Virus record (IMG/VR): IMGVR_UViG_3300013713_000001
Coordinates: 1 to 64,000 of that record
Length of the DNA: 64,000 nucleotides
Source of the DNA: a virus
Lineage: Duplodnaviria; Caudoviricetes
Direction: 5' to 3' (one strand)
Shown here piece by piece: positions 1-64,000 of the stretch (the first letter of the stretch is position 1; every line of letters begins with the position of its first letter). Both the position numbers and the translations under genes were made by a program. The notes under the pieces were generated by a model. The model saw only the letters and a program-made list of their open reading frames with translations, was not told the origin of the DNA and did no database searches.

Positions 1-1635
1 GAAGCCAGCGTTCTGCATGCCAAGTGCCATGGACGCAATGTCTTTGGCAAGGAACTTCTGAGCGTAACCGGTCTTCAGCGCAGTGGCCCGGCTGTTAAGC
101 ATGGACTCATCGATAACCGTGGTAAAGTTACCCTGGATCTTTGCATCGTCGGCAAGGGCCAACAGTTCCTCTTCCTTGACCTGAATGAACTCGGCAAAGG
201 TCTGACCGTTGGGCATTTCAATATGCTGGTAACGGGTACCCTTACGCATAAAGAACGCTTCTTCAGCCACTGTGAGACTACCGTCACGCGCACGCGCATC
301 CAGGGCAAGCTTGATCCCGCTTTCCGGCGCAGAGAAAGCAACCTTCTTGGTGTTGATCTCGCTTTCACCCTTTTCAACTTCGAGCAGCTCGTCGTCTACT
401 TCGGAGGACCATTCCGCAACACCTTCATCAGGACTTCCTGCTGCCGAACTTCCTTCGGTTTCAGGAAGTTTTCCAGTGTCCTGCGCATCATCATTGAAAA
501 CGTCAAAGATACCACCAGAATGAGTACCAGGGTGAGTGGGCTGGCCCGAGCCAGTAGACTGCCCGTTTTCTCCGTGACCTTTCCCTTTTCCTGCTTGCGC
601 AGTTCCCTTCGTTCCTGTATCCACTTGGGAATCCGGCGAACCAGTTTCTTCTTCTCCTTTTGCTCCGTCATTACCGTGCTCCTCTTTAACGATGTCTTTC
701 TCAGGAACCAGGTTCCTTGTCAGACTCAAGAAGACCAGGTAGAGGCGTTTTACAACGTTCATCCTCCGGGTACTCTTCAATCCCTCAAGTTCCAGTACCG
801 GGGTCTTGAATTCCTGTCCAGGTTTCAATCCGACCTCATCCAACCATTCCTTTACCAGGCTCGCTTTGAGTACCAGTGCTTTGCTCTGGAAGGTAAAGAT
901 GAAGTGCAGATCACCTAACGCTTTTTCGCTGATCTTGCCAAACAAGCTGTAATCCGACTGACCCAACAACCAGGCGAGCAGATCCAAGAGCCAGTAGGTG
1001 TTTTCAGCCTTGGTACTGCGGATCGCCTGCGGGGTGATAACTGGCAACCCTTCTTTGAAGTTGCTGATGTACTTCCGGTAATCGTCGAACAGGTCCGTAA
1101 AGCTTGGGAGGTTCAACGGCAGCTCGACTCGCAAGAACTGATGACGCTGTCCACGCTCAGCCTCAAGGTTGATCCCTTCTACAACCATGTTCATCAGGTT
1201 GTAGTACTTCTCGTAGTTCACGTACAGACTAGGTCGGTAAATGAAACGGTGAGGGATCAGGCCGTAGTTCCGTACCACCAGGACCCGCTCCTTGGCATAA
1301 ACAGTGGTGATGTCACGGGTCCAGTTGTAGTTGTAGTGCCCTGCCCGGTAGTTGCTGATGGCCTTCTTCAGGTCCATCTGGTCGATTCGACCGTTACCCA
1401 TCACAGGCTGCAACAGATCAGTCACAAAGTCAATGTAGACTTCAGACGGGTAGTTGCTGATAAAGGCTTCACTGTTGCTTGGGCCGTATTCAGCAGGGTT
1501 CTTGGGAACAAATTGGAGCAAACTGTTTTTCGGTAAATTGATCTCACTGATGGCATGGAACACTGGGTTAACCAGGTCCTGCTTTTTCCTCAATACCAAG
1601 TTCTTAAAGAACTCGTTGTAGAGAATCGGTGTCAT
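1..1635 (-). CDS. Virion RNA polymerase beta subunit, N-terminal/main part (phiKZ gp178-like); 3' end runs off the window
   Basis: Not in the ORF track because it has no stop in the window. ATG at 1635 overlaps the TGA of the upstream beta' gene (ATGA). It reads MTPILYNEFFKNLVLRKKQDLVNP... and, in the same frame at the window edge, QKFLAKDIASMALGMQNAGF; I read the two ends, not every codon between. Gene order gp178-gp180-gp181 matches phiKZ. Confidence 0.82.
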   Translation of the reverse strand, partial: MTPILYNEFFKNLVLRKKQDLVNPVFHAISEINLPKNSLLQFVPKNPAEYGPSNSEAFISNYPSEVYIDFVTDLLQPVMGNGRIDQMDLKKAISNYRAGHYNYNWTRDITTVYAKERVLVVRNYGLIPHRFIYRPSLYVNYEKYYNLMNMVVEGINLEAERGQRHQFLRVELPLNLPSFTDLFDDYRKYISNFKEGLPVITPQAIRSTKAENTYWLLDLLAWLLGQSDYSLFGKISEKALGDLHFIFTFQSKALVLKASLVKEWLDEVGLKPGQEFKTPVLELEGLKSTRRMNVVKRLYLVFLSLTRNLVPEKDIVKEEHGNDGAKGEEETGSPDSQVDTGTKGTAQAGKGKGHGENGQSTGSGQPTHPGTHSGGIFDVFNDDAQDTGKLPETEGSSAAGSPDEGVAEWSSEVDDELLEVEKGESEINTKKVAFSAPESGIKLALDARARDGSLTVAEEAFFMRKGTRYQHIEMPNGQTFAEFIQVKEEELLALADDAKIQGNFTTVIDESMLNSRATALKTGYAQKFLAKDIASMALGMQNAGF

Positions 1636-3260
1636 TGTTCAAGTCCTTCTAATCCACTGGTTGCGGATTTAAACATGAATTGAATGGGTTCGTTGATAGG
1701 GTCATAAAGGAAGCGACCCGTACCACTGATGTAATAGGACCGTTTACCAAACAGTTCCTTAACCTGATCTTTACTGTCTTCAGCACACACCGAGTTACTG
1801 TTCAATTGGTCGCCGTCGTGGTCCGAGTCGAGGCCCGCTTCGCGAGAGGGGTCCACCGACATGGCGTCAAAGTAGTCTTGCTCGCTCACCCGAGGGGGAT
1901 AGGAATAACAGACGTCTTTTTCTGACCAGTCATAGGGATCGCGAATCGACCGCATCCCTGCACCTTCGGTGGTGATAAGGTTGATCGCCGCGGGAAAGAT
2001 GGAACCAATACCAATGATCGGGTAACGCGTCTGCTGGCTGACCTGGTCAGTGATAGCCTTGTAACAACTCAGGTAGAAGAATTCCAGGTACGTGATCGGA
2101 CGAACCAGCTTGCGGTCTTTACCGTCTGGTAAGTCGTTGATGTCATGGAGTACACAGATGTCAGTGCCGTCATCGTAGACCAACATAAGGTAGCGGTAAT
2201 CGATGACGATTTCCTTGTTCCGCAGAGAGGCGTCCGCAAACCCGTTGAACAATTTGTTGATCCCGGTAAACGTCGTCCACTTTTCAACCGTGGTGGGGGA
2301 GACCTCAACGTACTCGTACTCAAGGGTCTTCTTGTTTACCAGACGCGCACTCTGGTTACCAATGGTAAACACGTTGATCAGGTATTCGTTCATGACGCCA
2401 TGGGCACAGACGTACTGGTAGTTCAGCAGTGCCTGAAAGAGACCCATATCAACGGTGTTCGGACTGACCAGCATTTTGGTCTTCAGCTTTTTCCGACCGA
2501 CCTTGCGCGCAGTAATGACGTTACGGGTACCGCCCACTACACCACGGGTCGACATACGCCGCTGGAGCACACCACCCTTGCCTTGCAAGAGATCGAAGAG
2601 GTATTGGTCGATGTCGTTGAATGCGGTCTGGACGCCCCAGCGGACGCTGTCGTAGAGGGGGTTCTCAGCGTCACCTTTGCCGCCAAGGATTACTCGCGTC
2701 CGGAAGATCAAGGCCCGGTAGAGCTCAGTGATCTCAGGCTCAGTAGGTGCACCGTTAGCACCGAACTGGATATCACGGAGACCAGCAGGGATCACAAGGA
2801 CCTTATCGGTCATCGCGACTTTACGGAAATCGACGAGCAGTTTTACCCGTTGTTTCCGCTTGTACGATTCTGTCGTACTGAAAACGATGTCGTTCAGTTT
2901 ACTAACAAAGAAGGAAAACCCGGTCTGACCTTCGAGGATGTTCGATTTTATGAAGTCACCCTTCTCCTCGTCGTAGACGGCGTATTCCGCTCCCCTCAAA
3001 ATACCTTGGTACAGTGCTTTAACCAAGATGAGGGCTTTGAGGTAGGTGGGGTTAAAGATCGGGAGCTTTACATCGATGTAAGCTTCGGTCTTATCGCGTT
3101 CCTTACTACCCACCTTGCCAAAGATTTCAATGGAGTACAGACCGTCATCGTTGAGGTTCTGGGTCATCCCCTCAAAGGCGTCGGTGGACGTAATAGGTTT
3201 AAAGACACCCGGGACAATCGTCCGGGGGTCTAAGAGTGTTAAGTTAGTGGGTTTCATCAC
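1632..3260 (-). CDS. Virion RNA polymerase beta' subunit, catalytic part (phiKZ gp180-like)
   Basis: Beta' motifs: GLYSIEIFG, VLVIPAGLRD, GKGG..QRR...R, TRYPI, and the Mg-binding DxDGD as GLDSDHDGDQ. Start may be ATG 3257. Confidence 0.92.
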   Translation of the reverse strand: MMKPTNLTLLDPRTIVPGVFKPITSTDAFEGMTQNLNDDGLYSIEIFGKVGSKERDKTEAYIDVKLPIFNPTYLKALILVKALYQGILRGAEYAVYDEEKGDFIKSNILEGQTGFSFFVSKLNDIVFSTTESYKRKQRVKLLVDFRKVAMTDKVLVIPAGLRDIQFGANGAPTEPEITELYRALIFRTRVILGGKGDAENPLYDSVRWGVQTAFNDIDQYLFDLLQGKGGVLQRRMSTRGVVGGTRNVITARKVGRKKLKTKMLVSPNTVDMGLFQALLNYQYVCAHGVMNEYLINVFTIGNQSARLVNKKTLEYEYVEVSPTTVEKWTTFTGINKLFNGFADASLRNKEIVIDYRYLMLVYDDGTDICVLHDINDLPDGKDRKLVRPITYLEFFYLSCYKAITDQVSQQTRYPIIGIGSIFPAAINLITTEGAGMRSIRDPYDWSEKDVCYSYPPRVSEQDYFDAMSVDPSREAGLDSDHDGDQLNSNSVCAEDSKDQVKELFGKRSYYISGTGRFLYDPINEPIQFMFKSATSGLEGLEQ

Positions 3261-3287
3261 TTTGCCCTTTAGAAGAGAATACCAAAC

Positions 3288-6200
3288 ATGGCTGAAGACG
3301 TTGATTTCGATTGGGGTGATGATCCCTTTGCGGGGGACATCGACTTCGATTCAGACTTTGATAAAGCAGAAAAGCACGGATTCATTCGTTCGTTTGCAAC
3401 TGGGTTCTTGTCAGGTATTGTCGAGAAGACTGTAGGGGATACGGACGCACGTATCGATACCCTGAAAATGGTCCTCCCGAAAACCTGGACCCGTGCCTTT
3501 AATACGTTCGATCAGCTCAACCGTCGTCGTCGGGAGTTGACGCGTGAACTGCAGGGAGAAATCCATGGTTCGATGGATGATCTCCAGTATCTTGCCAAGC
3601 GTGCTGGGGAAAGGCTTCAGAAATCCTTTCCTAATAAAATCGGTGAAGGTCTCATCGAGTTTAGCAAGAACGATTACAGCAGCTGGGAGAACACCGGTGG
3701 TACCCTCGGGGAAACCCAACCCGGGATGGAAACCGTTGAAGAAGGTGAAGTCAACGAGGTCTTAGACCAAGCCGGGATTAACTCCCTGCAAGAGCGTGAA
3801 ACCGCTGTTCAGGTCGGGACTGAAATCACCGGCATGATGGCCGAGGTGGGCGGTCGAACCATTGGTGGCTTAAACGTCATCAACCAACAGCTGAGCCGTA
3901 GCAACGTCTTACTGGAGGGGATCCTCGACTACCAACGCAAGGTCCAGGCTCGTAACGATGCCATGCGGCTGACCTTGGCGGCGCGTTCGTACCTGACAGA
4001 CAGCAAGTACTACAAGTTCCAGGAAGTGGCTAACCACCGCATTATCCGGGAATTGAAACAGATCGCCCTGAACTCGGCTAAGTCAGACTACGAGAAGACC
4101 ACCCATAGCCAGGCGGTTCGTAAGAGCATTCGTGAATCGGTCTTTAACACAGTTAAGGGTCAGTTCGGTGGCATCGCGGATTACTTCAGCGAACGCTTTG
4201 GTAAGTCGGCTCGCGGTGAAGCGGTCAGTTCTGTAGGTGACATTGCCGGTAGCCTGCGCATGGCACTGGAAATGACCGACGGCATGGAGTTTAACCTTGG
4301 CAGCATGATGGGTAATGCTGCCGCTGGGATGTTCATCAGTAGCCTTCCCCGTCTGCTCCGTAGTGGTAAGGCAAAGGAGGCGCTGGAGAAGCTGAAGAAG
4401 CGCTTCCCGGATGCGGCTAAGAAAGCAGAAGACGCCTACATTCGGTTGGAAGACCTCGGTAACGTCACGAGTTACGCCACGGCTAACTTTGAGGGGATGG
4501 CCAACACCCTTGCCGACTTCAACCGTGGTTCGTTCGACTACGACGAGGACATGACCTATGAGGATTACCTGGACCAGTTTACTGGCCAAGGTGAGCCAAT
4601 GGGTAAAACCGAGTGGACCCTTAAACGGTTTGCCCGTAATACCCTTAACAAAGGTACCGGTGCAGTGTTGGATGACATGTACGCCAGTACAGCCACCCAA
4701 TACAACCTCCAGCGCCGAACCCTGAAGGACAACTTCGAGATCCAGCCATGGACCCGTCGTTCTGACCGTACCTTGAACGAAGCCATTCCGGCCTTGCTTG
4801 GCGCGATCGAACTGAGCCTGGAAAAGATCCGTACTGGCGACGACACCCTCCAAGCGCGTTCTTACGACTACGTTCGGGGCAAGCTCATTGATCACCGTCA
4901 AAAGGTAGCCGATGCCTTTAACCGGACCTTTGAACAGAACAGCTTCCGCAACTACGCTGACATGGCGCTGCGTACGGCGAAGCAACTTGACCCTAATAAG
5001 GAGCTGACTGAGCGAGCACAGAAAGCTCTGGCCATGGAAATGGCTGATCAGGCGGACAAGAAGAAAGGATTCAGTCCGTACAACTACATGGAACTGAGTC
5101 ATCTGGATCCAAACGATGCAGCCGAGATCCGTGGGTTGATGCAACGTAACTTTGGCATCACTGATGAACTCTTCAACGAGTTCAAAGAGGGTGACCATGC
5201 TCAACGCGAGATGAAGCTGAATTACCTCCCCACAGAGGCAGCACGTGAGCTAGCAGCGAAGGTAATTGACGAGGCTATCCGTCTCGGTAATTTTGCCCCG
5301 GAACTCGCTGAGAACATCGACGTTAGCCAGAACAGCGGCTACTTCGACATCATGCGTGAATGGGGGATGGTCAAATCGGAATACGGTCGTGAGCAACTTG
5401 ACACCGACAAGGTGAAAGAGCTGTTCCGCCAGTTCATTGATGACCCAGAGAAGCGCATTACCCGTGCAGCGCCTGAGAAGGAACCGTACCGACGTACTCG
5501 GTCGTTTGGTAACCCATTCCCGACCCCAAGCCCTGACACGGCACCGATCGGGCCTAAACCTACTCCGGGCGAGACCGGGCCTGATGTAACGGATAAGTTC
5601 GAGGAAACCTTGAATGCGCTCCGTACGTCGATCGAGGAGGTTGCGGTTAACACCCGTACCACCATGCTTGACGGGAAGTCGAGTAACACCGGCTCCTACA
5701 TCGACAAGCTCGGTGAACGCGTTGACCAGAGCAATACCCGTCTGGACACACTGATCACCCTAGCCACCGACCGGAACGCTACTCTGTTGAAGTTGCTCGA
5801 GGCACGTGGTGCGCCCGCCGAGTCTAAGCTGACCGAGGAAGAAGCCAATGACCTGAAAGCGGAAAAGCTGTCTATCCTCGACCGTCTGAAACAGACAAGC
5901 TTTAAAGACATCTTTAACAAGGGCATGGAAACCATTGTCAAACACGAACCCCTCGTGCTTGGTGGTCTCCTTGGGGGTCTGGCTGGGTTGGCGGTCTACA
6001 ACCCTAAAGCAGCCGCTATTGCAGGCGGTGGTTTTGCTGCAGCAATGGCGTACGGTAAGTTGCGTTCACTGGCACTGGCCCGTTCTGCCGAAGATGACCA
6101 GGATCTCTACGAGGAAGGTTCTGACGACCCTATCCTTGAAGCCTGGAAACTGCGTCGCAAGGACTATGCTGATGCGGCTACCGGTAAAGTCATCGACACG

Positions 6201-9200
6201 TGGGATGCCATTACCGGGGCAGTGGTTGACCTCACGAACAACACCATTATCAACGCCAAACGGCTGGCCAACAAACTCTTTACCCGGGACAATAAGGAAG
6301 TGTTCCTCAGGGGCTTAAGCAAGACCCGTGAGTTGCTGGTAAAGGCGTTCAAATGGTTTGATCCCATGGGCCGTATCAAGGGAATGGCGGGCAAGGTCTC
6401 AACCCGTTTCTACCAGATGGACGTGTACGTCGAGGGTGAAGACGAACCTGCCCTCTACGGTAATCGTTTCGCCAAAGGTCATTACTTCATTAAGGATAAT
6501 GAAGGAAACTTTGTTCCGATCAACGGTTGGAACGAGATCACGGGTGCAGTCTACGACAAGAACGGCAGCGTGCTCATTACGGAAGACGAGTACGACCGCG
6601 GCTTGAAGACCTCAATGGGCCTGAGCATTAACAAGCTTGGTAAGGGTGCCCAGACCGCTAAGAAGTGGGGAATCGACCTGTTCAACAAGGCAAAGGATCA
6701 CGCGTTGCCTTATGCGAAGGGGGCTTATGAAAAGGGCAAGGGTCAGTTCAAAGCCGACTACACTCCAATCGTCAACTCGGTAGACCGCATCTACAACCTG
6801 CTGCTTCGGCATTGGGGTTATGATGAGGAGTTCATTCCGATCACTCCTGTTGACGGTCCACCAAAACCGGGTCCTTTCCCAACCCCCAACAGTGACATCA
6901 CGGAGCCGGTTACCCAGGAAGCACTGGATGGGTCGGAGAAAGAGAGCGAAGCAGATCTGATCGCTCGACGTGAGTTGCGTGCTCGTCGTCGTAAGACCAG
7001 TGGTCCGGACTTTGTAGGTCCCCTGCCGTTCCGGACCCCTGATCCTGATGGCAAGCCTGTGGCTAAAGAGGAGAAGTCGGAAACGATCACTCCGCCTGAA
7101 GACGATGGTGTTCCAAAGCCGTGGATCTTTAAGCGGGACTACGATGCCATGGCCCTGCGTTTCCCCCACATGAAGGAACAGGTGGAGTTCTACCGGAAGC
7201 GTTATGAAGACCGTCAAAAGGAGAACCAGGTCGAGAGTGACAGCAAGCCTGCGGATACCAATGACCCTAATCGTTTGAACTCGTTGGCCGACAAGAAGAA
7301 CCAGGCTGAGGAAAAGAAAGATGAGAACGTCAAAGACGCGATTATCTCGATTGCCGAAAACTTTGGTTACGGTCAAAAGAACAACGAAGAGTTGGCAAAG
7401 AAGAAACCGGCAGGGCTGTTTAGTCTGCTCGGTGGTCTGCTCGGCGGGATCACCACCGGGATTGGTAAGCTGACAAGCTTCTTTGGCAGCAAGGTCTTGC
7501 TGAACGGATTGGGGACCCTGTTCAAGTTCAGCACCTTTGGCATTCGTTTGTTGCCAAAAGTGGCTACGGGTATCGGGGCAATGAGCAGCGCGCTCCTCAC
7601 CTTGATCAAGTCGGGCAGCCTGGGTAACGCAGCCAGTGACTTACTGGACGGACTGCGGGGTGGTGAAGGCGGTAACCCAGGTCGTAATGACCGCCGTCGC
7701 CGTCGCCGTCAGCGTAACAGCACCGGGCGTAGTCTCGCAGGTGGGCTTGGTAAAGTAGGACTGGGCTTGGCTGTCAGCACCGGCGCGAATGCCATGATGG
7801 ATTCGGGGATTATTGACAAAGACAGTGGGATGGGGCAGGCCCTGGATTATGCAGGCGACGCTGCCACACTTTGGGGAGGTGCACAGATGGCCCTTGCGGG
7901 TCTGAAGCACTTTGGGATTGGACGGGGGATAGGAGGTAAGCTGGGTGGATTGAAAAATCTAGTCGGCACAGGTCTCCGTTCGTTGCCTAGCCTGCTCCTC
8001 AGTCCCGTTGGGCTGGCAGCAGGGGTTGTAGGGTACCAGGCCTATAAGAGCTGGGGAACCTTGCAGGGGATGATCCCTAAGCAGTACCTGATCCGCATGA
8101 CCCAGTACGGTCTCTCTGACCCTAACGGTGATCTCTCCGACAAACTCTTGCAGATTGAGGAGTTGCTGACCGACTACGTTGTGATTGGTAACGGTAAGGC
8201 AAGCTTGTCCCAACAGGCGCCGATCGAGAAGGTAATCCAAATCCTGTCCGGGAGCATTCCTGACAAGCGCACGATGAGTGATACCCTCTCCTGGTTTAAC
8301 GGTCGCTTCAAGCCGGTGTTCATGACGTACATGGCCTGTCTTGATGTGATCGGAGTCAAGTCGCTAAAGGAATACGACAAACTCAGAGCCGGTAACGTCT
8401 ACAAGGTCGCTAAGCAAACCCACGAAGCGATCACCTTGCTTGTGCCATTCCCTTACACCATCACGGCTAAGTTCGATCCTGAAAACCCGATCCTGGAACG
8501 CGAAGCCACGATCATCCGGGTAAACAACTACCTGGCTGAGTTGAAGACCTACAGCGAAACCGCTGATCGACTGAACGGTGTAGAGCCTGTCACTGCAGTA
8601 GAAACCGTTAAAGGCGTAAGTGCTGAATCGCTGCAACGTGAGCGCGTTCAGCTGGAAGCCCAACTGCGGGATCCGAACACTGAGTGGAAAGGTACTAACC
8701 GTTACCAGGCGAGTGCCCGTCTGAAAGAAGTCGAAGGCGAGATCAACAAGCTTAACGAGGCGTACAAAGCTGGGACCGTGATTGGGGATATCTTTGTCAA
8801 GGACATGCTTCCTGACAACCGCCCCATGGACATGCTGACGGCTATCCGTATTGCGTGCTACGGTAATGATGAAAACATCCCTTGGCGTGTCGAGGCTGTT
8901 CTGAAGCTCGAGCGTCATTGTGAACAGTTCTTTAAGCTGTCTGGCGATACCGTAGAGTTCACTGGTCAGATTGGGGATCTGTTCGCCCAGTTTAAAGATG
9001 CGTTCCGTGTTGATCAGGATTATGCGCAAGCCTGGTGCCTGTGGTTTAAAGACCGGTTCCTGCCGGTACTGACAAACTACATGACCCAGATGAACAAGTA
9101 CCGCAAAGGGCGCCCAGGAGTGGTTTGGAAAACACTCTCGGTCACTGCACGGTATGAGATCGCTAAAGCGCTGGTAGATTCAAAGGTCGAAGTAGCACCG

Positions 9201-11393
9201 GGTCTTATCACAAGTATCTGGTACGTTCGGGCGTCGCCCTTCAAAGGGACAAAGTCGCCTGACCGTTCGGAGAAAGTGGACCGTATGCTGCAGCTCTTGA
9301 GCGAGGCTTCGATTACAGCTCGTTTGAAAGACCCTGAGATGGAAGCCGGTAAGACAAACGCTCAGACCTGGGCCAACGCGATCAGTCCTCACAAGACTGG
9401 CGGAGGGTTCACCCCTCAGTTTGCCAACACCCAGGACGCCTCTACCTTCAAGACCCCAGCAGATGCTTTGCGGGGTGGTCAGTACAGTACCTCAGGTGCA
9501 CCAGCCGGGACGACGTTTGGTCCCAACGGTGTATTCAAGACCCCTGAGAACAAGTTTGGGTTCCAGCCCATGACCGGTGATAGCAGTACGGATCACCTCG
9601 ACATGACTGGCGTCCAGGCACAGCAAGGCAAAGACAGTGGTGTCTCTGTTCCGCCGAAATTGGCTGAGCAGTTGATCATTCGTGAAATGATGAAGCAGGG
9701 CTTTACGGATCCGCGAGCAATCGCTGAGATGTTGGCACTGACGAACTACGAAACGGGTGGTTACAAGAAGACTGTTGAGAACATGAAGTACACTTCTCCT
9801 GAACAGCTGATGAAAGTGTTCAAGGAAGTGCGCTCCATTGATCAAGCCAAGCAACTGATCTCGATGGGTGAGGTGGCGATTGCCAATACCGTGTACGGTG
9901 GTGGTAAGGGCGCTTCCCTTGGTAACAAGGATCCAGGTGACGGTTACCGTTATCGGGGTCGAGGGATGGTGCAGCTTACTGGTAAGGACAACTACGCACG
10001 GTACGGTAAAGAACTTGGGATTGACCTCGTTAACAACCCTGAGCTGTTGAGTAACGACCCTAACGTCATGGCGCAAGTGGCCGTCGCCTTCTTCAAGAAC
10101 TCCAAGCTGTTGAGGGGGATCTCTGAAGACGGTGACTTCGGTAAAGCAGCCGCTGGCTTGAACGGAGGCAACACGCTCCCGGATATGCAGAAGCGGTATG
10201 GCTTGTACATGAGCTATCTGAAGCAGATCCAGGATGGAACCTTGGGTGCGGATGATAAGTTCTTGACCGAGAACTCGGGCAGTCAGACCCCTAGCCAGAT
10301 GTACGGAGGGACGTCGCCGTCAAACATGCAGACTCCACCGAACTACAATTCGGGTAGCATGCCAAGCGGTGGGATTCCAACGGGTGGTGGGACTGGCGGT
10401 GGTGGCGGTGCGTATTCTGGAGCCCCGGTTGATACAACGGGCGGGTTCGCTAACTACGGAACTCCAGGAAACTACACGAACACCGGTGCGGGCAGCGGCT
10501 TGATTCTTAAGTCGGAAGAAACTACCGGGGGTGGCGCTCATCATCCTGGTCTCGAGGCGCTGTGCAAGATTATCCAGGCAAGGATCCCTGGGTTCAATCG
10601 CTTCACTGCACTAAACGATCGGTACCACGTCCGGATGGGGTCTAAAGGACTGCACCCTAAAGGACTGGCTGCAGATTTCACCTTGACCATGGGTGCGCAG
10701 GGTAGTCAACGTGCAACCGCAATGGTGATCGAGATCATGCGGGGCGCTGGGCTGTCGCCTTCGGAGTATTCGGTGATTAACGAGTACGTAACGAAGACGG
10801 CCATTGGGACCGGGGGTCACATCCACGCTGGGTTTAAAACACCTGGGGCTGCAGAGAAGTTCTTGCAAGCCAGTGGCGGTGCTCAGGCAAACGGAGAAGA
10901 TACAACCGCAGGTTCTGGTGGATTGGTACAACCTACACCACAACCGCAAACTCCAGATGCCAGTGGTCCTGATGCAGGGGCGACTCCAGCACAACCGGCG
11001 CCAATACCAAGAACCATGCCAGCTCCTCCTCCTCCACCGGTCGGCGCGCCTCAGGCTCCAGATGGGGTGGGTGAACCGGATGACGAGTTCCTCGGCAAAC
11101 CTAACTTCACGCAACTCCCTCTACCAAAAGAACCACCTGCGCCACGGACTCAACCGCTTCCAGAGGGTTACGAGGCCAACAAGCGTCGGATGGCTCAAGA
11201 GGCTAGCCAAGGTGACAACAGCGCGCTTAACGACGTGTTGCTTGGCTTGAAAGAGATGATGGGTAAGAATGCCGATAAAGACGAGAAGATTACTCAGTTG
11301 CTGGCTTTGCTGGTGAAGGAAGCACAGACGGGTAATGAGATCGCCAAGAACTCGGGAAGTGACAGGGGAGACAATCTTGTTTCCATGCGTTAG
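3288..11393 (+). CDS. Giant tail-associated lytic / tape-measure-like protein (phiKZ gp181-like) with C-terminal GH19 and M15-like peptidase domains
   Basis: 2701 aa, divergent from the vRNAP genes as in phiKZ. Repeated D(L/V)Y.EG.D.P...W..ITGAV.D units. GH19 motifs NYETGG and GDGYRYRGRGMVQLTGKDNY. M15-like LHPKGLAADF...GGHIHAG. Pro-rich tail. Confidence 0.9.
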   Translation: MAEDVDFDWGDDPFAGDIDFDSDFDKAEKHGFIRSFATGFLSGIVEKTVGDTDARIDTLKMVLPKTWTRAFNTFDQLNRRRRELTRELQGEIHGSMDDLQYLAKRAGERLQKSFPNKIGEGLIEFSKNDYSSWENTGGTLGETQPGMETVEEGEVNEVLDQAGINSLQERETAVQVGTEITGMMAEVGGRTIGGLNVINQQLSRSNVLLEGILDYQRKVQARNDAMRLTLAARSYLTDSKYYKFQEVANHRIIRELKQIALNSAKSDYEKTTHSQAVRKSIRESVFNTVKGQFGGIADYFSERFGKSARGEAVSSVGDIAGSLRMALEMTDGMEFNLGSMMGNAAAGMFISSLPRLLRSGKAKEALEKLKKRFPDAAKKAEDAYIRLEDLGNVTSYATANFEGMANTLADFNRGSFDYDEDMTYEDYLDQFTGQGEPMGKTEWTLKRFARNTLNKGTGAVLDDMYASTATQYNLQRRTLKDNFEIQPWTRRSDRTLNEAIPALLGAIELSLEKIRTGDDTLQARSYDYVRGKLIDHRQKVADAFNRTFEQNSFRNYADMALRTAKQLDPNKELTERAQKALAMEMADQADKKKGFSPYNYMELSHLDPNDAAEIRGLMQRNFGITDELFNEFKEGDHAQREMKLNYLPTEAARELAAKVIDEAIRLGNFAPELAENIDVSQNSGYFDIMREWGMVKSEYGREQLDTDKVKELFRQFIDDPEKRITRAAPEKEPYRRTRSFGNPFPTPSPDTAPIGPKPTPGETGPDVTDKFEETLNALRTSIEEVAVNTRTTMLDGKSSNTGSYIDKLGERVDQSNTRLDTLITLATDRNATLLKLLEARGAPAESKLTEEEANDLKAEKLSILDRLKQTSFKDIFNKGMETIVKHEPLVLGGLLGGLAGLAVYNPKAAAIAGGGFAAAMAYGKLRSLALARSAEDDQDLYEEGSDDPILEAWKLRRKDYADAATGKVIDTWDAITGAVVDLTNNTIINAKRLANKLFTRDNKEVFLRGLSKTRELLVKAFKWFDPMGRIKGMAGKVSTRFYQMDVYVEGEDEPALYGNRFAKGHYFIKDNEGNFVPINGWNEITGAVYDKNGSVLITEDEYDRGLKTSMGLSINKLGKGAQTAKKWGIDLFNKAKDHALPYAKGAYEKGKGQFKADYTPIVNSVDRIYNLLLRHWGYDEEFIPITPVDGPPKPGPFPTPNSDITEPVTQEALDGSEKESEADLIARRELRARRRKTSGPDFVGPLPFRTPDPDGKPVAKEEKSETITPPEDDGVPKPWIFKRDYDAMALRFPHMKEQVEFYRKRYEDRQKENQVESDSKPADTNDPNRLNSLADKKNQAEEKKDENVKDAIISIAENFGYGQKNNEELAKKKPAGLFSLLGGLLGGITTGIGKLTSFFGSKVLLNGLGTLFKFSTFGIRLLPKVATGIGAMSSALLTLIKSGSLGNAASDLLDGLRGGEGGNPGRNDRRRRRRQRNSTGRSLAGGLGKVGLGLAVSTGANAMMDSGIIDKDSGMGQALDYAGDAATLWGGAQMALAGLKHFGIGRGIGGKLGGLKNLVGTGLRSLPSLLLSPVGLAAGVVGYQAYKSWGTLQGMIPKQYLIRMTQYGLSDPNGDLSDKLLQIEELLTDYVVIGNGKASLSQQAPIEKVIQILSGSIPDKRTMSDTLSWFNGRFKPVFMTYMACLDVIGVKSLKEYDKLRAGNVYKVAKQTHEAITLLVPFPYTITAKFDPENPILEREATIIRVNNYLAELKTYSETADRLNGVEPVTAVETVKGVSAESLQRERVQLEAQLRDPNTEWKGTNRYQASARLKEVEGEINKLNEAYKAGTVIGDIFVKDMLPDNRPMDMLTAIRIACYGNDENIPWRVEAVLKLERHCEQFFKLSGDTVEFTGQIGDLFAQFKDAFRVDQDYAQAWCLWFKDRFLPVLTNYMTQMNKYRKGRPGVVWKTLSVTARYEIAKALVDSKVEVAPGLITSIWYVRASPFKGTKSPDRSEKVDRMLQLLSEASITARLKDPEMEAGKTNAQTWANAISPHKTGGGFTPQFANTQDASTFKTPADALRGGQYSTSGAPAGTTFGPNGVFKTPENKFGFQPMTGDSSTDHLDMTGVQAQQGKDSGVSVPPKLAEQLIIREMMKQGFTDPRAIAEMLALTNYETGGYKKTVENMKYTSPEQLMKVFKEVRSIDQAKQLISMGEVAIANTVYGGGKGASLGNKDPGDGYRYRGRGMVQLTGKDNYARYGKELGIDLVNNPELLSNDPNVMAQVAVAFFKNSKLLRGISEDGDFGKAAAGLNGGNTLPDMQKRYGLYMSYLKQIQDGTLGADDKFLTENSGSQTPSQMYGGTSPSNMQTPPNYNSGSMPSGGIPTGGGTGGGGGAYSGAPVDTTGGFANYGTPGNYTNTGAGSGLILKSEETTGGGAHHPGLEALCKIIQARIPGFNRFTALNDRYHVRMGSKGLHPKGLAADFTLTMGAQGSQRATAMVIEIMRGAGLSPSEYSVINEYVTKTAIGTGGHIHAGFKTPGAAEKFLQASGGAQANGEDTTAGSGGLVQPTPQPQTPDASGPDAGATPAQPAPIPRTMPAPPPPPVGAPQAPDGVGEPDDEFLGKPNFTQLPLPKEPPAPRTQPLPEGYEANKRRMAQEASQGDNSALNDVLLGLKEMMGKNADKDEKITQLLALLVKEAQTGNEIAKNSGSDRGDNLVSMR

Positions 11394-11400
11394 GTAGTAG

Positions 11401-11420
11401 GAGGGGAGGTGACTCCCCTC
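11401..11420 (+). terminator. Stem-loop followed by a pyrimidine tract after the gp181-like gene
   Basis: GAGGGGAG-GTGA-CTCCCCTC then TTCTCTTTTCTTT. Confidence 0.7.
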
Positions 11421-11448
11421 TTCTCTTTTCTTTGTGAAGGGTTTCTTT

Positions 11449-13617
11449 ATGGCAAGGGTAAGTGCGAGAGACCGAGATATTGTCACGAAGTCTTTCAGGT
11501 TGTTGACCGGTGGGACTCAACCCACACAGGTCCTAGAGATTTTGGATTGGGATAAGTACTTTAACGTTTTCAGTAGCGCCATGGGGGACAACCGTTACTT
11601 CAACCCCATCGCTCAGTGGGATCCCGGTACGGATCCTCGCTACGGCCGCTTGATGGTCAGTGAAGAAGGTTCCTTTGGTGGGATGTACAAAGAGATCTAC
11701 GAGAACAACGTTACCACGGTAACAATCACTCCGTGTACTGCACAGTTTGCGGGTGTCTTGAGTTTTGTAACAAACATGTTTTCGCCGACTGCTGCAATCA
11801 TTGCCAACAAAGGTCGTGCTCCAGGTCCTGCCTACTACATGGGTCAGGCACTTGGTTCGATTGCTTTCTGGCCAATGCAGCTGATCAGCATCAGTACCCA
11901 GTTCCTGGCCTTCCTGGCGGAATCCCCACGGCACCAGTTCTGGACCGCCAAGCCTGCTATGGGCGCATTTACCATGGCGGCCACAGGAGTCTTGCAAGAC
12001 CTCCTGGTAAAGTCGGGTTACATTGAACCTGTGCTGCCCAAGCGGACCCAGGAACAAACCGATCCCTTGCACGGGTTAAAGCCGGACTACAACAACAGTG
12101 CCAGTGTTGCAAGCCTGAACAAGATCGCCCCTGATGTCATTAACAGTGACGGGACGTTCGACCTCATGCGCTTCCTTGGCAAAGGTGCCCGCAAGCACCG
12201 GGTCCTTCTCAGTCGTTTGGCTGAAATGGACAACGACCCAACGATCACCACGGTGGAGCAAAAGCTTAACCGTGCACGTCAGATTCTTGAAGAGGTCACG
12301 TTTGATCAAAGCGTGTTGGCGGGTTCTCCTTCCCAGGATTACGTCGAGAAGGAGATGAACACCGTTGGTAAGTACCGAGGGGATCAGGAGGGCTTGTACG
12401 TTGAACAGGACAGTGCCTACCTTGACCAAAACGCGTACAACAACATCAACAACGCCGAGACCGGCCTTGGTGGTTTAGGGAATTCCCTGGGTGCAGGAGG
12501 GACAGCCTCTCAAACCGGTAACATGAGCATGGATGCGGCTAACCAGCTCAACCTGGGGACCCCTGGGTTCAACCCCAACGAAAGTCAGGGTCGTCCAGGG
12601 ATTACCACGGGTAGTAACGCCAGCGTTGCCAATGGTGAGCAGATCTACTACGAGGACAATCCCAACAACCGGACCTGGATGGGTGACATCTTTGATCTGG
12701 TCAACACAGCGGTGCACGGTGGCATGGACGCCATTACCCTGCGCTGCGAAGGGGGTAACGGTCCTGTCACTGACAGCTTTAGCAGTAGCAGTGCGCCATC
12801 CCCGCTTGCTGATAAGTTCAACAGTGTTGTCAAATCAGCAAACGACTTCCGCTTCGACGTGGCTGGTGGTAACATCGGTAACGCCTTGATCGACGGGATT
12901 ATCAACACGATCAAGGAAGGGGCTATTGGTGCGCTCTCGGGGTCGGTGATCGGAAACATTCCGCTGGCTTTGGCAGGGAATGCTTACGTCAAGATTCCCA
13001 ACCACTGGGCGGAGTCTTCGACCAACCTGCACCGTGAAAGCTACGAGTTCCATTTCCGCTGCAACTACGCTCACCCCTACGAGATCATTACAAAGATCTT
13101 TGTTCCGTTCTCGATCCTTGTCACAATGGTGGCTGGGTTCACCACAGGTGGTTCGACGTACACCACGCCGTTCTACCATCGGGTGTTCTGTAAGTCACGG
13201 CAGATCATGCGCACAGCAATGTGTGAAGGGATGCAGTTCAAGTTTGGTGATGGCCCTGGGGGTTGGACACGGGATCGTAAACCTCTGAACCTGACTGTAA
13301 GTGGGACGTGGGTTGATCTGGAACCACTGGTCACGATTCCTATTGATCGTTCGATCGGGATCTTTGACCTGACCAACCCGTCTGCTGTGGCAAGTACCAT
13401 CCTTAACGATGACAGTCCTTGGAACAACCTGGCCTCTCGTATCTCGGGTATGGACTACCTGGATACCGTCATGAAGTACGCTCGTTTGAACCGTCAGATC
13501 TCCCAAGCTGTTCTGGGGGTTGAGCGGAGCTTCCGTGCAGACAACATTGCGGCTAAGCTGAACGACAGCATTATCGGTGACCTTAGTCGTCTGGCGATTC
13601 GTCCACTGGCACGCTAA
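11449..13617 (+). CDS. Virion structural (tail/baseplate) protein, phiKZ gp182-like
   Basis: About 722 aa directly after the gp181-like gene. ATG 11449 follows an AAGG Shine-Dalgarno. Assignment mostly by gene order. Confidence 0.65.
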   Translation: MARVSARDRDIVTKSFRLLTGGTQPTQVLEILDWDKYFNVFSSAMGDNRYFNPIAQWDPGTDPRYGRLMVSEEGSFGGMYKEIYENNVTTVTITPCTAQFAGVLSFVTNMFSPTAAIIANKGRAPGPAYYMGQALGSIAFWPMQLISISTQFLAFLAESPRHQFWTAKPAMGAFTMAATGVLQDLLVKSGYIEPVLPKRTQEQTDPLHGLKPDYNNSASVASLNKIAPDVINSDGTFDLMRFLGKGARKHRVLLSRLAEMDNDPTITTVEQKLNRARQILEEVTFDQSVLAGSPSQDYVEKEMNTVGKYRGDQEGLYVEQDSAYLDQNAYNNINNAETGLGGLGNSLGAGGTASQTGNMSMDAANQLNLGTPGFNPNESQGRPGITTGSNASVANGEQIYYEDNPNNRTWMGDIFDLVNTAVHGGMDAITLRCEGGNGPVTDSFSSSSAPSPLADKFNSVVKSANDFRFDVAGGNIGNALIDGIINTIKEGAIGALSGSVIGNIPLALAGNAYVKIPNHWAESSTNLHRESYEFHFRCNYAHPYEIITKIFVPFSILVTMVAGFTTGGSTYTTPFYHRVFCKSRQIMRTAMCEGMQFKFGDGPGGWTRDRKPLNLTVSGTWVDLEPLVTIPIDRSIGIFDLTNPSAVASTILNDDSPWNNLASRISGMDYLDTVMKYARLNRQISQAVLGVERSFRADNIAAKLNDSIIGDLSRLAIRPLAR

Positions 13618-13638
13618 AAAAATGCAGTTGCGTAAATA

Positions 13639-13669
13639 CTCCCTACCTCCGGTTGCCGGAGGTAGGGAG
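13639..13669. terminator. Bidirectional hairpin between convergent genes (CCCTAC family)
   Basis: CTCCCTACCTCCGG-TTG-CCGGAGGTAGGGAG, a 14-bp perfect stem. Confidence 0.8.
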
Positions 13670-13683
13670 GTTGTAGAGGTTTA

Positions 13684-14805
13684 TTAGCCCATCAACACAA
13701 TGGGGGGATCAGTGAAAGAACGATCAAGGGTTTCCAGCGCACTTTGTTCCTTGAACAACCCACTGGAGGCCAGCAAGGGAATGTACTCGTTGGACTCCTC
13801 TGCCAAGGTGACTGGACTGAGCAAGGTGACCATGTCTTCACTGATGTTCGAGACCAGCCCAAGGTTGTAGGCTTCCCCAAACTGGGTATCCCGGTACATC
13901 CAACGTTCGCCTGCCACCCGGACAAGAATGGCCAGCAGCTTAGCCCGCAATACAGGGTAGTCTTCGGCAAGCATGTCTGCGTCAAACTTAAAGCCGGTAA
14001 ACAGCTTTTCGATAAAGTCAGGGTACTTGTTCAGCAGGGCGTTCTTGCCCTGTTCATCAAGCATGGTCATGACCACGTCAACACTGGTGATGTCCCCGTT
14101 CTTGATCATGATCCCAATGGCTTCAATAAACGCATCTTGTCGCAAACCTTCATAGGGGTAGTTGTCCCAGAGGTTTTTGTAAACGTCGCTCATGCCAAAG
14201 ATCGAGCTGTTGTAGATGACTGAGTTGTAGAGGGAGGTCTTTAACGAGACGTCTACAAAGTCATCCAGTCCTGCGTAGTCCGCCAAGGTCCCCAGAAGGT
14301 TCTCGCCTACTTGACCGCGCCAGTTACCGTTAACCCGGAACTTCTCACCGTCTACTGTCAAGAGCTGGTCGATGTTCAGACCGGTCAGCCGATTGAACTC
14401 TTTGTTCAACCCACTGGCCAGCTTTCGCATCGCACCCTTTTCGCTGTTGACCGGATACCCCAACTTGGTACTGACCGCAGAAAGGATGTTGTCGGTATCA
14501 AATACCACACCGTCCCGACCGACCTTGATCGCCTTGGTGATGTCACGGGTGTTCAGCAGTCCCCCAGAGATGGCGCCGATTACCCCATCGAGCTGTTCGA
14601 TGTACAAGCCGCGGTAATTGGTGATCCGGTCTTTCAGGGTGGTGTCTTGTGGATTGACCAGTGCAACACCTTCGGCCAATCGCTCGGTGGTGGTGTTGAT
14701 GGGGGTCAGGGTATCACTACGGACGTTTTTCAGGGAACGGTCCGTGCTATTCTTAAATGCCTGTACCTCTTTACTTAAGTCGAAGCCACTCAATAGACCG
14801 GCCAT
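13684..14805 (-). CDS. Conserved jumbo-phage protein, probably virion structural
   Basis: About 373-aa ORF; ATG 14805 after GGAGA; hairpins on both sides. Confidence 0.6.
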   Translation of the reverse strand: MAGLLSGFDLSKEVQAFKNSTDRSLKNVRSDTLTPINTTTERLAEGVALVNPQDTTLKDRITNYRGLYIEQLDGVIGAISGGLLNTRDITKAIKVGRDGVVFDTDNILSAVSTKLGYPVNSEKGAMRKLASGLNKEFNRLTGLNIDQLLTVDGEKFRVNGNWRGQVGENLLGTLADYAGLDDFVDVSLKTSLYNSVIYNSSIFGMSDVYKNLWDNYPYEGLRQDAFIEAIGIMIKNGDITSVDVVMTMLDEQGKNALLNKYPDFIEKLFTGFKFDADMLAEDYPVLRAKLLAILVRVAGERWMYRDTQFGEAYNLGLVSNISEDMVTLLSPVTLAEESNEYIPLLASSGLFKEQSALETLDRSFTDPPIVLMG

Positions 14806-14838
14806 AACCAAATTCTCCGAAAAAAAAAAGACAGCCTA

Positions 14839-14864
14839 GAGTAGCTGGGGCGACCCAGCTACTC
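14839..14864 (-). terminator. Intrinsic terminator for the 15906-14872 operon
   Basis: GAGTAGCTGGG-GCGA-CCCAGCTACTC, with an A-run at 14820-14829 (a T-run on the minus strand). Confidence 0.75.
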
Positions 14865-14871
14865 CGTGTTG

Positions 14872-15324
14872 CTATTCTGGGTTGTCAGTGGGAGGGGATG
14901 GGTCTTTTTCCAGCGGAGCTTTCATCTGCTCTTTACTCAAGAGTCGGACGATATCTTCCGCCACATAGACTTTACCATCTTCGTCTGTAGCTTCAATAGT
15001 GATCTTAACTGAACGCATCCGTACAATTGTTAGACCTTCTAACAACTTACTGAACGTCAGCCCCGGTTTTTGAAAGTAGGTTTCTTTAATGTTTCCCGTC
15101 TTGGTCAATCGATCAGACTTGGCTTTAACGGGGTCCTGTTCATCAATTACCCTGTCGAGGTAATCCCGGAGGTAGCGCACCCATTTCTGAGGGTCCATCT
15201 CCAGCTTGCGTAAAATTTTACGGAAAAGTATCGCCGGTGTGTCTCGTAGCAGATCGTCGGGTACGAACTTATGAGAAATGCTGCTCAGCTCTCTTGACCG
15301 TAGCTTGCGTTCTCCTTTGTCCAT
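14872..15324 (-). CDS. Conserved phiKZ-like hypothetical protein
   Basis: 150 aa; LFRKIL...W..YL...GNIKE...TFSK pattern recalled from small conserved phiKZ-group proteins; abuts the upstream stop codon. Confidence 0.65.
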   Translation of the reverse strand: MDKGERKLRSRELSSISHKFVPDDLLRDTPAILFRKILRKLEMDPQKWVRYLRDYLDRVIDEQDPVKAKSDRLTKTGNIKETYFQKPGLTFSKLLEGLTIVRMRSVKITIEATDEDGKVYVAEDIVRLLSKEQMKAPLEKDPSPPTDNPE

Positions 15325-15906
15325 CTAGCCTCCAGTACGTTCTTCGAGCACCGTTGTCAAAACGTGGATAAGGTCCATGATCAACAGTTTCAACCAGCGA
15401 CTGCTCATCAATTTGGCCAGCGTTTCGTTGCTCTCAGGAACTATCAAAGTTTCATAACCTTCACACTTGTACTGCACACATACCAAGCCCAACAGTCCAA
15501 TCATCTGGTCGACGTATTTCTCCACGGATTCTTCGTTGCTGTACCAGTCCAGGAAAGAAACCTCCCGAGACGAGGCGTAAAGCGAGAAGTAGGCATCAAG
15601 GTTGACGAACTCATTTCCATACACCCGCTCCAGGTACTCTGTAACCGTCCTAGAGCTGCGTGTATGGATAACCAGTCCGTAGTTATGGAATTTGTTAGCT
15701 TCGATCCCTAAGGGCCTCTCCAGGTCCTTGAGGCAATCGTATAGATCGCTAACAAGGGTGTCGAATCGATCCAGTACCCCATTAAAGCGGGCCTCAATCG
15801 AACGAAGCTCAACCAGGTAACCCCGGTCGACTTGCAAGCGGATATACTTCCCAATAAAGGGGAGTTTACCCATTATGCCGTATTTCGCCCTACGTGTTTG
15901 ACCCAT
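15325..15906 (-). CDS. Hypothetical protein (early)
   Basis: ORF track gives 15325..15927. ATG 15906 has a GGAG Shine-Dalgarno and lies downstream of the promoter at 15936. Confidence 0.65.
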   Translation of the reverse strand: MGQTRRAKYGIMGKLPFIGKYIRLQVDRGYLVELRSIEARFNGVLDRFDTLVSDLYDCLKDLERPLGIEANKFHNYGLVIHTRSSRTVTEYLERVYGNEFVNLDAYFSLYASSREVSFLDWYSNEESVEKYVDQMIGLLGLVCVQYKCEGYETLIVPESNETLAKLMSSRWLKLLIMDLIHVLTTVLEERTGG

Positions 15907-15935
15907 TGAAACAGTTCTCCTTGTCATCTACCCAA

Positions 15936-15952
15936 GTAATATAGGTTTAAAA
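15936..15952 (-). promoter_or_regulatory. phiKZ-type early (vRNAP) promoter TTTTAAACCTATATTAC
   Basis: Plus strand GTAATATAGGTTTAAAA, identical to the copy at 34720; core matches the phiKZ early consensus TATATTAC. Confidence 0.8.
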
Positions 15953-15956
15953 AGCT

Positions 15957-16472
15957 ATGGACACCCCCGAAAAGGAACAACCCAAAGAAAGAAAGGTAGC
16001 CGATAACAACGATACCGATCGGATGCGAAAGGTTATCGAAGAATTGCGAGAAGCAATGGTCGGGACTGAAGAGGACGTTGACCAAGCTGAAATGGTCAAG
16101 ATGATTCAGAAGAACCGTGCTTTCCTGCTGGAATACGCCATGGGTGCCTACCTCGACAACCCAAAGAATGGCGAGCTCCTCGGCAGCGTTAAATCGATTG
16201 TTGACGCATTGGAACGCAGCATTCGTGATGACCGCAAGGAACGCGCGAAGAAGAAAGAGAAGGAAGACAACGCGATTTCCTTCAACCAGATGATGGACGC
16301 CCTGACAAACATGACAAACGGTACTGTTAAGATGCCGGTGTTTGACTTTGGCGATTATATCCTTGACCCAAGCAAACCGATCCAGGGGGATAAGCCGTTC
16401 TTCAATCCGATCAATGAAAACGAGCTTGATCAAGGTATCCAACAGCTGGACTTTGACGGTAACAAAATCTAG
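15957..16472 (+). CDS. Conserved hypothetical protein
   Basis: 171-aa charged helical ORF, followed by a hairpin. Confidence 0.7.
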   Translation: MDTPEKEQPKERKVADNNDTDRMRKVIEELREAMVGTEEDVDQAEMVKMIQKNRAFLLEYAMGAYLDNPKNGELLGSVKSIVDALERSIRDDRKERAKKKEKEDNAISFNQMMDALTNMTNGTVKMPVFDFGDYILDPSKPIQGDKPFFNPINENELDQGIQQLDFDGNKI

Positions 16473-16494
16473 CAAAAGCAAACATAAGCAGACA

Positions 16495-16524
16495 TAACCA
16501 GGCAGGGGCGACCCTGCCTGGTTA
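16495..16524. terminator. Bidirectional hairpin
   Basis: TAACCAGGCAGGG-GCGA-CCCTGCCTGGTTA, a 13-bp stem between convergent genes. Confidence 0.8.
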
Positions 16525-16534
16525 GTGGAGTCCG

Positions 16535-17308
16535 TTATGCATAGTCGTAGAAAGAGTGGTGAATCGGCATCAGCTTGAACACCGGCGCGAGTTGCAGCGT
16601 CGATGAGAAGATGCGGTCCCCAATCTCCCCCGTGAACTCGTCGGACTCTCTTGCAATGATATCAGGGATAATAAATGTAGTCTCTGGTATCGCAATACTG
16701 CCGACGCTTTTCATAAGTGTTTCACTGTCTTCGGCCATCAAATCGTATTTCAAAACATAATCAAATTGCTTGTAGAACCCAACCTCATGGGTCTCACTGC
16801 GACTGTTAATCGTCTTAACTTCAACCTTTCCACCGAAACGCAGCTGGAGGTGGTCCACCAGCTCTTGGCGCATGGCCTGATCCATCTCGTACGGATAGAT
16901 GTTGACATGCAGGACGATCTTGTTAAACATGATCGGCGTTTCAGTCATGAGCTCCAGGTCAATGATCGTTCGCAGGAAGGCCTGGGTAAACTTCGTCAGG
17001 TAGAACCCAAACTTGAAGTCCGTAATCCCACGGGCCCGGTACCACTCCAGGAAGATACCACGGTTGAGCGAAAGGCCAGGGTATTCAAACCGGTCCATTC
17101 GCCGTTCCTTGTAGTTCTTCTCGATGTGGAGTTCCCACAAACGATCACCTTCGTAACGCAGCTGCTTTACGTATTCCTGGTGAGCGGCATCGCTCAAGCG
17201 GTCGGCGTTGGGATCGATCAAATCCCGTACCAACCACTTCTGGGTGATCCCTCGACGTGTGTCGTAAATGGAATCGATTTCGGTGTAGCACTGAATCACG
17301 CGGTTCAT
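16535..17308 (-). CDS. Conserved phiKZ-like hypothetical protein (gp147-like position)
   Basis: 257 aa; N-terminal YTEIDSIYDTRRG; ATGA-coupled to the upstream gene. Confidence 0.7.
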   Translation of the reverse strand: MNRVIQCYTEIDSIYDTRRGITQKWLVRDLIDPNADRLSDAAHQEYVKQLRYEGDRLWELHIEKNYKERRMDRFEYPGLSLNRGIFLEWYRARGITDFKFGFYLTKFTQAFLRTIIDLELMTETPIMFNKIVLHVNIYPYEMDQAMRQELVDHLQLRFGGKVEVKTINSRSETHEVGFYKQFDYVLKYDLMAEDSETLMKSVGSIAIPETTFIIPDIIARESDEFTGEIGDRIFSSTLQLAPVFKLMPIHHSFYDYA

Positions 17309-17778
17309 GCTTTACCTCCTGCACCTGGCTTCACCGGGACAGGGGGTTCTGCTTCAGCAACAACATCAATGTCATCCAAGTAGACCCGAAACGCCAACGC
17401 GATCTGAACACTGCGCGTGCTGATCTGGTCTTTGTTTCGATTGGCTTCTTTAAAGATGTCCGCGTGCATCCCGCCAGGGGTCTCTTTGAGGGTGTCCCTT
17501 ACGGTAGTCGCTAACAGTACCAATGCCTTCGGGTTATTATCGAGCAGAGTCATCACTTGCAATTGGACATTCAACCAATGTGCGTAAAGTTCTTCATCTC
17601 CCCCGATTATTTGCTCGAACTCGACATAGGCTTCAAGAAACTTCAGCAAGGATTTCTTAGTCGTGTCAACGAGGTAGAAAACCAAGTTGCTGCGTAACGG
17701 GTTTTCAGCCACCATTTTCGCGTAAACTACAGTGATAACACCTTTAAGGTCAACCAGTTTTTCAACAGTCATAATCAA
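17305..17778 (-). CDS. Hypothetical protein
   Basis: 157 aa, overlapping both neighbours by 4 nt. Confidence 0.65.
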   Translation of the reverse strand: MIMTVEKLVDLKGVITVVYAKMVAENPLRSNLVFYLVDTTKKSLLKFLEAYVEFEQIIGGDEELYAHWLNVQLQVMTLLDNNPKALVLLATTVRDTLKETPGGMHADIFKEANRNKDQISTRSVQIALAFRVYLDDIDVVAEAEPPVPVKPGAGGKA

Positions 17779-18455
17779 GCTGCCTTGTTCGGGATGTTGG
17801 TGTCGATCAAACGACCACGCAAAAGGTAGTGCACCGTACTCAATACCTTCGTTCCCGAACCTTTACGCAAGCTGCCATCGGTCGTCGTCTTGCCTGTGGT
17901 CAAAAGGTCATTCTTGTACGCTTTAAGTGCATCCTGGTCGCCACCCTTGACGTTGTACAGCTCATTCGCCATGGTGGTAAGACCGAGTCCTCGCAGTACA
18001 GTGATCTCAGGCATACTGATACCCGTTGCCCGACTCTCCATCGACACTTGACCGGTAAGGTCGTCGATCTTGTAGTCGTTCTTCGCGGCATTGAACTTTT
18101 TCGCCCAGAATTGGCGCTGTGCCCGAATCTCGGAACGGCCACAGATAGCTTCGTTGGGCGACATCGACATAATCTGTGTATCTTCGTCGTAAGAAATAAC
18201 CCGCTGCATGATCTTCACGCCGTCCAGCTCACAAAGAGCCATCAGGGTGTCATACTCTAACTCTTCTGCTTTAATACCACCAGGTGACCAGATCGGTAAT
18301 GAATTCCCCTCCATCAACCATCTGACCATACCTTCAATCTGCGCATCCGACGAATCTTTGAAGATTCGCTCGTAAATAAGGCGGTTGCCCCCACCTTTCG
18401 TGACCCGACCCATTCGGTCCAGGACCAGCTTCTCGAACGCCTTACGATTCGCCAT
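17775..18455 (-). CDS. Virion RNA polymerase beta subunit, C-terminal fragment (phiKZ gp149-like)
   Basis: LTGQVSMESRATGISMPEITVLRGLGL...ELYNVKGGD aligns by eye with the RpoB C-terminal TQQP...GGQRFGEMEVWAL...EMLTVKSDD; adjacent to the UvsX-like gene as in phiKZ. Confidence 0.8.
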   Translation of the reverse strand: MANRKAFEKLVLDRMGRVTKGGGNRLIYERIFKDSSDAQIEGMVRWLMEGNSLPIWSPGGIKAEELEYDTLMALCELDGVKIMQRVISYDEDTQIMSMSPNEAICGRSEIRAQRQFWAKKFNAAKNDYKIDDLTGQVSMESRATGISMPEITVLRGLGLTTMANELYNVKGGDQDALKAYKNDLLTTGKTTTDGSLRKGSGTKVLSTVHYLLRGRLIDTNIPNKAA

Positions 18456-18457
18456 GA

Positions 18458-18832
18458 TTACTTCCTCGGGTAACCGTAGCGCGTAAACGTCTTGCTGGTA
18501 ACGGTTGCGACTTCACGTGCCGACTCAATGTACGGGTCATCAGGAACAGACGTAATCACCACAACCTCATCAAACAACTGGGCTGAGTTCTCCAACATCT
18601 GACGGAACATGGTCTTGTTTTTATCCATGACGTCGATGAGGGGGATAGTGGTGTCAACATTCCCCAGGCCGTAATAGCCAGACACCGTAAAGAACGAAGC
18701 TTTGTTATCACTTCGAGCGGTAACCTTATCTTTGAACGTTGTGATGTATTCCTCAGGATCGAGGCACAGGTTGATAAAGTTACGTTCTACGACGACGAGA
18801 ATGTTGATGCGCTGCTCAGTAGCTTCCATCAT
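18458..18832 (-). CDS. Hypothetical protein
   Basis: 124-aa ORF in an operon with the gp149-like gene. Confidence 0.65.
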   Translation of the reverse strand: MMEATEQRINILVVVERNFINLCLDPEEYITTFKDKVTARSDNKASFFTVSGYYGLGNVDTTIPLIDVMDKNKTMFRQMLENSAQLFDEVVVITSVPDDPYIESAREVATVTSKTFTRYGYPRK

Positions 18833-18900
18833 GATAGGTACTTCCCCTGAAGCATAAGGTAAGGGGTAACCGAAGTTACCCTCCCTCTAAATAATGTTTA

Positions 18901-20367
18901 CTAGTTTGCTTTCTTGCTCGGATCAGTGTAGCCCTTTACCCAATAAGGATCGCGCTCACCAACTGCGATCCGGACCAACTCGAACGTTGTTACGGTGTGT
19001 TTCTTGATATCGGGGTTGGTAAACCAGTAGTCCACCGTGTTCTCGAGGATGTCATTCCAGTCGAGACCACGTGCTTTAACCTTATCGTACAATTCCTGAG
19101 GAGTCAGACGATAGTGCAAAGGCTGCTTGAACCAGAAGGTCCGCATGAACCACAAGTGGTAGATAATCGTGAGTGCACGCACCAGCTTTGGATCATCCAA
19201 CGTCTTTGCCCAGACAGTTGTACGACCGATCTTGCACTCGGGGTAGATCGTGACCCAGTGGCTGATCTTGCTGCCATCTAATCCGAAGTACTTGGAGGAC
19301 TTCAGAGCGTGGTACATAGTCAGACCTTCCTGGATCCCCATCGACTGGCTGCCGATAAAGAATGACATGATGCCCGACATCCCCGCCTTGTTCCGGTAGG
19401 GTTGGTTGGCGTAATGCATCAAGTCTGGAACTTCTTTAGAATCGGCGTTCATCTCAACGTCACGGCCGAACGGGTTGGGGTACAACCATTCGTTGCCTTC
19501 TTTGAGTAGACTGCCTTTAATGATTTCGTGCGCGATCTGAGGAATGCGCAGGAGACTACGAGGACCCTTGAGTTTGCGACCTGGTCGGATGAACACCGAC
19601 TCTTTCTCTTCTGGTCGACCCGTCAAGTTGATCTTCTCGGTAATCTGCGCTACCCAGATCTGGTAGATCCCACAAACGGAACCCAGGACGTCGGCATCTT
19701 CGTGCACAATCCGTCTGGCGTTACCGATCGAGAGGTCTCGAGTACGTTTCTCACCCCCCTCGTCCACATCACCTTCTTGGAAGTGCTGGGAGATCTTACC
19801 AAAGTGCATCTCAGAGATAGAATCAGTCACGATCAGGATCGGTACAATGATCTTGATCGGCTTCTTCTTCTCGTCAACCACCGGGGTCTCGATGAAGATG
19901 TCTTCGCCAGCAGCCAATTGCTCACGAACCGCGGCGTTGATCTCGCGGAACTTGGCTTTGACGAAGTTACCGTCACAGGGGTTCTTGATGTCGCTTTTCG
20001 AGAAGTAGAAGAAACGCTTCCCGTTGATGTGTTCTTCGAAGTAGCCTGGGATACCGAATTCACGGTCGACAGCTTCTGCGAGCCGGCTGACCTTGAAGTT
20101 ATCCTCGATATCGTTAACGATCGCAATGCTCCCTGCGATACGATAGAGAACCCGTGCAATGGAGAGTACGCACACGCCCGTCTTCTGCGTATTGTTACCC
20201 CCCGTGACCGCCTCGTTGCGCGTTACCCCACCATTGTTCAGGGCTTCGCCGTGCTTACCGTACACTACCTCCGTATTCAACATATCAAAGACACAAGAAA
20301 AAGGAAGGTCCAGCGTGATGGTACTGGACGATTCAAGCGTCGAAATGAACTTGAGCGGACTCGACAT
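18901..20367 (-). CDS. uvsX: UvsX/RecA-like recombinase (phiKZ gp152-like)
   Basis: 488 aa; variant P-loop TGGNNTQKTG, DIED, Walker B ILIVTDSISE, and RNKAGMSG; expected gene order. Confidence 0.75.
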   Translation of the reverse strand: MSSPLKFISTLESSSTITLDLPFSCVFDMLNTEVVYGKHGEALNNGGVTRNEAVTGGNNTQKTGVCVLSIARVLYRIAGSIAIVNDIEDNFKVSRLAEAVDREFGIPGYFEEHINGKRFFYFSKSDIKNPCDGNFVKAKFREINAAVREQLAAGEDIFIETPVVDEKKKPIKIIVPILIVTDSISEMHFGKISQHFQEGDVDEGGEKRTRDLSIGNARRIVHEDADVLGSVCGIYQIWVAQITEKINLTGRPEEKESVFIRPGRKLKGPRSLLRIPQIAHEIIKGSLLKEGNEWLYPNPFGRDVEMNADSKEVPDLMHYANQPYRNKAGMSGIMSFFIGSQSMGIQEGLTMYHALKSSKYFGLDGSKISHWVTIYPECKIGRTTVWAKTLDDPKLVRALTIIYHLWFMRTFWFKQPLHYRLTPQELYDKVKARGLDWNDILENTVDYWFTNPDIKKHTVTTFELVRIAVGERDPYWVKGYTDPSKKAN

Positions 20368-20456
20368 GTTCTAGTAAATCCTAGTCATTTTATGAAATTA
20401 GTAAGGTGTGAAACCTTTAACACACTTTCCCAACTATACAGATAAGAGCTACAGTT

Positions 20457-21326
20457 ATGGAAAATATTGACGACACCAGTTTCGAGAGTCAGTACACTGT
20501 CTTCCAGAGAGAACTGGAAGAACTTAAATTCATCGATGCAGTCAAGAATTACGAGCCTTTGGAGATTGCGGGTGTCGAATCCCTGAGTCTCGGTGAGAGC
20601 ATTAGCCTGTTCTTCTCCGAGTTCGGGACGACCGTAGACAAAAAAGTTGCTATGTTTTCTCGACCCGTTCACATGGTCGATAACAATAAATTGCGTAATA
20701 TGGTAGCCCGGAAGGAAATCAATTTCGTCCGCCATAGCGCAGTGCCGATCACGGTCCCTGTAAACTATACACCGGGCATCGCTAATATGATGATGCACGT
20801 TAAAGGTGCGGTGGAAGGGGTCTACCTGATTGGGTCCCTGCGTACCGAAACGAGCCGACTCTACGACTTCTTGAAGCAGATGATCAAGACCGGCCGTAGC
20901 GACAAACGTTTCCGCTGGACGATCAACAACCTCGATGAAGTGATCCTCAGCGCGGACACCTTTATCAAGGGCCTCCCAGAAGATCCTCGTCGTCTGAAGG
21001 TTCCGCTGTCAGAAGTCTACGTCAACTTCAATGAGATGCTCGAAACCATCGACGTCTACAACACCTCGTTGAAGACGTTGAGTGCCCGTGATGTGGAAGT
21101 GGTGGCCCGTGAGCTGACGAACACCTACCACCTCGGTGAGCTGCTGATCGAAAAGATCAAGTCCAACGAGCTGACCTTTGAACGCAACGTGCTGACCGAC
21201 CTGGAACTGACGATCAACAACTTTGTTCGCCTGGTAGACATCAGTGGTGCCATGATGACCCTCCTGAACGAACTGAGCGCCGTTTTCCGCGAGCAGATCA
21301 AAGAAGTAGTAGCAATGAAAGGCTAA
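20457..21326 (+). CDS. Virion (head) structural protein, phiKZ gp153-like
   Basis: 289 aa, divergent from uvsX; acidic N-terminus with a G-V-E candidate prohead-protease site. Confidence 0.6.
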   Translation: MENIDDTSFESQYTVFQRELEELKFIDAVKNYEPLEIAGVESLSLGESISLFFSEFGTTVDKKVAMFSRPVHMVDNNKLRNMVARKEINFVRHSAVPITVPVNYTPGIANMMMHVKGAVEGVYLIGSLRTETSRLYDFLKQMIKTGRSDKRFRWTINNLDEVILSADTFIKGLPEDPRRLKVPLSEVYVNFNEMLETIDVYNTSLKTLSARDVEVVARELTNTYHLGELLIEKIKSNELTFERNVLTDLELTINNFVRLVDISGAMMTLLNELSAVFREQIKEVVAMKG

Positions 21327-21333
21327 AGCATAC

Positions 21334-21372
21334 ATAGTCCCCTACCGGCCTTGTGGGGCCGGTAGGGGCTAT
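21334..21372. terminator. Bidirectional hairpin (CCCTAC family)
   Basis: ATAGTCCCCTACCGGCC-TTGTGG-GGCCGGTAGGGGCTAT. Confidence 0.8.
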
Positions 21373-21379
21373 AGCGTAT

Positions 21380-22882
21380 TTATGCGTCTCGACCCAACTC
21401 TGCGAGTGTCAGCACCCTCAGATTAGCAACCGCTGAGGTATGAACGTAGATGAACTCTTCCGTCACTACCAAGGTTGAGTACCGCAGGCCCATTTCATTC
21501 CGGGTGTCTGTTACGCACCACACACGGACTTCTGGATCTTCCACGCTGTTAAACGAGTTACGGTCCGGAAGGTCATAACCCACGGACAGGTTGATGGGAA
21601 CCGGCTTAGCCGAGGAAGGATGGTCCACCTTCAAGACAAAAGTCTTACGTTCCTGGGTAAAGTCAGGGTTCAGCTTGAGTTTCTTCACCCCCTTACCGTT
21701 GACCTCAGTGACATAGATCATGTCAGTAATGTCGTAGAACGTCGAGTACCCGGATTTGTTGTGTTCATCCTTCTTCATGAAGGCATCAAAGATAATGTCC
21801 AACGTGGCCAGATAATCCTTGATCCGGTAGCTCATCAGGACAGGACTGATCAGTTCCATCAGCAGTGGCTTGCTTTTCTGCTTTGTGAACGGACTAAAGA
21901 TCTTGCCCTTCTTGTTTGGAACACCAGGGACCTGATCAATCAAGCGCACCAGGTCTTTACTGACGATGTTGTTTAGATCACCCGCGAGCAAATAACCATT
22001 GCTGTTGTCGATCCGCTCATTGCAGAAGTTGTAGAGCTTATCCAGCAACTCCAGCGGTTTCTTCGTGTACAGCTTCGAGAAGGTCACGTCTGGAGTCAGC
22101 TTACCGTAGTAACCTTTGTCCGGCTCAACCTTACCAAAGCCGTAGACCCGGTAGCCGTCGTGAAGGTCATAGAACGTACTGCCTTCACCACTGTCACAGT
22201 ACCAACGGGAAGCGTCCACCAGCTTGTTGAAATGGACCTCAGGATCCTCGTACTCTTTACGAGGCATGATGCTCAATTCGTTACTGGCTTTAAAGCCCCA
22301 CAGTGTAATCACCTGAGCAAGGTCGAGACGCTTCTGGCATTCCCGCACCCCAGCACCGCCTTCGGCCATGCCTGTGAAATCGAAGATAACTGAACGACCG
22401 GTTTCTTTGAACCACTCTAGGGTATCAAAGATGTCTTTAAGCAGTTCCCGTTCCTTGTCGTTAACCACCTCACCGGCAAACTTGAGGTCTTCCTTGTGTT
22501 TGAGATCCCCCTCCTTGAAACGAGAGATCGCGCCCAATTCTTTATGCGTCGTGATGACACACAGGTTTTTCATGGTCGGTTCGGTCTTGAACAGATCCAT
22601 GGTGGTAAGGAAGCCTTGGAGAAGCGCTTCGGTTTTGGTTCGACGGTCAGTGATCTCTAGGGACACAATGTCCTTTACCACAACCACGGTGTTGGCTTTC
22701 TGTACGTTGTTCGTGTAGTAGCCCGAAGACGTCGGGACGTCCTTAACAAGCTTCTTCTTTCCCGCTTGAGTCACATCGTACGTGTAACCATGGGCACCGA
22801 AGAAATGGTGGATGGACTTCTGTTTGATTGAGTCCAACATGAAATACATGACCAGGTTAATGGTCGGCACAATCTCTTCCAT
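21380..22882 (-). CDS. RNase H-like protein (phiKZ gp155-like), catalytic residues look degenerate
   Basis: 500 aa; GAHGYTY, YGKLTPD, GYDLPDRN and RYST patterns plus position between gp153- and gp157-like genes. Confidence 0.55.
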   Translation of the reverse strand: MEEIVPTINLVMYFMLDSIKQKSIHHFFGAHGYTYDVTQAGKKKLVKDVPTSSGYYTNNVQKANTVVVVKDIVSLEITDRRTKTEALLQGFLTTMDLFKTEPTMKNLCVITTHKELGAISRFKEGDLKHKEDLKFAGEVVNDKERELLKDIFDTLEWFKETGRSVIFDFTGMAEGGAGVRECQKRLDLAQVITLWGFKASNELSIMPRKEYEDPEVHFNKLVDASRWYCDSGEGSTFYDLHDGYRVYGFGKVEPDKGYYGKLTPDVTFSKLYTKKPLELLDKLYNFCNERIDNSNGYLLAGDLNNIVSKDLVRLIDQVPGVPNKKGKIFSPFTKQKSKPLLMELISPVLMSYRIKDYLATLDIIFDAFMKKDEHNKSGYSTFYDITDMIYVTEVNGKGVKKLKLNPDFTQERKTFVLKVDHPSSAKPVPINLSVGYDLPDRNSFNSVEDPEVRVWCVTDTRNEMGLRYSTLVVTEEFIYVHTSAVANLRVLTLAELGRDA

Positions 22883-22944
22883 TGGCGGATCTCTTATTTA
22901 AAGGTTGGTGCATTCCTATAATGCACCGCCCAGTGGATAAAAGT

Positions 22945-23394
22945 TTAAGGCCGACATTGCCTCAACAAAGCATCGTTGTTAGCAGTGATTCGACGGTTCG
23001 TAGACGCAAGGACCATGATCGATCGCTTGAGAAATACGTTTTCTACCGTAAGGGAAATCGCGTAGCGCCCCAGCCAATTATTTTGTTCCTGGATAAGTCC
23101 AATTTGGCTCCCCGTCTGGTTGTTAACCCGAACAAAGGAGCTCAAGGCAGAACTTTCTCCTCCGTCGAATAGAACACTGACCTTGGCCAGGCTTTCTTGC
23201 GAAGCATCGAGTTCCATCCGTAGGTTGATGTTAGCCAGGAACATCGAAAAGTTAACAAACAAAGACAGGGCTAGGACAAAGCCAATGGTCTTTATTGCTT
23301 TCGTTAACTGATTCTCAACAGACTCACCTTGAAACATTTTTATTATGAATTCTATGAGTCTGTCGGCCATCTCCTTCGCTATACCGAGCGTCAT
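22945..23394 (-). CDS. Single-pass membrane protein with coiled coil
   Basis: Hydrophobic IGFVLALSLFVNFSMFLANI followed by a helical region; ATG 23394 after AAGGA. Confidence 0.6.
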   Translation of the reverse strand: MTLGIAKEMADRLIEFIIKMFQGESVENQLTKAIKTIGFVLALSLFVNFSMFLANINLRMELDASQESLAKVSVLFDGGESSALSSFVRVNNQTGSQIGLIQEQNNWLGRYAISLTVENVFLKRSIMVLASTNRRITANNDALLRQCRP

Positions 23395-23431
23395 TGGTCT
23401 TTTCCTTACTTCACGGTGAGAGTTTTTAAAT

Positions 23432-24775
23432 ATGAGCACGTCCTTCCTGTCGTTTGCTACTATCACCAAACTTTATAGCAACAATATACAAGTCGTTTCG
23501 CCGATCGGCGAGATGAGCAACAAGTCGCGGAGCTATGCACGAGACCCCGGAGAATTCTCCTTGGCGGTAAGCGTAGCCAGTGCAACTACCCTTGTCAACT
23601 TCTTGTCAACTAAAGACGGCAAAGAAATCGTTATGCCTCAGGCGATCGCTGAGGCGCAAATTGGCATCTCTAACTGGCTCTATGCACAGGCACTACTCGG
23701 GAACATTACCTCGAGCCGTACCAGCTGCCTGCAATTGCTGAAGAACCAGTTCACCACCAACATTATTGTTGAAGAAGTGGGGGAGATGGCAACTAACAAC
23801 TCGGTTTACTTGCCTAGCTATGTCAAAGGGTACCACCTCGTCGGAACGGAGAAACAGTCGTTCTACATGTGGATGGCGGACGCCTACTTCCGTCTGCAAT
23901 ACCCACAAGTTAAATTTACTGTCATTCATCCACTTCCCCTGGCGGAAATGGATTGGTTGATGAACGCGAATTACCAAGATATCGCGACACGTCTCGCAGC
24001 TGAGACGCCGATGGTGGTAGCGAAGCGTGAATCTCTTGCTACCGATGGGTATGCCTGGCCGGGTACAGAACGTAACCCGATTGAATTCCAGATCATGGAT
24101 TTGATTAACACGGGCAAGTCTAACGTTGGTACGTGGATTGTCTGGTCCTGGGGGAACGGGGCCGACGCAGAAGATATGCTGCTGGATCAGATCCAAGCAG
24201 AGATCATGGCAAAGACTGCCTACCCCCGTGCGAAGTGGGAAGAAAAGATCCCTGATCTGTTCAACCCGCTGGAGTTCTACGTCATTCCGGAATTTGGTCG
24301 CCTGGGGGTTAAGAACCGTACCAATGGTTCCAGTACGTACTCCCCTATCGTTGATCGCGAAGCCGTGATGAACATCGCAACCAAGTACCTTGGCCCCACC
24401 ATGCCAGCAGCCCATCTCATAAAATCCGGTCAGACGGTTCCGTTCATGTACAAATCTCTGCAAGCACTCTTTGTTGCAAAGACAAACAACCGGGCCGACA
24501 TGCTGAAAATCAGTGGGGTAATTCCTGATTATCAGCTGATTGCATCCAAAGAACCTGAGTTCGGTGAGATGTCTCAGGTCACGATGGACTTTATCATGGG
24601 CATGGAAAACCTCTTGGCGGCAGCCGAAACGGTTACCCCAATCTCCCTGCTCCCTACCGGTATCCAGCGGATCGAACGTCTCGGAAAAGTCTGTGTTGCA
24701 AAACGCATCGGCAAGGTGAAGTATGTTGTCTTTACCCGCTGGCAGATGATTCAGGACAAGTTGGTCACGGAGTAA
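23432..24775 (+). CDS. Virion structural protein (phiKZ gp157-like)
   Basis: 447 aa; SPIGEMS, W..KIPDLF...EFYVIP and YSPI patterns; gene order. Confidence 0.65.
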   Translation: MSTSFLSFATITKLYSNNIQVVSPIGEMSNKSRSYARDPGEFSLAVSVASATTLVNFLSTKDGKEIVMPQAIAEAQIGISNWLYAQALLGNITSSRTSCLQLLKNQFTTNIIVEEVGEMATNNSVYLPSYVKGYHLVGTEKQSFYMWMADAYFRLQYPQVKFTVIHPLPLAEMDWLMNANYQDIATRLAAETPMVVAKRESLATDGYAWPGTERNPIEFQIMDLINTGKSNVGTWIVWSWGNGADAEDMLLDQIQAEIMAKTAYPRAKWEEKIPDLFNPLEFYVIPEFGRLGVKNRTNGSSTYSPIVDREAVMNIATKYLGPTMPAAHLIKSGQTVPFMYKSLQALFVAKTNNRADMLKISGVIPDYQLIASKEPEFGEMSQVTMDFIMGMENLLAAAETVTPISLLPTGIQRIERLGKVCVAKRIGKVKYVVFTRWQMIQDKLVTE

Positions 24776-24779
24776 CAGC

Positions 24780-25412
24780 ATGGCTGATAACAACATTATC
24801 CCCGCACCAAGAGCAACCGGGCGCTTCGAGGCTAACGAGCCTTTCAACCGAGTCGTTAACCCGGCGGCCACCTACACTGTTGAAGCCATTCGAAGTGTAA
24901 GTGAAATGCAGGGGTTGAACATCAACATCTACCAACGGGTATTTCAACCGCTGGGGGTTGATCAAACGGCTTACCTGAGCATGTTGGAAGGGATCATTGC
25001 GGCTGGAGGGATGATCCTTACCCTCGTCCCCCGTAAAGGCGCGCCGGTCTATGTAGCGAGCAATTACCTCAAGAGCTTTCCTCTGGTCGATGGGTTCCTC
25101 TACGAACGCATGGTCCTGATGTCTGATCTTGGGGCGCTGCCAGCAACGATGAGACCTGCCCTGGAGGAAGCCATTGCCCACTTCCAGGATTACATCAGTG
25201 CACACTACGGGATCAAGGGAACTGTAAAGCTGGGAACGGTTCCTGTGATCGGCTACGTCTCCCAGTTCGAGCACGAAACCATGGAGACCGCTCGGAAGAA
25301 CCGTATCGCTGACAATAACAGTGATCTGGCAAAGAACCGTGCACTGGAAGAACAGGTTACGACACAACAGCTCTACATCAAGTCGCTCGAGAAACGCCTC
25401 GGAATCACCTGA
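24780..25412 (+). CDS. Conserved phiKZ-like protein, probably structural
   Basis: 210 aa, 4 nt after the upstream stop; C-terminal coiled coil. Confidence 0.65.
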   Translation: MADNNIIPAPRATGRFEANEPFNRVVNPAATYTVEAIRSVSEMQGLNINIYQRVFQPLGVDQTAYLSMLEGIIAAGGMILTLVPRKGAPVYVASNYLKSFPLVDGFLYERMVLMSDLGALPATMRPALEEAIAHFQDYISAHYGIKGTVKLGTVPVIGYVSQFEHETMETARKNRIADNNSDLAKNRALEEQVTTQQLYIKSLEKRLGIT

Positions 25413-25424
25413 TGCATACATAAC

Positions 25425-25460
25425 CCTACTCCTGGAGAGCCACGGCTCTCCAGGAGTAGG
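25425..25460. terminator. Bidirectional hairpin (CCCTAC family)
   Basis: CCTACTCCTGGAGAGC-CACG-GCTCTCCAGGAGTAGG, a 16-bp perfect stem. Confidence 0.85.
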
Positions 25461-25472
25461 ACTACTTAAGCG

Positions 25473-26636
25473 TTAACGTTTGACGCGTACCATCGAGCCA
25501 ATAGCCCGGCCGTCGCTCATGTCGGCTTTGACATGGTGTTTGTACGGACTGATGACGTCAGCGTGACCCGAGTCGATCAACAGAGGACCCAGCAGGTCGG
25601 TAAAGCTTTCGGTGTACCCTTCAAGGATCTTCGTGCGGAAGTCCAGTTCTGGCTCGGGTGCACGAATCGGCTGACCGCCGCCTTCGGGGTATTCCCAGAC
25701 AAACCAGCTGCTGATGTCCAACCGCAGATCACGACGGGTGGAGGTGTCTGCACCTTTGCGATAGTGGTACAGCTTGTCCAGGATGTCGTTGGCAACCTTG
25801 TCCAGGAGTTCAACACCGTGTTGGCCGTCGTAGCTAAAGACTTTACCGGTGTAGTGACTGGTAGCCATGAGGATCGAGGTGATCTCTTTCCGCAACAGTT
25901 CCAGAGCCGCCCCTTTCAGACGCGAGCCACGGATAACCTTTTCGATCTCCTGGTTGACGCTCCGCTCATGGGTGCGCAACTTCGAGACCACTTGGTTATA
26001 GGTCGGGTTGTCGTTTGGCTCAAGGCCGAACTCAGGCTGGATCCCGATAATGATTGGTGACATGTCTTCGCCTTCTGCAGGCTCAGGCAGCTTCGGGTAG
26101 ATCCGATCGAAACGCAGCTTGAAGCGACAGGTGTCTTCCGCCGACGCGTTGAACGACATGTAGAGGTCGTAGACCCGTTCGTTCGTGAGGGGGAGGAGTC
26201 GACGACTGACCGAGAGAATCTCTTTGATCTGTCGAGCGATTTTCTCACTGAGTTTCGAGACGCCGGCGTCGATCTGCCAGAGGTCGCTTTGGGTAAACCC
26301 GTCGAGTGGGTGGGAGTCGGCTGGAGCCAGCCATCCTTTGGGGAATTCGTACGGCATCAATTCCATCGCCTGCAGGTCCTGGAGGATGCGTTTATCCATG
26401 CAGACCAGTGGCGTGTTGATAAGGATGTTTGTCAGTTTCTTGTCCAGCTTAAAGGTGTTGGATACCCCACCCTCGCGTTCGAAACGAACAAGCGCAACTT
26501 CTGCGTTCTCCTTTTCGGACCACTTATGCAACACGTAGATTTCAGGCAGCTTGATCTGCTCGTTCTGACTCCAGATGAGATCATGAACAAGCATCAGGTT
26601 GGCGTGCATAACGGTATCGCGGTTGATCAGTTCCAT
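25473..26636 (-). CDS. Hypothetical protein
   Basis: 387 aa, AAGGA Shine-Dalgarno, phage-like codon usage. Confidence 0.7.
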   Translation of the reverse strand: MELINRDTVMHANLMLVHDLIWSQNEQIKLPEIYVLHKWSEKENAEVALVRFEREGGVSNTFKLDKKLTNILINTPLVCMDKRILQDLQAMELMPYEFPKGWLAPADSHPLDGFTQSDLWQIDAGVSKLSEKIARQIKEILSVSRRLLPLTNERVYDLYMSFNASAEDTCRFKLRFDRIYPKLPEPAEGEDMSPIIIGIQPEFGLEPNDNPTYNQVVSKLRTHERSVNQEIEKVIRGSRLKGAALELLRKEITSILMATSHYTGKVFSYDGQHGVELLDKVANDILDKLYHYRKGADTSTRRDLRLDISSWFVWEYPEGGGQPIRAPEPELDFRTKILEGYTESFTDLLGPLLIDSGHADVISPYKHHVKADMSDGRAIGSMVRVKR

Positions 26637-26662
26637 CTTTTTTCCTTAAAGGGATTTGTACT

Positions 26663-29512
26663 ATGTTTAACGTGTTTTCAGTGTCAATCAAAGACCTGGG
26701 AGAAATGGTTCAAATCTTGGGGGTGTCCTACTATGATTTGAGCAAAGATATTGACAAGTACGTCAATACTTCCCTTATTACCAAGCACCAGGTTAAGCGG
26801 GAAACCTGGGACACGGTGAAACTCGAGAAGTTCTACCTGCTCGAGTTGAGACATATCTTGATCGCACTCTTGAAGATCAAGAACCTGCGCAGCAACCGCC
26901 GTAAGCTCAATGAGCTGAAAGAAAAGATCGAGGAAGAAACCTGGGTAAAAGACACCATCAACATGTCGGGACGACCTTTCGACATGAAGCGGATGAACGC
27001 CTTTAACACCAAGCCATTCCCAAAGCAACAAGAGTTCCTTGAGCAATACCCGATCATTACTCACAGCTACCACTTGAAAGGTCTTCTGCTTGACGCCAAG
27101 GCGGGCAGTGGTAAGGCCATGCCACTGGGTACCCAGGTAAAGGTACCAAATGGCTGGAAGCGATTGGGGGATCTCACCGAAGGCGACGAGGTCATCACGC
27201 CTAACGGTAGAATAGCGAATATAGTAGGAATCTACCCACAAGGGGTAACCGACGTCTATCGCTTTACTTTTGAAGATGGACGGGTTGCTGATTCTCACCC
27301 AGAACACCTCTGGGAAGTTACGGAGACACAACATACCCACAGTATTGGTGGAATGGTAACTACCACTCAAGACATTATTAACCACTTTGACGAGTTTAAA
27401 TACTCTGTTCCTTTGGTTAATCAATTGGACACTACTAAGCAGATCCTTAAATATTCAATAATAGAGGGTATGGCACGGGCCTTGCTTGAAGGTGGACACA
27501 AGATAGACCCTTCAGTGTTAGAACTCTGCTACAAAAACCGCTTCGACTTGGTCAAGGAAATGATCAAGACAGCCGCATTGAAAGTGGGTGAAACTTCACT
27601 GTCCTTCTTTAGCGAAACAGAAGCAGGCGCAGAGAACTTCAGACAGTTGCTTTGGAGCCTCGGAGGGATCGCTCACGCGCCGATCTCTCATCCAGGGGCA
27701 TACGAGGTAGTCTTTAAACATCGCGACGCAGACGTGCTTGCGGACGCTATGGCGGGTATGTCTGAAGCCCTGTATGAGCTCATGAACCCTCGTCAGTACA
27801 AAGACATGCAGCTGGGAATCACCAGCTACGAGAAACGACCGTCTGAAGAGACCTTGTGTATTTCGATTGACAGTGCGGATTCCCTCTACATTGTCGACGA
27901 CTATGTGGTGACCCACAACACCTTTACGTCGATTGCCTGGAGTCACCTGATCAACGACGGCCCTACCGTTGTCTTGTGCCCTATGAGCATTGTTGATCAG
28001 GTGTGGGTCAAGGAGCTCGGGAAACACTTCAAGTCGCCCCCTCGTATCTGGACAAGTCTTCAGGGAACCCTTCCCACCGAAGGTTACGATTACTACATCG
28101 TCCATTACGACTACATGACATCAGGCGCGGGTCCTCACCTCCAGCGGTTCTTGAAAGAGTTGAACCGTAAGAGTAAAGAGAAGCTGAAGATCATTATCGA
28201 TGAGTGTCACAACTTTAACGACCAGAAGGCTGCTCGAACGCGCAAGTTGATCGAGTGGGCAGACGAGGATTGCTTCGACTATTACCTGCCGATGTCAGGG
28301 ACTGTTCTTAAAGCTATGGGAAGTGAGGTCTACCCTGTCCTGTGTCTCATCGACAAGTTCTTTAGCGGAAAGGTTCGGATCAGCTTTATGGCGTCTTATG
28401 GACGTAACCGTCCAGCCATGACCGAATTGCTTTCCATGCGCATCGGTCGTAGCAAGTTTACCATTCCTGATCTGGTCGGTATCCCTGAAGCTCCGCCCAT
28501 TGAACTGGTTAACGTCAAGATCCCGAACGGTGACCAGTACACACTTGATGCGATCCGCTTGCAGATGCAGATCTACATCAGTGAACGGATTGACTTCTAC
28601 AACAAGAACATGCCGGAGTTCCTGGCGTTTTACAACGACGTGATCTTGTCGTACGAGCAGTCGACCCGCAAAGACCCACGAGCAACGGCGGACCTCCTGA
28701 AATACAAGGAGATCGTCCACCGGTTCAGAACGCGGGGTTACAGTACCTTTACCGATGCAGCTGACTCCATGTTCTGCAAGCAGGTGGAGGAACGGATCGA
28801 AGCGGATCTCCGCGGCGAAGCCCTGAAGCAGTTCCGCAACGTCAAGTCAGCGATCAAGTACCTCGGTCTGAAACTCCGCGGTGAAGCCCTTGGTAATGTC
28901 CTTGGTCGTGCTCGTATCAATGCAGTCAAAGACGTGATTGAGCATGCCGGTATTCCCGAGATGATCAACAACGTGGAGAAGAAGACCCTTATCTTTACCT
29001 CTTACGTTGAGTCCATGGCCTTGTGCAATGACTACCTCATTCGGGAGGGGTTCCAGCCGATTACCGTCTATGGTGAAAATTCTAAGGAGAGAGATGGTAA
29101 CATCGACCGTTTCCGTGATGACCCCAAAGTCAACCCGCTGGTCGCGGTAACCCAGTCGTTGAAAGAGGGTTATCCGTTGGTCATGGCTAACCTCACGATC
29201 CTGCTGGACTCCCCGTACCGTGAGTACGAAGTCAAACAGCTGGTGGCCCGTACTGTTCGAGTAGGTCAAGACTCCCCGTGCTATTTCAAGTTGCTTAATC
29301 TTGACACCGGGGAGAAGCTTAATATCACCACCCGCAGTATCAACATCATGGAGTGGTCCAGAGAACAGGTTGATGCATTGCTGACCAAAGAGAACACCCA
29401 CAACATCTTTGGGGATATCGCTGGTCAAGAGATGTACGACATGAGCCTTGAAGACTACACCCTTCCTATTAAACCTCGTGTCTCCCCTGGGGCACTTTCG
29501 ATCTTTCTTTAA
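26663..29512 (+). CDS. SNF2-family (DECH) helicase interrupted by an intein
   Basis: Walker A DAKAGSGK|T split by the intein; IIDECHN; MSGT; C-terminal QLVARTVRVGQ. Confidence 0.9.
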   Translation: MFNVFSVSIKDLGEMVQILGVSYYDLSKDIDKYVNTSLITKHQVKRETWDTVKLEKFYLLELRHILIALLKIKNLRSNRRKLNELKEKIEEETWVKDTINMSGRPFDMKRMNAFNTKPFPKQQEFLEQYPIITHSYHLKGLLLDAKAGSGKAMPLGTQVKVPNGWKRLGDLTEGDEVITPNGRIANIVGIYPQGVTDVYRFTFEDGRVADSHPEHLWEVTETQHTHSIGGMVTTTQDIINHFDEFKYSVPLVNQLDTTKQILKYSIIEGMARALLEGGHKIDPSVLELCYKNRFDLVKEMIKTAALKVGETSLSFFSETEAGAENFRQLLWSLGGIAHAPISHPGAYEVVFKHRDADVLADAMAGMSEALYELMNPRQYKDMQLGITSYEKRPSEETLCISIDSADSLYIVDDYVVTHNTFTSIAWSHLINDGPTVVLCPMSIVDQVWVKELGKHFKSPPRIWTSLQGTLPTEGYDYYIVHYDYMTSGAGPHLQRFLKELNRKSKEKLKIIIDECHNFNDQKAARTRKLIEWADEDCFDYYLPMSGTVLKAMGSEVYPVLCLIDKFFSGKVRISFMASYGRNRPAMTELLSMRIGRSKFTIPDLVGIPEAPPIELVNVKIPNGDQYTLDAIRLQMQIYISERIDFYNKNMPEFLAFYNDVILSYEQSTRKDPRATADLLKYKEIVHRFRTRGYSTFTDAADSMFCKQVEERIEADLRGEALKQFRNVKSAIKYLGLKLRGEALGNVLGRARINAVKDVIEHAGIPEMINNVEKKTLIFTSYVESMALCNDYLIREGFQPITVYGENSKERDGNIDRFRDDPKVNPLVAVTQSLKEGYPLVMANLTILLDSPYREYEVKQLVARTVRVGQDSPCYFKLLNLDTGEKLNITTRSINIMEWSREQVDALLTKENTHNIFGDIAGQEMYDMSLEDYTLPIKPRVSPGALSIFL
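27116..27919 (+). mobile_element. Class 3 intein (268 aa) with a degenerate LAGLIDADG remnant, in the helicase P-loop
   Basis: Starts AMPLGTQVKVPNGWKRLGDL..GDEV; block B SHPEHLWEV; block F TLCISID; ends VVTHN followed by Thr. Removing it restores GSGKT. Confidence 0.9.
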
Positions 29513-29521
29513 GGACACAAC

Positions 29522-30508
29522 ATGGAATACGTAGAAGAGTTGGAATCGGTACCGGAACCCGAACACGTTGAGCAAGTCATGGACGGTCTCCTCGACACTG
29601 TATCAGGAACCGAAGGGTTTACCAAGGCCCAGTACTACCTCGAAGGTGTTCTCTACTCCAACGGGATGATCCGTCACCGTGACGTAGGTGGTACCGAGGG
29701 CATCCTCTCGAAAGTCGGCGATGGTGTCAAAGCAGCTATCGAATACGTGAAGAAGATGTTCCGTTCTATCTGGGACTTCTTCTTCAAGAGTGAGAAGAAA
29801 CAGATCGAGGAAAACCTCGGCAAAGAGCTCACCACCGCCTTCAATAGCCTCGAGAAGACGAAGAACCCAATTGTCACTCCAGCTAACGTTAATGCGGCGC
29901 TGGACAAGGTAGAGGTAAAAGTCAATAAGTTGAAGGATGGTCCGGAAAAGACCAAGTTGAAGGAAAAGGTAAAGGAGGCCAAGGAAAGCAAGGATGAGGG
30001 CTTCAAGATCAAGATCGTCGAAGTCATGCCAGGTGAAATTTTCCAAGCTTACAAGGTTCCGGACATTATCAGTGAGGTCTACCAGGCGAAATTCAATGTT
30101 GCCCTCGAAGGTCTCCAAGCACTCCAGGACCAGCATAAGGATGAGGGTAAGCAACACGTGATCATCGTGGAAACCCAAAAGATCCTCAACGCAGGTAAGG
30201 CACTGCCGAAGGATGCTAATCGGGTAAGTACCATTGAAGGCGCGGCGTCTTACCTTAAGGAAGCAAAGAAGTGCGCCGACGAGATATGCCGATCCCTAGA
30301 TAACCTCCAACGGACGGAGTCTGAATTCAAGACACAGATCAAGAACCTGGACAACGCTAAGAGTGACGAAGAAACCAGGAAGTCGGTCGGCGCCATGAAG
30401 ACCTCCCTCATGGGGATCAGTACACTCATTCATGAGACAAAGGTACTGCTCCGTTATCTGGAGTCCGTTGCTAAAAACATCAACAAAGGCTGCACCATGG
30501 TCGTCTGA
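29522..30508 (+). CDS. Probable internal head / ejection protein
   Basis: 328 aa; acidic leader with two G-T-E motifs, then an amphipathic AIEYVKKMFRSIWDFF helix typical of phiKZ inner-head families. Confidence 0.6.
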   Translation: MEYVEELESVPEPEHVEQVMDGLLDTVSGTEGFTKAQYYLEGVLYSNGMIRHRDVGGTEGILSKVGDGVKAAIEYVKKMFRSIWDFFFKSEKKQIEENLGKELTTAFNSLEKTKNPIVTPANVNAALDKVEVKVNKLKDGPEKTKLKEKVKEAKESKDEGFKIKIVEVMPGEIFQAYKVPDIISEVYQAKFNVALEGLQALQDQHKDEGKQHVIIVETQKILNAGKALPKDANRVSTIEGAASYLKEAKKCADEICRSLDNLQRTESEFKTQIKNLDNAKSDEETRKSVGAMKTSLMGISTLIHETKVLLRYLESVAKNINKGCTMVV

Positions 30509-30513
30509 CGTCA

Positions 30514-30555
30514 TAGCTAACCCTACCCAGCCTCCAGGGCTGGGTAGGGTTATGT
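30514..30555. terminator. Bidirectional hairpin; near-identical copy at 52071
   Basis: TAGCTAACCCTACCCAGCC-TCCAG-GGCTGGGTAGGGTTATGT. Confidence 0.85.
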
Positions 30556-30566
30556 CTGCAAGGGTG

Positions 30567-31082
30567 TTATCGCCAGAAGAGTGACTTCACAGCCAGCAGG
30601 AAGCGTCTCAGCTTACCGCCAGGTTTACGTCGTTTGTGATGCACGGGTTCCAGTTTGACCTCAGGAAGCGGTGTTGACTTTATCTCGTTACCTTGAACCA
30701 CATTACCTCGAATCGCCTCCTTCTCGCCATTGCACCAACGCTCGGCGGTGTTCCCGTAAATGGTATCCATCAACAGAGCAACCTTCAACGTAGTGCGAGC
30801 AGAGAGCCGTGCTGCCAGAGAGGAAGCGTCGGTAGACTTGATCGCGTAGACCTTTAACTGCAACTTACTCGAATGCGGAACTTTGATATAATGATTCGTG
30901 TAAAAATAGTCAGGAACTTTTTGCTTAGCTAACCCGGCACCAAGAAGAAGTAAAGTTTCCTTTGGTGCTAAACAACGAATACCCGCTACAATCCCCACTT
31001 CCAAAACCCCGTAGTTGACCATCGCTCCAGTATGGTCGAGACGCTTAATAGGTTTTGGTTTATACGCTTTATTCCCTTTCAT
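30567..31082 (-). CDS. Hypothetical basic protein
   Basis: 171 aa, AT-richer than its neighbours, with a hairpin on each side. Confidence 0.55.
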   Translation of the reverse strand: MKGNKAYKPKPIKRLDHTGAMVNYGVLEVGIVAGIRCLAPKETLLLLGAGLAKQKVPDYFYTNHYIKVPHSSKLQLKVYAIKSTDASSLAARLSARTTLKVALLMDTIYGNTAERWCNGEKEAIRGNVVQGNEIKSTPLPEVKLEPVHHKRRKPGGKLRRFLLAVKSLFWR

Positions 31083-31150
31083 TCTGAATCCTAATAGTTT
31101 TTTGTTCCGACTATTAAGATGGAAAAGATGATGAAAAAATAAACAGTTAA

Positions 31151-31180
31151 GCCCTACCTACCCGCAAGGGTAGGTAGGGT
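31151..31180 (-). terminator. Intrinsic terminator (CCCTAC family)
   Basis: GCCCTACCTACCC-GCAA-GGGTAGGTAGGGT, with an A-rich run to its left. Confidence 0.8.
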
Positions 31181-31193
31181 AACCGGTAAGAGG

Positions 31194-31457
31194 TTAGGCG
31201 GCTTGGTCGGCATCCATCGCATCGAAGTAGAACTGGAAGTCTTCGTCCAGCGCTTCTTGTTGCTGGTTGATTTCAGCCAGCGCTTGTTCTGCCACGGTCC
31301 ACTTGGAATGCGCCTTAGCGTAGTCCTCGTCGGTTCCCAGGGCAGACGCCATTTGCACATCCAGGATCAAGCCATCGATCTGGATCAGTAGAGCAGCCTC
31401 TTTGGTGGCCAGCTCATTGTGGATGGTAGAGCACTCTGCAAAGGAACGACGGGTCAT
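31194..31457 (-). CDS. Small acidic helical early protein
   Basis: ATG 31457 after GAGGAG; about 87 aa. Confidence 0.65.
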   Translation of the reverse strand: MTRRSFAECSTIHNELATKEAALLIQIDGLILDVQMASALGTDEDYAKAHSKWTVAEQALAEINQQQEALDEDFQFYFDAMDADQAA

Positions 31458-31484
31458 GGCAAAACTCCTCAATAGGTAAAGGTA

Positions 31485-32294
31485 TTACAACTTGTTAACA
31501 ACGACGGGGTTGGAGAGATCCACGTCGGTTCGGACAGTGGCCTCTACCCCAGGCTCGGTCGCTTTCTTGGCAAGCAGTTCACGGTAGTAGGCTTCCTGGA
31601 TTTCATCTTCATCGCCTGGAAGGAAGTCCACGTTCAGGGAGTGCGGGCGAGTGATCCCCCGGACCCGGCTGTTGGCTTCTTCTGGAGACATCCCGCCATC
31701 AATCAGACGCTGAACGGTTTCCAGCTGCTTTTCAGTCAGAGGCGGTGGGAGAGGCTGACCGTCGAGTTCCCAACCAGCGTCCTTTCTTTCGAGCATTACC
31801 TTTCCAGGAGTTCCTGGAGCAGCAATGATCTCCTTGATAACGGGATTCCGAGGTTCTTCACCGACGTGGTCTACAGCTTCTTCGACCGTGGTCCCGTTGG
31901 CTTTCATGCGTTCCTCCCACTCGTCCAGCGAGAGGGTAACAACGGTGATTGGGACCGGGTGCAGCCCCATCGGGTTCTCCAGGGTACCGCACGAGAAGGG
32001 GTTGTTGATCTGCTTCTCGTTGTAGTCGTTGATGCAGTCCCAGACATCCTTGAAGTTCACTGGGAACAGAACACCGCCCACCGACTCAGTCGACAGGTGA
32101 ACCTTGCCGTCTTTCAGGTACAGGCGGTTGAGGCTGAAGAAATCAGCGTCATGCAGACCGACCGCGTGGATCTTGTCCCCAGCCACGAGTGCGGCACAGC
32201 CCATCAGCTTCGACTCGTAACCGCCGTTGTGGTCATCCCAGATCACGCCGTTGCTTTCGATCAGGGCTTTCTCGATTTCTTTGTAACGATTCAT
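31485..32294 (-). CDS. Hypothetical early protein
   Basis: 269 aa; GGAGA Shine-Dalgarno. Confidence 0.7.
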   Translation of the reverse strand: MNRYKEIEKALIESNGVIWDDHNGGYESKLMGCAALVAGDKIHAVGLHDADFFSLNRLYLKDGKVHLSTESVGGVLFPVNFKDVWDCINDYNEKQINNPFSCGTLENPMGLHPVPITVVTLSLDEWEERMKANGTTVEEAVDHVGEEPRNPVIKEIIAAPGTPGKVMLERKDAGWELDGQPLPPPLTEKQLETVQRLIDGGMSPEEANSRVRGITRPHSLNVDFLPGDEDEIQEAYYRELLAKKATEPGVEATVRTDVDLSNPVVVNKL

Positions 32295-32340
32295 AGTTCA
32301 TCTCCAGAACAAATGTAAGTAGGTAACTTAGCGAGCCGCC

Positions 32341-32682
32341 TTAGTCAGTAAGGTCGTTCATCTCGTCGGAAAGGGTGTAGTCATGCGGGCCGTTGTCTTC
32401 ACGTCCCTTAAGGATGATCCCCCGGGATTGGAGGGGAGTCGGGTCAACTTTGTTTCGCTTGACCCCCGCGTTGGTCAACCCGGCGTCTTTCAGGTAGCGA
32501 CCCCACTCTTGGTGACTACGCTTAGCCAGGTCCTCAGCAGCAGCGAGCCCGTGCAGGTTCAAGACCCGTACGTAGCCGTTACCGCCGACGCAGTTGTCGA
32601 TGTACCGTTCACGCTTCAACGGGAACTGTGCGCGCATTCGTTCGATCGCTTCTTCCCGCTTCTGTTGCTTGCTCTTGGCCAT
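32341..32682 (-). CDS. Hypothetical early protein
   Basis: 113 aa; AAGGAG Shine-Dalgarno. Confidence 0.65.
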   Translation of the reverse strand: MAKSKQQKREEAIERMRAQFPLKRERYIDNCVGGNGYVRVLNLHGLAAAEDLAKRSHQEWGRYLKDAGLTNAGVKRNKVDPTPLQSRGIILKGREDNGPHDYTLSDEMNDLTD

Positions 32683-32708
32683 CGAAAAACTCCTTATAAA
32701 TCAATGAC

Positions 32709-33035
32709 TTAGCGCGACATCGCCGCGTTTACCAGAGGACTCGACCAACTGTGGTCCTCAGACATGAGTTTGAGCAGCGACGGACTCGCCTTTACCAGCG
32801 GGTTCATGCGCATCTCGAAACGCCCGCCCTTGTGGATGTGCAGGGTCCCGAGTTGGAAGCCAAGGTCAATGCTGGCAAACTCGATGAAGTCGCCTTCGTT
32901 GCAGTAGGTAATGGCCAGCTGCAACATACGGGGCATCGCGGTGTCGAAGTAGCTGTAACGACGAACCATGATGACTTTCTTGCTTTGGCCGCGGGTCATG
33001 GTGGCGATGACGCGGCGCTGTACGAATTCACTCAT
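32709..33035 (-). CDS. Hypothetical early protein
   Basis: ATG 33035 (MSEFVQRR); strongly biased codons. Confidence 0.65.
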   Translation of the reverse strand: MSEFVQRRVIATMTRGQSKKVIMVRRYSYFDTAMPRMLQLAITYCNEGDFIEFASIDLGFQLGTLHIHKGGRFEMRMNPLVKASPSLLKLMSEDHSWSSPLVNAAMSR

Positions 33036-33088
33036 TTGAAATACCCTAATAGACAAGACGCTAAGCGCCAAAATGTGGGACAGTACGG

Positions 33089-33292
33089 TTAGTTCATCCA
33101 GGGGTGTACGCTTTTAGAGGCGCAGGTCGGATGACGGTGGTAGTAGGACTTCAGCTGGACATCAGCTTGCTTGCTAACCTTGGCACTAGCTTGAATGTCA
33201 CCTTGCATTGCCAGTTGACCTGCCTTAGCAAACAGGCTATCAATCTGAGCGAGTTCACGGGAACGTTGCAACGCTGCTTGTACATTCTGCAT
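33089..33292 (-). CDS. Small hypothetical early protein
   Basis: 67 aa; GGAGAG upstream. Confidence 0.5.
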   Translation of the reverse strand: MQNVQAALQRSRELAQIDSLFAKAGQLAMQGDIQASAKVSKQADVQLKSYYHRHPTCASKSVHPWMN

Positions 33293-33342
33293 TTCTTATC
33301 TCTCCATGACGGTTTACATGAAACGGTACTGCTAACAACCAA

Positions 33343-33630
33343 CTACTGCTTAATACGACTTACAACAAAGATTTCGAGCCCATCCGGATCAGTAGCGGAA
33401 ACAATCTCGTACCCCCGGGCATTGGCGTAACGGTGAGCCTGCATACGGAGGTCCAGACCCTTGAGAACAGCCCGCTCACGCGCCTGCACCGTTCCGAGAG
33501 TCCTTACCGAACTGTCGGCTTTATACGCCTCACTCAAGAGCCGCTTGATTTCCGCGATAACGACCGCATCATCGGTCTTGGCTGTTGGCAGCTGCTTACG
33601 CCAATCCGCCATGTTGACGACTTTACCCAT
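33343..33630 (-). CDS. Small hypothetical early protein
   Basis: 95 aa; AGGAGG Shine-Dalgarno. Confidence 0.65.
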   Translation of the reverse strand: MGKVVNMADWRKQLPTAKTDDAVVIAEIKRLLSEAYKADSSVRTLGTVQARERAVLKGLDLRMQAHRYANARGYEIVSATDPDGLEIFVVSRIKQ

Positions 33631-33641
33631 TGCTTTACCTC

Positions 33642-33974
33642 CTAGTGAACAGTTACGGTTTTGAAATAATTACCCGGCCAGGTGCGCTTAGTGCGCTTGC
33701 TGCGTTCTCGCAAAATGCTCAACAAGCGCTCACCGTAGATACGTGAAGAAGGACGACTGTATTTGTGCAGCTGCTTGATGTAATGACGCTGTTGATAGAC
33801 AAGAGCAAACACCTTTTCAAACTGACCAAAGACCTCATAGGCCAGGGGGTGCGAAAGGGCGATCCTCCCTGTTCGGTAATTGGCGAAATCAAGTGCCGCC
33901 AGGTCGATGGAGACCAGAGGACGACCATTCAGCGCAAGGGACGCTAACTGCAACAAGCGTTTATGCTTTTTCAT
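33642..33974 (-). CDS. Small basic hypothetical early protein
   Basis: 110 aa; AAGGAG Shine-Dalgarno. Confidence 0.6.
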   Translation of the reverse strand: MKKHKRLLQLASLALNGRPLVSIDLAALDFANYRTGRIALSHPLAYEVFGQFEKVFALVYQQRHYIKQLHKYSRPSSRIYGERLLSILRERSKRTKRTWPGNYFKTVTVH

Positions 33975-33983
33975 GGTTACTCC

Positions 33984-34445
33984 TTACTGCAGGGTTGGAG
34001 AGCCAGGGTGGGTAGGTCGCGGGAGCACTTTCCTAGGCTCCCGGGGAATGGGCTTGCCGGTAAGAGAAAGCTCAGCTGGAATGAATGCCGTTACCCGTTC
34101 ATCCCCTTGAGCACGCTCCCAAGGGAAGCCAGACTTCGGGATGGCGTACGAAAGAATGGCCATAAGGTCCTTCGCACTGTTCGCCGGTTGGTTGAGCTGG
34201 TATTCGAAAAAGAACGCCACCGGATCCCAGCTAAATTCCGTACATTTATCTTTGATCTGGTGACGACACTTGAACACCATCTCCAAGACCATTTCAAACA
34301 TGGCGGGACCACCACTGAAGATGGTCGCATACTCACCCCCTTCCTTGCGGTGGTACAGCCATTCCCCCAAGTGCTCGGGTGGTATCTCGTGGTTATCGAA
34401 ATAATCGAGAACCAGTTGCGCAAATAGAACACAACGCTTAGCCAT
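33984..34445 (-). CDS. Hypothetical early protein
   Basis: Start probably ATG 34445, overlapping the upstream stop. Confidence 0.6.
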   Translation of the reverse strand: MAKRCVLFAQLVLDYFDNHEIPPEHLGEWLYHRKEGGEYATIFSGGPAMFEMVLEMVFKCRHQIKDKCTEFSWDPVAFFFEYQLNQPANSAKDLMAILSYAIPKSGFPWERAQGDERVTAFIPAELSLTGKPIPREPRKVLPRPTHPGSPTLQ

Positions 34446-34671
34446 TGAGCACATCCTTCTTAACCGTTACGGGGGCGATCGTATCAAGCTTCGCGATACG
34501 GGCCTGGAGCATTGCAGCCTTGCTTTTCATCGTCTTGCTTTCATCTCGTAGCCAACGGCGTTCGTTAGGACAGGACGAGAAAGTAGCAGTACGCGCAAGC
34601 TTCGCGGCTTCCCGCAGTAGGGCATTGATACGCACGGACATCATGTTCTTTAATTTCTCGGAGCTATCCAT
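34438..34671 (-). CDS. First gene of an early operon; small helical protein
   Basis: 77 aa, 49 nt downstream of the TATATTAC promoter. Confidence 0.55.
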   Translation of the reverse strand: MDSSEKLKNMMSVRINALLREAAKLARTATFSSCPNERRWLRDESKTMKSKAAMLQARIAKLDTIAPVTVKKDVLNG

Positions 34672-34719
34672 AGGGCCGCCATTATTGGAAATTGATGATA
34701 AGGTTTACTAATCAAAGTG

Positions 34720-34736
34720 GTAATATAGGTTTAAAA
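34720..34736 (-). promoter_or_regulatory. Early promoter TTTTAAACCTATATTAC
   Basis: Plus strand GTAATATAGGTTTAAAA; heads the 34671-31194 operon. Confidence 0.8.
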
Positions 34737-34859
34737 TGGCCTACAACTTAAATCTAACTAGCACTTTGCTCAGGTAGTAAATAGATTATCCAGTACTATT
34801 TTATTTTAGCAATTTTATGGTCTACCGCTACCCAACCCCTTACCACGGATACCTTCCTC

Positions 34860-35441
34860 ATGGCATTTCCAAATGACGAGTTATTCCTGGAGCGTTTCAT
34901 CGCGTACAACATACGGCGGTATAGCTCCGACCCCGAGTTTGTAGCAAAGCTGCAGACATTAACCCTTACCAACACCACCTTTTTCAACTTCCGTAAAGTC
35001 CAGCTGGCCACTGGCGGCGTAGCCCACTATGTTGATGTCAACTCTCCCGGTATCCTGGAAGGTATTGACCAACAGTACCTCCCGGCGGACTACACAAAGC
35101 ACGGGCCCTCTGAGATAGAGGACGAAGTGCCCTTCCTCAAGGAAGACCTGGAAGTCAAAACCGTTCAAGGGGTTTACTTCCTTGGCACGAGTAAAGAGGA
35201 CTCAGTTGGCGCAGTGGTCATGCTTAATGGTCATGTCAACGCTGCTGAGTTGAAAGCCCTGGTCAAAGAGAAGTGCCTCTTTGTATTGCAGGATAACGAG
35301 ATCGTCGTCAGCAATGACATGACGTATGTCACCATTGATTCACGCACCATCAACGGTGTTTTGAAAGTGGTTGAATCTCTGTACGACGGGGTCCCTCGTT
35401 ATAACGGGGTCTTCCGACACGACGGGACCATCACCTACTAA
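34860..35441 (+). CDS. Probable fibre-attachment / tail protein; paralog of 63152..63760
   Basis: 193 aa; first gene of the fibre island; C-terminal YDG..RYNG..RHDG..TY tail-protein motif. Confidence 0.6.
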   Translation: MAFPNDELFLERFIAYNIRRYSSDPEFVAKLQTLTLTNTTFFNFRKVQLATGGVAHYVDVNSPGILEGIDQQYLPADYTKHGPSEIEDEVPFLKEDLEVKTVQGVYFLGTSKEDSVGAVVMLNGHVNAAELKALVKEKCLFVLQDNEIVVSNDMTYVTIDSRTINGVLKVVESLYDGVPRYNGVFRHDGTITY

Positions 35442-35456
35442 GGAAAGGTACCAGTA

Positions 35457-38400
35457 ATGGCTATCACAGACGATGCAGTAAAGCCTGGTGATTTGCCGGC
35501 TATTAAAGAACAACCGATTTGGGAAGAACACCTACCTGCGCTTATTTCTGGCGTAAAGGTACAAGGTAAAAGTGATGGTTCCGGGGCGTCTAACTTCCAG
35601 GCCCGTGTTCTGGACAAACGTACCCGCTGGTTGAAAGAAGTAGTCGAAGGCTTGGCGTTGGGCGGTATTATCCTCTTGGGGTATCTGCCTGATGAAGACG
35701 CGCTGAACGAAGTAGAAACAGACAAACTCCAGGTCGGTACTGCTTACTTTGTTGACTTTGCCCTGCGGGTCTGGAACGGACAACAGTGGGCAACCTCTGG
35801 GTCCCTTCGTGGCGAACGCGGTCTTAACCTGCTGGGTGTATGGCCTGAGAAAGTTTCCCTTCCTGAAGTGGAAGAGAACGAGATCGGTGACGCCTACATC
35901 TGGAACCATGACTTCTGGGTGTTGGTTCCAAACCCGCTCCGCTGGGAACCGATGGGTATTCGAGGTCCGGAGGGTAAGTCCGCCTATGAGGTCTGGGAGA
36001 GCCAACCTGCCAACGCGGGTAAGAGTGAAACGCAGTACCTGAAGTCACTCATCGCCAAAGACAACTACCAGATCGCCGTTGAGGAAGGGTTCAAGGGTAC
36101 CCGTAGTGAGTGGGTCGATTCCCTGCGCGCCAAGAACAACTATGAACTGTGGTTGCAGGCAGGTAATAAAGGCAGTCTTGAAGATTACCTGGTTACTTTG
36201 AAGTCCACGGTTCCTGGTCCCAAGGGCGACAACATCAAAGGTGACCCAGGAGATAATGGCAAAGACGGACGTAACCTCTACATCAAGGGAACCGTCCCGA
36301 CCCGTGGGTGGCTCGAGGGGTTACCGACAAAGGAAGACCAGGACGCCTACATCACGGCTGACGATAACCACCTGTGGATGTACTTGGTTCCCGGTGGCTT
36401 TACCGACCTTGGTCCCTTCAGGGGTAGTGATGGTAAAGATGGTAAGAATGGCCGGAACATCGTTCTGCTGGGTGCAGTGGAAGCTATTGCTAACTTGCCA
36501 AAGGGCCCTGTCGACCAGGACTGCTATGCGGTAACAGCGGTCAATGCGGTCTACATGTTTATCTCCAGCCAAGGCTGGACGAACCTGGGGACCTTCAAAG
36601 GCCGGGACGGTACCAATGGGACCAACGGCACCAATGGCACTAACGGGAAGAATGGGACTAACGGTCTTAACATCGTGCTTACTGGCGCGGTTGATAAGTT
36701 CAGTGAGCTTCCGGTCACCCCAGCTGAGCAAGACGTCTACGCCGTTCGTGAAGAGAACCGTCTGTATGGACGTATCAATTCCGTCTGGGTTCACCTTGGG
36801 ACCTTTAAGGGAGAAAAGGGTGATACCGGGGATAAGGGCGAAGACGGAAAGAGTATCAAAGGGGATAAAGGTGAGGATGGTAAGGACGGTCGCAACATCA
36901 TCGTCAAGAACGTCTTGCCAAGTGCTAGTGATCTCCCCGCCACGGCTAACCAGGAGCAGGATTGCTACGCGGTCAATGACACGAACGAAGTGTTCATGTG
37001 GATCGATGCAAAATGGAAAAGTCTCGGCAAGTTTAAAGGACGTGACGGTACTAACGGGGTCAACATTGTTGTAAAGGGTTCGGTAGCCTCATTCGCTGCC
37101 CTTCCTTCTGGTCCTGCGGAGCAGGACGTTTATTCTGTTCAGGATGAAAACGCGCTTTACGCCTTTGTTTCGGGAGCATGGTTAAACCTCGGTACCTTTA
37201 AAGGTAAAGACGGTAGAAACGGCACTGATGGTAAGAACGGTAAAGATGGTGCCAATGGCAAGTCCACTGACATCATCAAAGTCCTTACTGAAGAAGACCA
37301 GACCCCTCCCCCGCTTGATAGCACTACTCTTGGAAAGTCCTACTTGGACTTGAACAACATCGTCTGGATCAACTTGGACCTGAAATGGCAAAAGGTTGGT
37401 CCGTTTAACGGTGAGAAAGGTGACATTGGTCCGGCGGGTCCACCGATGAAGATCCGTGGTACTGTGCCTACTCTAGCGGACCTGCCTGCATTGGAGGACA
37501 CTGAGGAAGGCGACCTCTGGTACACCGCGGACACCAAACTGGCTTACGGTGTTGTTGACGGTAACTGGACTGATGCGATTGACATGATTGGCCCAGAAGG
37601 TAAGCAAGGCCTGGAGGGTCTACCAGGTGCGTTGATGCCGATCCTTGGCCTCTACGATACCTTGCCTGCGTTGATCGCCGATCGCCCCACGGGTTCTAAA
37701 GGGGATGCTTACCTTGTCGTCACCGGTCAAGACAGCCGTAACCTGATCGTCTGGAACACGAACACCAATAGCTGGCAGGACACCGGTCCGGCAGGCTTGC
37801 CAGGTCCACGCGGTCCAGCTGGTAAGGACTCTGTGGTTCCAGGTCCACGTGGTGAGAAGGGAAGTCAATGGCTGATCCTTCCTGCTGACCAGGACGAACC
37901 TTCCGACACGTTTAACGGGCGCACAGGTGACTGGGCGGTTACGAAGAACATGCGGGTCTGGTACAAGACTGCAGAGGGTTGGATCTTCTGGAACTGGATC
38001 GTGGCAGGTGACGTTAACTCACCTTTGAAAGGAGAAGGGATCGTTGCGCGTTATGGGGCTGAATGGGTTCCCCTACCCGTTGACGAGGTAAAGGAGGCTG
38101 TTGCCGGTAAGGTCTACGGTCGTCGTCTGAAAACAGGTGACGATGAAGTGACAGAATGGGTAGAGATTGAATTCCCTGATGTCATGACCAAAGACGGGAA
38201 GCCGTACGCCCGTGTTTGGTTGACCGATGGTGATGCACCCGTCTGGCAGGAGATTCAGTTCCCTAAGGGTATTGAAGATCTGAAGACCAAAGACGGCAAA
38301 CAACATGCACGGGTTTGGGAAGCTGACGGAACAGCACCCGTCTGGAAAGAGATCGTTTTCCCTAAAGGGATTACTGACCTCCTTACCAAGGACGACAACA

Positions 38401-38933
38401 AGCAGTTTGTTCGTGTCTTCAAGAACGGATCAGACACCCCAATCTGGCAAGAGCTGAAACTGCCTGAAGCGGGCATTGCGGACGTTAAGAACCCGGAAGC
38501 CGGTGCGGTATACCTGCGGGATCCAGGAAACAACACGTGGGTTAAATACCTCAAGTCCGCCAGCGATGGTCGTCAGTACCTTCAAAAGGACGGGAGTTGG
38601 ATCCGGTTTGACCGTTACGACCTTGCCATCAAGACGGTTACTGCGAGCTACCAGATTGACCCTGAGGTCGATCAGATCGTTGCAGTGACGAACACTACCA
38701 GCACGGCAAAGGTGATCTCCATCAAGGATTTCCTCTCTGACCGCGCGACAACAGTGATCGTCAGAATCAAGGGGACTACCGGGGCGATCTCGTATGGCGG
38801 AACAAACATTCGCTGGGATACCCGTTTGAATGGTGGTAGTCCGCCTGATTTGAGCACCTACCGAACCTCGCTTGTGTTCTTCTGGGACGGTGAAGTGTGG
38901 ACCGGTAACGTGAGTTCGACCACTAACCAATAA
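35457..38933 (+). CDS. Tail fibre 1 (collagen-like linkers plus repeated ~55-aa modules)
   Basis: 1158 aa; N-terminal GASNFQARVLDKRTRWLKE; GKSAYEVW repeats; Gly-X-Y runs; repeated G...LP...QD.Y.V.....W..LG.FKG; C-terminal FFWDGEVW. Confidence 0.85.
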   Translation: MAITDDAVKPGDLPAIKEQPIWEEHLPALISGVKVQGKSDGSGASNFQARVLDKRTRWLKEVVEGLALGGIILLGYLPDEDALNEVETDKLQVGTAYFVDFALRVWNGQQWATSGSLRGERGLNLLGVWPEKVSLPEVEENEIGDAYIWNHDFWVLVPNPLRWEPMGIRGPEGKSAYEVWESQPANAGKSETQYLKSLIAKDNYQIAVEEGFKGTRSEWVDSLRAKNNYELWLQAGNKGSLEDYLVTLKSTVPGPKGDNIKGDPGDNGKDGRNLYIKGTVPTRGWLEGLPTKEDQDAYITADDNHLWMYLVPGGFTDLGPFRGSDGKDGKNGRNIVLLGAVEAIANLPKGPVDQDCYAVTAVNAVYMFISSQGWTNLGTFKGRDGTNGTNGTNGTNGKNGTNGLNIVLTGAVDKFSELPVTPAEQDVYAVREENRLYGRINSVWVHLGTFKGEKGDTGDKGEDGKSIKGDKGEDGKDGRNIIVKNVLPSASDLPATANQEQDCYAVNDTNEVFMWIDAKWKSLGKFKGRDGTNGVNIVVKGSVASFAALPSGPAEQDVYSVQDENALYAFVSGAWLNLGTFKGKDGRNGTDGKNGKDGANGKSTDIIKVLTEEDQTPPPLDSTTLGKSYLDLNNIVWINLDLKWQKVGPFNGEKGDIGPAGPPMKIRGTVPTLADLPALEDTEEGDLWYTADTKLAYGVVDGNWTDAIDMIGPEGKQGLEGLPGALMPILGLYDTLPALIADRPTGSKGDAYLVVTGQDSRNLIVWNTNTNSWQDTGPAGLPGPRGPAGKDSVVPGPRGEKGSQWLILPADQDEPSDTFNGRTGDWAVTKNMRVWYKTAEGWIFWNWIVAGDVNSPLKGEGIVARYGAEWVPLPVDEVKEAVAGKVYGRRLKTGDDEVTEWVEIEFPDVMTKDGKPYARVWLTDGDAPVWQEIQFPKGIEDLKTKDGKQHARVWEADGTAPVWKEIVFPKGITDLLTKDDNKQFVRVFKNGSDTPIWQELKLPEAGIADVKNPEAGAVYLRDPGNNTWVKYLKSASDGRQYLQKDGSWIRFDRYDLAIKTVTASYQIDPEVDQIVAVTNTTSTAKVISIKDFLSDRATTVIVRIKGTTGAISYGGTNIRWDTRLNGGSPPDLSTYRTSLVFFWDGEVWTGNVSSTTNQ
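36609..36665 (+). repeat. 9-bp-period tandem repeat encoding GTNGTNGTNGTNGKNGTNG
   Basis: GGTACCAATGGGACCAACGGCACCAATGGCACTAACGGGAAGAATGGGACTAACGGT. Confidence 0.8.
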
Positions 38934-38940
38934 AGGTACA

Positions 38941-38971
38941 GAGTGAGGAGGGTACGTGCCCTCCTTTACTC
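38941..38971 (+). terminator. Hairpin between fibre 1 and its chaperone
   Basis: GAGTGAGGAGGGTA-CG-TGCCCTCCTTTACTC. Confidence 0.55.
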
Positions 38972-38986
38972 CTTAAGGAAATTATC

Positions 38987-39673
38987 ATGGAAAACGCAGA
39001 GGAAGAAGTTGTAGGGTTTCCGGTAACACGAGATACCCCGCTCATCGACGTTAACACCCTCGAGTACCCGATCTACATCAAGGACCTGAACGAGCGCCTG
39101 GAATACCCGACGTCATTTGGTCCTACCGTTAACAGTGAGACCCTTCGGCATTTCGGTTATGCTCCGGTTGAACACAGTGCGATACCAGACAAAGAAGTTG
39201 TGACCGAAGGCCAGCCTAAACTGGTTGATGGGACATGGCAACGCACCTGGATAACCCGTGAATACAGCGAACAGGAAATGGCTGACCAGCTAGGTCGTCT
39301 AAAGGAAGACCTGTTGGTGGCAATTGAGCAACTGCGCGAGCAGCAATTCGCAATCGGCTTCCCGTATCAGTTCGGTGATGGTCAGACCTACCACGTCCAG
39401 ATCCGCGACGGTGACCGGGCTAACATCCTGGCCAAGCGAACCCGTGCTAAGGAATCCCTTGGAGAAGGTGATGGTAGCTACACCGTTGACTTCCAGGTCT
39501 ACGAAAACGTTGCAGTGACCCTGAACGCAAAAGAGATGGTGGCGATGAGTAACGCTGCTGATGATCAAGCCAGCCACGGTTACAAAGCGATCTGGGAACT
39601 CAAGAATGCTGTAAAGAAAGCAGGTAGTGTCTCTGAATTGCCTGAACTTCCAGCATCGATTTTCGTAGTTTAA
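38987..39673 (+). CDS. Tail fibre assembly / chaperone protein (DUF4376-like)
   Basis: EG.P.LVDGTW..TW, Q.RDGDRANI, ENV.V.L.AKEM, W.LK..V..A.S..EL; follows the fibre gene. Confidence 0.75.
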   Translation: MENAEEEVVGFPVTRDTPLIDVNTLEYPIYIKDLNERLEYPTSFGPTVNSETLRHFGYAPVEHSAIPDKEVVTEGQPKLVDGTWQRTWITREYSEQEMADQLGRLKEDLLVAIEQLREQQFAIGFPYQFGDGQTYHVQIRDGDRANILAKRTRAKESLGEGDGSYTVDFQVYENVAVTLNAKEMVAMSNAADDQASHGYKAIWELKNAVKKAGSVSELPELPASIFVV

Positions 39674-39687
39674 CCGGGGTATAGACA

Positions 39688-40158
39688 ATGAGTACCTTTA
39701 CACAATTCAGCGGTGAAGAACAGTTACGTTACAACAGAGTACTGAGTAAATTGGCCGGGGTAAGTTTGTGGGACACCTTGCCGGGTTTCCGGTACTACCT
39801 TGGTGAAAAGGATTCCAATCGCTGGGTGGACGTGGAAAGCGGATTCATTACCGATGGGGCCACTATCCCACGTGCTTTCTGGTGGCTCCTTCCCCCTATC
39901 GACGAATACACACAGTGCACCACCCTACACGACAAGCTCTGTACGACGTACACCATCACAGAGCTTATCAACGGTGTAGAGCACCAGGTACCAGTGACAC
40001 GTAAACAAATCGATGCGATTCTCCAAGAGTCCATGGTTGTTCTTAATGTCACCCCCTGGAAAAGAAACTTCATCATGACAGGCGTCAATCTCAATAGGCG
40101 GGTTAGAAACCCCACTAAACCTAAACCCGTGTACTCGTTACTGGCCGGGATGGGTTAA
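39688..40158 (+). CDS. DUF1353-family protein
   Basis: V..GFITDGATIPR.FW...P...LHD.L...R.Q.D signature. Confidence 0.75.
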   Translation: MSTFTQFSGEEQLRYNRVLSKLAGVSLWDTLPGFRYYLGEKDSNRWVDVESGFITDGATIPRAFWWLLPPIDEYTQCTTLHDKLCTTYTITELINGVEHQVPVTRKQIDAILQESMVVLNVTPWKRNFIMTGVNLNRRVRNPTKPKPVYSLLAGMG

Positions 40159-40174
40159 TGTAAGGAGTGTTACT

Positions 40175-41110
40175 GTGATTGAATTATTGTCGTGCGGGAA
40201 CAGTAAGCCCCGTGTCGAATACCCTGATTCTGGTCCGGGACCCATTACTCTCTCCAAGGGTGATGAGACGCTTGGATTATTTGGTATCGTAAGTTATTCA
40301 GATTTCTTTACTGGGACCGAATTAATTAAAGCCACCGGGTCTCCGGCTAAAACCAGTCCTACAGATACTACGGACTGGGTAAAGATGATGGTAGACAAAC
40401 AAGTTCTGTTTATTCCTAGACGGCCGCTAAGCTCGGGCGGTAACTGGAATGAGTTTTACGAGAGAGGGCTCGTTTACGGGGATGGGACTGACGGTAAGTA
40501 CCCCTCAGTCACCCCCGTAAAACAGCAATCGCTGGTTGTAAAGGCTGGAAGTATTTTTAGGGTAAGGCTTTTCGGAAAGGGTGATCCGGATCCAATAACG
40601 GTGCCCGCTGGCGCTTCTAACACCCAGTTGTTAAAGGATTTTGAGCTAGGTCGTTTCTTGGCGGCCACTCACTACATGCCAGGTAACAACCATGAGCAAC
40701 TAAGCAACTCATGGAGGCTCTACCCCATGGACAGTGGGGTCACTTGGATATCTAGAGCGATATGGATGATGGAGACCTATGGCAGTAATGTTAGTCAAGC
40801 ACTTTCTTACTACCTGCGGTCATTCCCTGCTCCAGAGCCGATGTACCTTAATAAAAGCATATCTTCCACTAACAGCTATCTTTGGTGGCCCGTGCTTGAG
40901 GTAATGCCGGTCGATACATTGTTTGCAATTGATACGCCTTCCAATCTCGTCATAGACGAAACAGTTCCCGCTCCGATAGCGGTTACCTCGACTGATTATG
41001 AGGAGGCTACCGAAGCTGACATGCTGAAACCCATCTCTCTTCAGGGAGTCCGTTACGACACGACAGACCCTAAAGCTGTCGCGATCACTTCGCTTGATTA
41101 TGAAGCGTAA
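40175..41110 (+). CDS. phiKZ gp131-like virion (baseplate/fibre-associated) protein
   Basis: PDSGPGP..L..GD..LG.FG.V...DF, W.K......LFIP, W...Y..GLVYG, WWPVLE. Confidence 0.7.
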   Translation: MIELLSCGNSKPRVEYPDSGPGPITLSKGDETLGLFGIVSYSDFFTGTELIKATGSPAKTSPTDTTDWVKMMVDKQVLFIPRRPLSSGGNWNEFYERGLVYGDGTDGKYPSVTPVKQQSLVVKAGSIFRVRLFGKGDPDPITVPAGASNTQLLKDFELGRFLAATHYMPGNNHEQLSNSWRLYPMDSGVTWISRAIWMMETYGSNVSQALSYYLRSFPAPEPMYLNKSISSTNSYLWWPVLEVMPVDTLFAIDTPSNLVIDETVPAPIAVTSTDYEEATEADMLKPISLQGVRYDTTDPKAVAITSLDYEA

Positions 41111-41121
41111 GGATAAAGAAC

Positions 41122-42102
41122 ATGCGAGTAAGACTTCGTTGGAAAGATCAAAACTCTAAACCTCACGACACCCTTATTTACCGTAGTGACACGCGGCCTA
41201 CTGCTGACCCTACAGGGACCCCACTGGTAAAACTGAGCAATGGGGAAACCGTTTGGGAGGATGTGACTGTAGTGAAGGGCGCAACCTATTGGTACACCTT
41301 TGTTGTCGCTAACAAAACCAATCGGGTCGTAAGTACGCCTGTCCAGGTTATCGCTCTTCCTAGAACTGGACATGGCCCTCAGGAAATAGTCTGGGGTGAT
41401 CAAGACTGGGGAATCTACGGCTACGTGGATGAAAACCTGTTTATCACTACCGCAAAACTGTTCTCACTGTTTGAGCCCGGTGGAAGCTTTTTTACAACAT
41501 CGGGTACTGTCGCCAATTACTGGAACAAGTTTGTGCGTAACGGCAAGACTCTATTTGTCCCGAGAAAGGCCGTTTCTTTCAATACGAATTGGAATGATCT
41601 CTATTTGAAAGGCTTGGTCTTTGGTGTTAATGGACCCGGCCCTCAAACAGGAGGCAACCCAGAAACCAACCAGCTGCGTACAGTTATCATTGATGGCGAT
41701 GAGTATATCGTCCGGCTCCCTACCGGATTTGACGATCGCGATAACCCAACGCGTGTTATCCCGGGTGAACTGACCCCTAGTAACGGAGGCCCTTTCCGTA
41801 AATACAGTGAGTTGGCCGATTTGTTCTGGTCGACTATCCCTGCATTTCCGCCTGACCGTAACCGCGCCATGAATGGACTATTAATGTGGTATTACCCGTT
41901 GATAGGATCATCAGGAGGGTCGATTATCCCCCAGGAGATTAATCCTAATAACAATTCCATCATGGCCCCTCTAGGGTTTACCGCTAACACGGATGTTCAG
42001 CCATTCTTCCGTTCAACACAGTACGCAAACGCGTCTCGTTACGCTGCCTGTGGGTGGTGGCCAATTCTTGAATTGATCGAAACGTTGGAGGTCGTCGTAT
42101 GA
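41122..42102 (+). CDS. gp131-like virion protein with an N-terminal FN3/Ig-like domain
   Basis: MRVRLRW...IYRS...W.D..V..G..Y.Y, then the GP.....GD..WG.YG...WWPILE domain. Confidence 0.7.
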   Translation: MRVRLRWKDQNSKPHDTLIYRSDTRPTADPTGTPLVKLSNGETVWEDVTVVKGATYWYTFVVANKTNRVVSTPVQVIALPRTGHGPQEIVWGDQDWGIYGYVDENLFITTAKLFSLFEPGGSFFTTSGTVANYWNKFVRNGKTLFVPRKAVSFNTNWNDLYLKGLVFGVNGPGPQTGGNPETNQLRTVIIDGDEYIVRLPTGFDDRDNPTRVIPGELTPSNGGPFRKYSELADLFWSTIPAFPPDRNRAMNGLLMWYYPLIGSSGGSIIPQEINPNNNSIMAPLGFTANTDVQPFFRSTQYANASRYAACGWWPILELIETLEVVV

Positions 42103-43004
42103 GTGTTCGAGTTAAGTGGTTGAACCGGAACGCTAGCTACGATTCCATTACTGTTTACCGAGATACAAAGAAAATCAGTCCGGATTCTCTGCCTGCGCCC
42201 ATTGCAACGTTAACCGGGGGCGAGAAGAGTTACCTTGATACGACAGCTCCAACGAAAACCTTGCTGTATTACCTCATTGCGTTAAAGAAAGGCTCGTCAA
42301 CGATATACTCTAAGCCCAAGCCTACCGTCAACGTAGGGTACACGGGACCTGGTCCGCAAGCTATTCAACTAGGCGATTGGCGGTTCGGTTACTTCGGGAC
42401 GTTAACTGAACTAGAATTTTTTAGTGCAGCCGAGGTAACCGCCCAGACAGGCATTACGAACCCCACAACCTCTACAACCACCTGGTACAAGTTTGCTTTC
42501 AGGGGAAAGGTCCTTTACATCCCTAACGGGCACCTGAGCACTGCTGTAGGGTGGAATCTTCTCTACTCCAAAGGGATGGTGTTTGGGATTGATGGCCCGG
42601 GGCCGACTGGTCACCAGAACACACCCGTGACGCAGATGCAAACGGTGACCAAAGGCGATGATCAGTTCATTGTTCGTTTACCGCGTTCCAACAACACCCC
42701 GGGCTACGTAGCGGGAACTACAGACTTTGCGTCAGGAGAGGGGATTGCCGAATATGCGCTTCTTATCTCCTTAGGAAATAAACCCACTGGGGAGGAAAAC
42801 CCTATCCTCGGCAACGCGGGGTTCTCTGGAGTTCCTGCGGTGGCCCCACTTGCTGAGTTTCAAGCTGGAGCACCAGCTTCAACCGGATGTAACCACGTTT
42901 ACGCGAATGGCGGAACAAATGTCAACATCACGCAGCTAACTAACTGTAACCGAAATACGTCTACCTACTGTTGGAGACCTGTCCTGGAATGGGTCATGCG
43001 CTAG
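42099..43004 (+). CDS. gp131-like virion protein with an N-terminal FN3/Ig-like domain
   Basis: Paralog of the previous gene; GPGP..I..GD..FGYFG...WRPVLE; ATGA-coupled. Confidence 0.7.
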   Translation: MSVRVKWLNRNASYDSITVYRDTKKISPDSLPAPIATLTGGEKSYLDTTAPTKTLLYYLIALKKGSSTIYSKPKPTVNVGYTGPGPQAIQLGDWRFGYFGTLTELEFFSAAEVTAQTGITNPTTSTTTWYKFAFRGKVLYIPNGHLSTAVGWNLLYSKGMVFGIDGPGPTGHQNTPVTQMQTVTKGDDQFIVRLPRSNNTPGYVAGTTDFASGEGIAEYALLISLGNKPTGEENPILGNAGFSGVPAVAPLAEFQAGAPASTGCNHVYANGGTNVNITQLTNCNRNTSTYCWRPVLEWVMR

Positions 43005-43028
43005 ATAACCTTTGATAGGACAATGTAG

Positions 43029-45980
43029 ATGGCTATTACTGATGATTCTGTTAAACCAGGTGACCTTCCTGGTATTGTTGAAGAAGCCGAATGGGAGGAA
43101 CACCTCCCCGCTCTGGTGACCGGCGTTAAGGTTCAGGGTAAACGCGATGGCACAGGGGCTTCCAACTTCCAGGCTCGGGTATTCGATAAGCGTACCCGTT
43201 GGCTGAAAGAGTTGTTCGAAAACTTCCAGCGTATCAACGGCACTGGGGTTATCCTCAAAGGGGTGCTCTACACCGAACAGGCGCTGGCCGCGATTCCAAC
43301 CGATGATCTCCTGATCGGGACCGCTTACTTCCTCAATTTCGAACTGAGGATGTGGAACGGTAAGGAGTGGGCGTCCTCGGGTTCCTTGCGTGGCGACCGG
43401 GGTATCAACATCCTTGGTGTCTGGCCGGATGAGGTAGAGCTCCCCGACTATAAACAACGTCAGATGGGCGATGCCTACATCTACAAGCACGACATCTGGG
43501 TACTTGTTCCTGACTTCGATTACTATGACACCAACCCTGACCCCAATGCCCCGCCGGTCTGGGAAGAACTGGGGATTCGCGGTCCAGCAGGGGCATCGAC
43601 CTACGAAACTTGGAAAGAACAGCCGGGTAATAAGGATAAGGGCATTGATGCATTCCTTAGTGCCCAGAAAGGGGAGAAGGGTGACGATGGTTTCGAGACC
43701 TGGAAAAAGATCCCAGGTAACGCAAAGAAAACCATTGAGGATTGGGCCGAAGCAATGCGCGGCAAGCAGGGGATCCAGGGTGACCCTCGTGCCCCGTTCA
43801 CTGTAGCCGGGTCCAAGGAAACGATTACCCAGTTACCCTTCCCAGGTGATGAAAAGAAGGCCTACTACGTTGGCATTGATCTCTACGTTTGGGTAGAAGG
43901 CATTCAGGACTACTTCGTGGTACCCGGCCTTAAAGGGATGAGCGCTTACGAAGACTGGTTGGCATCCGACCCTGAGCATGCTGGCTTGAGTGTTGATGTG
44001 TTCCTTAACTCACTTATCTCCCAGGTCCCCGGACCACGAGGCTTTAAGGGCGAAGATGGTAAGGACGGTCGCAACCTGCGAGTGAAGGGAACTGTTAGCA
44101 ATGCTGGTAATCTCCGGGAAATCCTGAAGCCGGAGGACCAAGACGGTTACGTGGCATCCGATACCGGTCGCCTGTGGATGTGGCTACCGAACGACCCTGA
44201 GCCTGGTTGGGTAGACCTCGGGCCTTACCGCGGGGTTGATGGTCTGGACTCCTACCAGGTCTGGAAGAAGAACGTCAATCCTGAAGGGACCATGGGTGAA
44301 TACCTGGCGTCCATCAAGGGTAAAGACGGGATCAACATGAAAGTTAACGGGATCGTTGATACCCTCAACGACCTTCCGATTAACGCTCAAGAGCAGATGT
44401 TGTACGCTGTTATTGAGGAACACTCGTTCTACATGTACCTGGACGGCGCCTGGGCCAACATTGGCAACTACGGGATGGATGGCAAAGACGGTATCGACGG
44501 GAAATCCCTCGACATCATCAAGGTCTTTACCGAAGCTGACCAAGTCATTCCTCCTGCCGATGCCAGTACCAAGGGTAAGGCCTATGTCTCCCTTAACCCT
44601 CGCGATGTCTACGTCAACGTCAGCGGGTACAACTGGATCAACGCAGGTCCCTTCATGCCTGAGGGCAAGCAGGGGATCCAGGGCGTGGCGTTCCGTCCGA
44701 AGGGTACGGTCACCTCGTTGCAAGAACTTCCAAGGATTGGCGGGAAGGATGGGGCTCAAGAAGGTGACAGCTACTCGGTCATCTCCGAAGCCAAGAAGAT
44801 GTGGACAGTTATCGAGGGGCGGTGGGAAGGTCCTATCGATATCGTTGGTCCCCAAGGTGATCAAGGCATCCAGGGTATCCCGGGTGCACTGATGCCGATC
44901 AAGGGCGTCTACAAGAGCATGCCCCTGTTGCGTGCCGCTAAGCCGACTGGGTCACTCGGTGATGCTTACATGATCATCGACCTTGACGCCAAGCCTGACC
45001 CTATCCGTAACCTGGCCATCTGGTCTGAAGAAGGCAATGACTGGGTCGACACGGGACCTGCAGGGGTTAAGGGTGAACGGGGTCCAGCGGGTCCAGCCTC
45101 TACGATCCCAGGTCCTATCGGTAGCCAGTGGCTGATCCTCGACACCCAGGATGCCCCTTCCAACGTCTTCAACGGCCGTGAGGGGGATTGGGCAGTTAAC
45201 CGGTTGATGCGAGTGTACTACCGTACTGCTACGAGCTGGGCATACTGGGGAACACTGGTCGCAGGTGACGTTAACTCGCCGCTGCAGTCTGAAGGTAAGG
45301 TGGTTCGTTACGGTGACGTCTGGGTCCCTCTTCCTGTTGACGAAGTAAAGAACGCAGAGCAAGGTAAATTCTACGGTCGGACGATAGTAGGGCAAACTGA
45401 AAGTGGGGGTAACGTTCTCGATTGGTCGGAAATCAAGACCATCGAGGACCTCAAGACCAAGGATGATGTCAAACAGTTCGTTCGGGTCTTCAAGAAGGAC
45501 TCGTCGGTTCCCGTCTGGGCTGAACTGGATGGTATGCAGGACCCCTTGAACCCAAAGGACGGTGCCTACTACCTGCGTTTCAGTAAGAACAAATCGTGGG
45601 TCGAGTTTAAAGTAGCGCCATCTGACGACAAGTTGTACATGTCGAAAAATGGTGACTGGGTAGCCTTTGACCGCTACGACGTTCTCATGAAGAAGATCAC
45701 TACCACGTACCAGATCGACCCGTTGGTCGAGCAGTTCGTAAAACTCGACAACACTGCTGCAACAGCTAAGACCATCAGTCTCAAAGCGGGTCCTAAAGAC
45801 CGCGGAATGGTTGTTGTACTGGTCGTTGTTGGTATCACGGGTGGTCTTCTCTACGACAGCACAAACATCAAGTGGGACCTTAACACCATCCCCTCGTTGA
45901 GCGGAACTCGCAACGTCATCTCCTTTGTGTGGGACGGCGAGTTCTGGCTCGGTGCGAAAGGGGCAAACCCAACTACTTAA
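43029..45980 (+). CDS. Tail fibre 2 (paralog of fibre 1)
   Basis: 983 aa; the same MAITDD.VKPGDLP...WEEHLPAL N-terminus, VAGDVNSPL, FDRYD and FVWDGEFW. Confidence 0.85.
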   Translation: MAITDDSVKPGDLPGIVEEAEWEEHLPALVTGVKVQGKRDGTGASNFQARVFDKRTRWLKELFENFQRINGTGVILKGVLYTEQALAAIPTDDLLIGTAYFLNFELRMWNGKEWASSGSLRGDRGINILGVWPDEVELPDYKQRQMGDAYIYKHDIWVLVPDFDYYDTNPDPNAPPVWEELGIRGPAGASTYETWKEQPGNKDKGIDAFLSAQKGEKGDDGFETWKKIPGNAKKTIEDWAEAMRGKQGIQGDPRAPFTVAGSKETITQLPFPGDEKKAYYVGIDLYVWVEGIQDYFVVPGLKGMSAYEDWLASDPEHAGLSVDVFLNSLISQVPGPRGFKGEDGKDGRNLRVKGTVSNAGNLREILKPEDQDGYVASDTGRLWMWLPNDPEPGWVDLGPYRGVDGLDSYQVWKKNVNPEGTMGEYLASIKGKDGINMKVNGIVDTLNDLPINAQEQMLYAVIEEHSFYMYLDGAWANIGNYGMDGKDGIDGKSLDIIKVFTEADQVIPPADASTKGKAYVSLNPRDVYVNVSGYNWINAGPFMPEGKQGIQGVAFRPKGTVTSLQELPRIGGKDGAQEGDSYSVISEAKKMWTVIEGRWEGPIDIVGPQGDQGIQGIPGALMPIKGVYKSMPLLRAAKPTGSLGDAYMIIDLDAKPDPIRNLAIWSEEGNDWVDTGPAGVKGERGPAGPASTIPGPIGSQWLILDTQDAPSNVFNGREGDWAVNRLMRVYYRTATSWAYWGTLVAGDVNSPLQSEGKVVRYGDVWVPLPVDEVKNAEQGKFYGRTIVGQTESGGNVLDWSEIKTIEDLKTKDDVKQFVRVFKKDSSVPVWAELDGMQDPLNPKDGAYYLRFSKNKSWVEFKVAPSDDKLYMSKNGDWVAFDRYDVLMKKITTTYQIDPLVEQFVKLDNTAATAKTISLKAGPKDRGMVVVLVVVGITGGLLYDSTNIKWDLNTIPSLSGTRNVISFVWDGEFWLGAKGANPTT

Positions 45981-45982
45981 GG

Positions 45983-46016
45983 CAGAGAAGGGGCGGTACC
46001 TCCGTCCCTTTCTCTG
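45983..46016 (+). terminator. Hairpin between fibre 2 and its chaperone
   Basis: CAGAGAAGGGGCGG-TACCT-CCGTCCCTTTCTCTG, abutting the GGAGG Shine-Dalgarno. Confidence 0.55.
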
Positions 46017-46025
46017 GAGGTTTAT

Positions 46026-46682
46026 ATGACTACGGTTATTGTTGATGAAAACACTCCGCTCATTCATCCGGAAAGTGGCGAGTTTCCTATTTTCCTTAGT
46101 GAGTTCTCTTCTCGGATGATCGGTTCCTTTCCGCCGGTCATTGAAGCATCGGTGCTTGAAGGCCTGGGGTACTTTCCAGTATCTCCCGGTGTAGTGCCTG
46201 AAGGTGACGTGGTTGAAGCGGGTCGTCCTGTTCTTGAAGACGGCGTCTGGACTCGCACCTACACCAGCCGTTCATTCTCGAAAGAAGAACTCAACCGTAA
46301 GTTGCAGTTGGCCAAGGCTGATCTTAACCGTCTGGTGGACGAACACTGTCAACGGGTCCTGGATGAAGGGTTCCCTCACACGTTTGGGAGCAAGGGCATC
46401 TACCATGTTCAGATCAACGAGTCTGGGCGTGCAACGATCTCTGACCTTCGGATGTTGGCACGCGAGTTCATTGACGCCGGTGAAGAAGGCGAGTTCACCT
46501 TCCGGGTCTACGAGAACCAGATGATGACGCTTTCTGCCAAAGAGATGGTCGCGCTGGGTCGTGAAGCCATCCTGAACCACCAGCTGGTAAAGAAGAAAAG
46601 CTGGGAGCTCAAGGAAGCTATCAGTGCCGCGCAAACAACTGAAGAGTTGCCAGACATCAACATCGCCTGGTTTTCTGCTTAA
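46026..46682 (+). CDS. Tail fibre assembly / chaperone protein (DUF4376-like), paralog of 38987
   Basis: TPLI...E.PI, GFP..FG....YHVQI, F.VYEN...L.AKEMVA, WELK.A. Confidence 0.75.
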   Translation: MTTVIVDENTPLIHPESGEFPIFLSEFSSRMIGSFPPVIEASVLEGLGYFPVSPGVVPEGDVVEAGRPVLEDGVWTRTYTSRSFSKEELNRKLQLAKADLNRLVDEHCQRVLDEGFPHTFGSKGIYHVQINESGRATISDLRMLAREFIDAGEEGEFTFRVYENQMMTLSAKEMVALGREAILNHQLVKKKSWELKEAISAAQTTEELPDINIAWFSA

Positions 46683-46685
46683 CGG

Positions 46686-46709
46686 TATGCCAGGGGAAAC
46701 CCTGGCGTA
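46686..46709 (+). terminator. GNRA-loop hairpin after chaperone 2
   Basis: TATGCCAGGG-GAAA-CCCTGGCGTA. Confidence 0.5.
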
Positions 46710-46727
46710 GACAACAGGTACTCTCCC

Positions 46728-49700
46728 ATGCTCGAAGCAATCAATATCGCCTCTGCAAAGGCTCAAGACGATCGTGAGTTGCCCTTTCCGAAAGGGACTC
46801 CTTATAAGGGCATCGTTCCTGCGAAGGGCTTTTTGACCGGTACTCAGTTGGCCTCCATGATTGGCCTGACCGACGGTACCGCAATTAACGACGATGCTGG
46901 CTGGCTGCACTACATTGAAGATTCTGGGCTTGAGCTGTATATCGCTAAAAAGCCCCTCCGGATAAACACCACGTGGGAACTTATCAACACGGCCCAGGGT
47001 GGTAACAAGAAGGTTGTAGAAGTAAACGGTGAACGTTATGTGGTCCGGTTCATCGCAGGTAACGCCGGTGCCTACGACTACGCGTGGGATCGGTACATTC
47101 TCGGCGTGTACAACAGTGCTGACCGAACAGGGTTCCCAGCCGGAGTTCCTTACTGGGGTGACTACACTGCCTCCATGCTCGGGGTAGCGGTCACGAATGA
47201 ATTGTCGGATGGCTCTCACACCATTTGTGCTGAGCCGGATACGAGTCGGGGCGGTTACGTCTGCCGGGGTAACGGGGGGAGTGCTGCTGTTCGCGGGGTT
47301 ACGGCTAACTGGTATCTTCCAGCCAACACCCGTTACAAGCACTACGGTTGGCGTCCAATGCTTGTAAAGGAATCTACCATTCCGTCGATCCCCTTTAAAG
47401 GTGAGGTAGAACAAAAGGACTTCATCACTGACATTGAACTCGCAGCGCAGCTGGGTGTAACGGGCGGTAGCCGGATCAACGCAGGTGTTCAGTGGCTCCA
47501 CTTTGTGTTCGATAAGGGACCGGAACTCTATGTCGCTAAAAAGTCGATGCGGAGTAACCTGACCTGGGAGTTTTACAATAACCTGGGACTGGCTCTTGGT
47601 AAGCGGCTTATCCAAATTGGGGATCGATACTTTAAAGTACGGTTCATCCTGGGGGCGGACAAGGAGCCTGCTAACGCCACGCTTGGACGAGAGTGGATGC
47701 AGCTTTTCCCGCCCCTTACTAATGGAACTTGGGCAAACTACCTTTACAGTGATCTTGGCGTAGGGACCGGTACCAGCAATGGTGAACTGGCCATGTTCCA
47801 AGAGATCTCCATGAGGTCGGATAAGGCCCACGCTGCGGGACCCTATTCAGGAACCTCGAACCTCTGGTACCAACCGGCAGGGGCTACCAACGGTGGATAC
47901 GGCTGGCGTCCGGTACTGGAGCTCGTAAAGGATCTTCCGGTCTATCCAGATTCCGGTCCTGGTCCTAAAGTGTTGATGTCTGGGACTGAAGACCTGGGTT
48001 ACTTCGGACAGGTCACTGCCACTGAGTTGTTTGGCGCAAAGGACTTCTTGACGAGGGCTGCCATTGCGGGAACTACTCTTGTAGCAAGCGCTAACACCCA
48101 GGTCTACACCTGGCTGAAGTTCTTCTTCAAGAGGAAAGTCATCTATATTGCGAAGATTCCGTTTGCCTCTGGGCTCACCTGGGAGAACGCATATAAGGCG
48201 GGCTTGGTGTACGGTGAGCGCGGAACCGGACTCTTCCCGGTCGCTGGATCCCCTACTGATCAGTACCGGCCCATGACAAAACAAGATAATGGGAAAACCT
48301 GTTACCTTGTTCCCCGCCTTATCCATGGACTTGCCATGGACAACTATGCCTCGAAAGATGACGACCAATACGCAGGAAGTGAATGGACTGAGCTGCTGGG
48401 CCGAACGGTTATCGAAGCGAACCGACCAATCACCGAGAAGTGGGATAACTTCTTTATGGTGGATATTGGGTCCGGTGGATCAGAGTATACCCTTGGGCTG
48501 GAAACGAATAGAAATAACCTCAATACTGCGGTTTACATGACCGACCCCAACAGTGTTGTAAACCGGTTCACCCACCGTGACAGTGTGTCAAAAACACAAA
48601 ACAACCTCTACTACCGCCCAGTGCTTGAACTTGTTGACCTCGCTGCAGCCAGATCCATCCCTGGACTTGAAAAGGTCATGGACATGCCAGTAGCGCTGTC
48701 GAACCTTGCGGCGGGCGCGTCTGGGGTTAGTCTATGGACGTATGGCGGACAGGGTGTTTCGGCCCTTAGTGGCGACAGGTACCGTTTTGACCTCGAGAAG
48801 TATACAAGTATTAAGGGGACTTACGGCGTATACGGATGGGGAGGTAGCTGCTGGCTATCCGGCCTATGGATGCTGGGAGGGACCGACGGGACCTACAAGA
48901 ACACCCTTTACAAACTCGACACCAGTTCAGGGTCTCGATCGGCCACAGGGAAAGCGCTTCCTGGACCTGTGCGGGGTCAAGTAGCAATGGCAACGATTGA
49001 TAACTACAACTTCCACGCGGTAGGAGGGATCGACACCACAACTGGTAAAACAACCGCGTTGCACTACCGTTATCGGATTGTTCTTGATTACTGGACCCAG
49101 TTGGCAGATCTCCCGCAGCCAATGACCGGGCATTCGGCAGGTTGCTACAATGGCAAGTTCTACGTGGGGGGTGGCTGGAATGAGACTGCCGGTAACCTTG
49201 CTGAGATCTACGAGTACACCCCATCAACCAACAGCTGGGCTGAGATCACCAAGTGTCCGGCAAAGACTGCATGGGTTGGCGGCGGGATCTTCAAGAACTT
49301 CTTTGTGCTTGGCGCAAACGAGAACGGTCGTTTGGTTCTCCATGTCTACGATATCGATGCCCAGAAGTGGGGACGTGTCTACACGACGGCACCGGCCCGG
49401 TGGGGTGCGATGTTTGCACCAGAGACAGCGTCGATGCTTATTGTCGGGGGTTGCGCTAACGGCAACGTAGGGACTGACGAGTACCTTGCAGCGCCTCGCT
49501 TCACGGATATCCTCCGGTTCAGCACACTGGATATCCCAGTAGAAGAACTTGGCCCAAGGATGGTAAACGCGGAGCGTGACGGGGTGTTTAACTACATTCC
49601 TGAAACCGATCGAGACCTTGTTACCGGCACCGTGATTTCCACGCTTGCTGGTGGGGCCATAAAGGATACCACACGGCTTATCGACGGGAAGCCCTCCCTT

Positions 49701-50768
49701 CGCTTGGCTAACGGCGCCTCAGAAGTATCACTTAAGCCTGCCGGCGGTATCTCACTTGATGATTACCTTGAGTGGACGCTTGAGTGGACAAGTCTTCCAG
49801 AGACTATCGCAAATGGCAGCTTCAAGAACGAACTGATGATCCGGGGCAGTTCAATGCTCATGGGGACTCGTTGGACCAATACTGCGCTTGGTGACTGCCT
49901 GCAAATTTCCTTTGCAAACTTTGATGCACTTGATTCCTGGAGGGTTCCATTAGTCAAAACTGATGCTGTTGGGAAGGTGCTGAAACACGCACTTGTGTTC
50001 AAGAACAACCGTATCAGCTACTTCCTTAACGGGACGAAACAAACCTTGCAAAACCGTTCTCCAGGAGACAGCAACGCAATCTCTCGGGACTATATCGAAA
50101 AAGTAAGTCCCTTTGGAAAAGTGACCAACTTCTCCTTGGGCTACTTTAGCGATACCTATACCTCCTACACCGGTAACTTCGGGGCGGTACGGTTTGTTCC
50201 AGTAGCCTTGTACTCCAAAGACTACGTCGCACCGGGCATTTATGAACGTGGGTTGGTAACTGATGACGGTAAGTTTTACAAACGTGCGCACCCTGTCTTT
50301 ACCGGTAATGTGACCGATGGGTATCAGGCGACGGCAACATCTGCGTATGACAACGATATCTATGCAGGATTCCGGGCTCTTGACTTTAAGCCACAAAATA
50401 CTGATTCTGTCGTTGTTAATAACCATCCGAGGTCAGTGTGGCTTGCAAGTTCGCCGGCGCTACCTCAGATGCTATCCCTGAGTATGCCAGAAGCTAAGCG
50501 CATCACGGGTCTTGTGCTGCGAGCTTACACGACCCCAGCCATTGGTGGCGGTGTAGTACAGTTTGACATCGAGACTTCGGTGGACGGAGTCACCTGGACA
50601 AAGGTTTACAGCAGTCCAGCACGGTCTAACACCAGTGTGGCTGATGACATTTACAGGGACGTGTTTGATGTAACCACGCGTTATATCCGTATGAAAGTAA
50701 ACACAACACAAGGATCGGCGTACAACGCTAGTGTGTTTGACATGTTCTTCCTTGAAAGAGGAGTGTAA
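46728..50768 (+). CDS. Multidomain virion protein: three gp131-like domains, a Kelch propeller, a LamG-like domain and an F5/8 (discoidin)-like domain
   Basis: Three units ending in (W/Y)RP(M/V)L; Kelch blades (YGG, LGG..G, VGG...Y...W..LADLP.P..GHSA...NGKFYVGGG); KHALVFKNNRISYFLNG; C-terminal ATATS.Y..AFRA.D..W...F.IETSVDG.TWT...RYIRM. Confidence 0.8.
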   Translation: MLEAINIASAKAQDDRELPFPKGTPYKGIVPAKGFLTGTQLASMIGLTDGTAINDDAGWLHYIEDSGLELYIAKKPLRINTTWELINTAQGGNKKVVEVNGERYVVRFIAGNAGAYDYAWDRYILGVYNSADRTGFPAGVPYWGDYTASMLGVAVTNELSDGSHTICAEPDTSRGGYVCRGNGGSAAVRGVTANWYLPANTRYKHYGWRPMLVKESTIPSIPFKGEVEQKDFITDIELAAQLGVTGGSRINAGVQWLHFVFDKGPELYVAKKSMRSNLTWEFYNNLGLALGKRLIQIGDRYFKVRFILGADKEPANATLGREWMQLFPPLTNGTWANYLYSDLGVGTGTSNGELAMFQEISMRSDKAHAAGPYSGTSNLWYQPAGATNGGYGWRPVLELVKDLPVYPDSGPGPKVLMSGTEDLGYFGQVTATELFGAKDFLTRAAIAGTTLVASANTQVYTWLKFFFKRKVIYIAKIPFASGLTWENAYKAGLVYGERGTGLFPVAGSPTDQYRPMTKQDNGKTCYLVPRLIHGLAMDNYASKDDDQYAGSEWTELLGRTVIEANRPITEKWDNFFMVDIGSGGSEYTLGLETNRNNLNTAVYMTDPNSVVNRFTHRDSVSKTQNNLYYRPVLELVDLAAARSIPGLEKVMDMPVALSNLAAGASGVSLWTYGGQGVSALSGDRYRFDLEKYTSIKGTYGVYGWGGSCWLSGLWMLGGTDGTYKNTLYKLDTSSGSRSATGKALPGPVRGQVAMATIDNYNFHAVGGIDTTTGKTTALHYRYRIVLDYWTQLADLPQPMTGHSAGCYNGKFYVGGGWNETAGNLAEIYEYTPSTNSWAEITKCPAKTAWVGGGIFKNFFVLGANENGRLVLHVYDIDAQKWGRVYTTAPARWGAMFAPETASMLIVGGCANGNVGTDEYLAAPRFTDILRFSTLDIPVEELGPRMVNAERDGVFNYIPETDRDLVTGTVISTLAGGAIKDTTRLIDGKPSLRLANGASEVSLKPAGGISLDDYLEWTLEWTSLPETIANGSFKNELMIRGSSMLMGTRWTNTALGDCLQISFANFDALDSWRVPLVKTDAVGKVLKHALVFKNNRISYFLNGTKQTLQNRSPGDSNAISRDYIEKVSPFGKVTNFSLGYFSDTYTSYTGNFGAVRFVPVALYSKDYVAPGIYERGLVTDDGKFYKRAHPVFTGNVTDGYQATATSAYDNDIYAGFRALDFKPQNTDSVVVNNHPRSVWLASSPALPQMLSLSMPEAKRITGLVLRAYTTPAIGGGVVQFDIETSVDGVTWTKVYSSPARSNTSVADDIYRDVFDVTTRYIRMKVNTTQGSAYNASVFDMFFLERGV

Positions 50769-50893
50769 CTAACTAAGCTGTGCTCGGCGGGGACCTTCCG
50801 CCGGGCCGCTTAACACCTGGACTCCAAAAGAGAAAGCAGGAGGTTACTGAAACAAAGGCCTATTACTAAATTTCGATTTGAGGATGGACTCCT

Positions 50894-51268
50894 ATGGATA
50901 AACCTATCGACCCGTTTGATTTCAACAAACCCCCCTTCATGAGCTTGATGCTACCCCTTACGGAGCCAGGGGTAAACGGACCATTGCAAGTGGTTCACGA
51001 GCGTTTGAATATCCTGAAAAACATGATTCACGGGGGAGTAGGTCCTTCTCTCCATTTTATTGGGACACTGCCTAATCGAAATGCCTTAGACGGTATCGAT
51101 ACCACCTCCCTTCCAGAGAACAGTGCTTACTTTGTAGGTCCTGCTATCGCGGTATGGAACAAAGAGGAATGGGTTGTGTCCGACTCCCTTCAGGGACCCC
51201 CCGGGGATGGCGCTAGTGATGGTGATGATTCTGACTTGCTTCTTATCTATCAAACAGCCAAAGGGTAA
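50894..51268 (+). CDS. Mini-fibre/adaptor: fibre-type N-terminal module plus a C-terminal DxDLxxxYxxAK motif
   Basis: 124 aa; NGPLQVVHERLNILK and GTLP...AL..I.T..L...SAYFV...VWN..EW..S.SL.G match the N-termini of both fibres; ends DSDLLLIYQTAKG. Confidence 0.75.
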   Translation: MDKPIDPFDFNKPPFMSLMLPLTEPGVNGPLQVVHERLNILKNMIHGGVGPSLHFIGTLPNRNALDGIDTTSLPENSAYFVGPAIAVWNKEEWVVSDSLQGPPGDGASDGDDSDLLLIYQTAKG

Positions 51269-51274
51269 CACATC

Positions 51275-51862
51275 ATGTCTTCTGCCAATCTGATCCTGCT
51301 TGCTGGTGCCATCGGTGCCGACGTCAAACTGCTGCGCCAGGTCCAAGGTGATCTGACCAAGCTCCCCACCACCGCCAAAGACAACCTGGTCAATGCGCTC
51401 ATCGAGCTGCACGCCCTGGCCAGCGCTCCGAAAGGCGCCCAGATCGATGACACCGCTACCAACGGCGACGTCGATGTCACCTGGTCCGCCGACAAGATCT
51501 TCGACTCCATCGCTCAGGCCATCGTCACCGCCAAAAGCGAAACCAAGAACGAACTGCTCGACGGCGCCGGCGCGGCCTACGACACCTTCAAGGAACTCCA
51601 GGACCTCCTGGTTGGCCAAGAAGATGCCGTCTCCGCTCTGACCACCGCTGTCGGCAACCGCGTTCGCTTCGACCAGGCGCAAGTCCTGACCGACGAGCAG
51701 AAAGGCATCGCGCGTTCGAACATCGGTGCGGCCAGCACTCAGGACGTTACCAACGTCACTGCTCAGATCACCACCGTGAGCGACAACCTCGCTGCCCTGG
51801 TCGACTCCCTGGGTGACGTCGACGCCGACCTGGTCGCTGCCTACAACGCTGCCAAGGCGTAA
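51275..51862 (+). CDS. Short trimeric fibre-like protein, probably high copy
   Basis: 195 aa; fibre motifs GDLT.LPTTAK.NLV.AL.EL, TWSA.KI, LLDGA..AYDT.KEL and AQ.LT..QK..AR.NIGA; strongly C-ending codons. Confidence 0.8.
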   Translation: MSSANLILLAGAIGADVKLLRQVQGDLTKLPTTAKDNLVNALIELHALASAPKGAQIDDTATNGDVDVTWSADKIFDSIAQAIVTAKSETKNELLDGAGAAYDTFKELQDLLVGQEDAVSALTTAVGNRVRFDQAQVLTDEQKGIARSNIGAASTQDVTNVTAQITTVSDNLAALVDSLGDVDADLVAAYNAAKA

Positions 51863-51865
51863 TAG

Positions 51866-52042
51866 GTGAGCTCGAGCGCCAGAGCAGTTGCACTGGCTGA
51901 GGCCGTAGGGGTGGATATCAAAGACCTCACTGCGCAACTGCAGGCGAGCAACCAGCAAATCACCGATCTTCAAGACGCCCTGGTCCAGGCAAACGCCAAG
52001 ATCAAGGAACTGACGGAACGATTGGACGCAATGACCAACTAG
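51866..52042 (+). CDS. 58-aa coiled-coil protein sharing its N-terminal motif with the upstream gene (missed by the ORF track)
   Basis: GTG after TAA TAG: MSSSARAVALAEAVGVDIKDLTAQLQASNQQITDLQDALVQANAKIKELTERLDAMTN; AAGG upstream. Confidence 0.7.
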   Translation: MSSSARAVALAEAVGVDIKDLTAQLQASNQQITDLQDALVQANAKIKELTERLDAMTN

Positions 52043-52070
52043 CCCCTTGGTCAAAGCAAAAAAAAAGTAG

Positions 52071-52113
52071 TAGCTAACCCTACCCAGCCTTTCAGGGCTG
52101 GGTAGGGTTATGT
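52071..52113. terminator. Bidirectional hairpin; near-identical to 30514
   Basis: TAGCTAACCCTACCCAGCC-TTTCAG-GGCTGGGTAGGGTTATGT, preceded by A9. Confidence 0.85.
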
Positions 52114-52120
52114 TCGCAAC

Positions 52121-52789
52121 TTAGAGTTTTTCCCGAATGACCCGGTAGAACACGATCTCAAAATCGCGGGCTGAGTAATCGTAGCATTTATCTGGAATAG
52201 AAGGGTCCCTGGAATATTTGTTAGGATACCACTCAATACGATCAGTGGCTTCTTTCCTGAAGTGCTTATTAGCCGCCCTCTCGGACGCTGCGTGGTAGGT
52301 ATTTTCAATCGGGTAGAAGGGTAAGGCATTGCGATACCAGGTAATCCACTCCCCAGAGATCGCGTAGCGGTTACCGTGGGGGGTATGTGTCACCAGCAGC
52401 ACTTCAGGTTCAGGAATCTTGGATGCGTTCAACTGATCGCAGTATGTCTGAAGAACGCTGATCGCACCGCGGAACCCGGCCATAGGGTCCATGGAGCTGT
52501 CTAGCCTAATAGTTCTCGTCAAGACCTGGAGATCCTCTACAGTCCCTCCTTTATTGGGTCCCAGTCGTAGCCCTACAAAGATCGACGAACCATGCGAGGA
52601 AATACGGAACCCGCCTACCTCAACAATAGAGTCGATAGTGACTGCGACGCGTTCAGCGATAGGTTCGTAGAGCTCCTTATGGCGCTTGTGCAGTTCCAGC
52701 AGTAACCCAAGGAACTCATCGAACTTGTCGTACAGTTCCTTCGGTGGTTCAAGATAGCGTGGTGTTGGGATATTTCCTTCCAGAGACAT
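52121..52789 (-). CDS. Hypothetical early protein
   Basis: 222 aa; 1 nt after the upstream stop. Confidence 0.65.
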   Translation of the reverse strand: MSLEGNIPTPRYLEPPKELYDKFDEFLGLLLELHKRHKELYEPIAERVAVTIDSIVEVGGFRISSHGSSIFVGLRLGPNKGGTVEDLQVLTRTIRLDSSMDPMAGFRGAISVLQTYCDQLNASKIPEPEVLLVTHTPHGNRYAISGEWITWYRNALPFYPIENTYHAASERAANKHFRKEATDRIEWYPNKYSRDPSIPDKCYDYSARDFEIVFYRVIREKL

Positions 52790-52790
52790 G

Positions 52791-53180
52791 TTAAACGTTC
52801 TCCCCTTCGCTCTGTTGAGTGTTTTTCTCTAACCAGTAGTCTCGGTAGGCTACGGTTACGATCATGCGCCGTAGCGCCGTTTTGATGTGGTCAATGCGCT
52901 TCTTCTTCTCCATCGCCACACGGGGAGAGAGATCAAGGGTCACCTTGCGGTTACCATCTACGGTGGTGACCTTTAGTCCTCCGACATAATCCTTAGCCGG
53001 AAGGGTCATGACTTGGAAATGCAACTCGTCTCCAGTACGAGTCACGTTAACTTGATAGCTCTTGGGCCAATAGATGTCTGACCTGTACTCGCACTTGTCC
53101 AGGAACAGACCCAAAGCTTCAACCGTCTCAGCGGCCGACAGTTGAGGGTAACCTACTTTGTCTACTGCTTGCATGTGCAA
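52791..53180 (-). CDS. Hypothetical early protein
   Basis: 129 aa; AAGGA upstream. Confidence 0.6.
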   Translation of the reverse strand: MHMQAVDKVGYPQLSAAETVEALGLFLDKCEYRSDIYWPKSYQVNVTRTGDELHFQVMTLPAKDYVGGLKVTTVDGNRKVTLDLSPRVAMEKKKRIDHIKTALRRMIVTVAYRDYWLEKNTQQSEGENV

Positions 53181-53191
53181 ATCCTTATTGC

Positions 53192-53497
53192 TTAGATAAC
53201 ACGAAAAGAGAAGAGATGGGTCAGGAAGCCAAAGATCCGGGACTCAAGCGAAGGAGGCTCAACCAGCACTACTCGCAAATCCGAAACAAGGGTCGCGCAA
53301 AACTTAAGCCGTAGCTTGTTGAACGCGATACAGTTCTTTAAGGCCATGGCCTTAAAGCAACTAACAGGATGAAGCCTATCTGCAAGCTCCTTCTCCAGGA
53401 TACGAATGTTACTGTTGTACCTCAGGATATCCCTTCGTAACTGCTCTACCAGCTTTGAACAACTCTCTGCTTCTTCTTCAGACATTAACACCAACAT
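53192..53497 (-). CDS. Hypothetical early protein
   Basis: 101 aa; first gene after the promoter at 53554. Confidence 0.55.
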   Translation of the reverse strand: MLVLMSEEEAESCSKLVEQLRRDILRYNSNIRILEKELADRLHPVSCFKAMALKNCIAFNKLRLKFCATLVSDLRVVLVEPPSLESRIFGFLTHLFSFRVI

Positions 53498-53553
53498 GCT
53501 ACTTACCTATTGTTAATTATTAAGCGCCCATCACCGGGACGATTATCCAGCCA

Positions 53554-53561
53554 GTAATATA
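53554..53561 (-). promoter_or_regulatory. Early promoter TATATTAC
   Basis: Plus strand GTAATATAG, intergenic, just downstream of a terminator. Confidence 0.7.
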
Positions 53562-53591
53562 GATACGTAATTCGGTTCAATAAAAATGAAT

Positions 53592-53621
53592 GCCCTACTA
53601 GCCCGTGAAGGCTAGTAGGGT
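53592..53621 (-). terminator. Intrinsic terminator (CCCTAC family)
   Basis: GCCCTACTAGCC-CGTGAA-GGCTAGTAGGGT. Confidence 0.8.
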
Positions 53622-53633
53622 TAATTCGTCAAG

Positions 53634-53831
53634 TTATTTTGCCACGTAGGTCGGCTTGGGGAGTCCAAGGAAATGGTTCTCGATGGCTTGTTCCAGCCAG
53701 TCACGATGACCTTGCTCCCCGTGAGCGATAGAGCCGAACAGTTCAGTGATCCGGCTCAATGCTTCCTTTGTCTCCTGGCAATCACTGCGATCGATCAGGA
53801 CCTGCAAATGGTCTTTCAGTGCTGTAGACAT
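53634..53831 (-). CDS. Small hypothetical protein
   Basis: ATG 53831 (MSTALKDH) after GAGGA. Confidence 0.6.
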   Translation of the reverse strand: MSTALKDHLQVLIDRSDCQETKEALSRITELFGSIAHGEQGHRDWLEQAIENHFLGLPKPTYVAK

Positions 53832-53866
53832 TGTGCTTCCTCGAGCTAAGGGTGTCCTTAGTATGC

Positions 53867-54070
53867 TTAGAGGAACGGAAACGACAACGCCATGCCAAGC
53901 ACGACACAACCAAGAGGCCCGAGTCGTGTAACCACCACAGCGAACAGGTAACCGATAAGGAACAGGAAGGGTCCGCGTGACCCTGACTGAATACCGAGTA
54001 CCAGTATGAAGATCACCGACACTATCACGACAGCTTGCGTCAATCGAGTCTTGGCGGCTTCAGTAATCAT
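53867..54070 (-). CDS. Small membrane protein (2-3 hydrophobic segments)
   Basis: AVVIVSVIFILVLGI, PFLFLIGYLFAVVV, GCVVLGMALSFPFL; ATGA-coupled. Confidence 0.6.
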   Translation of the reverse strand: MITEAAKTRLTQAVVIVSVIFILVLGIQSGSRGPFLFLIGYLFAVVVTRLGPLGCVVLGMALSFPFL

Positions 54071-54387
54071 TTGTCTTCGATTACTCCGCGCAGGTCGGTC
54101 GGGACTTCACCGAACTCTGGCAGCGGGACGCCCGGACGACGGTGAGTCGGGATCCGCATGTCCGTCAGGTAGCCTTCGATCTCTTCCCGGTCACTGACTA
54201 CCATGAAGGGATCGTTGGTGTGACCCTGGTTATTCACGAGGGTGCAGCGATCTTCGAAAGATAACTTTTCCAGATCGAGCTTTTCCCGCGGGTTAAAGAA
54301 GAACCCAGGCAGTGCACTGAGCTCATTGTTCGTTCGTCTTGCCATATCCTTTATTTTGAAACCTAACGTAGAAATGATACTTGCCAT
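54067..54387 (-). CDS. Hypothetical protein
   Basis: ATG 54387 after AAGGAG. Confidence 0.6.
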   Translation of the reverse strand: MASIISTLGFKIKDMARRTNNELSALPGFFFNPREKLDLEKLSFEDRCTLVNNQGHTNDPFMVVSDREEIEGYLTDMRIPTHRRPGVPLPEFGEVPTDLRGVIEDK

Positions 54388-54397
54388 ACAGGACTCC

Positions 54398-54802
54398 TTA
54401 AAAGGGGAACCGTGACCCAAATACACGAACCACCCAAAGCTTGGGCGTTCTCTGCAGTACTGCTACTTCATCAACCAGCCAATTGTTAGAGAAGGTCTGT
54501 AAGATGTCATGATTCTCAGCCATCAGTTCAGACAGCAATGCCTCTGCATCGAGCGCAGCCGCTTCTACAGCGTCTTCCAGATCATCTGGACACCCTCGCT
54601 CCTCTAATAACTCATACGCTCTTGAAGCGTAGGATTCTTCCATGTAGCAACCAGCAACGCCGTCATCCATGATCTCGCCGAAATCGCGAATTACCGACTT
54701 CAGCATCCCTTCAACAATGGTTACCGCTTCATCACTGGGCGCGACAGTTGAGTTGCACCTGAGAAGCACCAACGGGGTTTCGTCTAAGAGGTCTTTCATC
54801 AT
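54398..54802 (-). CDS. Acidic hypothetical protein
   Basis: ATG 54802 after GGAGA; very D/E-rich. Confidence 0.6.
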   Translation of the reverse strand: MMKDLLDETPLVLLRCNSTVAPSDEAVTIVEGMLKSVIRDFGEIMDDGVAGCYMEESYASRAYELLEERGCPDDLEDAVEAAALDAEALLSELMAENHDILQTFSNNWLVDEVAVLQRTPKLWVVRVFGSRFPF

Positions 54803-54818
54803 GGAAGTCTCCGGTCGT

Positions 54819-55298
54819 TTATTGGTTAGCTTCAAGTTCCTTAACCCGTCGTTCCAGAGCAGCGTTAGCAGCCAGCGCTTTTTCCAGGTGACGGGACAGC
54901 CAGCGAATGCGTTCTTTGCCAGCGGTAAGATAGGCGATGTCCATGATCTCACCTTTCATCAGTCGCTCATGCTTTTCACGGTCAGAGGGGTTGCCGTACA
55001 TGAAGACTGCGTTCGCAAGCTCGTCGTCTGTGTAGCTCCCCATCATCAGCTCACCCCGTTCTTTGTCGATCAAGTCGGGGTGGTAATCCGGCTCCCCTTG
55101 CTTCGACCAGTTCGACGAAGGTGTAGAGGGGCTGTTCAGCTCGGAGATACCCAAGTGCTGGATAACCTTACCAAACATCTCCCGCATCGAGGGTTCTTTG
55201 GGTTGCATGGTGCCCAGGGCCTGCTGAATGCGGTGCTGGACTTGTGCTTCGGTGTAAACAGTTTCACCACGGACGGAATAACGACGCTTGAGATCCAT
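54819..55298 (-). CDS. Hypothetical protein with a domain typical of temperate-phage early (Ea22/Ead-associated) genes
   Basis: W...GEPD.H....ER..L.MG..TDDELANAVF...YLTA.KERIRWLSR motif, recognised from memory. Confidence 0.6.
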   Translation of the reverse strand: MDLKRRYSVRGETVYTEAQVQHRIQQALGTMQPKEPSMREMFGKVIQHLGISELNSPSTPSSNWSKQGEPDYHPDLIDKERGELMMGSYTDDELANAVFMYGNPSDREKHERLMKGEIMDIAYLTAGKERIRWLSRHLEKALAANAALERRVKELEANQ

Positions 55299-55308
55299 AC
55301 TTTACCTA

Positions 55309-55920
55309 TTAACGGAATTGAGAAAGGGAGTTGTTACTTTTAAACGGCTGTTCTTTAGGACCTTCCACCCACTCATAGCGGACGGTATCGGGTCCCGCAC
55401 TTTCCAAGCCAAGCCTGCGATCGCCAAACGGATGGATCATTCGTGTTTTGGCTTTGTTCGTGTTGTAGACCTTAACTTCACCCAAGCGCTCCATCTGGAC
55501 CTTATCCAGAATGCACCACTCGCCGGTCACAATGGCATCCCACACCACACGGTCATCTGTGAGTGTGGTGTTGGTGATAATCCGCTCGTTTCCCTTGAAT
55601 ACGGGTGAGTAAACCGAGAGGTTCATCCAGGGAAGGTTTTCTTCCTCAAACAACTTAGCGACGTTTGGAAAGATCCCAATAAAGCAGCCTTCGATGCTCC
55701 CGCCTACCGAGATACGGGTAATGGATGGTTCTGGGTAGGGGAACTTGTCCTTGTCAGGAATCTCCTCTTGACCTTCAAGATCTGACCCGTCGGGTTCCCG
55801 AGGGGTCCAGACCCCTTCTAGATCGTCTCGGAAGCTTAGGTGGTACAGCCTGGGCAGAGGAACACTGCGCGACCGTACGCTCCGAATGTCCTTCGACGTA
55901 TTGCTTTTCCAGACTGTCAT
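55309..55920 (-). CDS. Hypothetical protein, possibly ADP-ribosyltransferase-like fold
   Basis: LYHLS...RISV..SI.GC...TGEWCI. Confidence 0.55.
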   Translation of the reverse strand: MTVWKSNTSKDIRSVRSRSVPLPRLYHLSFRDDLEGVWTPREPDGSDLEGQEEIPDKDKFPYPEPSITRISVGGSIEGCFIGIFPNVAKLFEEENLPWMNLSVYSPVFKGNERIITNTTLTDDRVVWDAIVTGEWCILDKVQMERLGEVKVYNTNKAKTRMIHPFGDRRLGLESAGPDTVRYEWVEGPKEQPFKSNNSLSQFR

Positions 55921-56705
55921 GACCGACGGCCTCGACCCCGACCCTCTTCCCAGACCCGCAAGGAGTAACCGCGAGCAATATGCTTGGCGGGGTACTGGTT
56001 AAGGTTGATGTGCCAGCAGTAGTTGTTACCACTGAGGATGTTGCGATCAGGGTTGTCTGGGTACAGGTAAAGTTTCAGGCTGACCTGCACTCCTTTAGTG
56101 TGCCAGACCTGGTACTGGATCTCGGTGGGTTCATCAAAGCCCACGTAAAACAGCTTATAGAACAGGTCCGGAAGCATCTGGACAAAGGCGTTGAACCCTT
56201 CGCTTTCTTTCTCCAGGGCATTGCCATAGAGCGTTGCTACTGCTGCTCCCGTGCTGTCGACGACCTGAGGAACTTCCAGGGTAAACGCCAGGTCATCAAC
56301 AATGAAGAGGAACGTTGTTCCCTCCTCGGTTCCCACCGTGATCATGCGGAAGGCTGTGGGGTCTTTGCGATCCTCGATCACAGAGTACAGCGTTAGCGGG
56401 GCTTTCAGTGTGAGGGTTGCCAGATTACTTCCCTCATTGCTTGGTTGGGGAAGTCCGGTGTTCATGTCAATCACCAGTTCCCGCTCACCCTCATCTTCCC
56501 AGACCGGCGGTGACGTTACAAAGGAACCCTTGAGCTCAGGAAGTACAAGACCTTGAGCCACATTGGGCGCTGTCAGCTCAAACGCTACAGTGAACTGATC
56601 GATGTCCTTTACATGGATAGGGGGATTCGGAACCAGTGGACGGGTGCTGTCGAGTGAACGCTTGTCACCCTTGATAAAGCCGCTGACAATATTCGCGTTG
56701 TTCAT
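55917..56705 (-). CDS. Hypothetical protein
   Basis: 262 aa; ATGA-coupled to the downstream gene. Confidence 0.65.
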   Translation of the reverse strand: MNNANIVSGFIKGDKRSLDSTRPLVPNPPIHVKDIDQFTVAFELTAPNVAQGLVLPELKGSFVTSPPVWEDEGERELVIDMNTGLPQPSNEGSNLATLTLKAPLTLYSVIEDRKDPTAFRMITVGTEEGTTFLFIVDDLAFTLEVPQVVDSTGAAVATLYGNALEKESEGFNAFVQMLPDLFYKLFYVGFDEPTEIQYQVWHTKGVQVSLKLYLYPDNPDRNILSGNNYCWHINLNQYPAKHIARGYSLRVWEEGRGRGRRS

Positions 56706-56707
56706 AA

Positions 56708-57163
56708 TTAGCTCCAGCGAGGTTCTTTAGTGAGAAGGGCTTTCAGTGGAAAATTCTTGTGCAACGGGTTGGCTTTCAACAGGTCTTCAAAGGCAGCGAA
56801 CTCAACGGGGTTCAGGATAAAGGTAGGGCCATTATCCACCAGGTTACGGATATCCCGAATCTCTTCCATTGTGTAGCGCGGACCTTGTGGGGTAAAGTTC
56901 ATCCCCAGGTTGTCGTCATCGACAAGTGCCAAGTTTGTGATCATTGGGGTATTGGCATAACCCCGTCCAATCAACACACCCCTGTCAACAGGGGTTACGA
57001 TCCAGGCGCCTTTGCTGCCGCCATGAAACGTTAATTCATCATGGTAGTTCAGCATGCTGTGCGGTGCCAGCCAATCAAGAAGCCTGACCTTTCGACCAAT
57101 GTTTGCTTTGACTGGATTACTTTCATTGATAAAGACTTCCGTACCTTTAACGTGTCTAAGCAT
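56708..57163 (-). CDS. Hypothetical protein
   Basis: Start ATG 57163 (MLRHVKG) after AAGGA removes the overlap with the GNAT gene. Confidence 0.6.
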   Translation of the reverse strand: MLRHVKGTEVFINESNPVKANIGRKVRLLDWLAPHSMLNYHDELTFHGGSKGAWIVTPVDRGVLIGRGYANTPMITNLALVDDDNLGMNFTPQGPRYTMEEIRDIRNLVDNGPTFILNPVEFAAFEDLLKANPLHKNFPLKALLTKEPRWS

Positions 57164-57179
57164 GGCGCTGTCCTTTGGT

Positions 57180-57650
57180 TTAGTAGCTAACCAGTGCATC
57201 TTCCATTGTTGCAAGGATGTAGGGGTACTCTCCCTCTTCTTCATAAAGCTTGAGGGTAAAGCCTGCCGACTTATAGAAACGACGGGCAGCGGCATTTCCA
57301 GGTGTAACAATAACAAAAATAGGTTCCGGTGAAATAGACTTGAAGACTTCAATCAAGCGACGCCCATAACCTTGGCCGCGGTGGTCACTGTGAATAACCA
57401 ACTTATCGACTTCATTAAGAACGCCGGTGTTGTTGGCAATGAACCCCACAATGGTTTCGCCGACGTAAGCGAACACGATATCTTCCAGCTTGCTGAAAGC
57501 CGAATCCAGTAGTCCTTCGTGTCCACCGTAATGCAGTGCAATGTGTTCGAGGAATGGTTTCTCAATTACCCACAGGTCATCCAGCATCTGGCGGATAAAG
57601 GCTTCTTGTTCTTTTGTAAGTTCAGACTTCTTAACAATGCGCGTGTACAT
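57180..57650 (-). CDS. GNAT-family acetyltransferase
   Basis: IVGF, LVIHSDHRGQGYGRRLI (motif A) and N.AARRFYKSAGF (motif B). Confidence 0.88.
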   Translation of the reverse strand: MYTRIVKKSELTKEQEAFIRQMLDDLWVIEKPFLEHIALHYGGHEGLLDSAFSKLEDIVFAYVGETIVGFIANNTGVLNEVDKLVIHSDHRGQGYGRRLIEVFKSISPEPIFVIVTPGNAAARRFYKSAGFTLKLYEEEGEYPYILATMEDALVSY

Positions 57651-57722
57651 GGTGCTCTCTATCCCTTGTTTATAAAACCTAGGGGATTCACCCTAGGCTT
57701 CCTTCAGTCTTCAGCGGAATTA

Positions 57723-58430
57723 TCAGCCCTTTAATACCATACCTTCGCCAGTAAAGTAGAACTTGTCTCTTAACGCCGTTTCAGCCTTTTCTGCAGCGTG
57801 TTGCATGGCGTAATCAACGAGTTCCACAAGAGTTCCGATATCACCATTACTAGACGTCATCCGGAACTTAGGGCGGTTAGCGGAACCCAGGGAATACTGC
57901 TTGGCCGAAGCCTTTGTGGTACACAAGGTTGTTAGCGAGTCATGCGCACTCTTTCCATGGAAGCCATTTCTGAACAGCTTTGTTTTGCTATTGAACGGGA
58001 CCTCTAGTGTTTGTGCGGCAAACATTTCCGAGTAATACATAGACGACCTACGATAGATGTTCCACGGATCCAGAATGGTCCGCTGGATACGGTCCATGTC
58101 CTCCTTCGTGGGTGCCTTTCCGTTCGTGAGTTTGTTGGCCCTCCGGAGCGCTAGCAGGTGTTCAGTAAAGTTAAAGAAGTGACTACGGTACGCTGGGGTG
58201 AACGCACTGATCATGTTTACGTCAGTTCGATTCTGGATAAGTATGCGGTCGGCCGGGAAACAGTTCCAGACCTCACTGTCGACGTCAGCACGGATCATGT
58301 TCGAAAAGGTAAAGATGATTGCCTGTCCGACCATCACCGCCATACGTCGATAACCGACTTCAAAGCTAAGCCCGATGTAGGGGCTTTCTTCAGTAAAGAA
58401 CTTGGGCGGGAGTGGGGTAGAGATGCTCAT
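57723..58430 (-). CDS. Hypothetical early protein
   Basis: 235 aa; GAGGA Shine-Dalgarno; first gene after the promoter at 58479. Confidence 0.65.
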   Translation of the reverse strand: MSISTPLPPKFFTEESPYIGLSFEVGYRRMAVMVGQAIIFTFSNMIRADVDSEVWNCFPADRILIQNRTDVNMISAFTPAYRSHFFNFTEHLLALRRANKLTNGKAPTKEDMDRIQRTILDPWNIYRRSSMYYSEMFAAQTLEVPFNSKTKLFRNGFHGKSAHDSLTTLCTTKASAKQYSLGSANRPKFRMTSSNGDIGTLVELVDYAMQHAAEKAETALRDKFYFTGEGMVLKG

Positions 58431-58478
58431 GGGTAATTCCTCAAAGGTAGATGTACAGTCGGATGACTACACAACCTG

Positions 58479-58496
58479 GTAATATAGGTTTTAAAA
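58479..58496 (-). promoter_or_regulatory. Early promoter TTTTAAAACCTATATTAC
   Basis: Plus strand GTAATATAGGTTTTAAAA. Confidence 0.8.
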
Positions 58497-58518
58497 GAAA
58501 TAGAAAAAAAAAGACATA

Positions 58519-58549
58519 GCTAAGGTAGGGGCAATGCCCCTACCTTAGT
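58519..58549 (-). terminator. Intrinsic terminator (CCCTAC family, inverted)
   Basis: GCTAAGGTAGGGGC-AAT-GCCCCTACCTTAGT, with an A9 run to its left. Confidence 0.8.
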
Positions 58550-58556
58550 TCAGTGC

Positions 58557-59108
58557 TTAAGCTTCAGCTTGCTCGTACTGCAGGTCGAGGATCTTGAAGA
58601 AGGTCTCGTAGTCCATCCAGCCTTCACGTAGGCGCGAGGTATCGAACAGAGCACCGCCCGAGAGGTCATCCAGGATGGCGCGAGTCGTCACCGCCCCGTC
58701 CTCGTAGAAGATCCCGGTCTCGAGGGTGTAGGGTGATGGGAAAATGCCCTTGAACGTGAAGGTCTCCGGGAACTTGTCGATACCCTCACGCCGCAGGACT
58801 TTGACGGTGATCAGTGCTGCCTGGTTGCCCATGTGCATGACCGTGTCGAACGCCATGCGCTCGTTCTTTTGAACGAACCCTTCCAGGAGCCCATTACGGC
58901 AGCGGTCCCGCCAGTTGACCGGGTCCTGCAGGTAGTGGTTCAGGGTGAAGTGCAGAACAGTGGCTTGTTCCGTCTCACTCTTGAACGGGATGTTGTGCCC
59001 CCGCAGGCGCAGTGCGTTGGCCACGGCACCGCAGTGGAAGTTTGGACGACCAAGGATCTCGATCAGGTCATCGTCCAGAGCCGGAAGTTGTTTGATAGTC
59101 TCGTTCAT
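58557..59108 (-). CDS. Hypothetical protein with an N-terminal domain common in temperate phages
   Basis: L.EILGRPNF.C..VA..LR..G..I..K.E.EQA.VLH motif, recognised from memory. Confidence 0.6.
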   Translation of the reverse strand: MNETIKQLPALDDDLIEILGRPNFHCGAVANALRLRGHNIPFKSETEQATVLHFTLNHYLQDPVNWRDRCRNGLLEGFVQKNERMAFDTVMHMGNQAALITVKVLRREGIDKFPETFTFKGIFPSPYTLETGIFYEDGAVTTRAILDDLSGGALFDTSRLREGWMDYETFFKILDLQYEQAEA

Positions 59109-59140
59109 ATCAGATTCCAAAAATAAAGAAAGGGGGTAGA

Positions 59141-59164
59141 CCTAAGCGGTGTTACCCGCTTAGG
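59141..59164 (-). terminator. Hairpin terminator
   Basis: CCTAAGCGG-TGTTAC-CCGCTTAGG. Confidence 0.6.
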
Positions 59165-59181
59165 CTATTACAGAGTGCTGC

Positions 59182-60171
59182 TTACTTCTTTTTCTTCTTG
59201 CCGTCTTTCGGAGCCTGTTCCTTCACCTTGGCAGCTTTCGCTTTCGAAGGCTTCTCCTGGCCGAGCTCGTGAGCGCGTTCACGAACCGACTGCAGGGTAC
59301 GTTGCAGGTTTTCGGTGTTCTTCCTGCGGTCTTCTTCGCTGACGACCACCGCCTTTTCCGAACGCTTCTTCTGAGCAGGCTTGAACTGCGCAGCTTTGTC
59401 CATGATGAGGCCGGTGATCTTGTGGTTCAGCTTGCCCTGGCCGGCCTTGGCGCGCTTGAACGCGTCTTGGTAGTACTCAGGGTAGGTGGCGAAGTCGAAA
59501 TCGTGGCAGAAGCCGCCGATGCTCAGCACGGTCTTCGAAACGTCGTCCGAGTAGAAGAACAGTTTTGCCGGGACCTTCGTGGTATCGTTGCGCTCACCGC
59601 TGGACAGCTGCAGTTCGATGACTTCTTCTTTGCCGCAGACCGACCGGATCAGTTCCCAGAAGAACCGCGCTTTCGGGTACAGGCGGTCCGCCGACTTGTG
59701 GAAGGTTTCCTTGCCGCGAGCCAGGTTGTTCACCAGCAGGCCGACGACCGCTTCCTTGGCGTTGGTGGTCGCACCCGCGATGTAGAAGCCGAACTGCTTC
59801 TGACCAGGCATGAGGGTGAAGTAGGTGCGCGACGTGGCATGGATGACGAGGATCTTGTAATCCAGTTCCTTGCTCACGAAGGTCGAAGCACCGAGGATTT
59901 CACCTTCGATGAGGACGTCACGGATACGGCCCTTGACGTTTTTCCCGAAGACCAGCTGGCCGGTGACGGCGTCGAAGGGAACCATGCGTTCTTGCTTCTG
60001 ACCGAGCTCGGCTTCGGTGGCACCGGAGGCCAGGAGGTCTGCACGGTTGAATTCGATCACGGGACCGAAGAGAGGACCGTTCTTCACGATGCTGAGGACC
60101 GGGGTCTTGGCAGGCTCAGCAGTAACAGCGGCATCAGCTTTCTTGGAAACAGCAACATTAACGTCTTTCAT
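59182..60171 (-). CDS. Hypothetical protein with a Lys-rich C-terminus, probably highly expressed
   Basis: ATG 60171 (MKDVNVAV) after AGGAAGGA; strongly C/G-ending codons. Confidence 0.75.
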   Translation of the reverse strand: MKDVNVAVSKKADAAVTAEPAKTPVLSIVKNGPLFGPVIEFNRADLLASGATEAELGQKQERMVPFDAVTGQLVFGKNVKGRIRDVLIEGEILGASTFVSKELDYKILVIHATSRTYFTLMPGQKQFGFYIAGATTNAKEAVVGLLVNNLARGKETFHKSADRLYPKARFFWELIRSVCGKEEVIELQLSSGERNDTTKVPAKLFFYSDDVSKTVLSIGGFCHDFDFATYPEYYQDAFKRAKAGQGKLNHKITGLIMDKAAQFKPAQKKRSEKAVVVSEEDRRKNTENLQRTLQSVRERAHELGQEKPSKAKAAKVKEQAPKDGKKKKK

Positions 60172-60214
60172 CGGGAGTTCCTTCCTAGTTAGGGTGTACT
60201 TGTAGCAACACTTG

Positions 60215-60964
60215 TTAGTCGGCTTTTTGTTGGGGTCTACCGAAATAGCCCCGTTGGATTTGCTCAGAGGGGTAGCTGTCCAGGTCCAGGTGATGAACCC
60301 AACCACACACACTGATCATGTTGTTCTTGCTATTCTTACTGTCAACGTAAATCCGTACACTTACCGCGGTGTCACCAAAACTCTTCACCGTGAATTGGTT
60401 GATCAAGAGATCATCGCTGATGCACTTGAACAACCCGCTGAACAGCCCTGGGATAGGGTCTACCGTGCGATTGAATACCGACGAACCTTTGTTAAGGCTG
60501 TTGGCATACAGGTTCAGCACGCCTTCTTTAAGATCCACCGAACTCTGGCAGATAATGAAGTAGTAACCGCTGCTCTCTCGGCAGATGGCAAAGTACGTCT
60601 GATTCGTCGTACCGATCACCGCAATGCGGAGATTGCGATCCACCGCTTTCAACACAGCATACATGATGATGGGGTCTTCGAACGGCATCATCAAGTTGCT
60701 TTTGCTTGCCCGGTAAGATGGCTTACCGGTTACAACGTCAACACACAAGTACCGGCGTGCGTCGCCCGCTACGAATGACGGCATCAAGCCGAGCTCATCA
60801 CCAATAACGGCATGGAAATCCTTGCCGTGTACAAGTGCATTGATTTCGAATTCGACTTCAAACTCAACTTTAGCTTCGTTCATGATAGCGAGCACCGGTT
60901 CAGGAAAGCGCTTACGAACTGTTACAGATTGAATCGACGGGACAGCGGCTTGAAGGAGGGACAT
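60215..60964 (-). CDS. Hypothetical protein
   Basis: 249 aa; AAGGAG Shine-Dalgarno. Confidence 0.65.
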   Translation of the reverse strand: MSLLQAAVPSIQSVTVRKRFPEPVLAIMNEAKVEFEVEFEINALVHGKDFHAVIGDELGLMPSFVAGDARRYLCVDVVTGKPSYRASKSNLMMPFEDPIIMYAVLKAVDRNLRIAVIGTTNQTYFAICRESSGYYFIICQSSVDLKEGVLNLYANSLNKGSSVFNRTVDPIPGLFSGLFKCISDDLLINQFTVKSFGDTAVSVRIYVDSKNSKNNMISVCGWVHHLDLDSYPSEQIQRGYFGRPQQKAD

Positions 60965-60973
60965 AAGAGCTCC

Positions 60974-61594
60974 TTACCGAAGGCATTGTTTGTGCACCTC
61001 GGCAATAGGATGTGTAAAAAGTGAAACTTTACGGGACTGCTCTTTGTCCAGGGTGCTTGATACAAGCAACTCACCGGGGCAACCGCGAGACCATGCAAGC
61101 TCGGCGACGTAGTGTTCGCCCGTTTGCTTAAACATACCCTCTACCGTAAAGGACTGATTAATTTGTTCCGTTAAGAAGTACGCAAGGATCAAGTGTGCGA
61201 CGCTGGCATAAAAGGCGCTGTGGGACGCACGCTCGTCCAGAACCAAACCGCAGAAAAGGTTCTTGATAGCCTGCGCGAACGATTGACTTGGAGTGTCAAA
61301 GATTACCGTTTCGCGCTTGACTCTACCAAACCAATAGTACCGGGTCTGGGATCGATCTGACATGCACACAAGGGTGCCCAGTTCTGTGTGGAGTACACCG
61401 TAGAAGTTCATTCCGGAACTCAAGCCCGGGCGAACGGTGATCCAACGGGGCAACTCCACCTCACCTGGGGGTAGCCCAACGACCAGCCGTTTATAGGCCG
61501 TCTGGGGCATTCCCGTGCTGCGGTCGAGCTTAATGGCTCCGGTTGTGTAGAACGATAAATCCATGGATGTTGCGATATAGCCAAATTTGAACAT
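60974..61594 (-). CDS. Hypothetical protein
   Basis: 206 aa; GGGGA upstream. Confidence 0.6.
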   Translation of the reverse strand: MFKFGYIATSMDLSFYTTGAIKLDRSTGMPQTAYKRLVVGLPPGEVELPRWITVRPGLSSGMNFYGVLHTELGTLVCMSDRSQTRYYWFGRVKRETVIFDTPSQSFAQAIKNLFCGLVLDERASHSAFYASVAHLILAYFLTEQINQSFTVEGMFKQTGEHYVAELAWSRGCPGELLVSSTLDKEQSRKVSLFTHPIAEVHKQCLR

Positions 61595-61618
61595 AGTACA
61601 ATCCCCGTGACGCTAAAA

Positions 61619-62371
61619 TTACTTGCAGAATTCGGTGTGCTGAATCACGGTAGTTTCTTTGAAATTCTTACCGATGATCCAGTAAGTGGCGGAGAGCGGT
61701 AACTTCGCGGTACCAAACTCACCTTTAGTAAATTCTTTTCGCCACTTCTTTCCTTTGTTGCTGATCCCGACGAAAATGATAGGGTCCCCCTTGAGGACAA
61801 CCTCAACCTTCTCATCGACTTCGGACCATGGCGGTGTCCAACGCCATCCCTCGAGCGATTTAACCGGGAAGCTTAGGTAGCGATGCCCCTCAAGCTCACT
61901 GTTACCGTACGGGATCTTGCAGGTGTACGGAACGGTGTAGCGTTCGTGGGTGATGTGGTTCATCGCATACAGCCACCCCAGGTAACTCAATCCCGAGAGC
62001 AACAAGATGAAGAATAGCCAACCCGACCAGAACATCAGTCTTTTACGGCGGTTATTGCGTCTGAGCTGTGTGTGGATCTCCAGGGCCAGTCGTGCACGTT
62101 CCCCCGCATCTACGGCTGGGTCGGCCTTTAGAACTTCGGCAAGGTCTTTGTCGGACGTTTTACGACTGATTTCGATATTGCGCAAACGTCGTCGAGCTAA
62201 AGCACTCTTGAACCGCTTTTCTTCTGGAGAGTCGATCGCTGGTGGAGGTTTCGGGAAGGAGTACCGCTCTAGAATTTCTTCATCGGTTTCTTGTCGACCA
62301 AAACCCGCACCAGGATAGTTAACCTGGTCGCTCAAACCAACAACAGTGTCTTCCGCAGGTGGCAAATTCAT
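61619..62371 (-). CDS. Single-pass membrane protein
   Basis: Basic RRNNRRKR followed by LMFWSGWLFFILLLSGLSYLGWLYAM. Confidence 0.7.
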   Translation of the reverse strand: MNLPPAEDTVVGLSDQVNYPGAGFGRQETDEEILERYSFPKPPPAIDSPEEKRFKSALARRRLRNIEISRKTSDKDLAEVLKADPAVDAGERARLALEIHTQLRRNNRRKRLMFWSGWLFFILLLSGLSYLGWLYAMNHITHERYTVPYTCKIPYGNSELEGHRYLSFPVKSLEGWRWTPPWSEVDEKVEVVLKGDPIIFVGISNKGKKWRKEFTKGEFGTAKLPLSATYWIIGKNFKETTVIQHTEFCK

Positions 62372-62404
62372 CTGAACAATCCTTTTGTAAGTTAGGTGAA
62401 GGTG

Positions 62405-62974
62405 TTACAACAGCCGGTTGATGAGGAACGGGATATGAAGTCCTGGATCCCCATCCTCCTTATCAAAAACACGGTAGGACAGGATACCAAACCGTGCATG
62501 ATTCGTCTGGTACGTTATCCCTACAAAAGCAGGAACGTCATCCAGCACGAAACTGACCCCACGCATCTTGAACTTCTCCAAGACCATGTGGATTGTTTTG
62601 ATGTACTTCATGTCGAAGAATTCCTGAACGTTGTTCAGTACCGCTTCGTTTACCGCCACACCTCGAGCCACCTCTGGACTACTCGAGAGAGCCAATACCG
62701 CCTGCTCTCCAAAGTTGATAACGTCAGGAGTGGTGATCAAACGATCCGTAGGAAAGTTATCCATCTCGATAATGTTGTCGAGGTGTTCGATCGCATGTGC
62801 GAATTCAACCAACAAAGCCTCGGGAAGTCCCGTACGTTGGAAGCGGGAGACGAATTCAGCATTGAAGGCTCCAAGAGTCTTGTCAACATCTTCCGACGTT
62901 ACATCGCCATGGATATTGTCGAAACTCTTCTTCTTGATTCGGCTCTCCTGAAAATCGGGTAAAATAGCTTGCAT
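62405..62974 (-). CDS. Hypothetical early protein
   Basis: 189 aa; AAGGGG upstream; first gene after the promoter at 63058. Confidence 0.65.
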   Translation of the reverse strand: MQAILPDFQESRIKKKSFDNIHGDVTSEDVDKTLGAFNAEFVSRFQRTGLPEALLVEFAHAIEHLDNIIEMDNFPTDRLITTPDVINFGEQAVLALSSSPEVARGVAVNEAVLNNVQEFFDMKYIKTIHMVLEKFKMRGVSFVLDDVPAFVGITYQTNHARFGILSYRVFDKEDGDPGLHIPFLINRLL

Positions 62975-63057
62975 GGTAACAGCCCCTTGAAAAACGCAAA
63001 TTGGGTTTGCAAAATATACTCCGGCGAGTTATTTAATACCAGAGTCTAGTCACCTGG

Positions 63058-63067
63058 GTAATATAGG
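63058..63067 (-). promoter_or_regulatory. Early promoter CCTATATTAC
   Basis: Plus strand GTAATATAGG. Confidence 0.72.
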
Positions 63068-63108
63068 TGTCAAGAATTGCTTACCTTAATTAAAGTTGCA
63101 TACATAAC

Positions 63109-63142
63109 CTACTATCCAGGGCTTGGTGCCCCTGGATAGTAG
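63109..63142 (-). terminator. Hairpin terminator (CCTAC family)
   Basis: CTACTATCCAGGG...CCCTGGATAGTAG, preceded by GCATACATAAC. Confidence 0.78.
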
Positions 63143-63151
63143 TTGTAACCG

Positions 63152-63760
63152 TTACGGGACAGTGTATGGGAACATGTCCTCGGGATGGGTCAGTTGCTTG
63201 TAGTTCGTTGGTGGAATCGTCATCAGCCCACCAGGTGCCACCGTCAACGGGATAGACCCACGGGTGTAGGCGTTCATGGTAATCGATAACGTGTTGCCAT
63301 TGACGGTCAGCTCATCGTTACCGATCTTGTACATAAAGCTGCTCTGGAACACTGCACGGGCGTTTGCCTCCAGGGTTTCTGGCATGGTCCGATTCGACAG
63401 TACCATCCCTGGAAGGATCTCGCCTTTAGACAGGTAACCGTAGACCCCTGGCTCCGTTTGCTCCGCCAACGCTTCAATGTTTGGCAACGGCGCTTTAGGG
63501 TTCTTTAATGCGAAGGGTTCCTTCTTTGCCAGGAACGCAGGTAGCCAACGTTGCTGGATACCTTTGAAGTTCCGGTTCTCGGAAGATACCGTGGCGATCT
63601 GAGGTTCAGGAATCCCAGGGACCAGATCCGAGATAGTGATATCCCCAAGTTCAAGCCCTTGGAACAGGACCAGCATCTTGGGGTCGTTCTTGTAACGTTC
63701 TAAGTTGACTTCAACAAACTTGTTAAGAAAAAGGGTTTCGAGTGGAATGATCCCGGCCAT
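63152..63760 (-). CDS. Paralog of the 34860..35441 fibre-island protein
   Basis: ETLFLNKFVEVNLERYKNDP vs DELFLERFIAYNIRRYSSDP; GIQQRWLPA vs GIDQQYLPA; AGGAGG Shine-Dalgarno. Confidence 0.7.
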   Translation of the reverse strand: MAGIIPLETLFLNKFVEVNLERYKNDPKMLVLFQGLELGDITISDLVPGIPEPQIATVSSENRNFKGIQQRWLPAFLAKKEPFALKNPKAPLPNIEALAEQTEPGVYGYLSKGEILPGMVLSNRTMPETLEANARAVFQSSFMYKIGNDELTVNGNTLSITMNAYTRGSIPLTVAPGGLMTIPPTNYKQLTHPEDMFPYTVP

Positions 63761-63820
63761 AATGGGTGCCTCCTATTCAGTATAAGATTGACCCGTGCAG
63801 GCAACAAAAATAAAAGAAAT

Positions 63821-63842
63821 GGAGAGGGTGTTACCCCTCTCC
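63821..63842 (-). terminator. Intrinsic terminator
   Basis: GGAGAGGGT...ACCCTCTCC hairpin with an A-rich run to its left. Confidence 0.65.
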
Positions 63843-63848
63843 TATAAC

Positions 63849-64000
63849 TCAGTGTCCGGTCAGGACAGAACGACCATGCAGCTTGCTCGTATTGAATACC
63901 GAGCTTGCGGTTGCCAGGTACTGAGCGGTCTGGAACCCGCCCTTCAGTGCCGTGATGGTGGCGTACGCGGTATCCCAGACTGCCAGGGCTTCCAGGTCTT
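63849..64000 (-). CDS. 3' end of a gene entering from beyond the window
   Basis: Open frame ...DLEALAVWDTAYATITALKGGFQ...SVLTGH-stop just before the terminator. Confidence 0.45.
   Translation of the reverse strand, partial: DLEALAVWDTAYATITALKGGFQTAQYLATASSVFNTSKLHGRSVLTGH

What the first reader, a model, noticed from the sequence alone, without database searches (positions are those of the whole stretch)
50894..52042. Candidate anchor / repeating subunit / cap system for a chain-assembled virion fibre
Seen in the sequence: three adjacent small genes share terminal motifs in a nested pattern. A (50894-51268) starts with the same attachment-plus-first-repeat module as the two long fibres (N...QV...R...LK, then G.LP...AL......L....AYFV...VWN...W..S.SL.G) and ends DSDLLLIYQTAKG. 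B (51275-51862) starts LILLAGAIGADVKLL, consists of trimeric fibre motifs, and ends DADLVAAYNAAKA. C (51866-52042, unannotated) starts VALAEAVGVDIKDL and is then a plain coiled coil with no C-terminal motif. So A has only the C-motif (DxDLxxxYxxAKx), B has both motifs, and C has only the N-motif (LAxAhGxDhKxL). B also has very strongly C-ending codons compared with its neighbours, as expected for an abundant protein. Inference: the two motifs are complementary docking ends; A anchors at a fibre site, B polymerises head to tail, and C caps the chain, so filament length would depend on the B:C ratio and not on gene length. I know of no description of this assembly logic for these motifs.
Basis: partly seen in the sequence, partly recalled or inferred. 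Interest (0 to 1): 0.9.

Follow-up and report, generated by a model that had tools for sequence, protein, structure and literature searches.

The report
Self-stacking phage whisker fibre cassette
Three small genes of this jumbo phage belong to a widespread, unannotated cassette whose proteins probably plug end to end (anchor, many copies of an extender, tip) to build a long thin whisker on the virus particle; this building principle is known from one unrelated cyanophage fibre but not for this protein family, which also supplies candidate genes for the unexplained whiskers of phage PMBT3.

Summary
Observation confirmed. A, B and C are real genes of an EL-like jumbo phage. The C-only / both / N-only motif order recurs in unrelated phages and prophages: 62/68 upstream genes end in the C-motif, 67/69 downstream genes start with the N-motif, 0/69 downstream genes carry a C-motif. 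A model docks B's C-terminal trimer on B's N-terminal trimer in parallel register (0.93, best control 0.03), and the Tyr/Asp versus Phe/Glu motif subtypes match across A, B and C. B has capsid-level codon bias. Phage PMBT3 carries the cassette and shows 154-nm collar whiskers of unknown gene; its relative Lana lacks it and none are described. Corrections: the anchor-repeat-tip logic is already shown for cyanophage A-1(L) gp82-81-80, an unrelated beta-rich family; elsewhere C usually bears a variable tip domain and a collar gene precedes A; length set by the B:C ratio is unsupported. Polymerisation is inferred, not shown. The scan had not noted this family on other DNA; it noted a similar logic in another family. 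New variant of a known kind.

The parts
50894..51268 (+). Gene A, anchor: fibre-type N-terminal helix and small beta domain, short collagen-like linker, C-terminal docking helix
50975..51205 (+). Part of A (residues 28-104) homologous to the N-terminal module of the two long fibres and of EL gp156
51227..51265 (+). C-motif of A (socket helix); its last codons also form the likely ribosome-binding site of B
51275..51862 (+). Gene B, extender: elongated, mostly helical trimeric fibre unit with both docking ends; strong codon bias
51275..51337 (+). N-motif of B (residues 1-21), plug coiled coil in the complex model
51806..51859 (+). C-motif of B (residues 178-195), sleeve helices around the next plug; invariant Tyr190 and Ala193
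51866..52042 (+). Gene C, terminal unit: N-motif (about 51866-51928) plus short coiled coil, no C-motif, GTG start
50775..50811 (+). G+C hairpin between the upstream structural gene and A (-22.8 kcal/mol); possible terminator
52075..52110 (.). Perfect 16-bp hairpin after C (-31.1 kcal/mol), between convergent genes; probable terminator closing the cassette
35457..38933 (+). Long collagen-repeat tail fibre 1, shares the N-terminal module with A (context, not part of the cassette)
43029..45980 (+). Long collagen-repeat tail fibre 2, shares the N-terminal module with A (context)

Best explanation
A, B and C build a long, thin accessory fibre (whisker) on the virion by end-to-end docking of trimers. 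The N-terminal three-helix coiled coil of one trimer is the plug; the three short C-terminal helices of the trimer before it wrap around the plug in parallel as a six-helix sleeve centred on Tyr190 and Ala193. A has only a socket and fixes the chain to the particle: in most phages through an LtfC/p132-like collar protein encoded just upstream, in this EL-like clade through a borrowed tail-fibre attachment module (site unknown). B has plug and socket and repeats several times. C has only a plug and ends the chain; elsewhere it usually carries a variable distal domain, probably for binding, and here it is reduced to a bare coiled coil. Shown here: genes, motifs, conserved order, subtype matching, codon bias. 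Modelled: the B-B joint. Inferred: A-B and B-C joints (by motif homology), repeat number above one, virion location, adhesion or search role. How length is set is open.
For: Order conserved in sipho-, myo-, T4-like and jumbo phages of Pseudomonas, Caulobacter, Sinorhizobium, Rhizobium and Gordonia and in prophages: 62/68 upstream C-motif, 67/69 downstream N-motif, 0/69 downstream C-motif at a 1% genome threshold; looser recount with the Phe subtype 75/87 upstream, null 8/1307. Complex model B140-195 x3 with B1-52 x3: 0.93 in three runs, best of 3 controls 0.03, contacts agree 100%, partner pLDDT at least 94; the mark was reached by 58 of 80 solved complexes and 2 of 110 mismatched pairs, counts that hold only roughly for this job; interface 178-195 on 1-21, parallel (186 with 6-10, 190 with 9-14, 193 with 10-18). 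Top covarying pairs 16-190, 16-194, 6-186, 12-194, 12-190; A and B C-motif subtypes agree in 79/79 loci, B and C N-motif subtypes in 75/76; within-locus plug identity 0.56 versus 0.48 between loci, 0/2000 shuffles. B ranks second in C-ending codons among 168 genes and exceeds C in 56/66 and A in 54/77 loci. A's N-terminal part is swapped among several unrelated anchors while the C-motif stays. A collar-like gene precedes A in 44/68 loci and is homologous to A1002 collar gp33 and T5 p132. The same slot behind that collar gene holds an A-1(L) gp81-family gene in KPP25. PMBT3 has the cassette and up to three 154 +/- 13 nm whiskers from a collar with thickened tips and no identified gene (PMC8421299); one copy each of A, B and C gives at most about 114 nm; Lana lacks B and the collar gene and no whiskers are described (PMC7368026).
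Against: No experiment on any family member was found; no proteome or image of this uncultured phage. The two modelled fragments came from one protein and one alignment, so the model cannot by itself separate inter- from intra-trimer pairing. The subtype covariation may reflect few events (well-supported branches force only one change). PMBT3 versus Lana is one pair, and they differ in other tail genes; silence about whiskers in Lana is not a measured absence. Lambda-like Ralstonia/Betaproteobacteria prophages keep B and C between terminase and gpW with no C-motif anchor in 40-60 kb scanned and no collar homologue. Part of the C-motif conservation (terminal Ala-Lys codons) may serve the ribosome-binding site of the next gene. 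No collar homologue in this genome.
Confidence: 0.74

Rival explanations
1. Fixed three-segment fibre: the joints are real but each fibre holds one A, one B and one C trimer, like T4 gp34-gp37 or two-part side fibres; B does not self-polymerise.
For: In most phages A's socket differs from B's (Tyr-Ile-Leu versus Tyr-Asn-Ala type), which could encode order. B-core-plus-tip fusions exist (L041, L083).
Against: B's own socket and plug dock in the model; B and C plugs are as alike as B plugs are to each other; in this clade A's socket is B-like; B alone has high-expression codon bias; single copies cannot reach 154 nm in PMBT3.
Confidence: 0.14
2. The motifs pair inside one B trimer (closed or hairpin state) or act as a folding/chaperone contact, and A and C are truncated paralogues or assembly helpers and not chain members.
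For: The modelled pieces are two ends of the same protein; the monomer model has low global confidence (pTM 0.39).
Against: The parallel register fits a linear joint, not a fold-back; A and C share nothing with B beyond the motifs yet keep matched subtypes; C carries 34 different distal domains among 69 proteins.
Confidence: 0.06
3. The nested motifs are leftovers of partial gene duplication plus translation-coupling signals, without a protein-docking role.
For: Terminal Ala-Lys codons give an AAGG at ribosome-binding distance from the next start, and a 3-base gap is the commonest spacing (32/69).
Against: Asp16, Tyr190 and Ala193 are invariant in 117 sequences; the N-motif cannot be a ribosome-binding signal; the pattern persists across phages of Proteobacteria and Actinobacteria.
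Confidence: 0.03

Closest known systems
Anabaena myophage A-1(L) neck fibre gp82-gp81-gp80 (Yu et al. 2024, PMC10966104)
   Same: Three adjacent genes apart from the main structural block; trimeric anchor on a collar, repeated middle trimer joined head to tail (about 14), one larger terminal trimer; middle gene most highly expressed in relatives (bioRxiv 10.64898/2026.02.14.705889).
   Different: No sequence homology (hhalign probability 0.2%; hmmsearch none). gp81 is a globular beta bead joined by N-terminal beta-hairpins; B is an elongated helical rod joined by a modelled six-helix sleeve.
Pseudomonas podophage A1002 / KPP25 collar gp33 and chain-like fibre; GP4 and VP1 chain fibres (PMC13730344)
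   Same: Collar protein is homologous to the gene that precedes A in most cassettes; fibre made of many small subunits.
   Different: Dimers threaded on a rope protein that fixes their number; subunits unrelated to B; this window's phage has no collar homologue.
Mycobacteriophage Bxb1 collar fibre gp4 (PDB 9d93), phage 80alpha upper fibre gp68 (6v8i), T5 p132/LtfC collar with L-shaped fibre
   Same: B's central helix-turn-helix fibre motif matches gp4 (E 5e-6) and weakly gp68; LtfC-like collar gene in Gordonia and other cassettes.
   Different: These are single-gene fibres; the match covers about 50 central residues and neither docking motif.
Unassigned whiskers of Pseudomonas phage PMBT3 (PMC8421299)
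   Same: PMBT3 carries collar-A-B-C (AUM59631-AUM59634) with 47% identity in B.
   Different: A siphophage with a collar-type anchor and a 495-aa tip; the link between genes and whiskers is my inference.

Membership tests
A-1(L)-type bead-chain neck fibre | Middle subunit homologous to gp81 (phrog_4368) | tested here: not met
   B is phrog_4757
A-1(L)-type bead-chain neck fibre | Three adjacent genes in anchor, repeat, tip order with nested docking parts | tested here: met
A-1(L)-type bead-chain neck fibre | Middle trimer joins head to tail in many copies | tested here: inconclusive
   model supports the B-B joint and codon bias fits high copy; stoichiometry not measurable here
A-1(L)-type bead-chain neck fibre | Anchor bound to a neck collar ring | tested here: inconclusive
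   collar-like gene beside A in 44/68 other loci; no homologue detected in this genome
Rope-templated chain fibres (A1002, GP4, VP1) | gp40/gp41/gp80-like beta dimers on a rope protein | tested here: not met
   B profile finds nothing in KPP25; B is helical
Trimeric phage fibre proteins (Bxb1 gp4, 80alpha FibU, phi29 head-fibre-like motifs) | Shared helix-turn-helix fibre motif | tested here: met
   (9d93, E 5e-6)
Trimeric phage fibre proteins (Bxb1 gp4, 80alpha FibU, phi29 head-fibre-like motifs) | Whole-fold match to a solved structure | tested here: inconclusive
   monomer model of a trimeric rod
Virion structural protein | Present in purified particles | not testable with these tools

The most novel reading that the evidence does not exclude
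A portable helical plug-and-socket pair of about 20 plus 15 residues defines a large, unrecognised family of polymeric phage whiskers, swapped between unrelated phages and grafted onto different anchors and tips, with two orthogonal subtypes (Tyr/Asp and Phe/Glu) and a length control that is neither a tape measure nor random capping; it explains the orphan whiskers of PMBT3 and lets a jumbo phage grow a long filament from under 400 codons.
Probability: 0.5. Interest if true: 0.85.

Novelty: new variant of a known kind. Interest (0 to 1): 0.72.

Why it matters
Phage fibres are normally one long gene or a fixed series of parts; a polymeric fibre has been shown in only one family. This adds a second, unrelated and much more widespread family (432 representatives at E up to 1e-30) that is annotated almost everywhere as hypothetical. 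It names testable genes for the unexplained PMBT3 whiskers, predicts whiskers on cultured phages (SM1, phiM12, CcrBL9, Gordonia cluster DJ), and raises a clean question: how a homopolymer reaches a narrow length. The short docking pair could also serve as a modular connector for trimeric proteins.

Tried and rejected
Pfam gave nothing for A or B and only coiled-coil noise for C. PDB sequence search with B alone, with the A-family alignment and with the fibre N-terminus found nothing. Fold searches with the B monomer model gave no clear PDB match (Foldseek; VIA best Z 4.4, long helices) and only family members in BFVD; these do not show a new fold. A's model matched the collagen XVIII trimerisation domain weakly (E 0.18), a lead only; the Atlas gave collagen-fibre neighbours below 0.9. 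The idea that B builds the phiCbK head filament was dropped: phiCbK has no B. Homology to A-1(L) gp80-82 rejected. PMBT3's 1,018-aa extra tail gene is a glycoside-hydrolase-18 multidomain protein, an unlikely whisker. The double stop between B and C is not conserved in relatives. No sigma-70 promoter on the coding strand. The tree of B cores was too poorly resolved to count subtype switches. Ten literature searches found no description of this family, but subscription journals are not covered.

Full report
Source. The window is the first 64 kb of a 229-kb virus record. A conserved structural protein is 63% identical to that of Pseudomonas phage EL, so this is an EL-like jumbo phage. The three genes sit at the end of a fibre-rich block, between a hairpin at 50775-50811 and a perfect 16-bp hairpin at 52075-52110. 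EL itself lacks the cassette.

Observation. Position-specific profiles from 117 B homologues put B and C at the top of 1,307 genome ORFs for the N-motif and B and A at the top for the C-motif, well clear of the rest. A residues 28-104 match the N-terminal module of both long fibres and of EL gp156. B has the second highest share of C-ending codons of 168 genes, in the same range as the genome's most biased genes. C is conserved in related jumbo phages as a 61-62 aa GTG gene.

The pattern elsewhere. B homologues occur in cultured phages of Pseudomonas (PMBT3, SM1, Cygsa01), Caulobacter, Sinorhizobium (phiM12), Rhizobium, Gordonia and Microbacterium, and in many prophages; the profile finds 432 cluster representatives at E up to 1e-30. 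Of 81 distinct B genes with both motifs, 62 of 68 upstream neighbours end in the C-motif, 67 of 69 downstream neighbours start with the N-motif, and none of those 69 ends in a C-motif. The part of A in front of the motif varies among unrelated anchors, and the part of C behind the motif falls into 34 clusters among 69 proteins of 55-773 aa. So the motifs behave as portable ends. In 44 of 68 loci a beta-sandwich gene precedes A. It is LtfC/p132-like; its best PDB match begins with the same sequence as KPP25 ORF087, and a 197-aa protein of the related phage A1002 is a 15-fold neck collar (PMC13730344). This genome has no such gene; its A uses the tail-fibre module instead.

Do the motifs bind? 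One complex job folded three copies of B140-195 with three of B1-52. Score 0.93 in all three runs, best of three controls 0.03, contacts agreeing 100%, partner pLDDT at least 94; the mark was reached by 58 of 80 solved complexes and 2 of 110 mismatched pairs, counts that hold only roughly here. The interface is exactly the two motifs (178-195 on 1-21) and the register is parallel, as a straight end-to-end joint needs. No solved structure of either motif was found, so recall from a known complex is unlikely, but both pieces come from one protein and one alignment, and the model supports binding without showing it. Independently, the strongest covarying pairs between the motifs are 16-190, 16-194, 6-186, 12-194 and 12-190; 6-186 and 12-190 are among the model's best contacts. 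Two subtypes exist, Asp16/Tyr190/Lys194 and Glu16/Phe190/Leu194, and they match across genes: A with B in 79 of 79 loci, C with B in 75 of 76. This may rest on few evolutionary events.

Does B repeat? Three indirect lines say yes. B's own socket accepts B's own plug. B is more codon-biased than C in 56 of 66 loci and than A in 54 of 77, and one jumbo relative has a terminator-like hairpin between B and C (L018). PMBT3, which carries collar-A-B-C, shows up to three flexible 154 +/- 13 nm whiskers from a collar, with cylindrical distal ends, and its authors could not find the gene (PMC8421299). One copy each of its A, B and C spans at most about 114 nm even as pure coiled coil; roughly 4-6 B units would be needed (my arithmetic). 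Its relative Lana lacks the cassette at the same position and no whiskers are described (PMC7368026). This is one pair with other tail differences, so it is suggestive only.

What does not fit. The length spread in PMBT3 (CV 0.09) is far below random capping (about 0.55) or Poisson growth (about 0.25), so the claim that the B:C ratio sets length is unsupported, unless only intact whiskers were measured. Lambda-like Ralstonia-type prophages hold B and C between terminase and gpW with no detectable anchor. The terminal Ala-Lys codons probably double as the next gene's ribosome-binding site.

Comparison with what is known. The anchor-repeat-tip logic is established for the A-1(L) neck fibre: gp82, about 14 gp81 trimers joined head to tail, and gp80 (PMC10966104). 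Those proteins are not homologous to A, B or C. A gp81-family gene follows the same collar gene in KPP25, where the related A1002 fibre is threaded on a rope protein. B shares only a central fibre motif with Bxb1 collar fibre gp4. So it works like the A-1(L) fibre but is not a member of that family. I found no paper on this family in ten searches; subscription journals are not covered.

Verdict. Real, conserved and probably a polymeric whisker built with a helical plug-and-socket joint: docking about 0.9, repetition of B about 0.75. New variant of a known kind; interest 0.72.

Noticed in passing
L316:4581-5618 (Pseudomonas phage MD8; collar gene also in F10, LESphi2/3, JBD68): Behind the same collar gene lies a different nested trio: 63 aa and about 190 aa proteins ending in a shared Trp-x-Gly-x-x-x-Trp motif, and the 190 aa and 93 aa proteins sharing an N-terminal motif (phrog_7946 and phrog_7980 cross-match). 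Looks like a third, unrelated anchor-repeat-tip family.
   Followed up: partly
L313:5600-6794 (KPP25 ORF086-085): ORF085 falls in the same PHROG as A-1(L) gp81, yet the paper on the related phage A1002 models its 171-aa fibre protein as dimers on a rope while A-1(L) gp81 was modelled as self-joining trimers; the two readings deserve comparison.
   Followed up: partly
L009, L161, L185, L205, L223: Lambda-like Ralstonia/Betaproteobacteria prophages keep B and C between terminase and gpW with no anchor or collar gene found; the L185 element seems to lack a normal tail block.
   Followed up: partly
L041, L083, L084:4983-6368: B core fused to a long tip (455-461 aa) in P2-like prophages, after the lysis genes, with neither a free B nor an anchor next to it.
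   Followed up: no
L018:4487-4544; L117:5528-6165; L131:4932-5477: In other jumbo phages a terminator-like hairpin or a 600-bp gap separates B from C, and one has B with no flanking partner.
   Followed up: no
window 46728-50768: 1,346-aa virion protein joining repeated phiKZ-like structural domains, a Kelch propeller and an F5/8 type C domain; EL has shorter separate genes at this position.
   Followed up: no
window 3288-11393: 2,701-aa tail protein with a glycoside hydrolase 19 domain near residue 2200.
   Followed up: no
L003:5067-6903 (Caulobacter phage CcrBL9): The cassette sits right after the capsid genes and a GP4 gp80-like fibre gene; phiCbK lacks it.
   Followed up: partly
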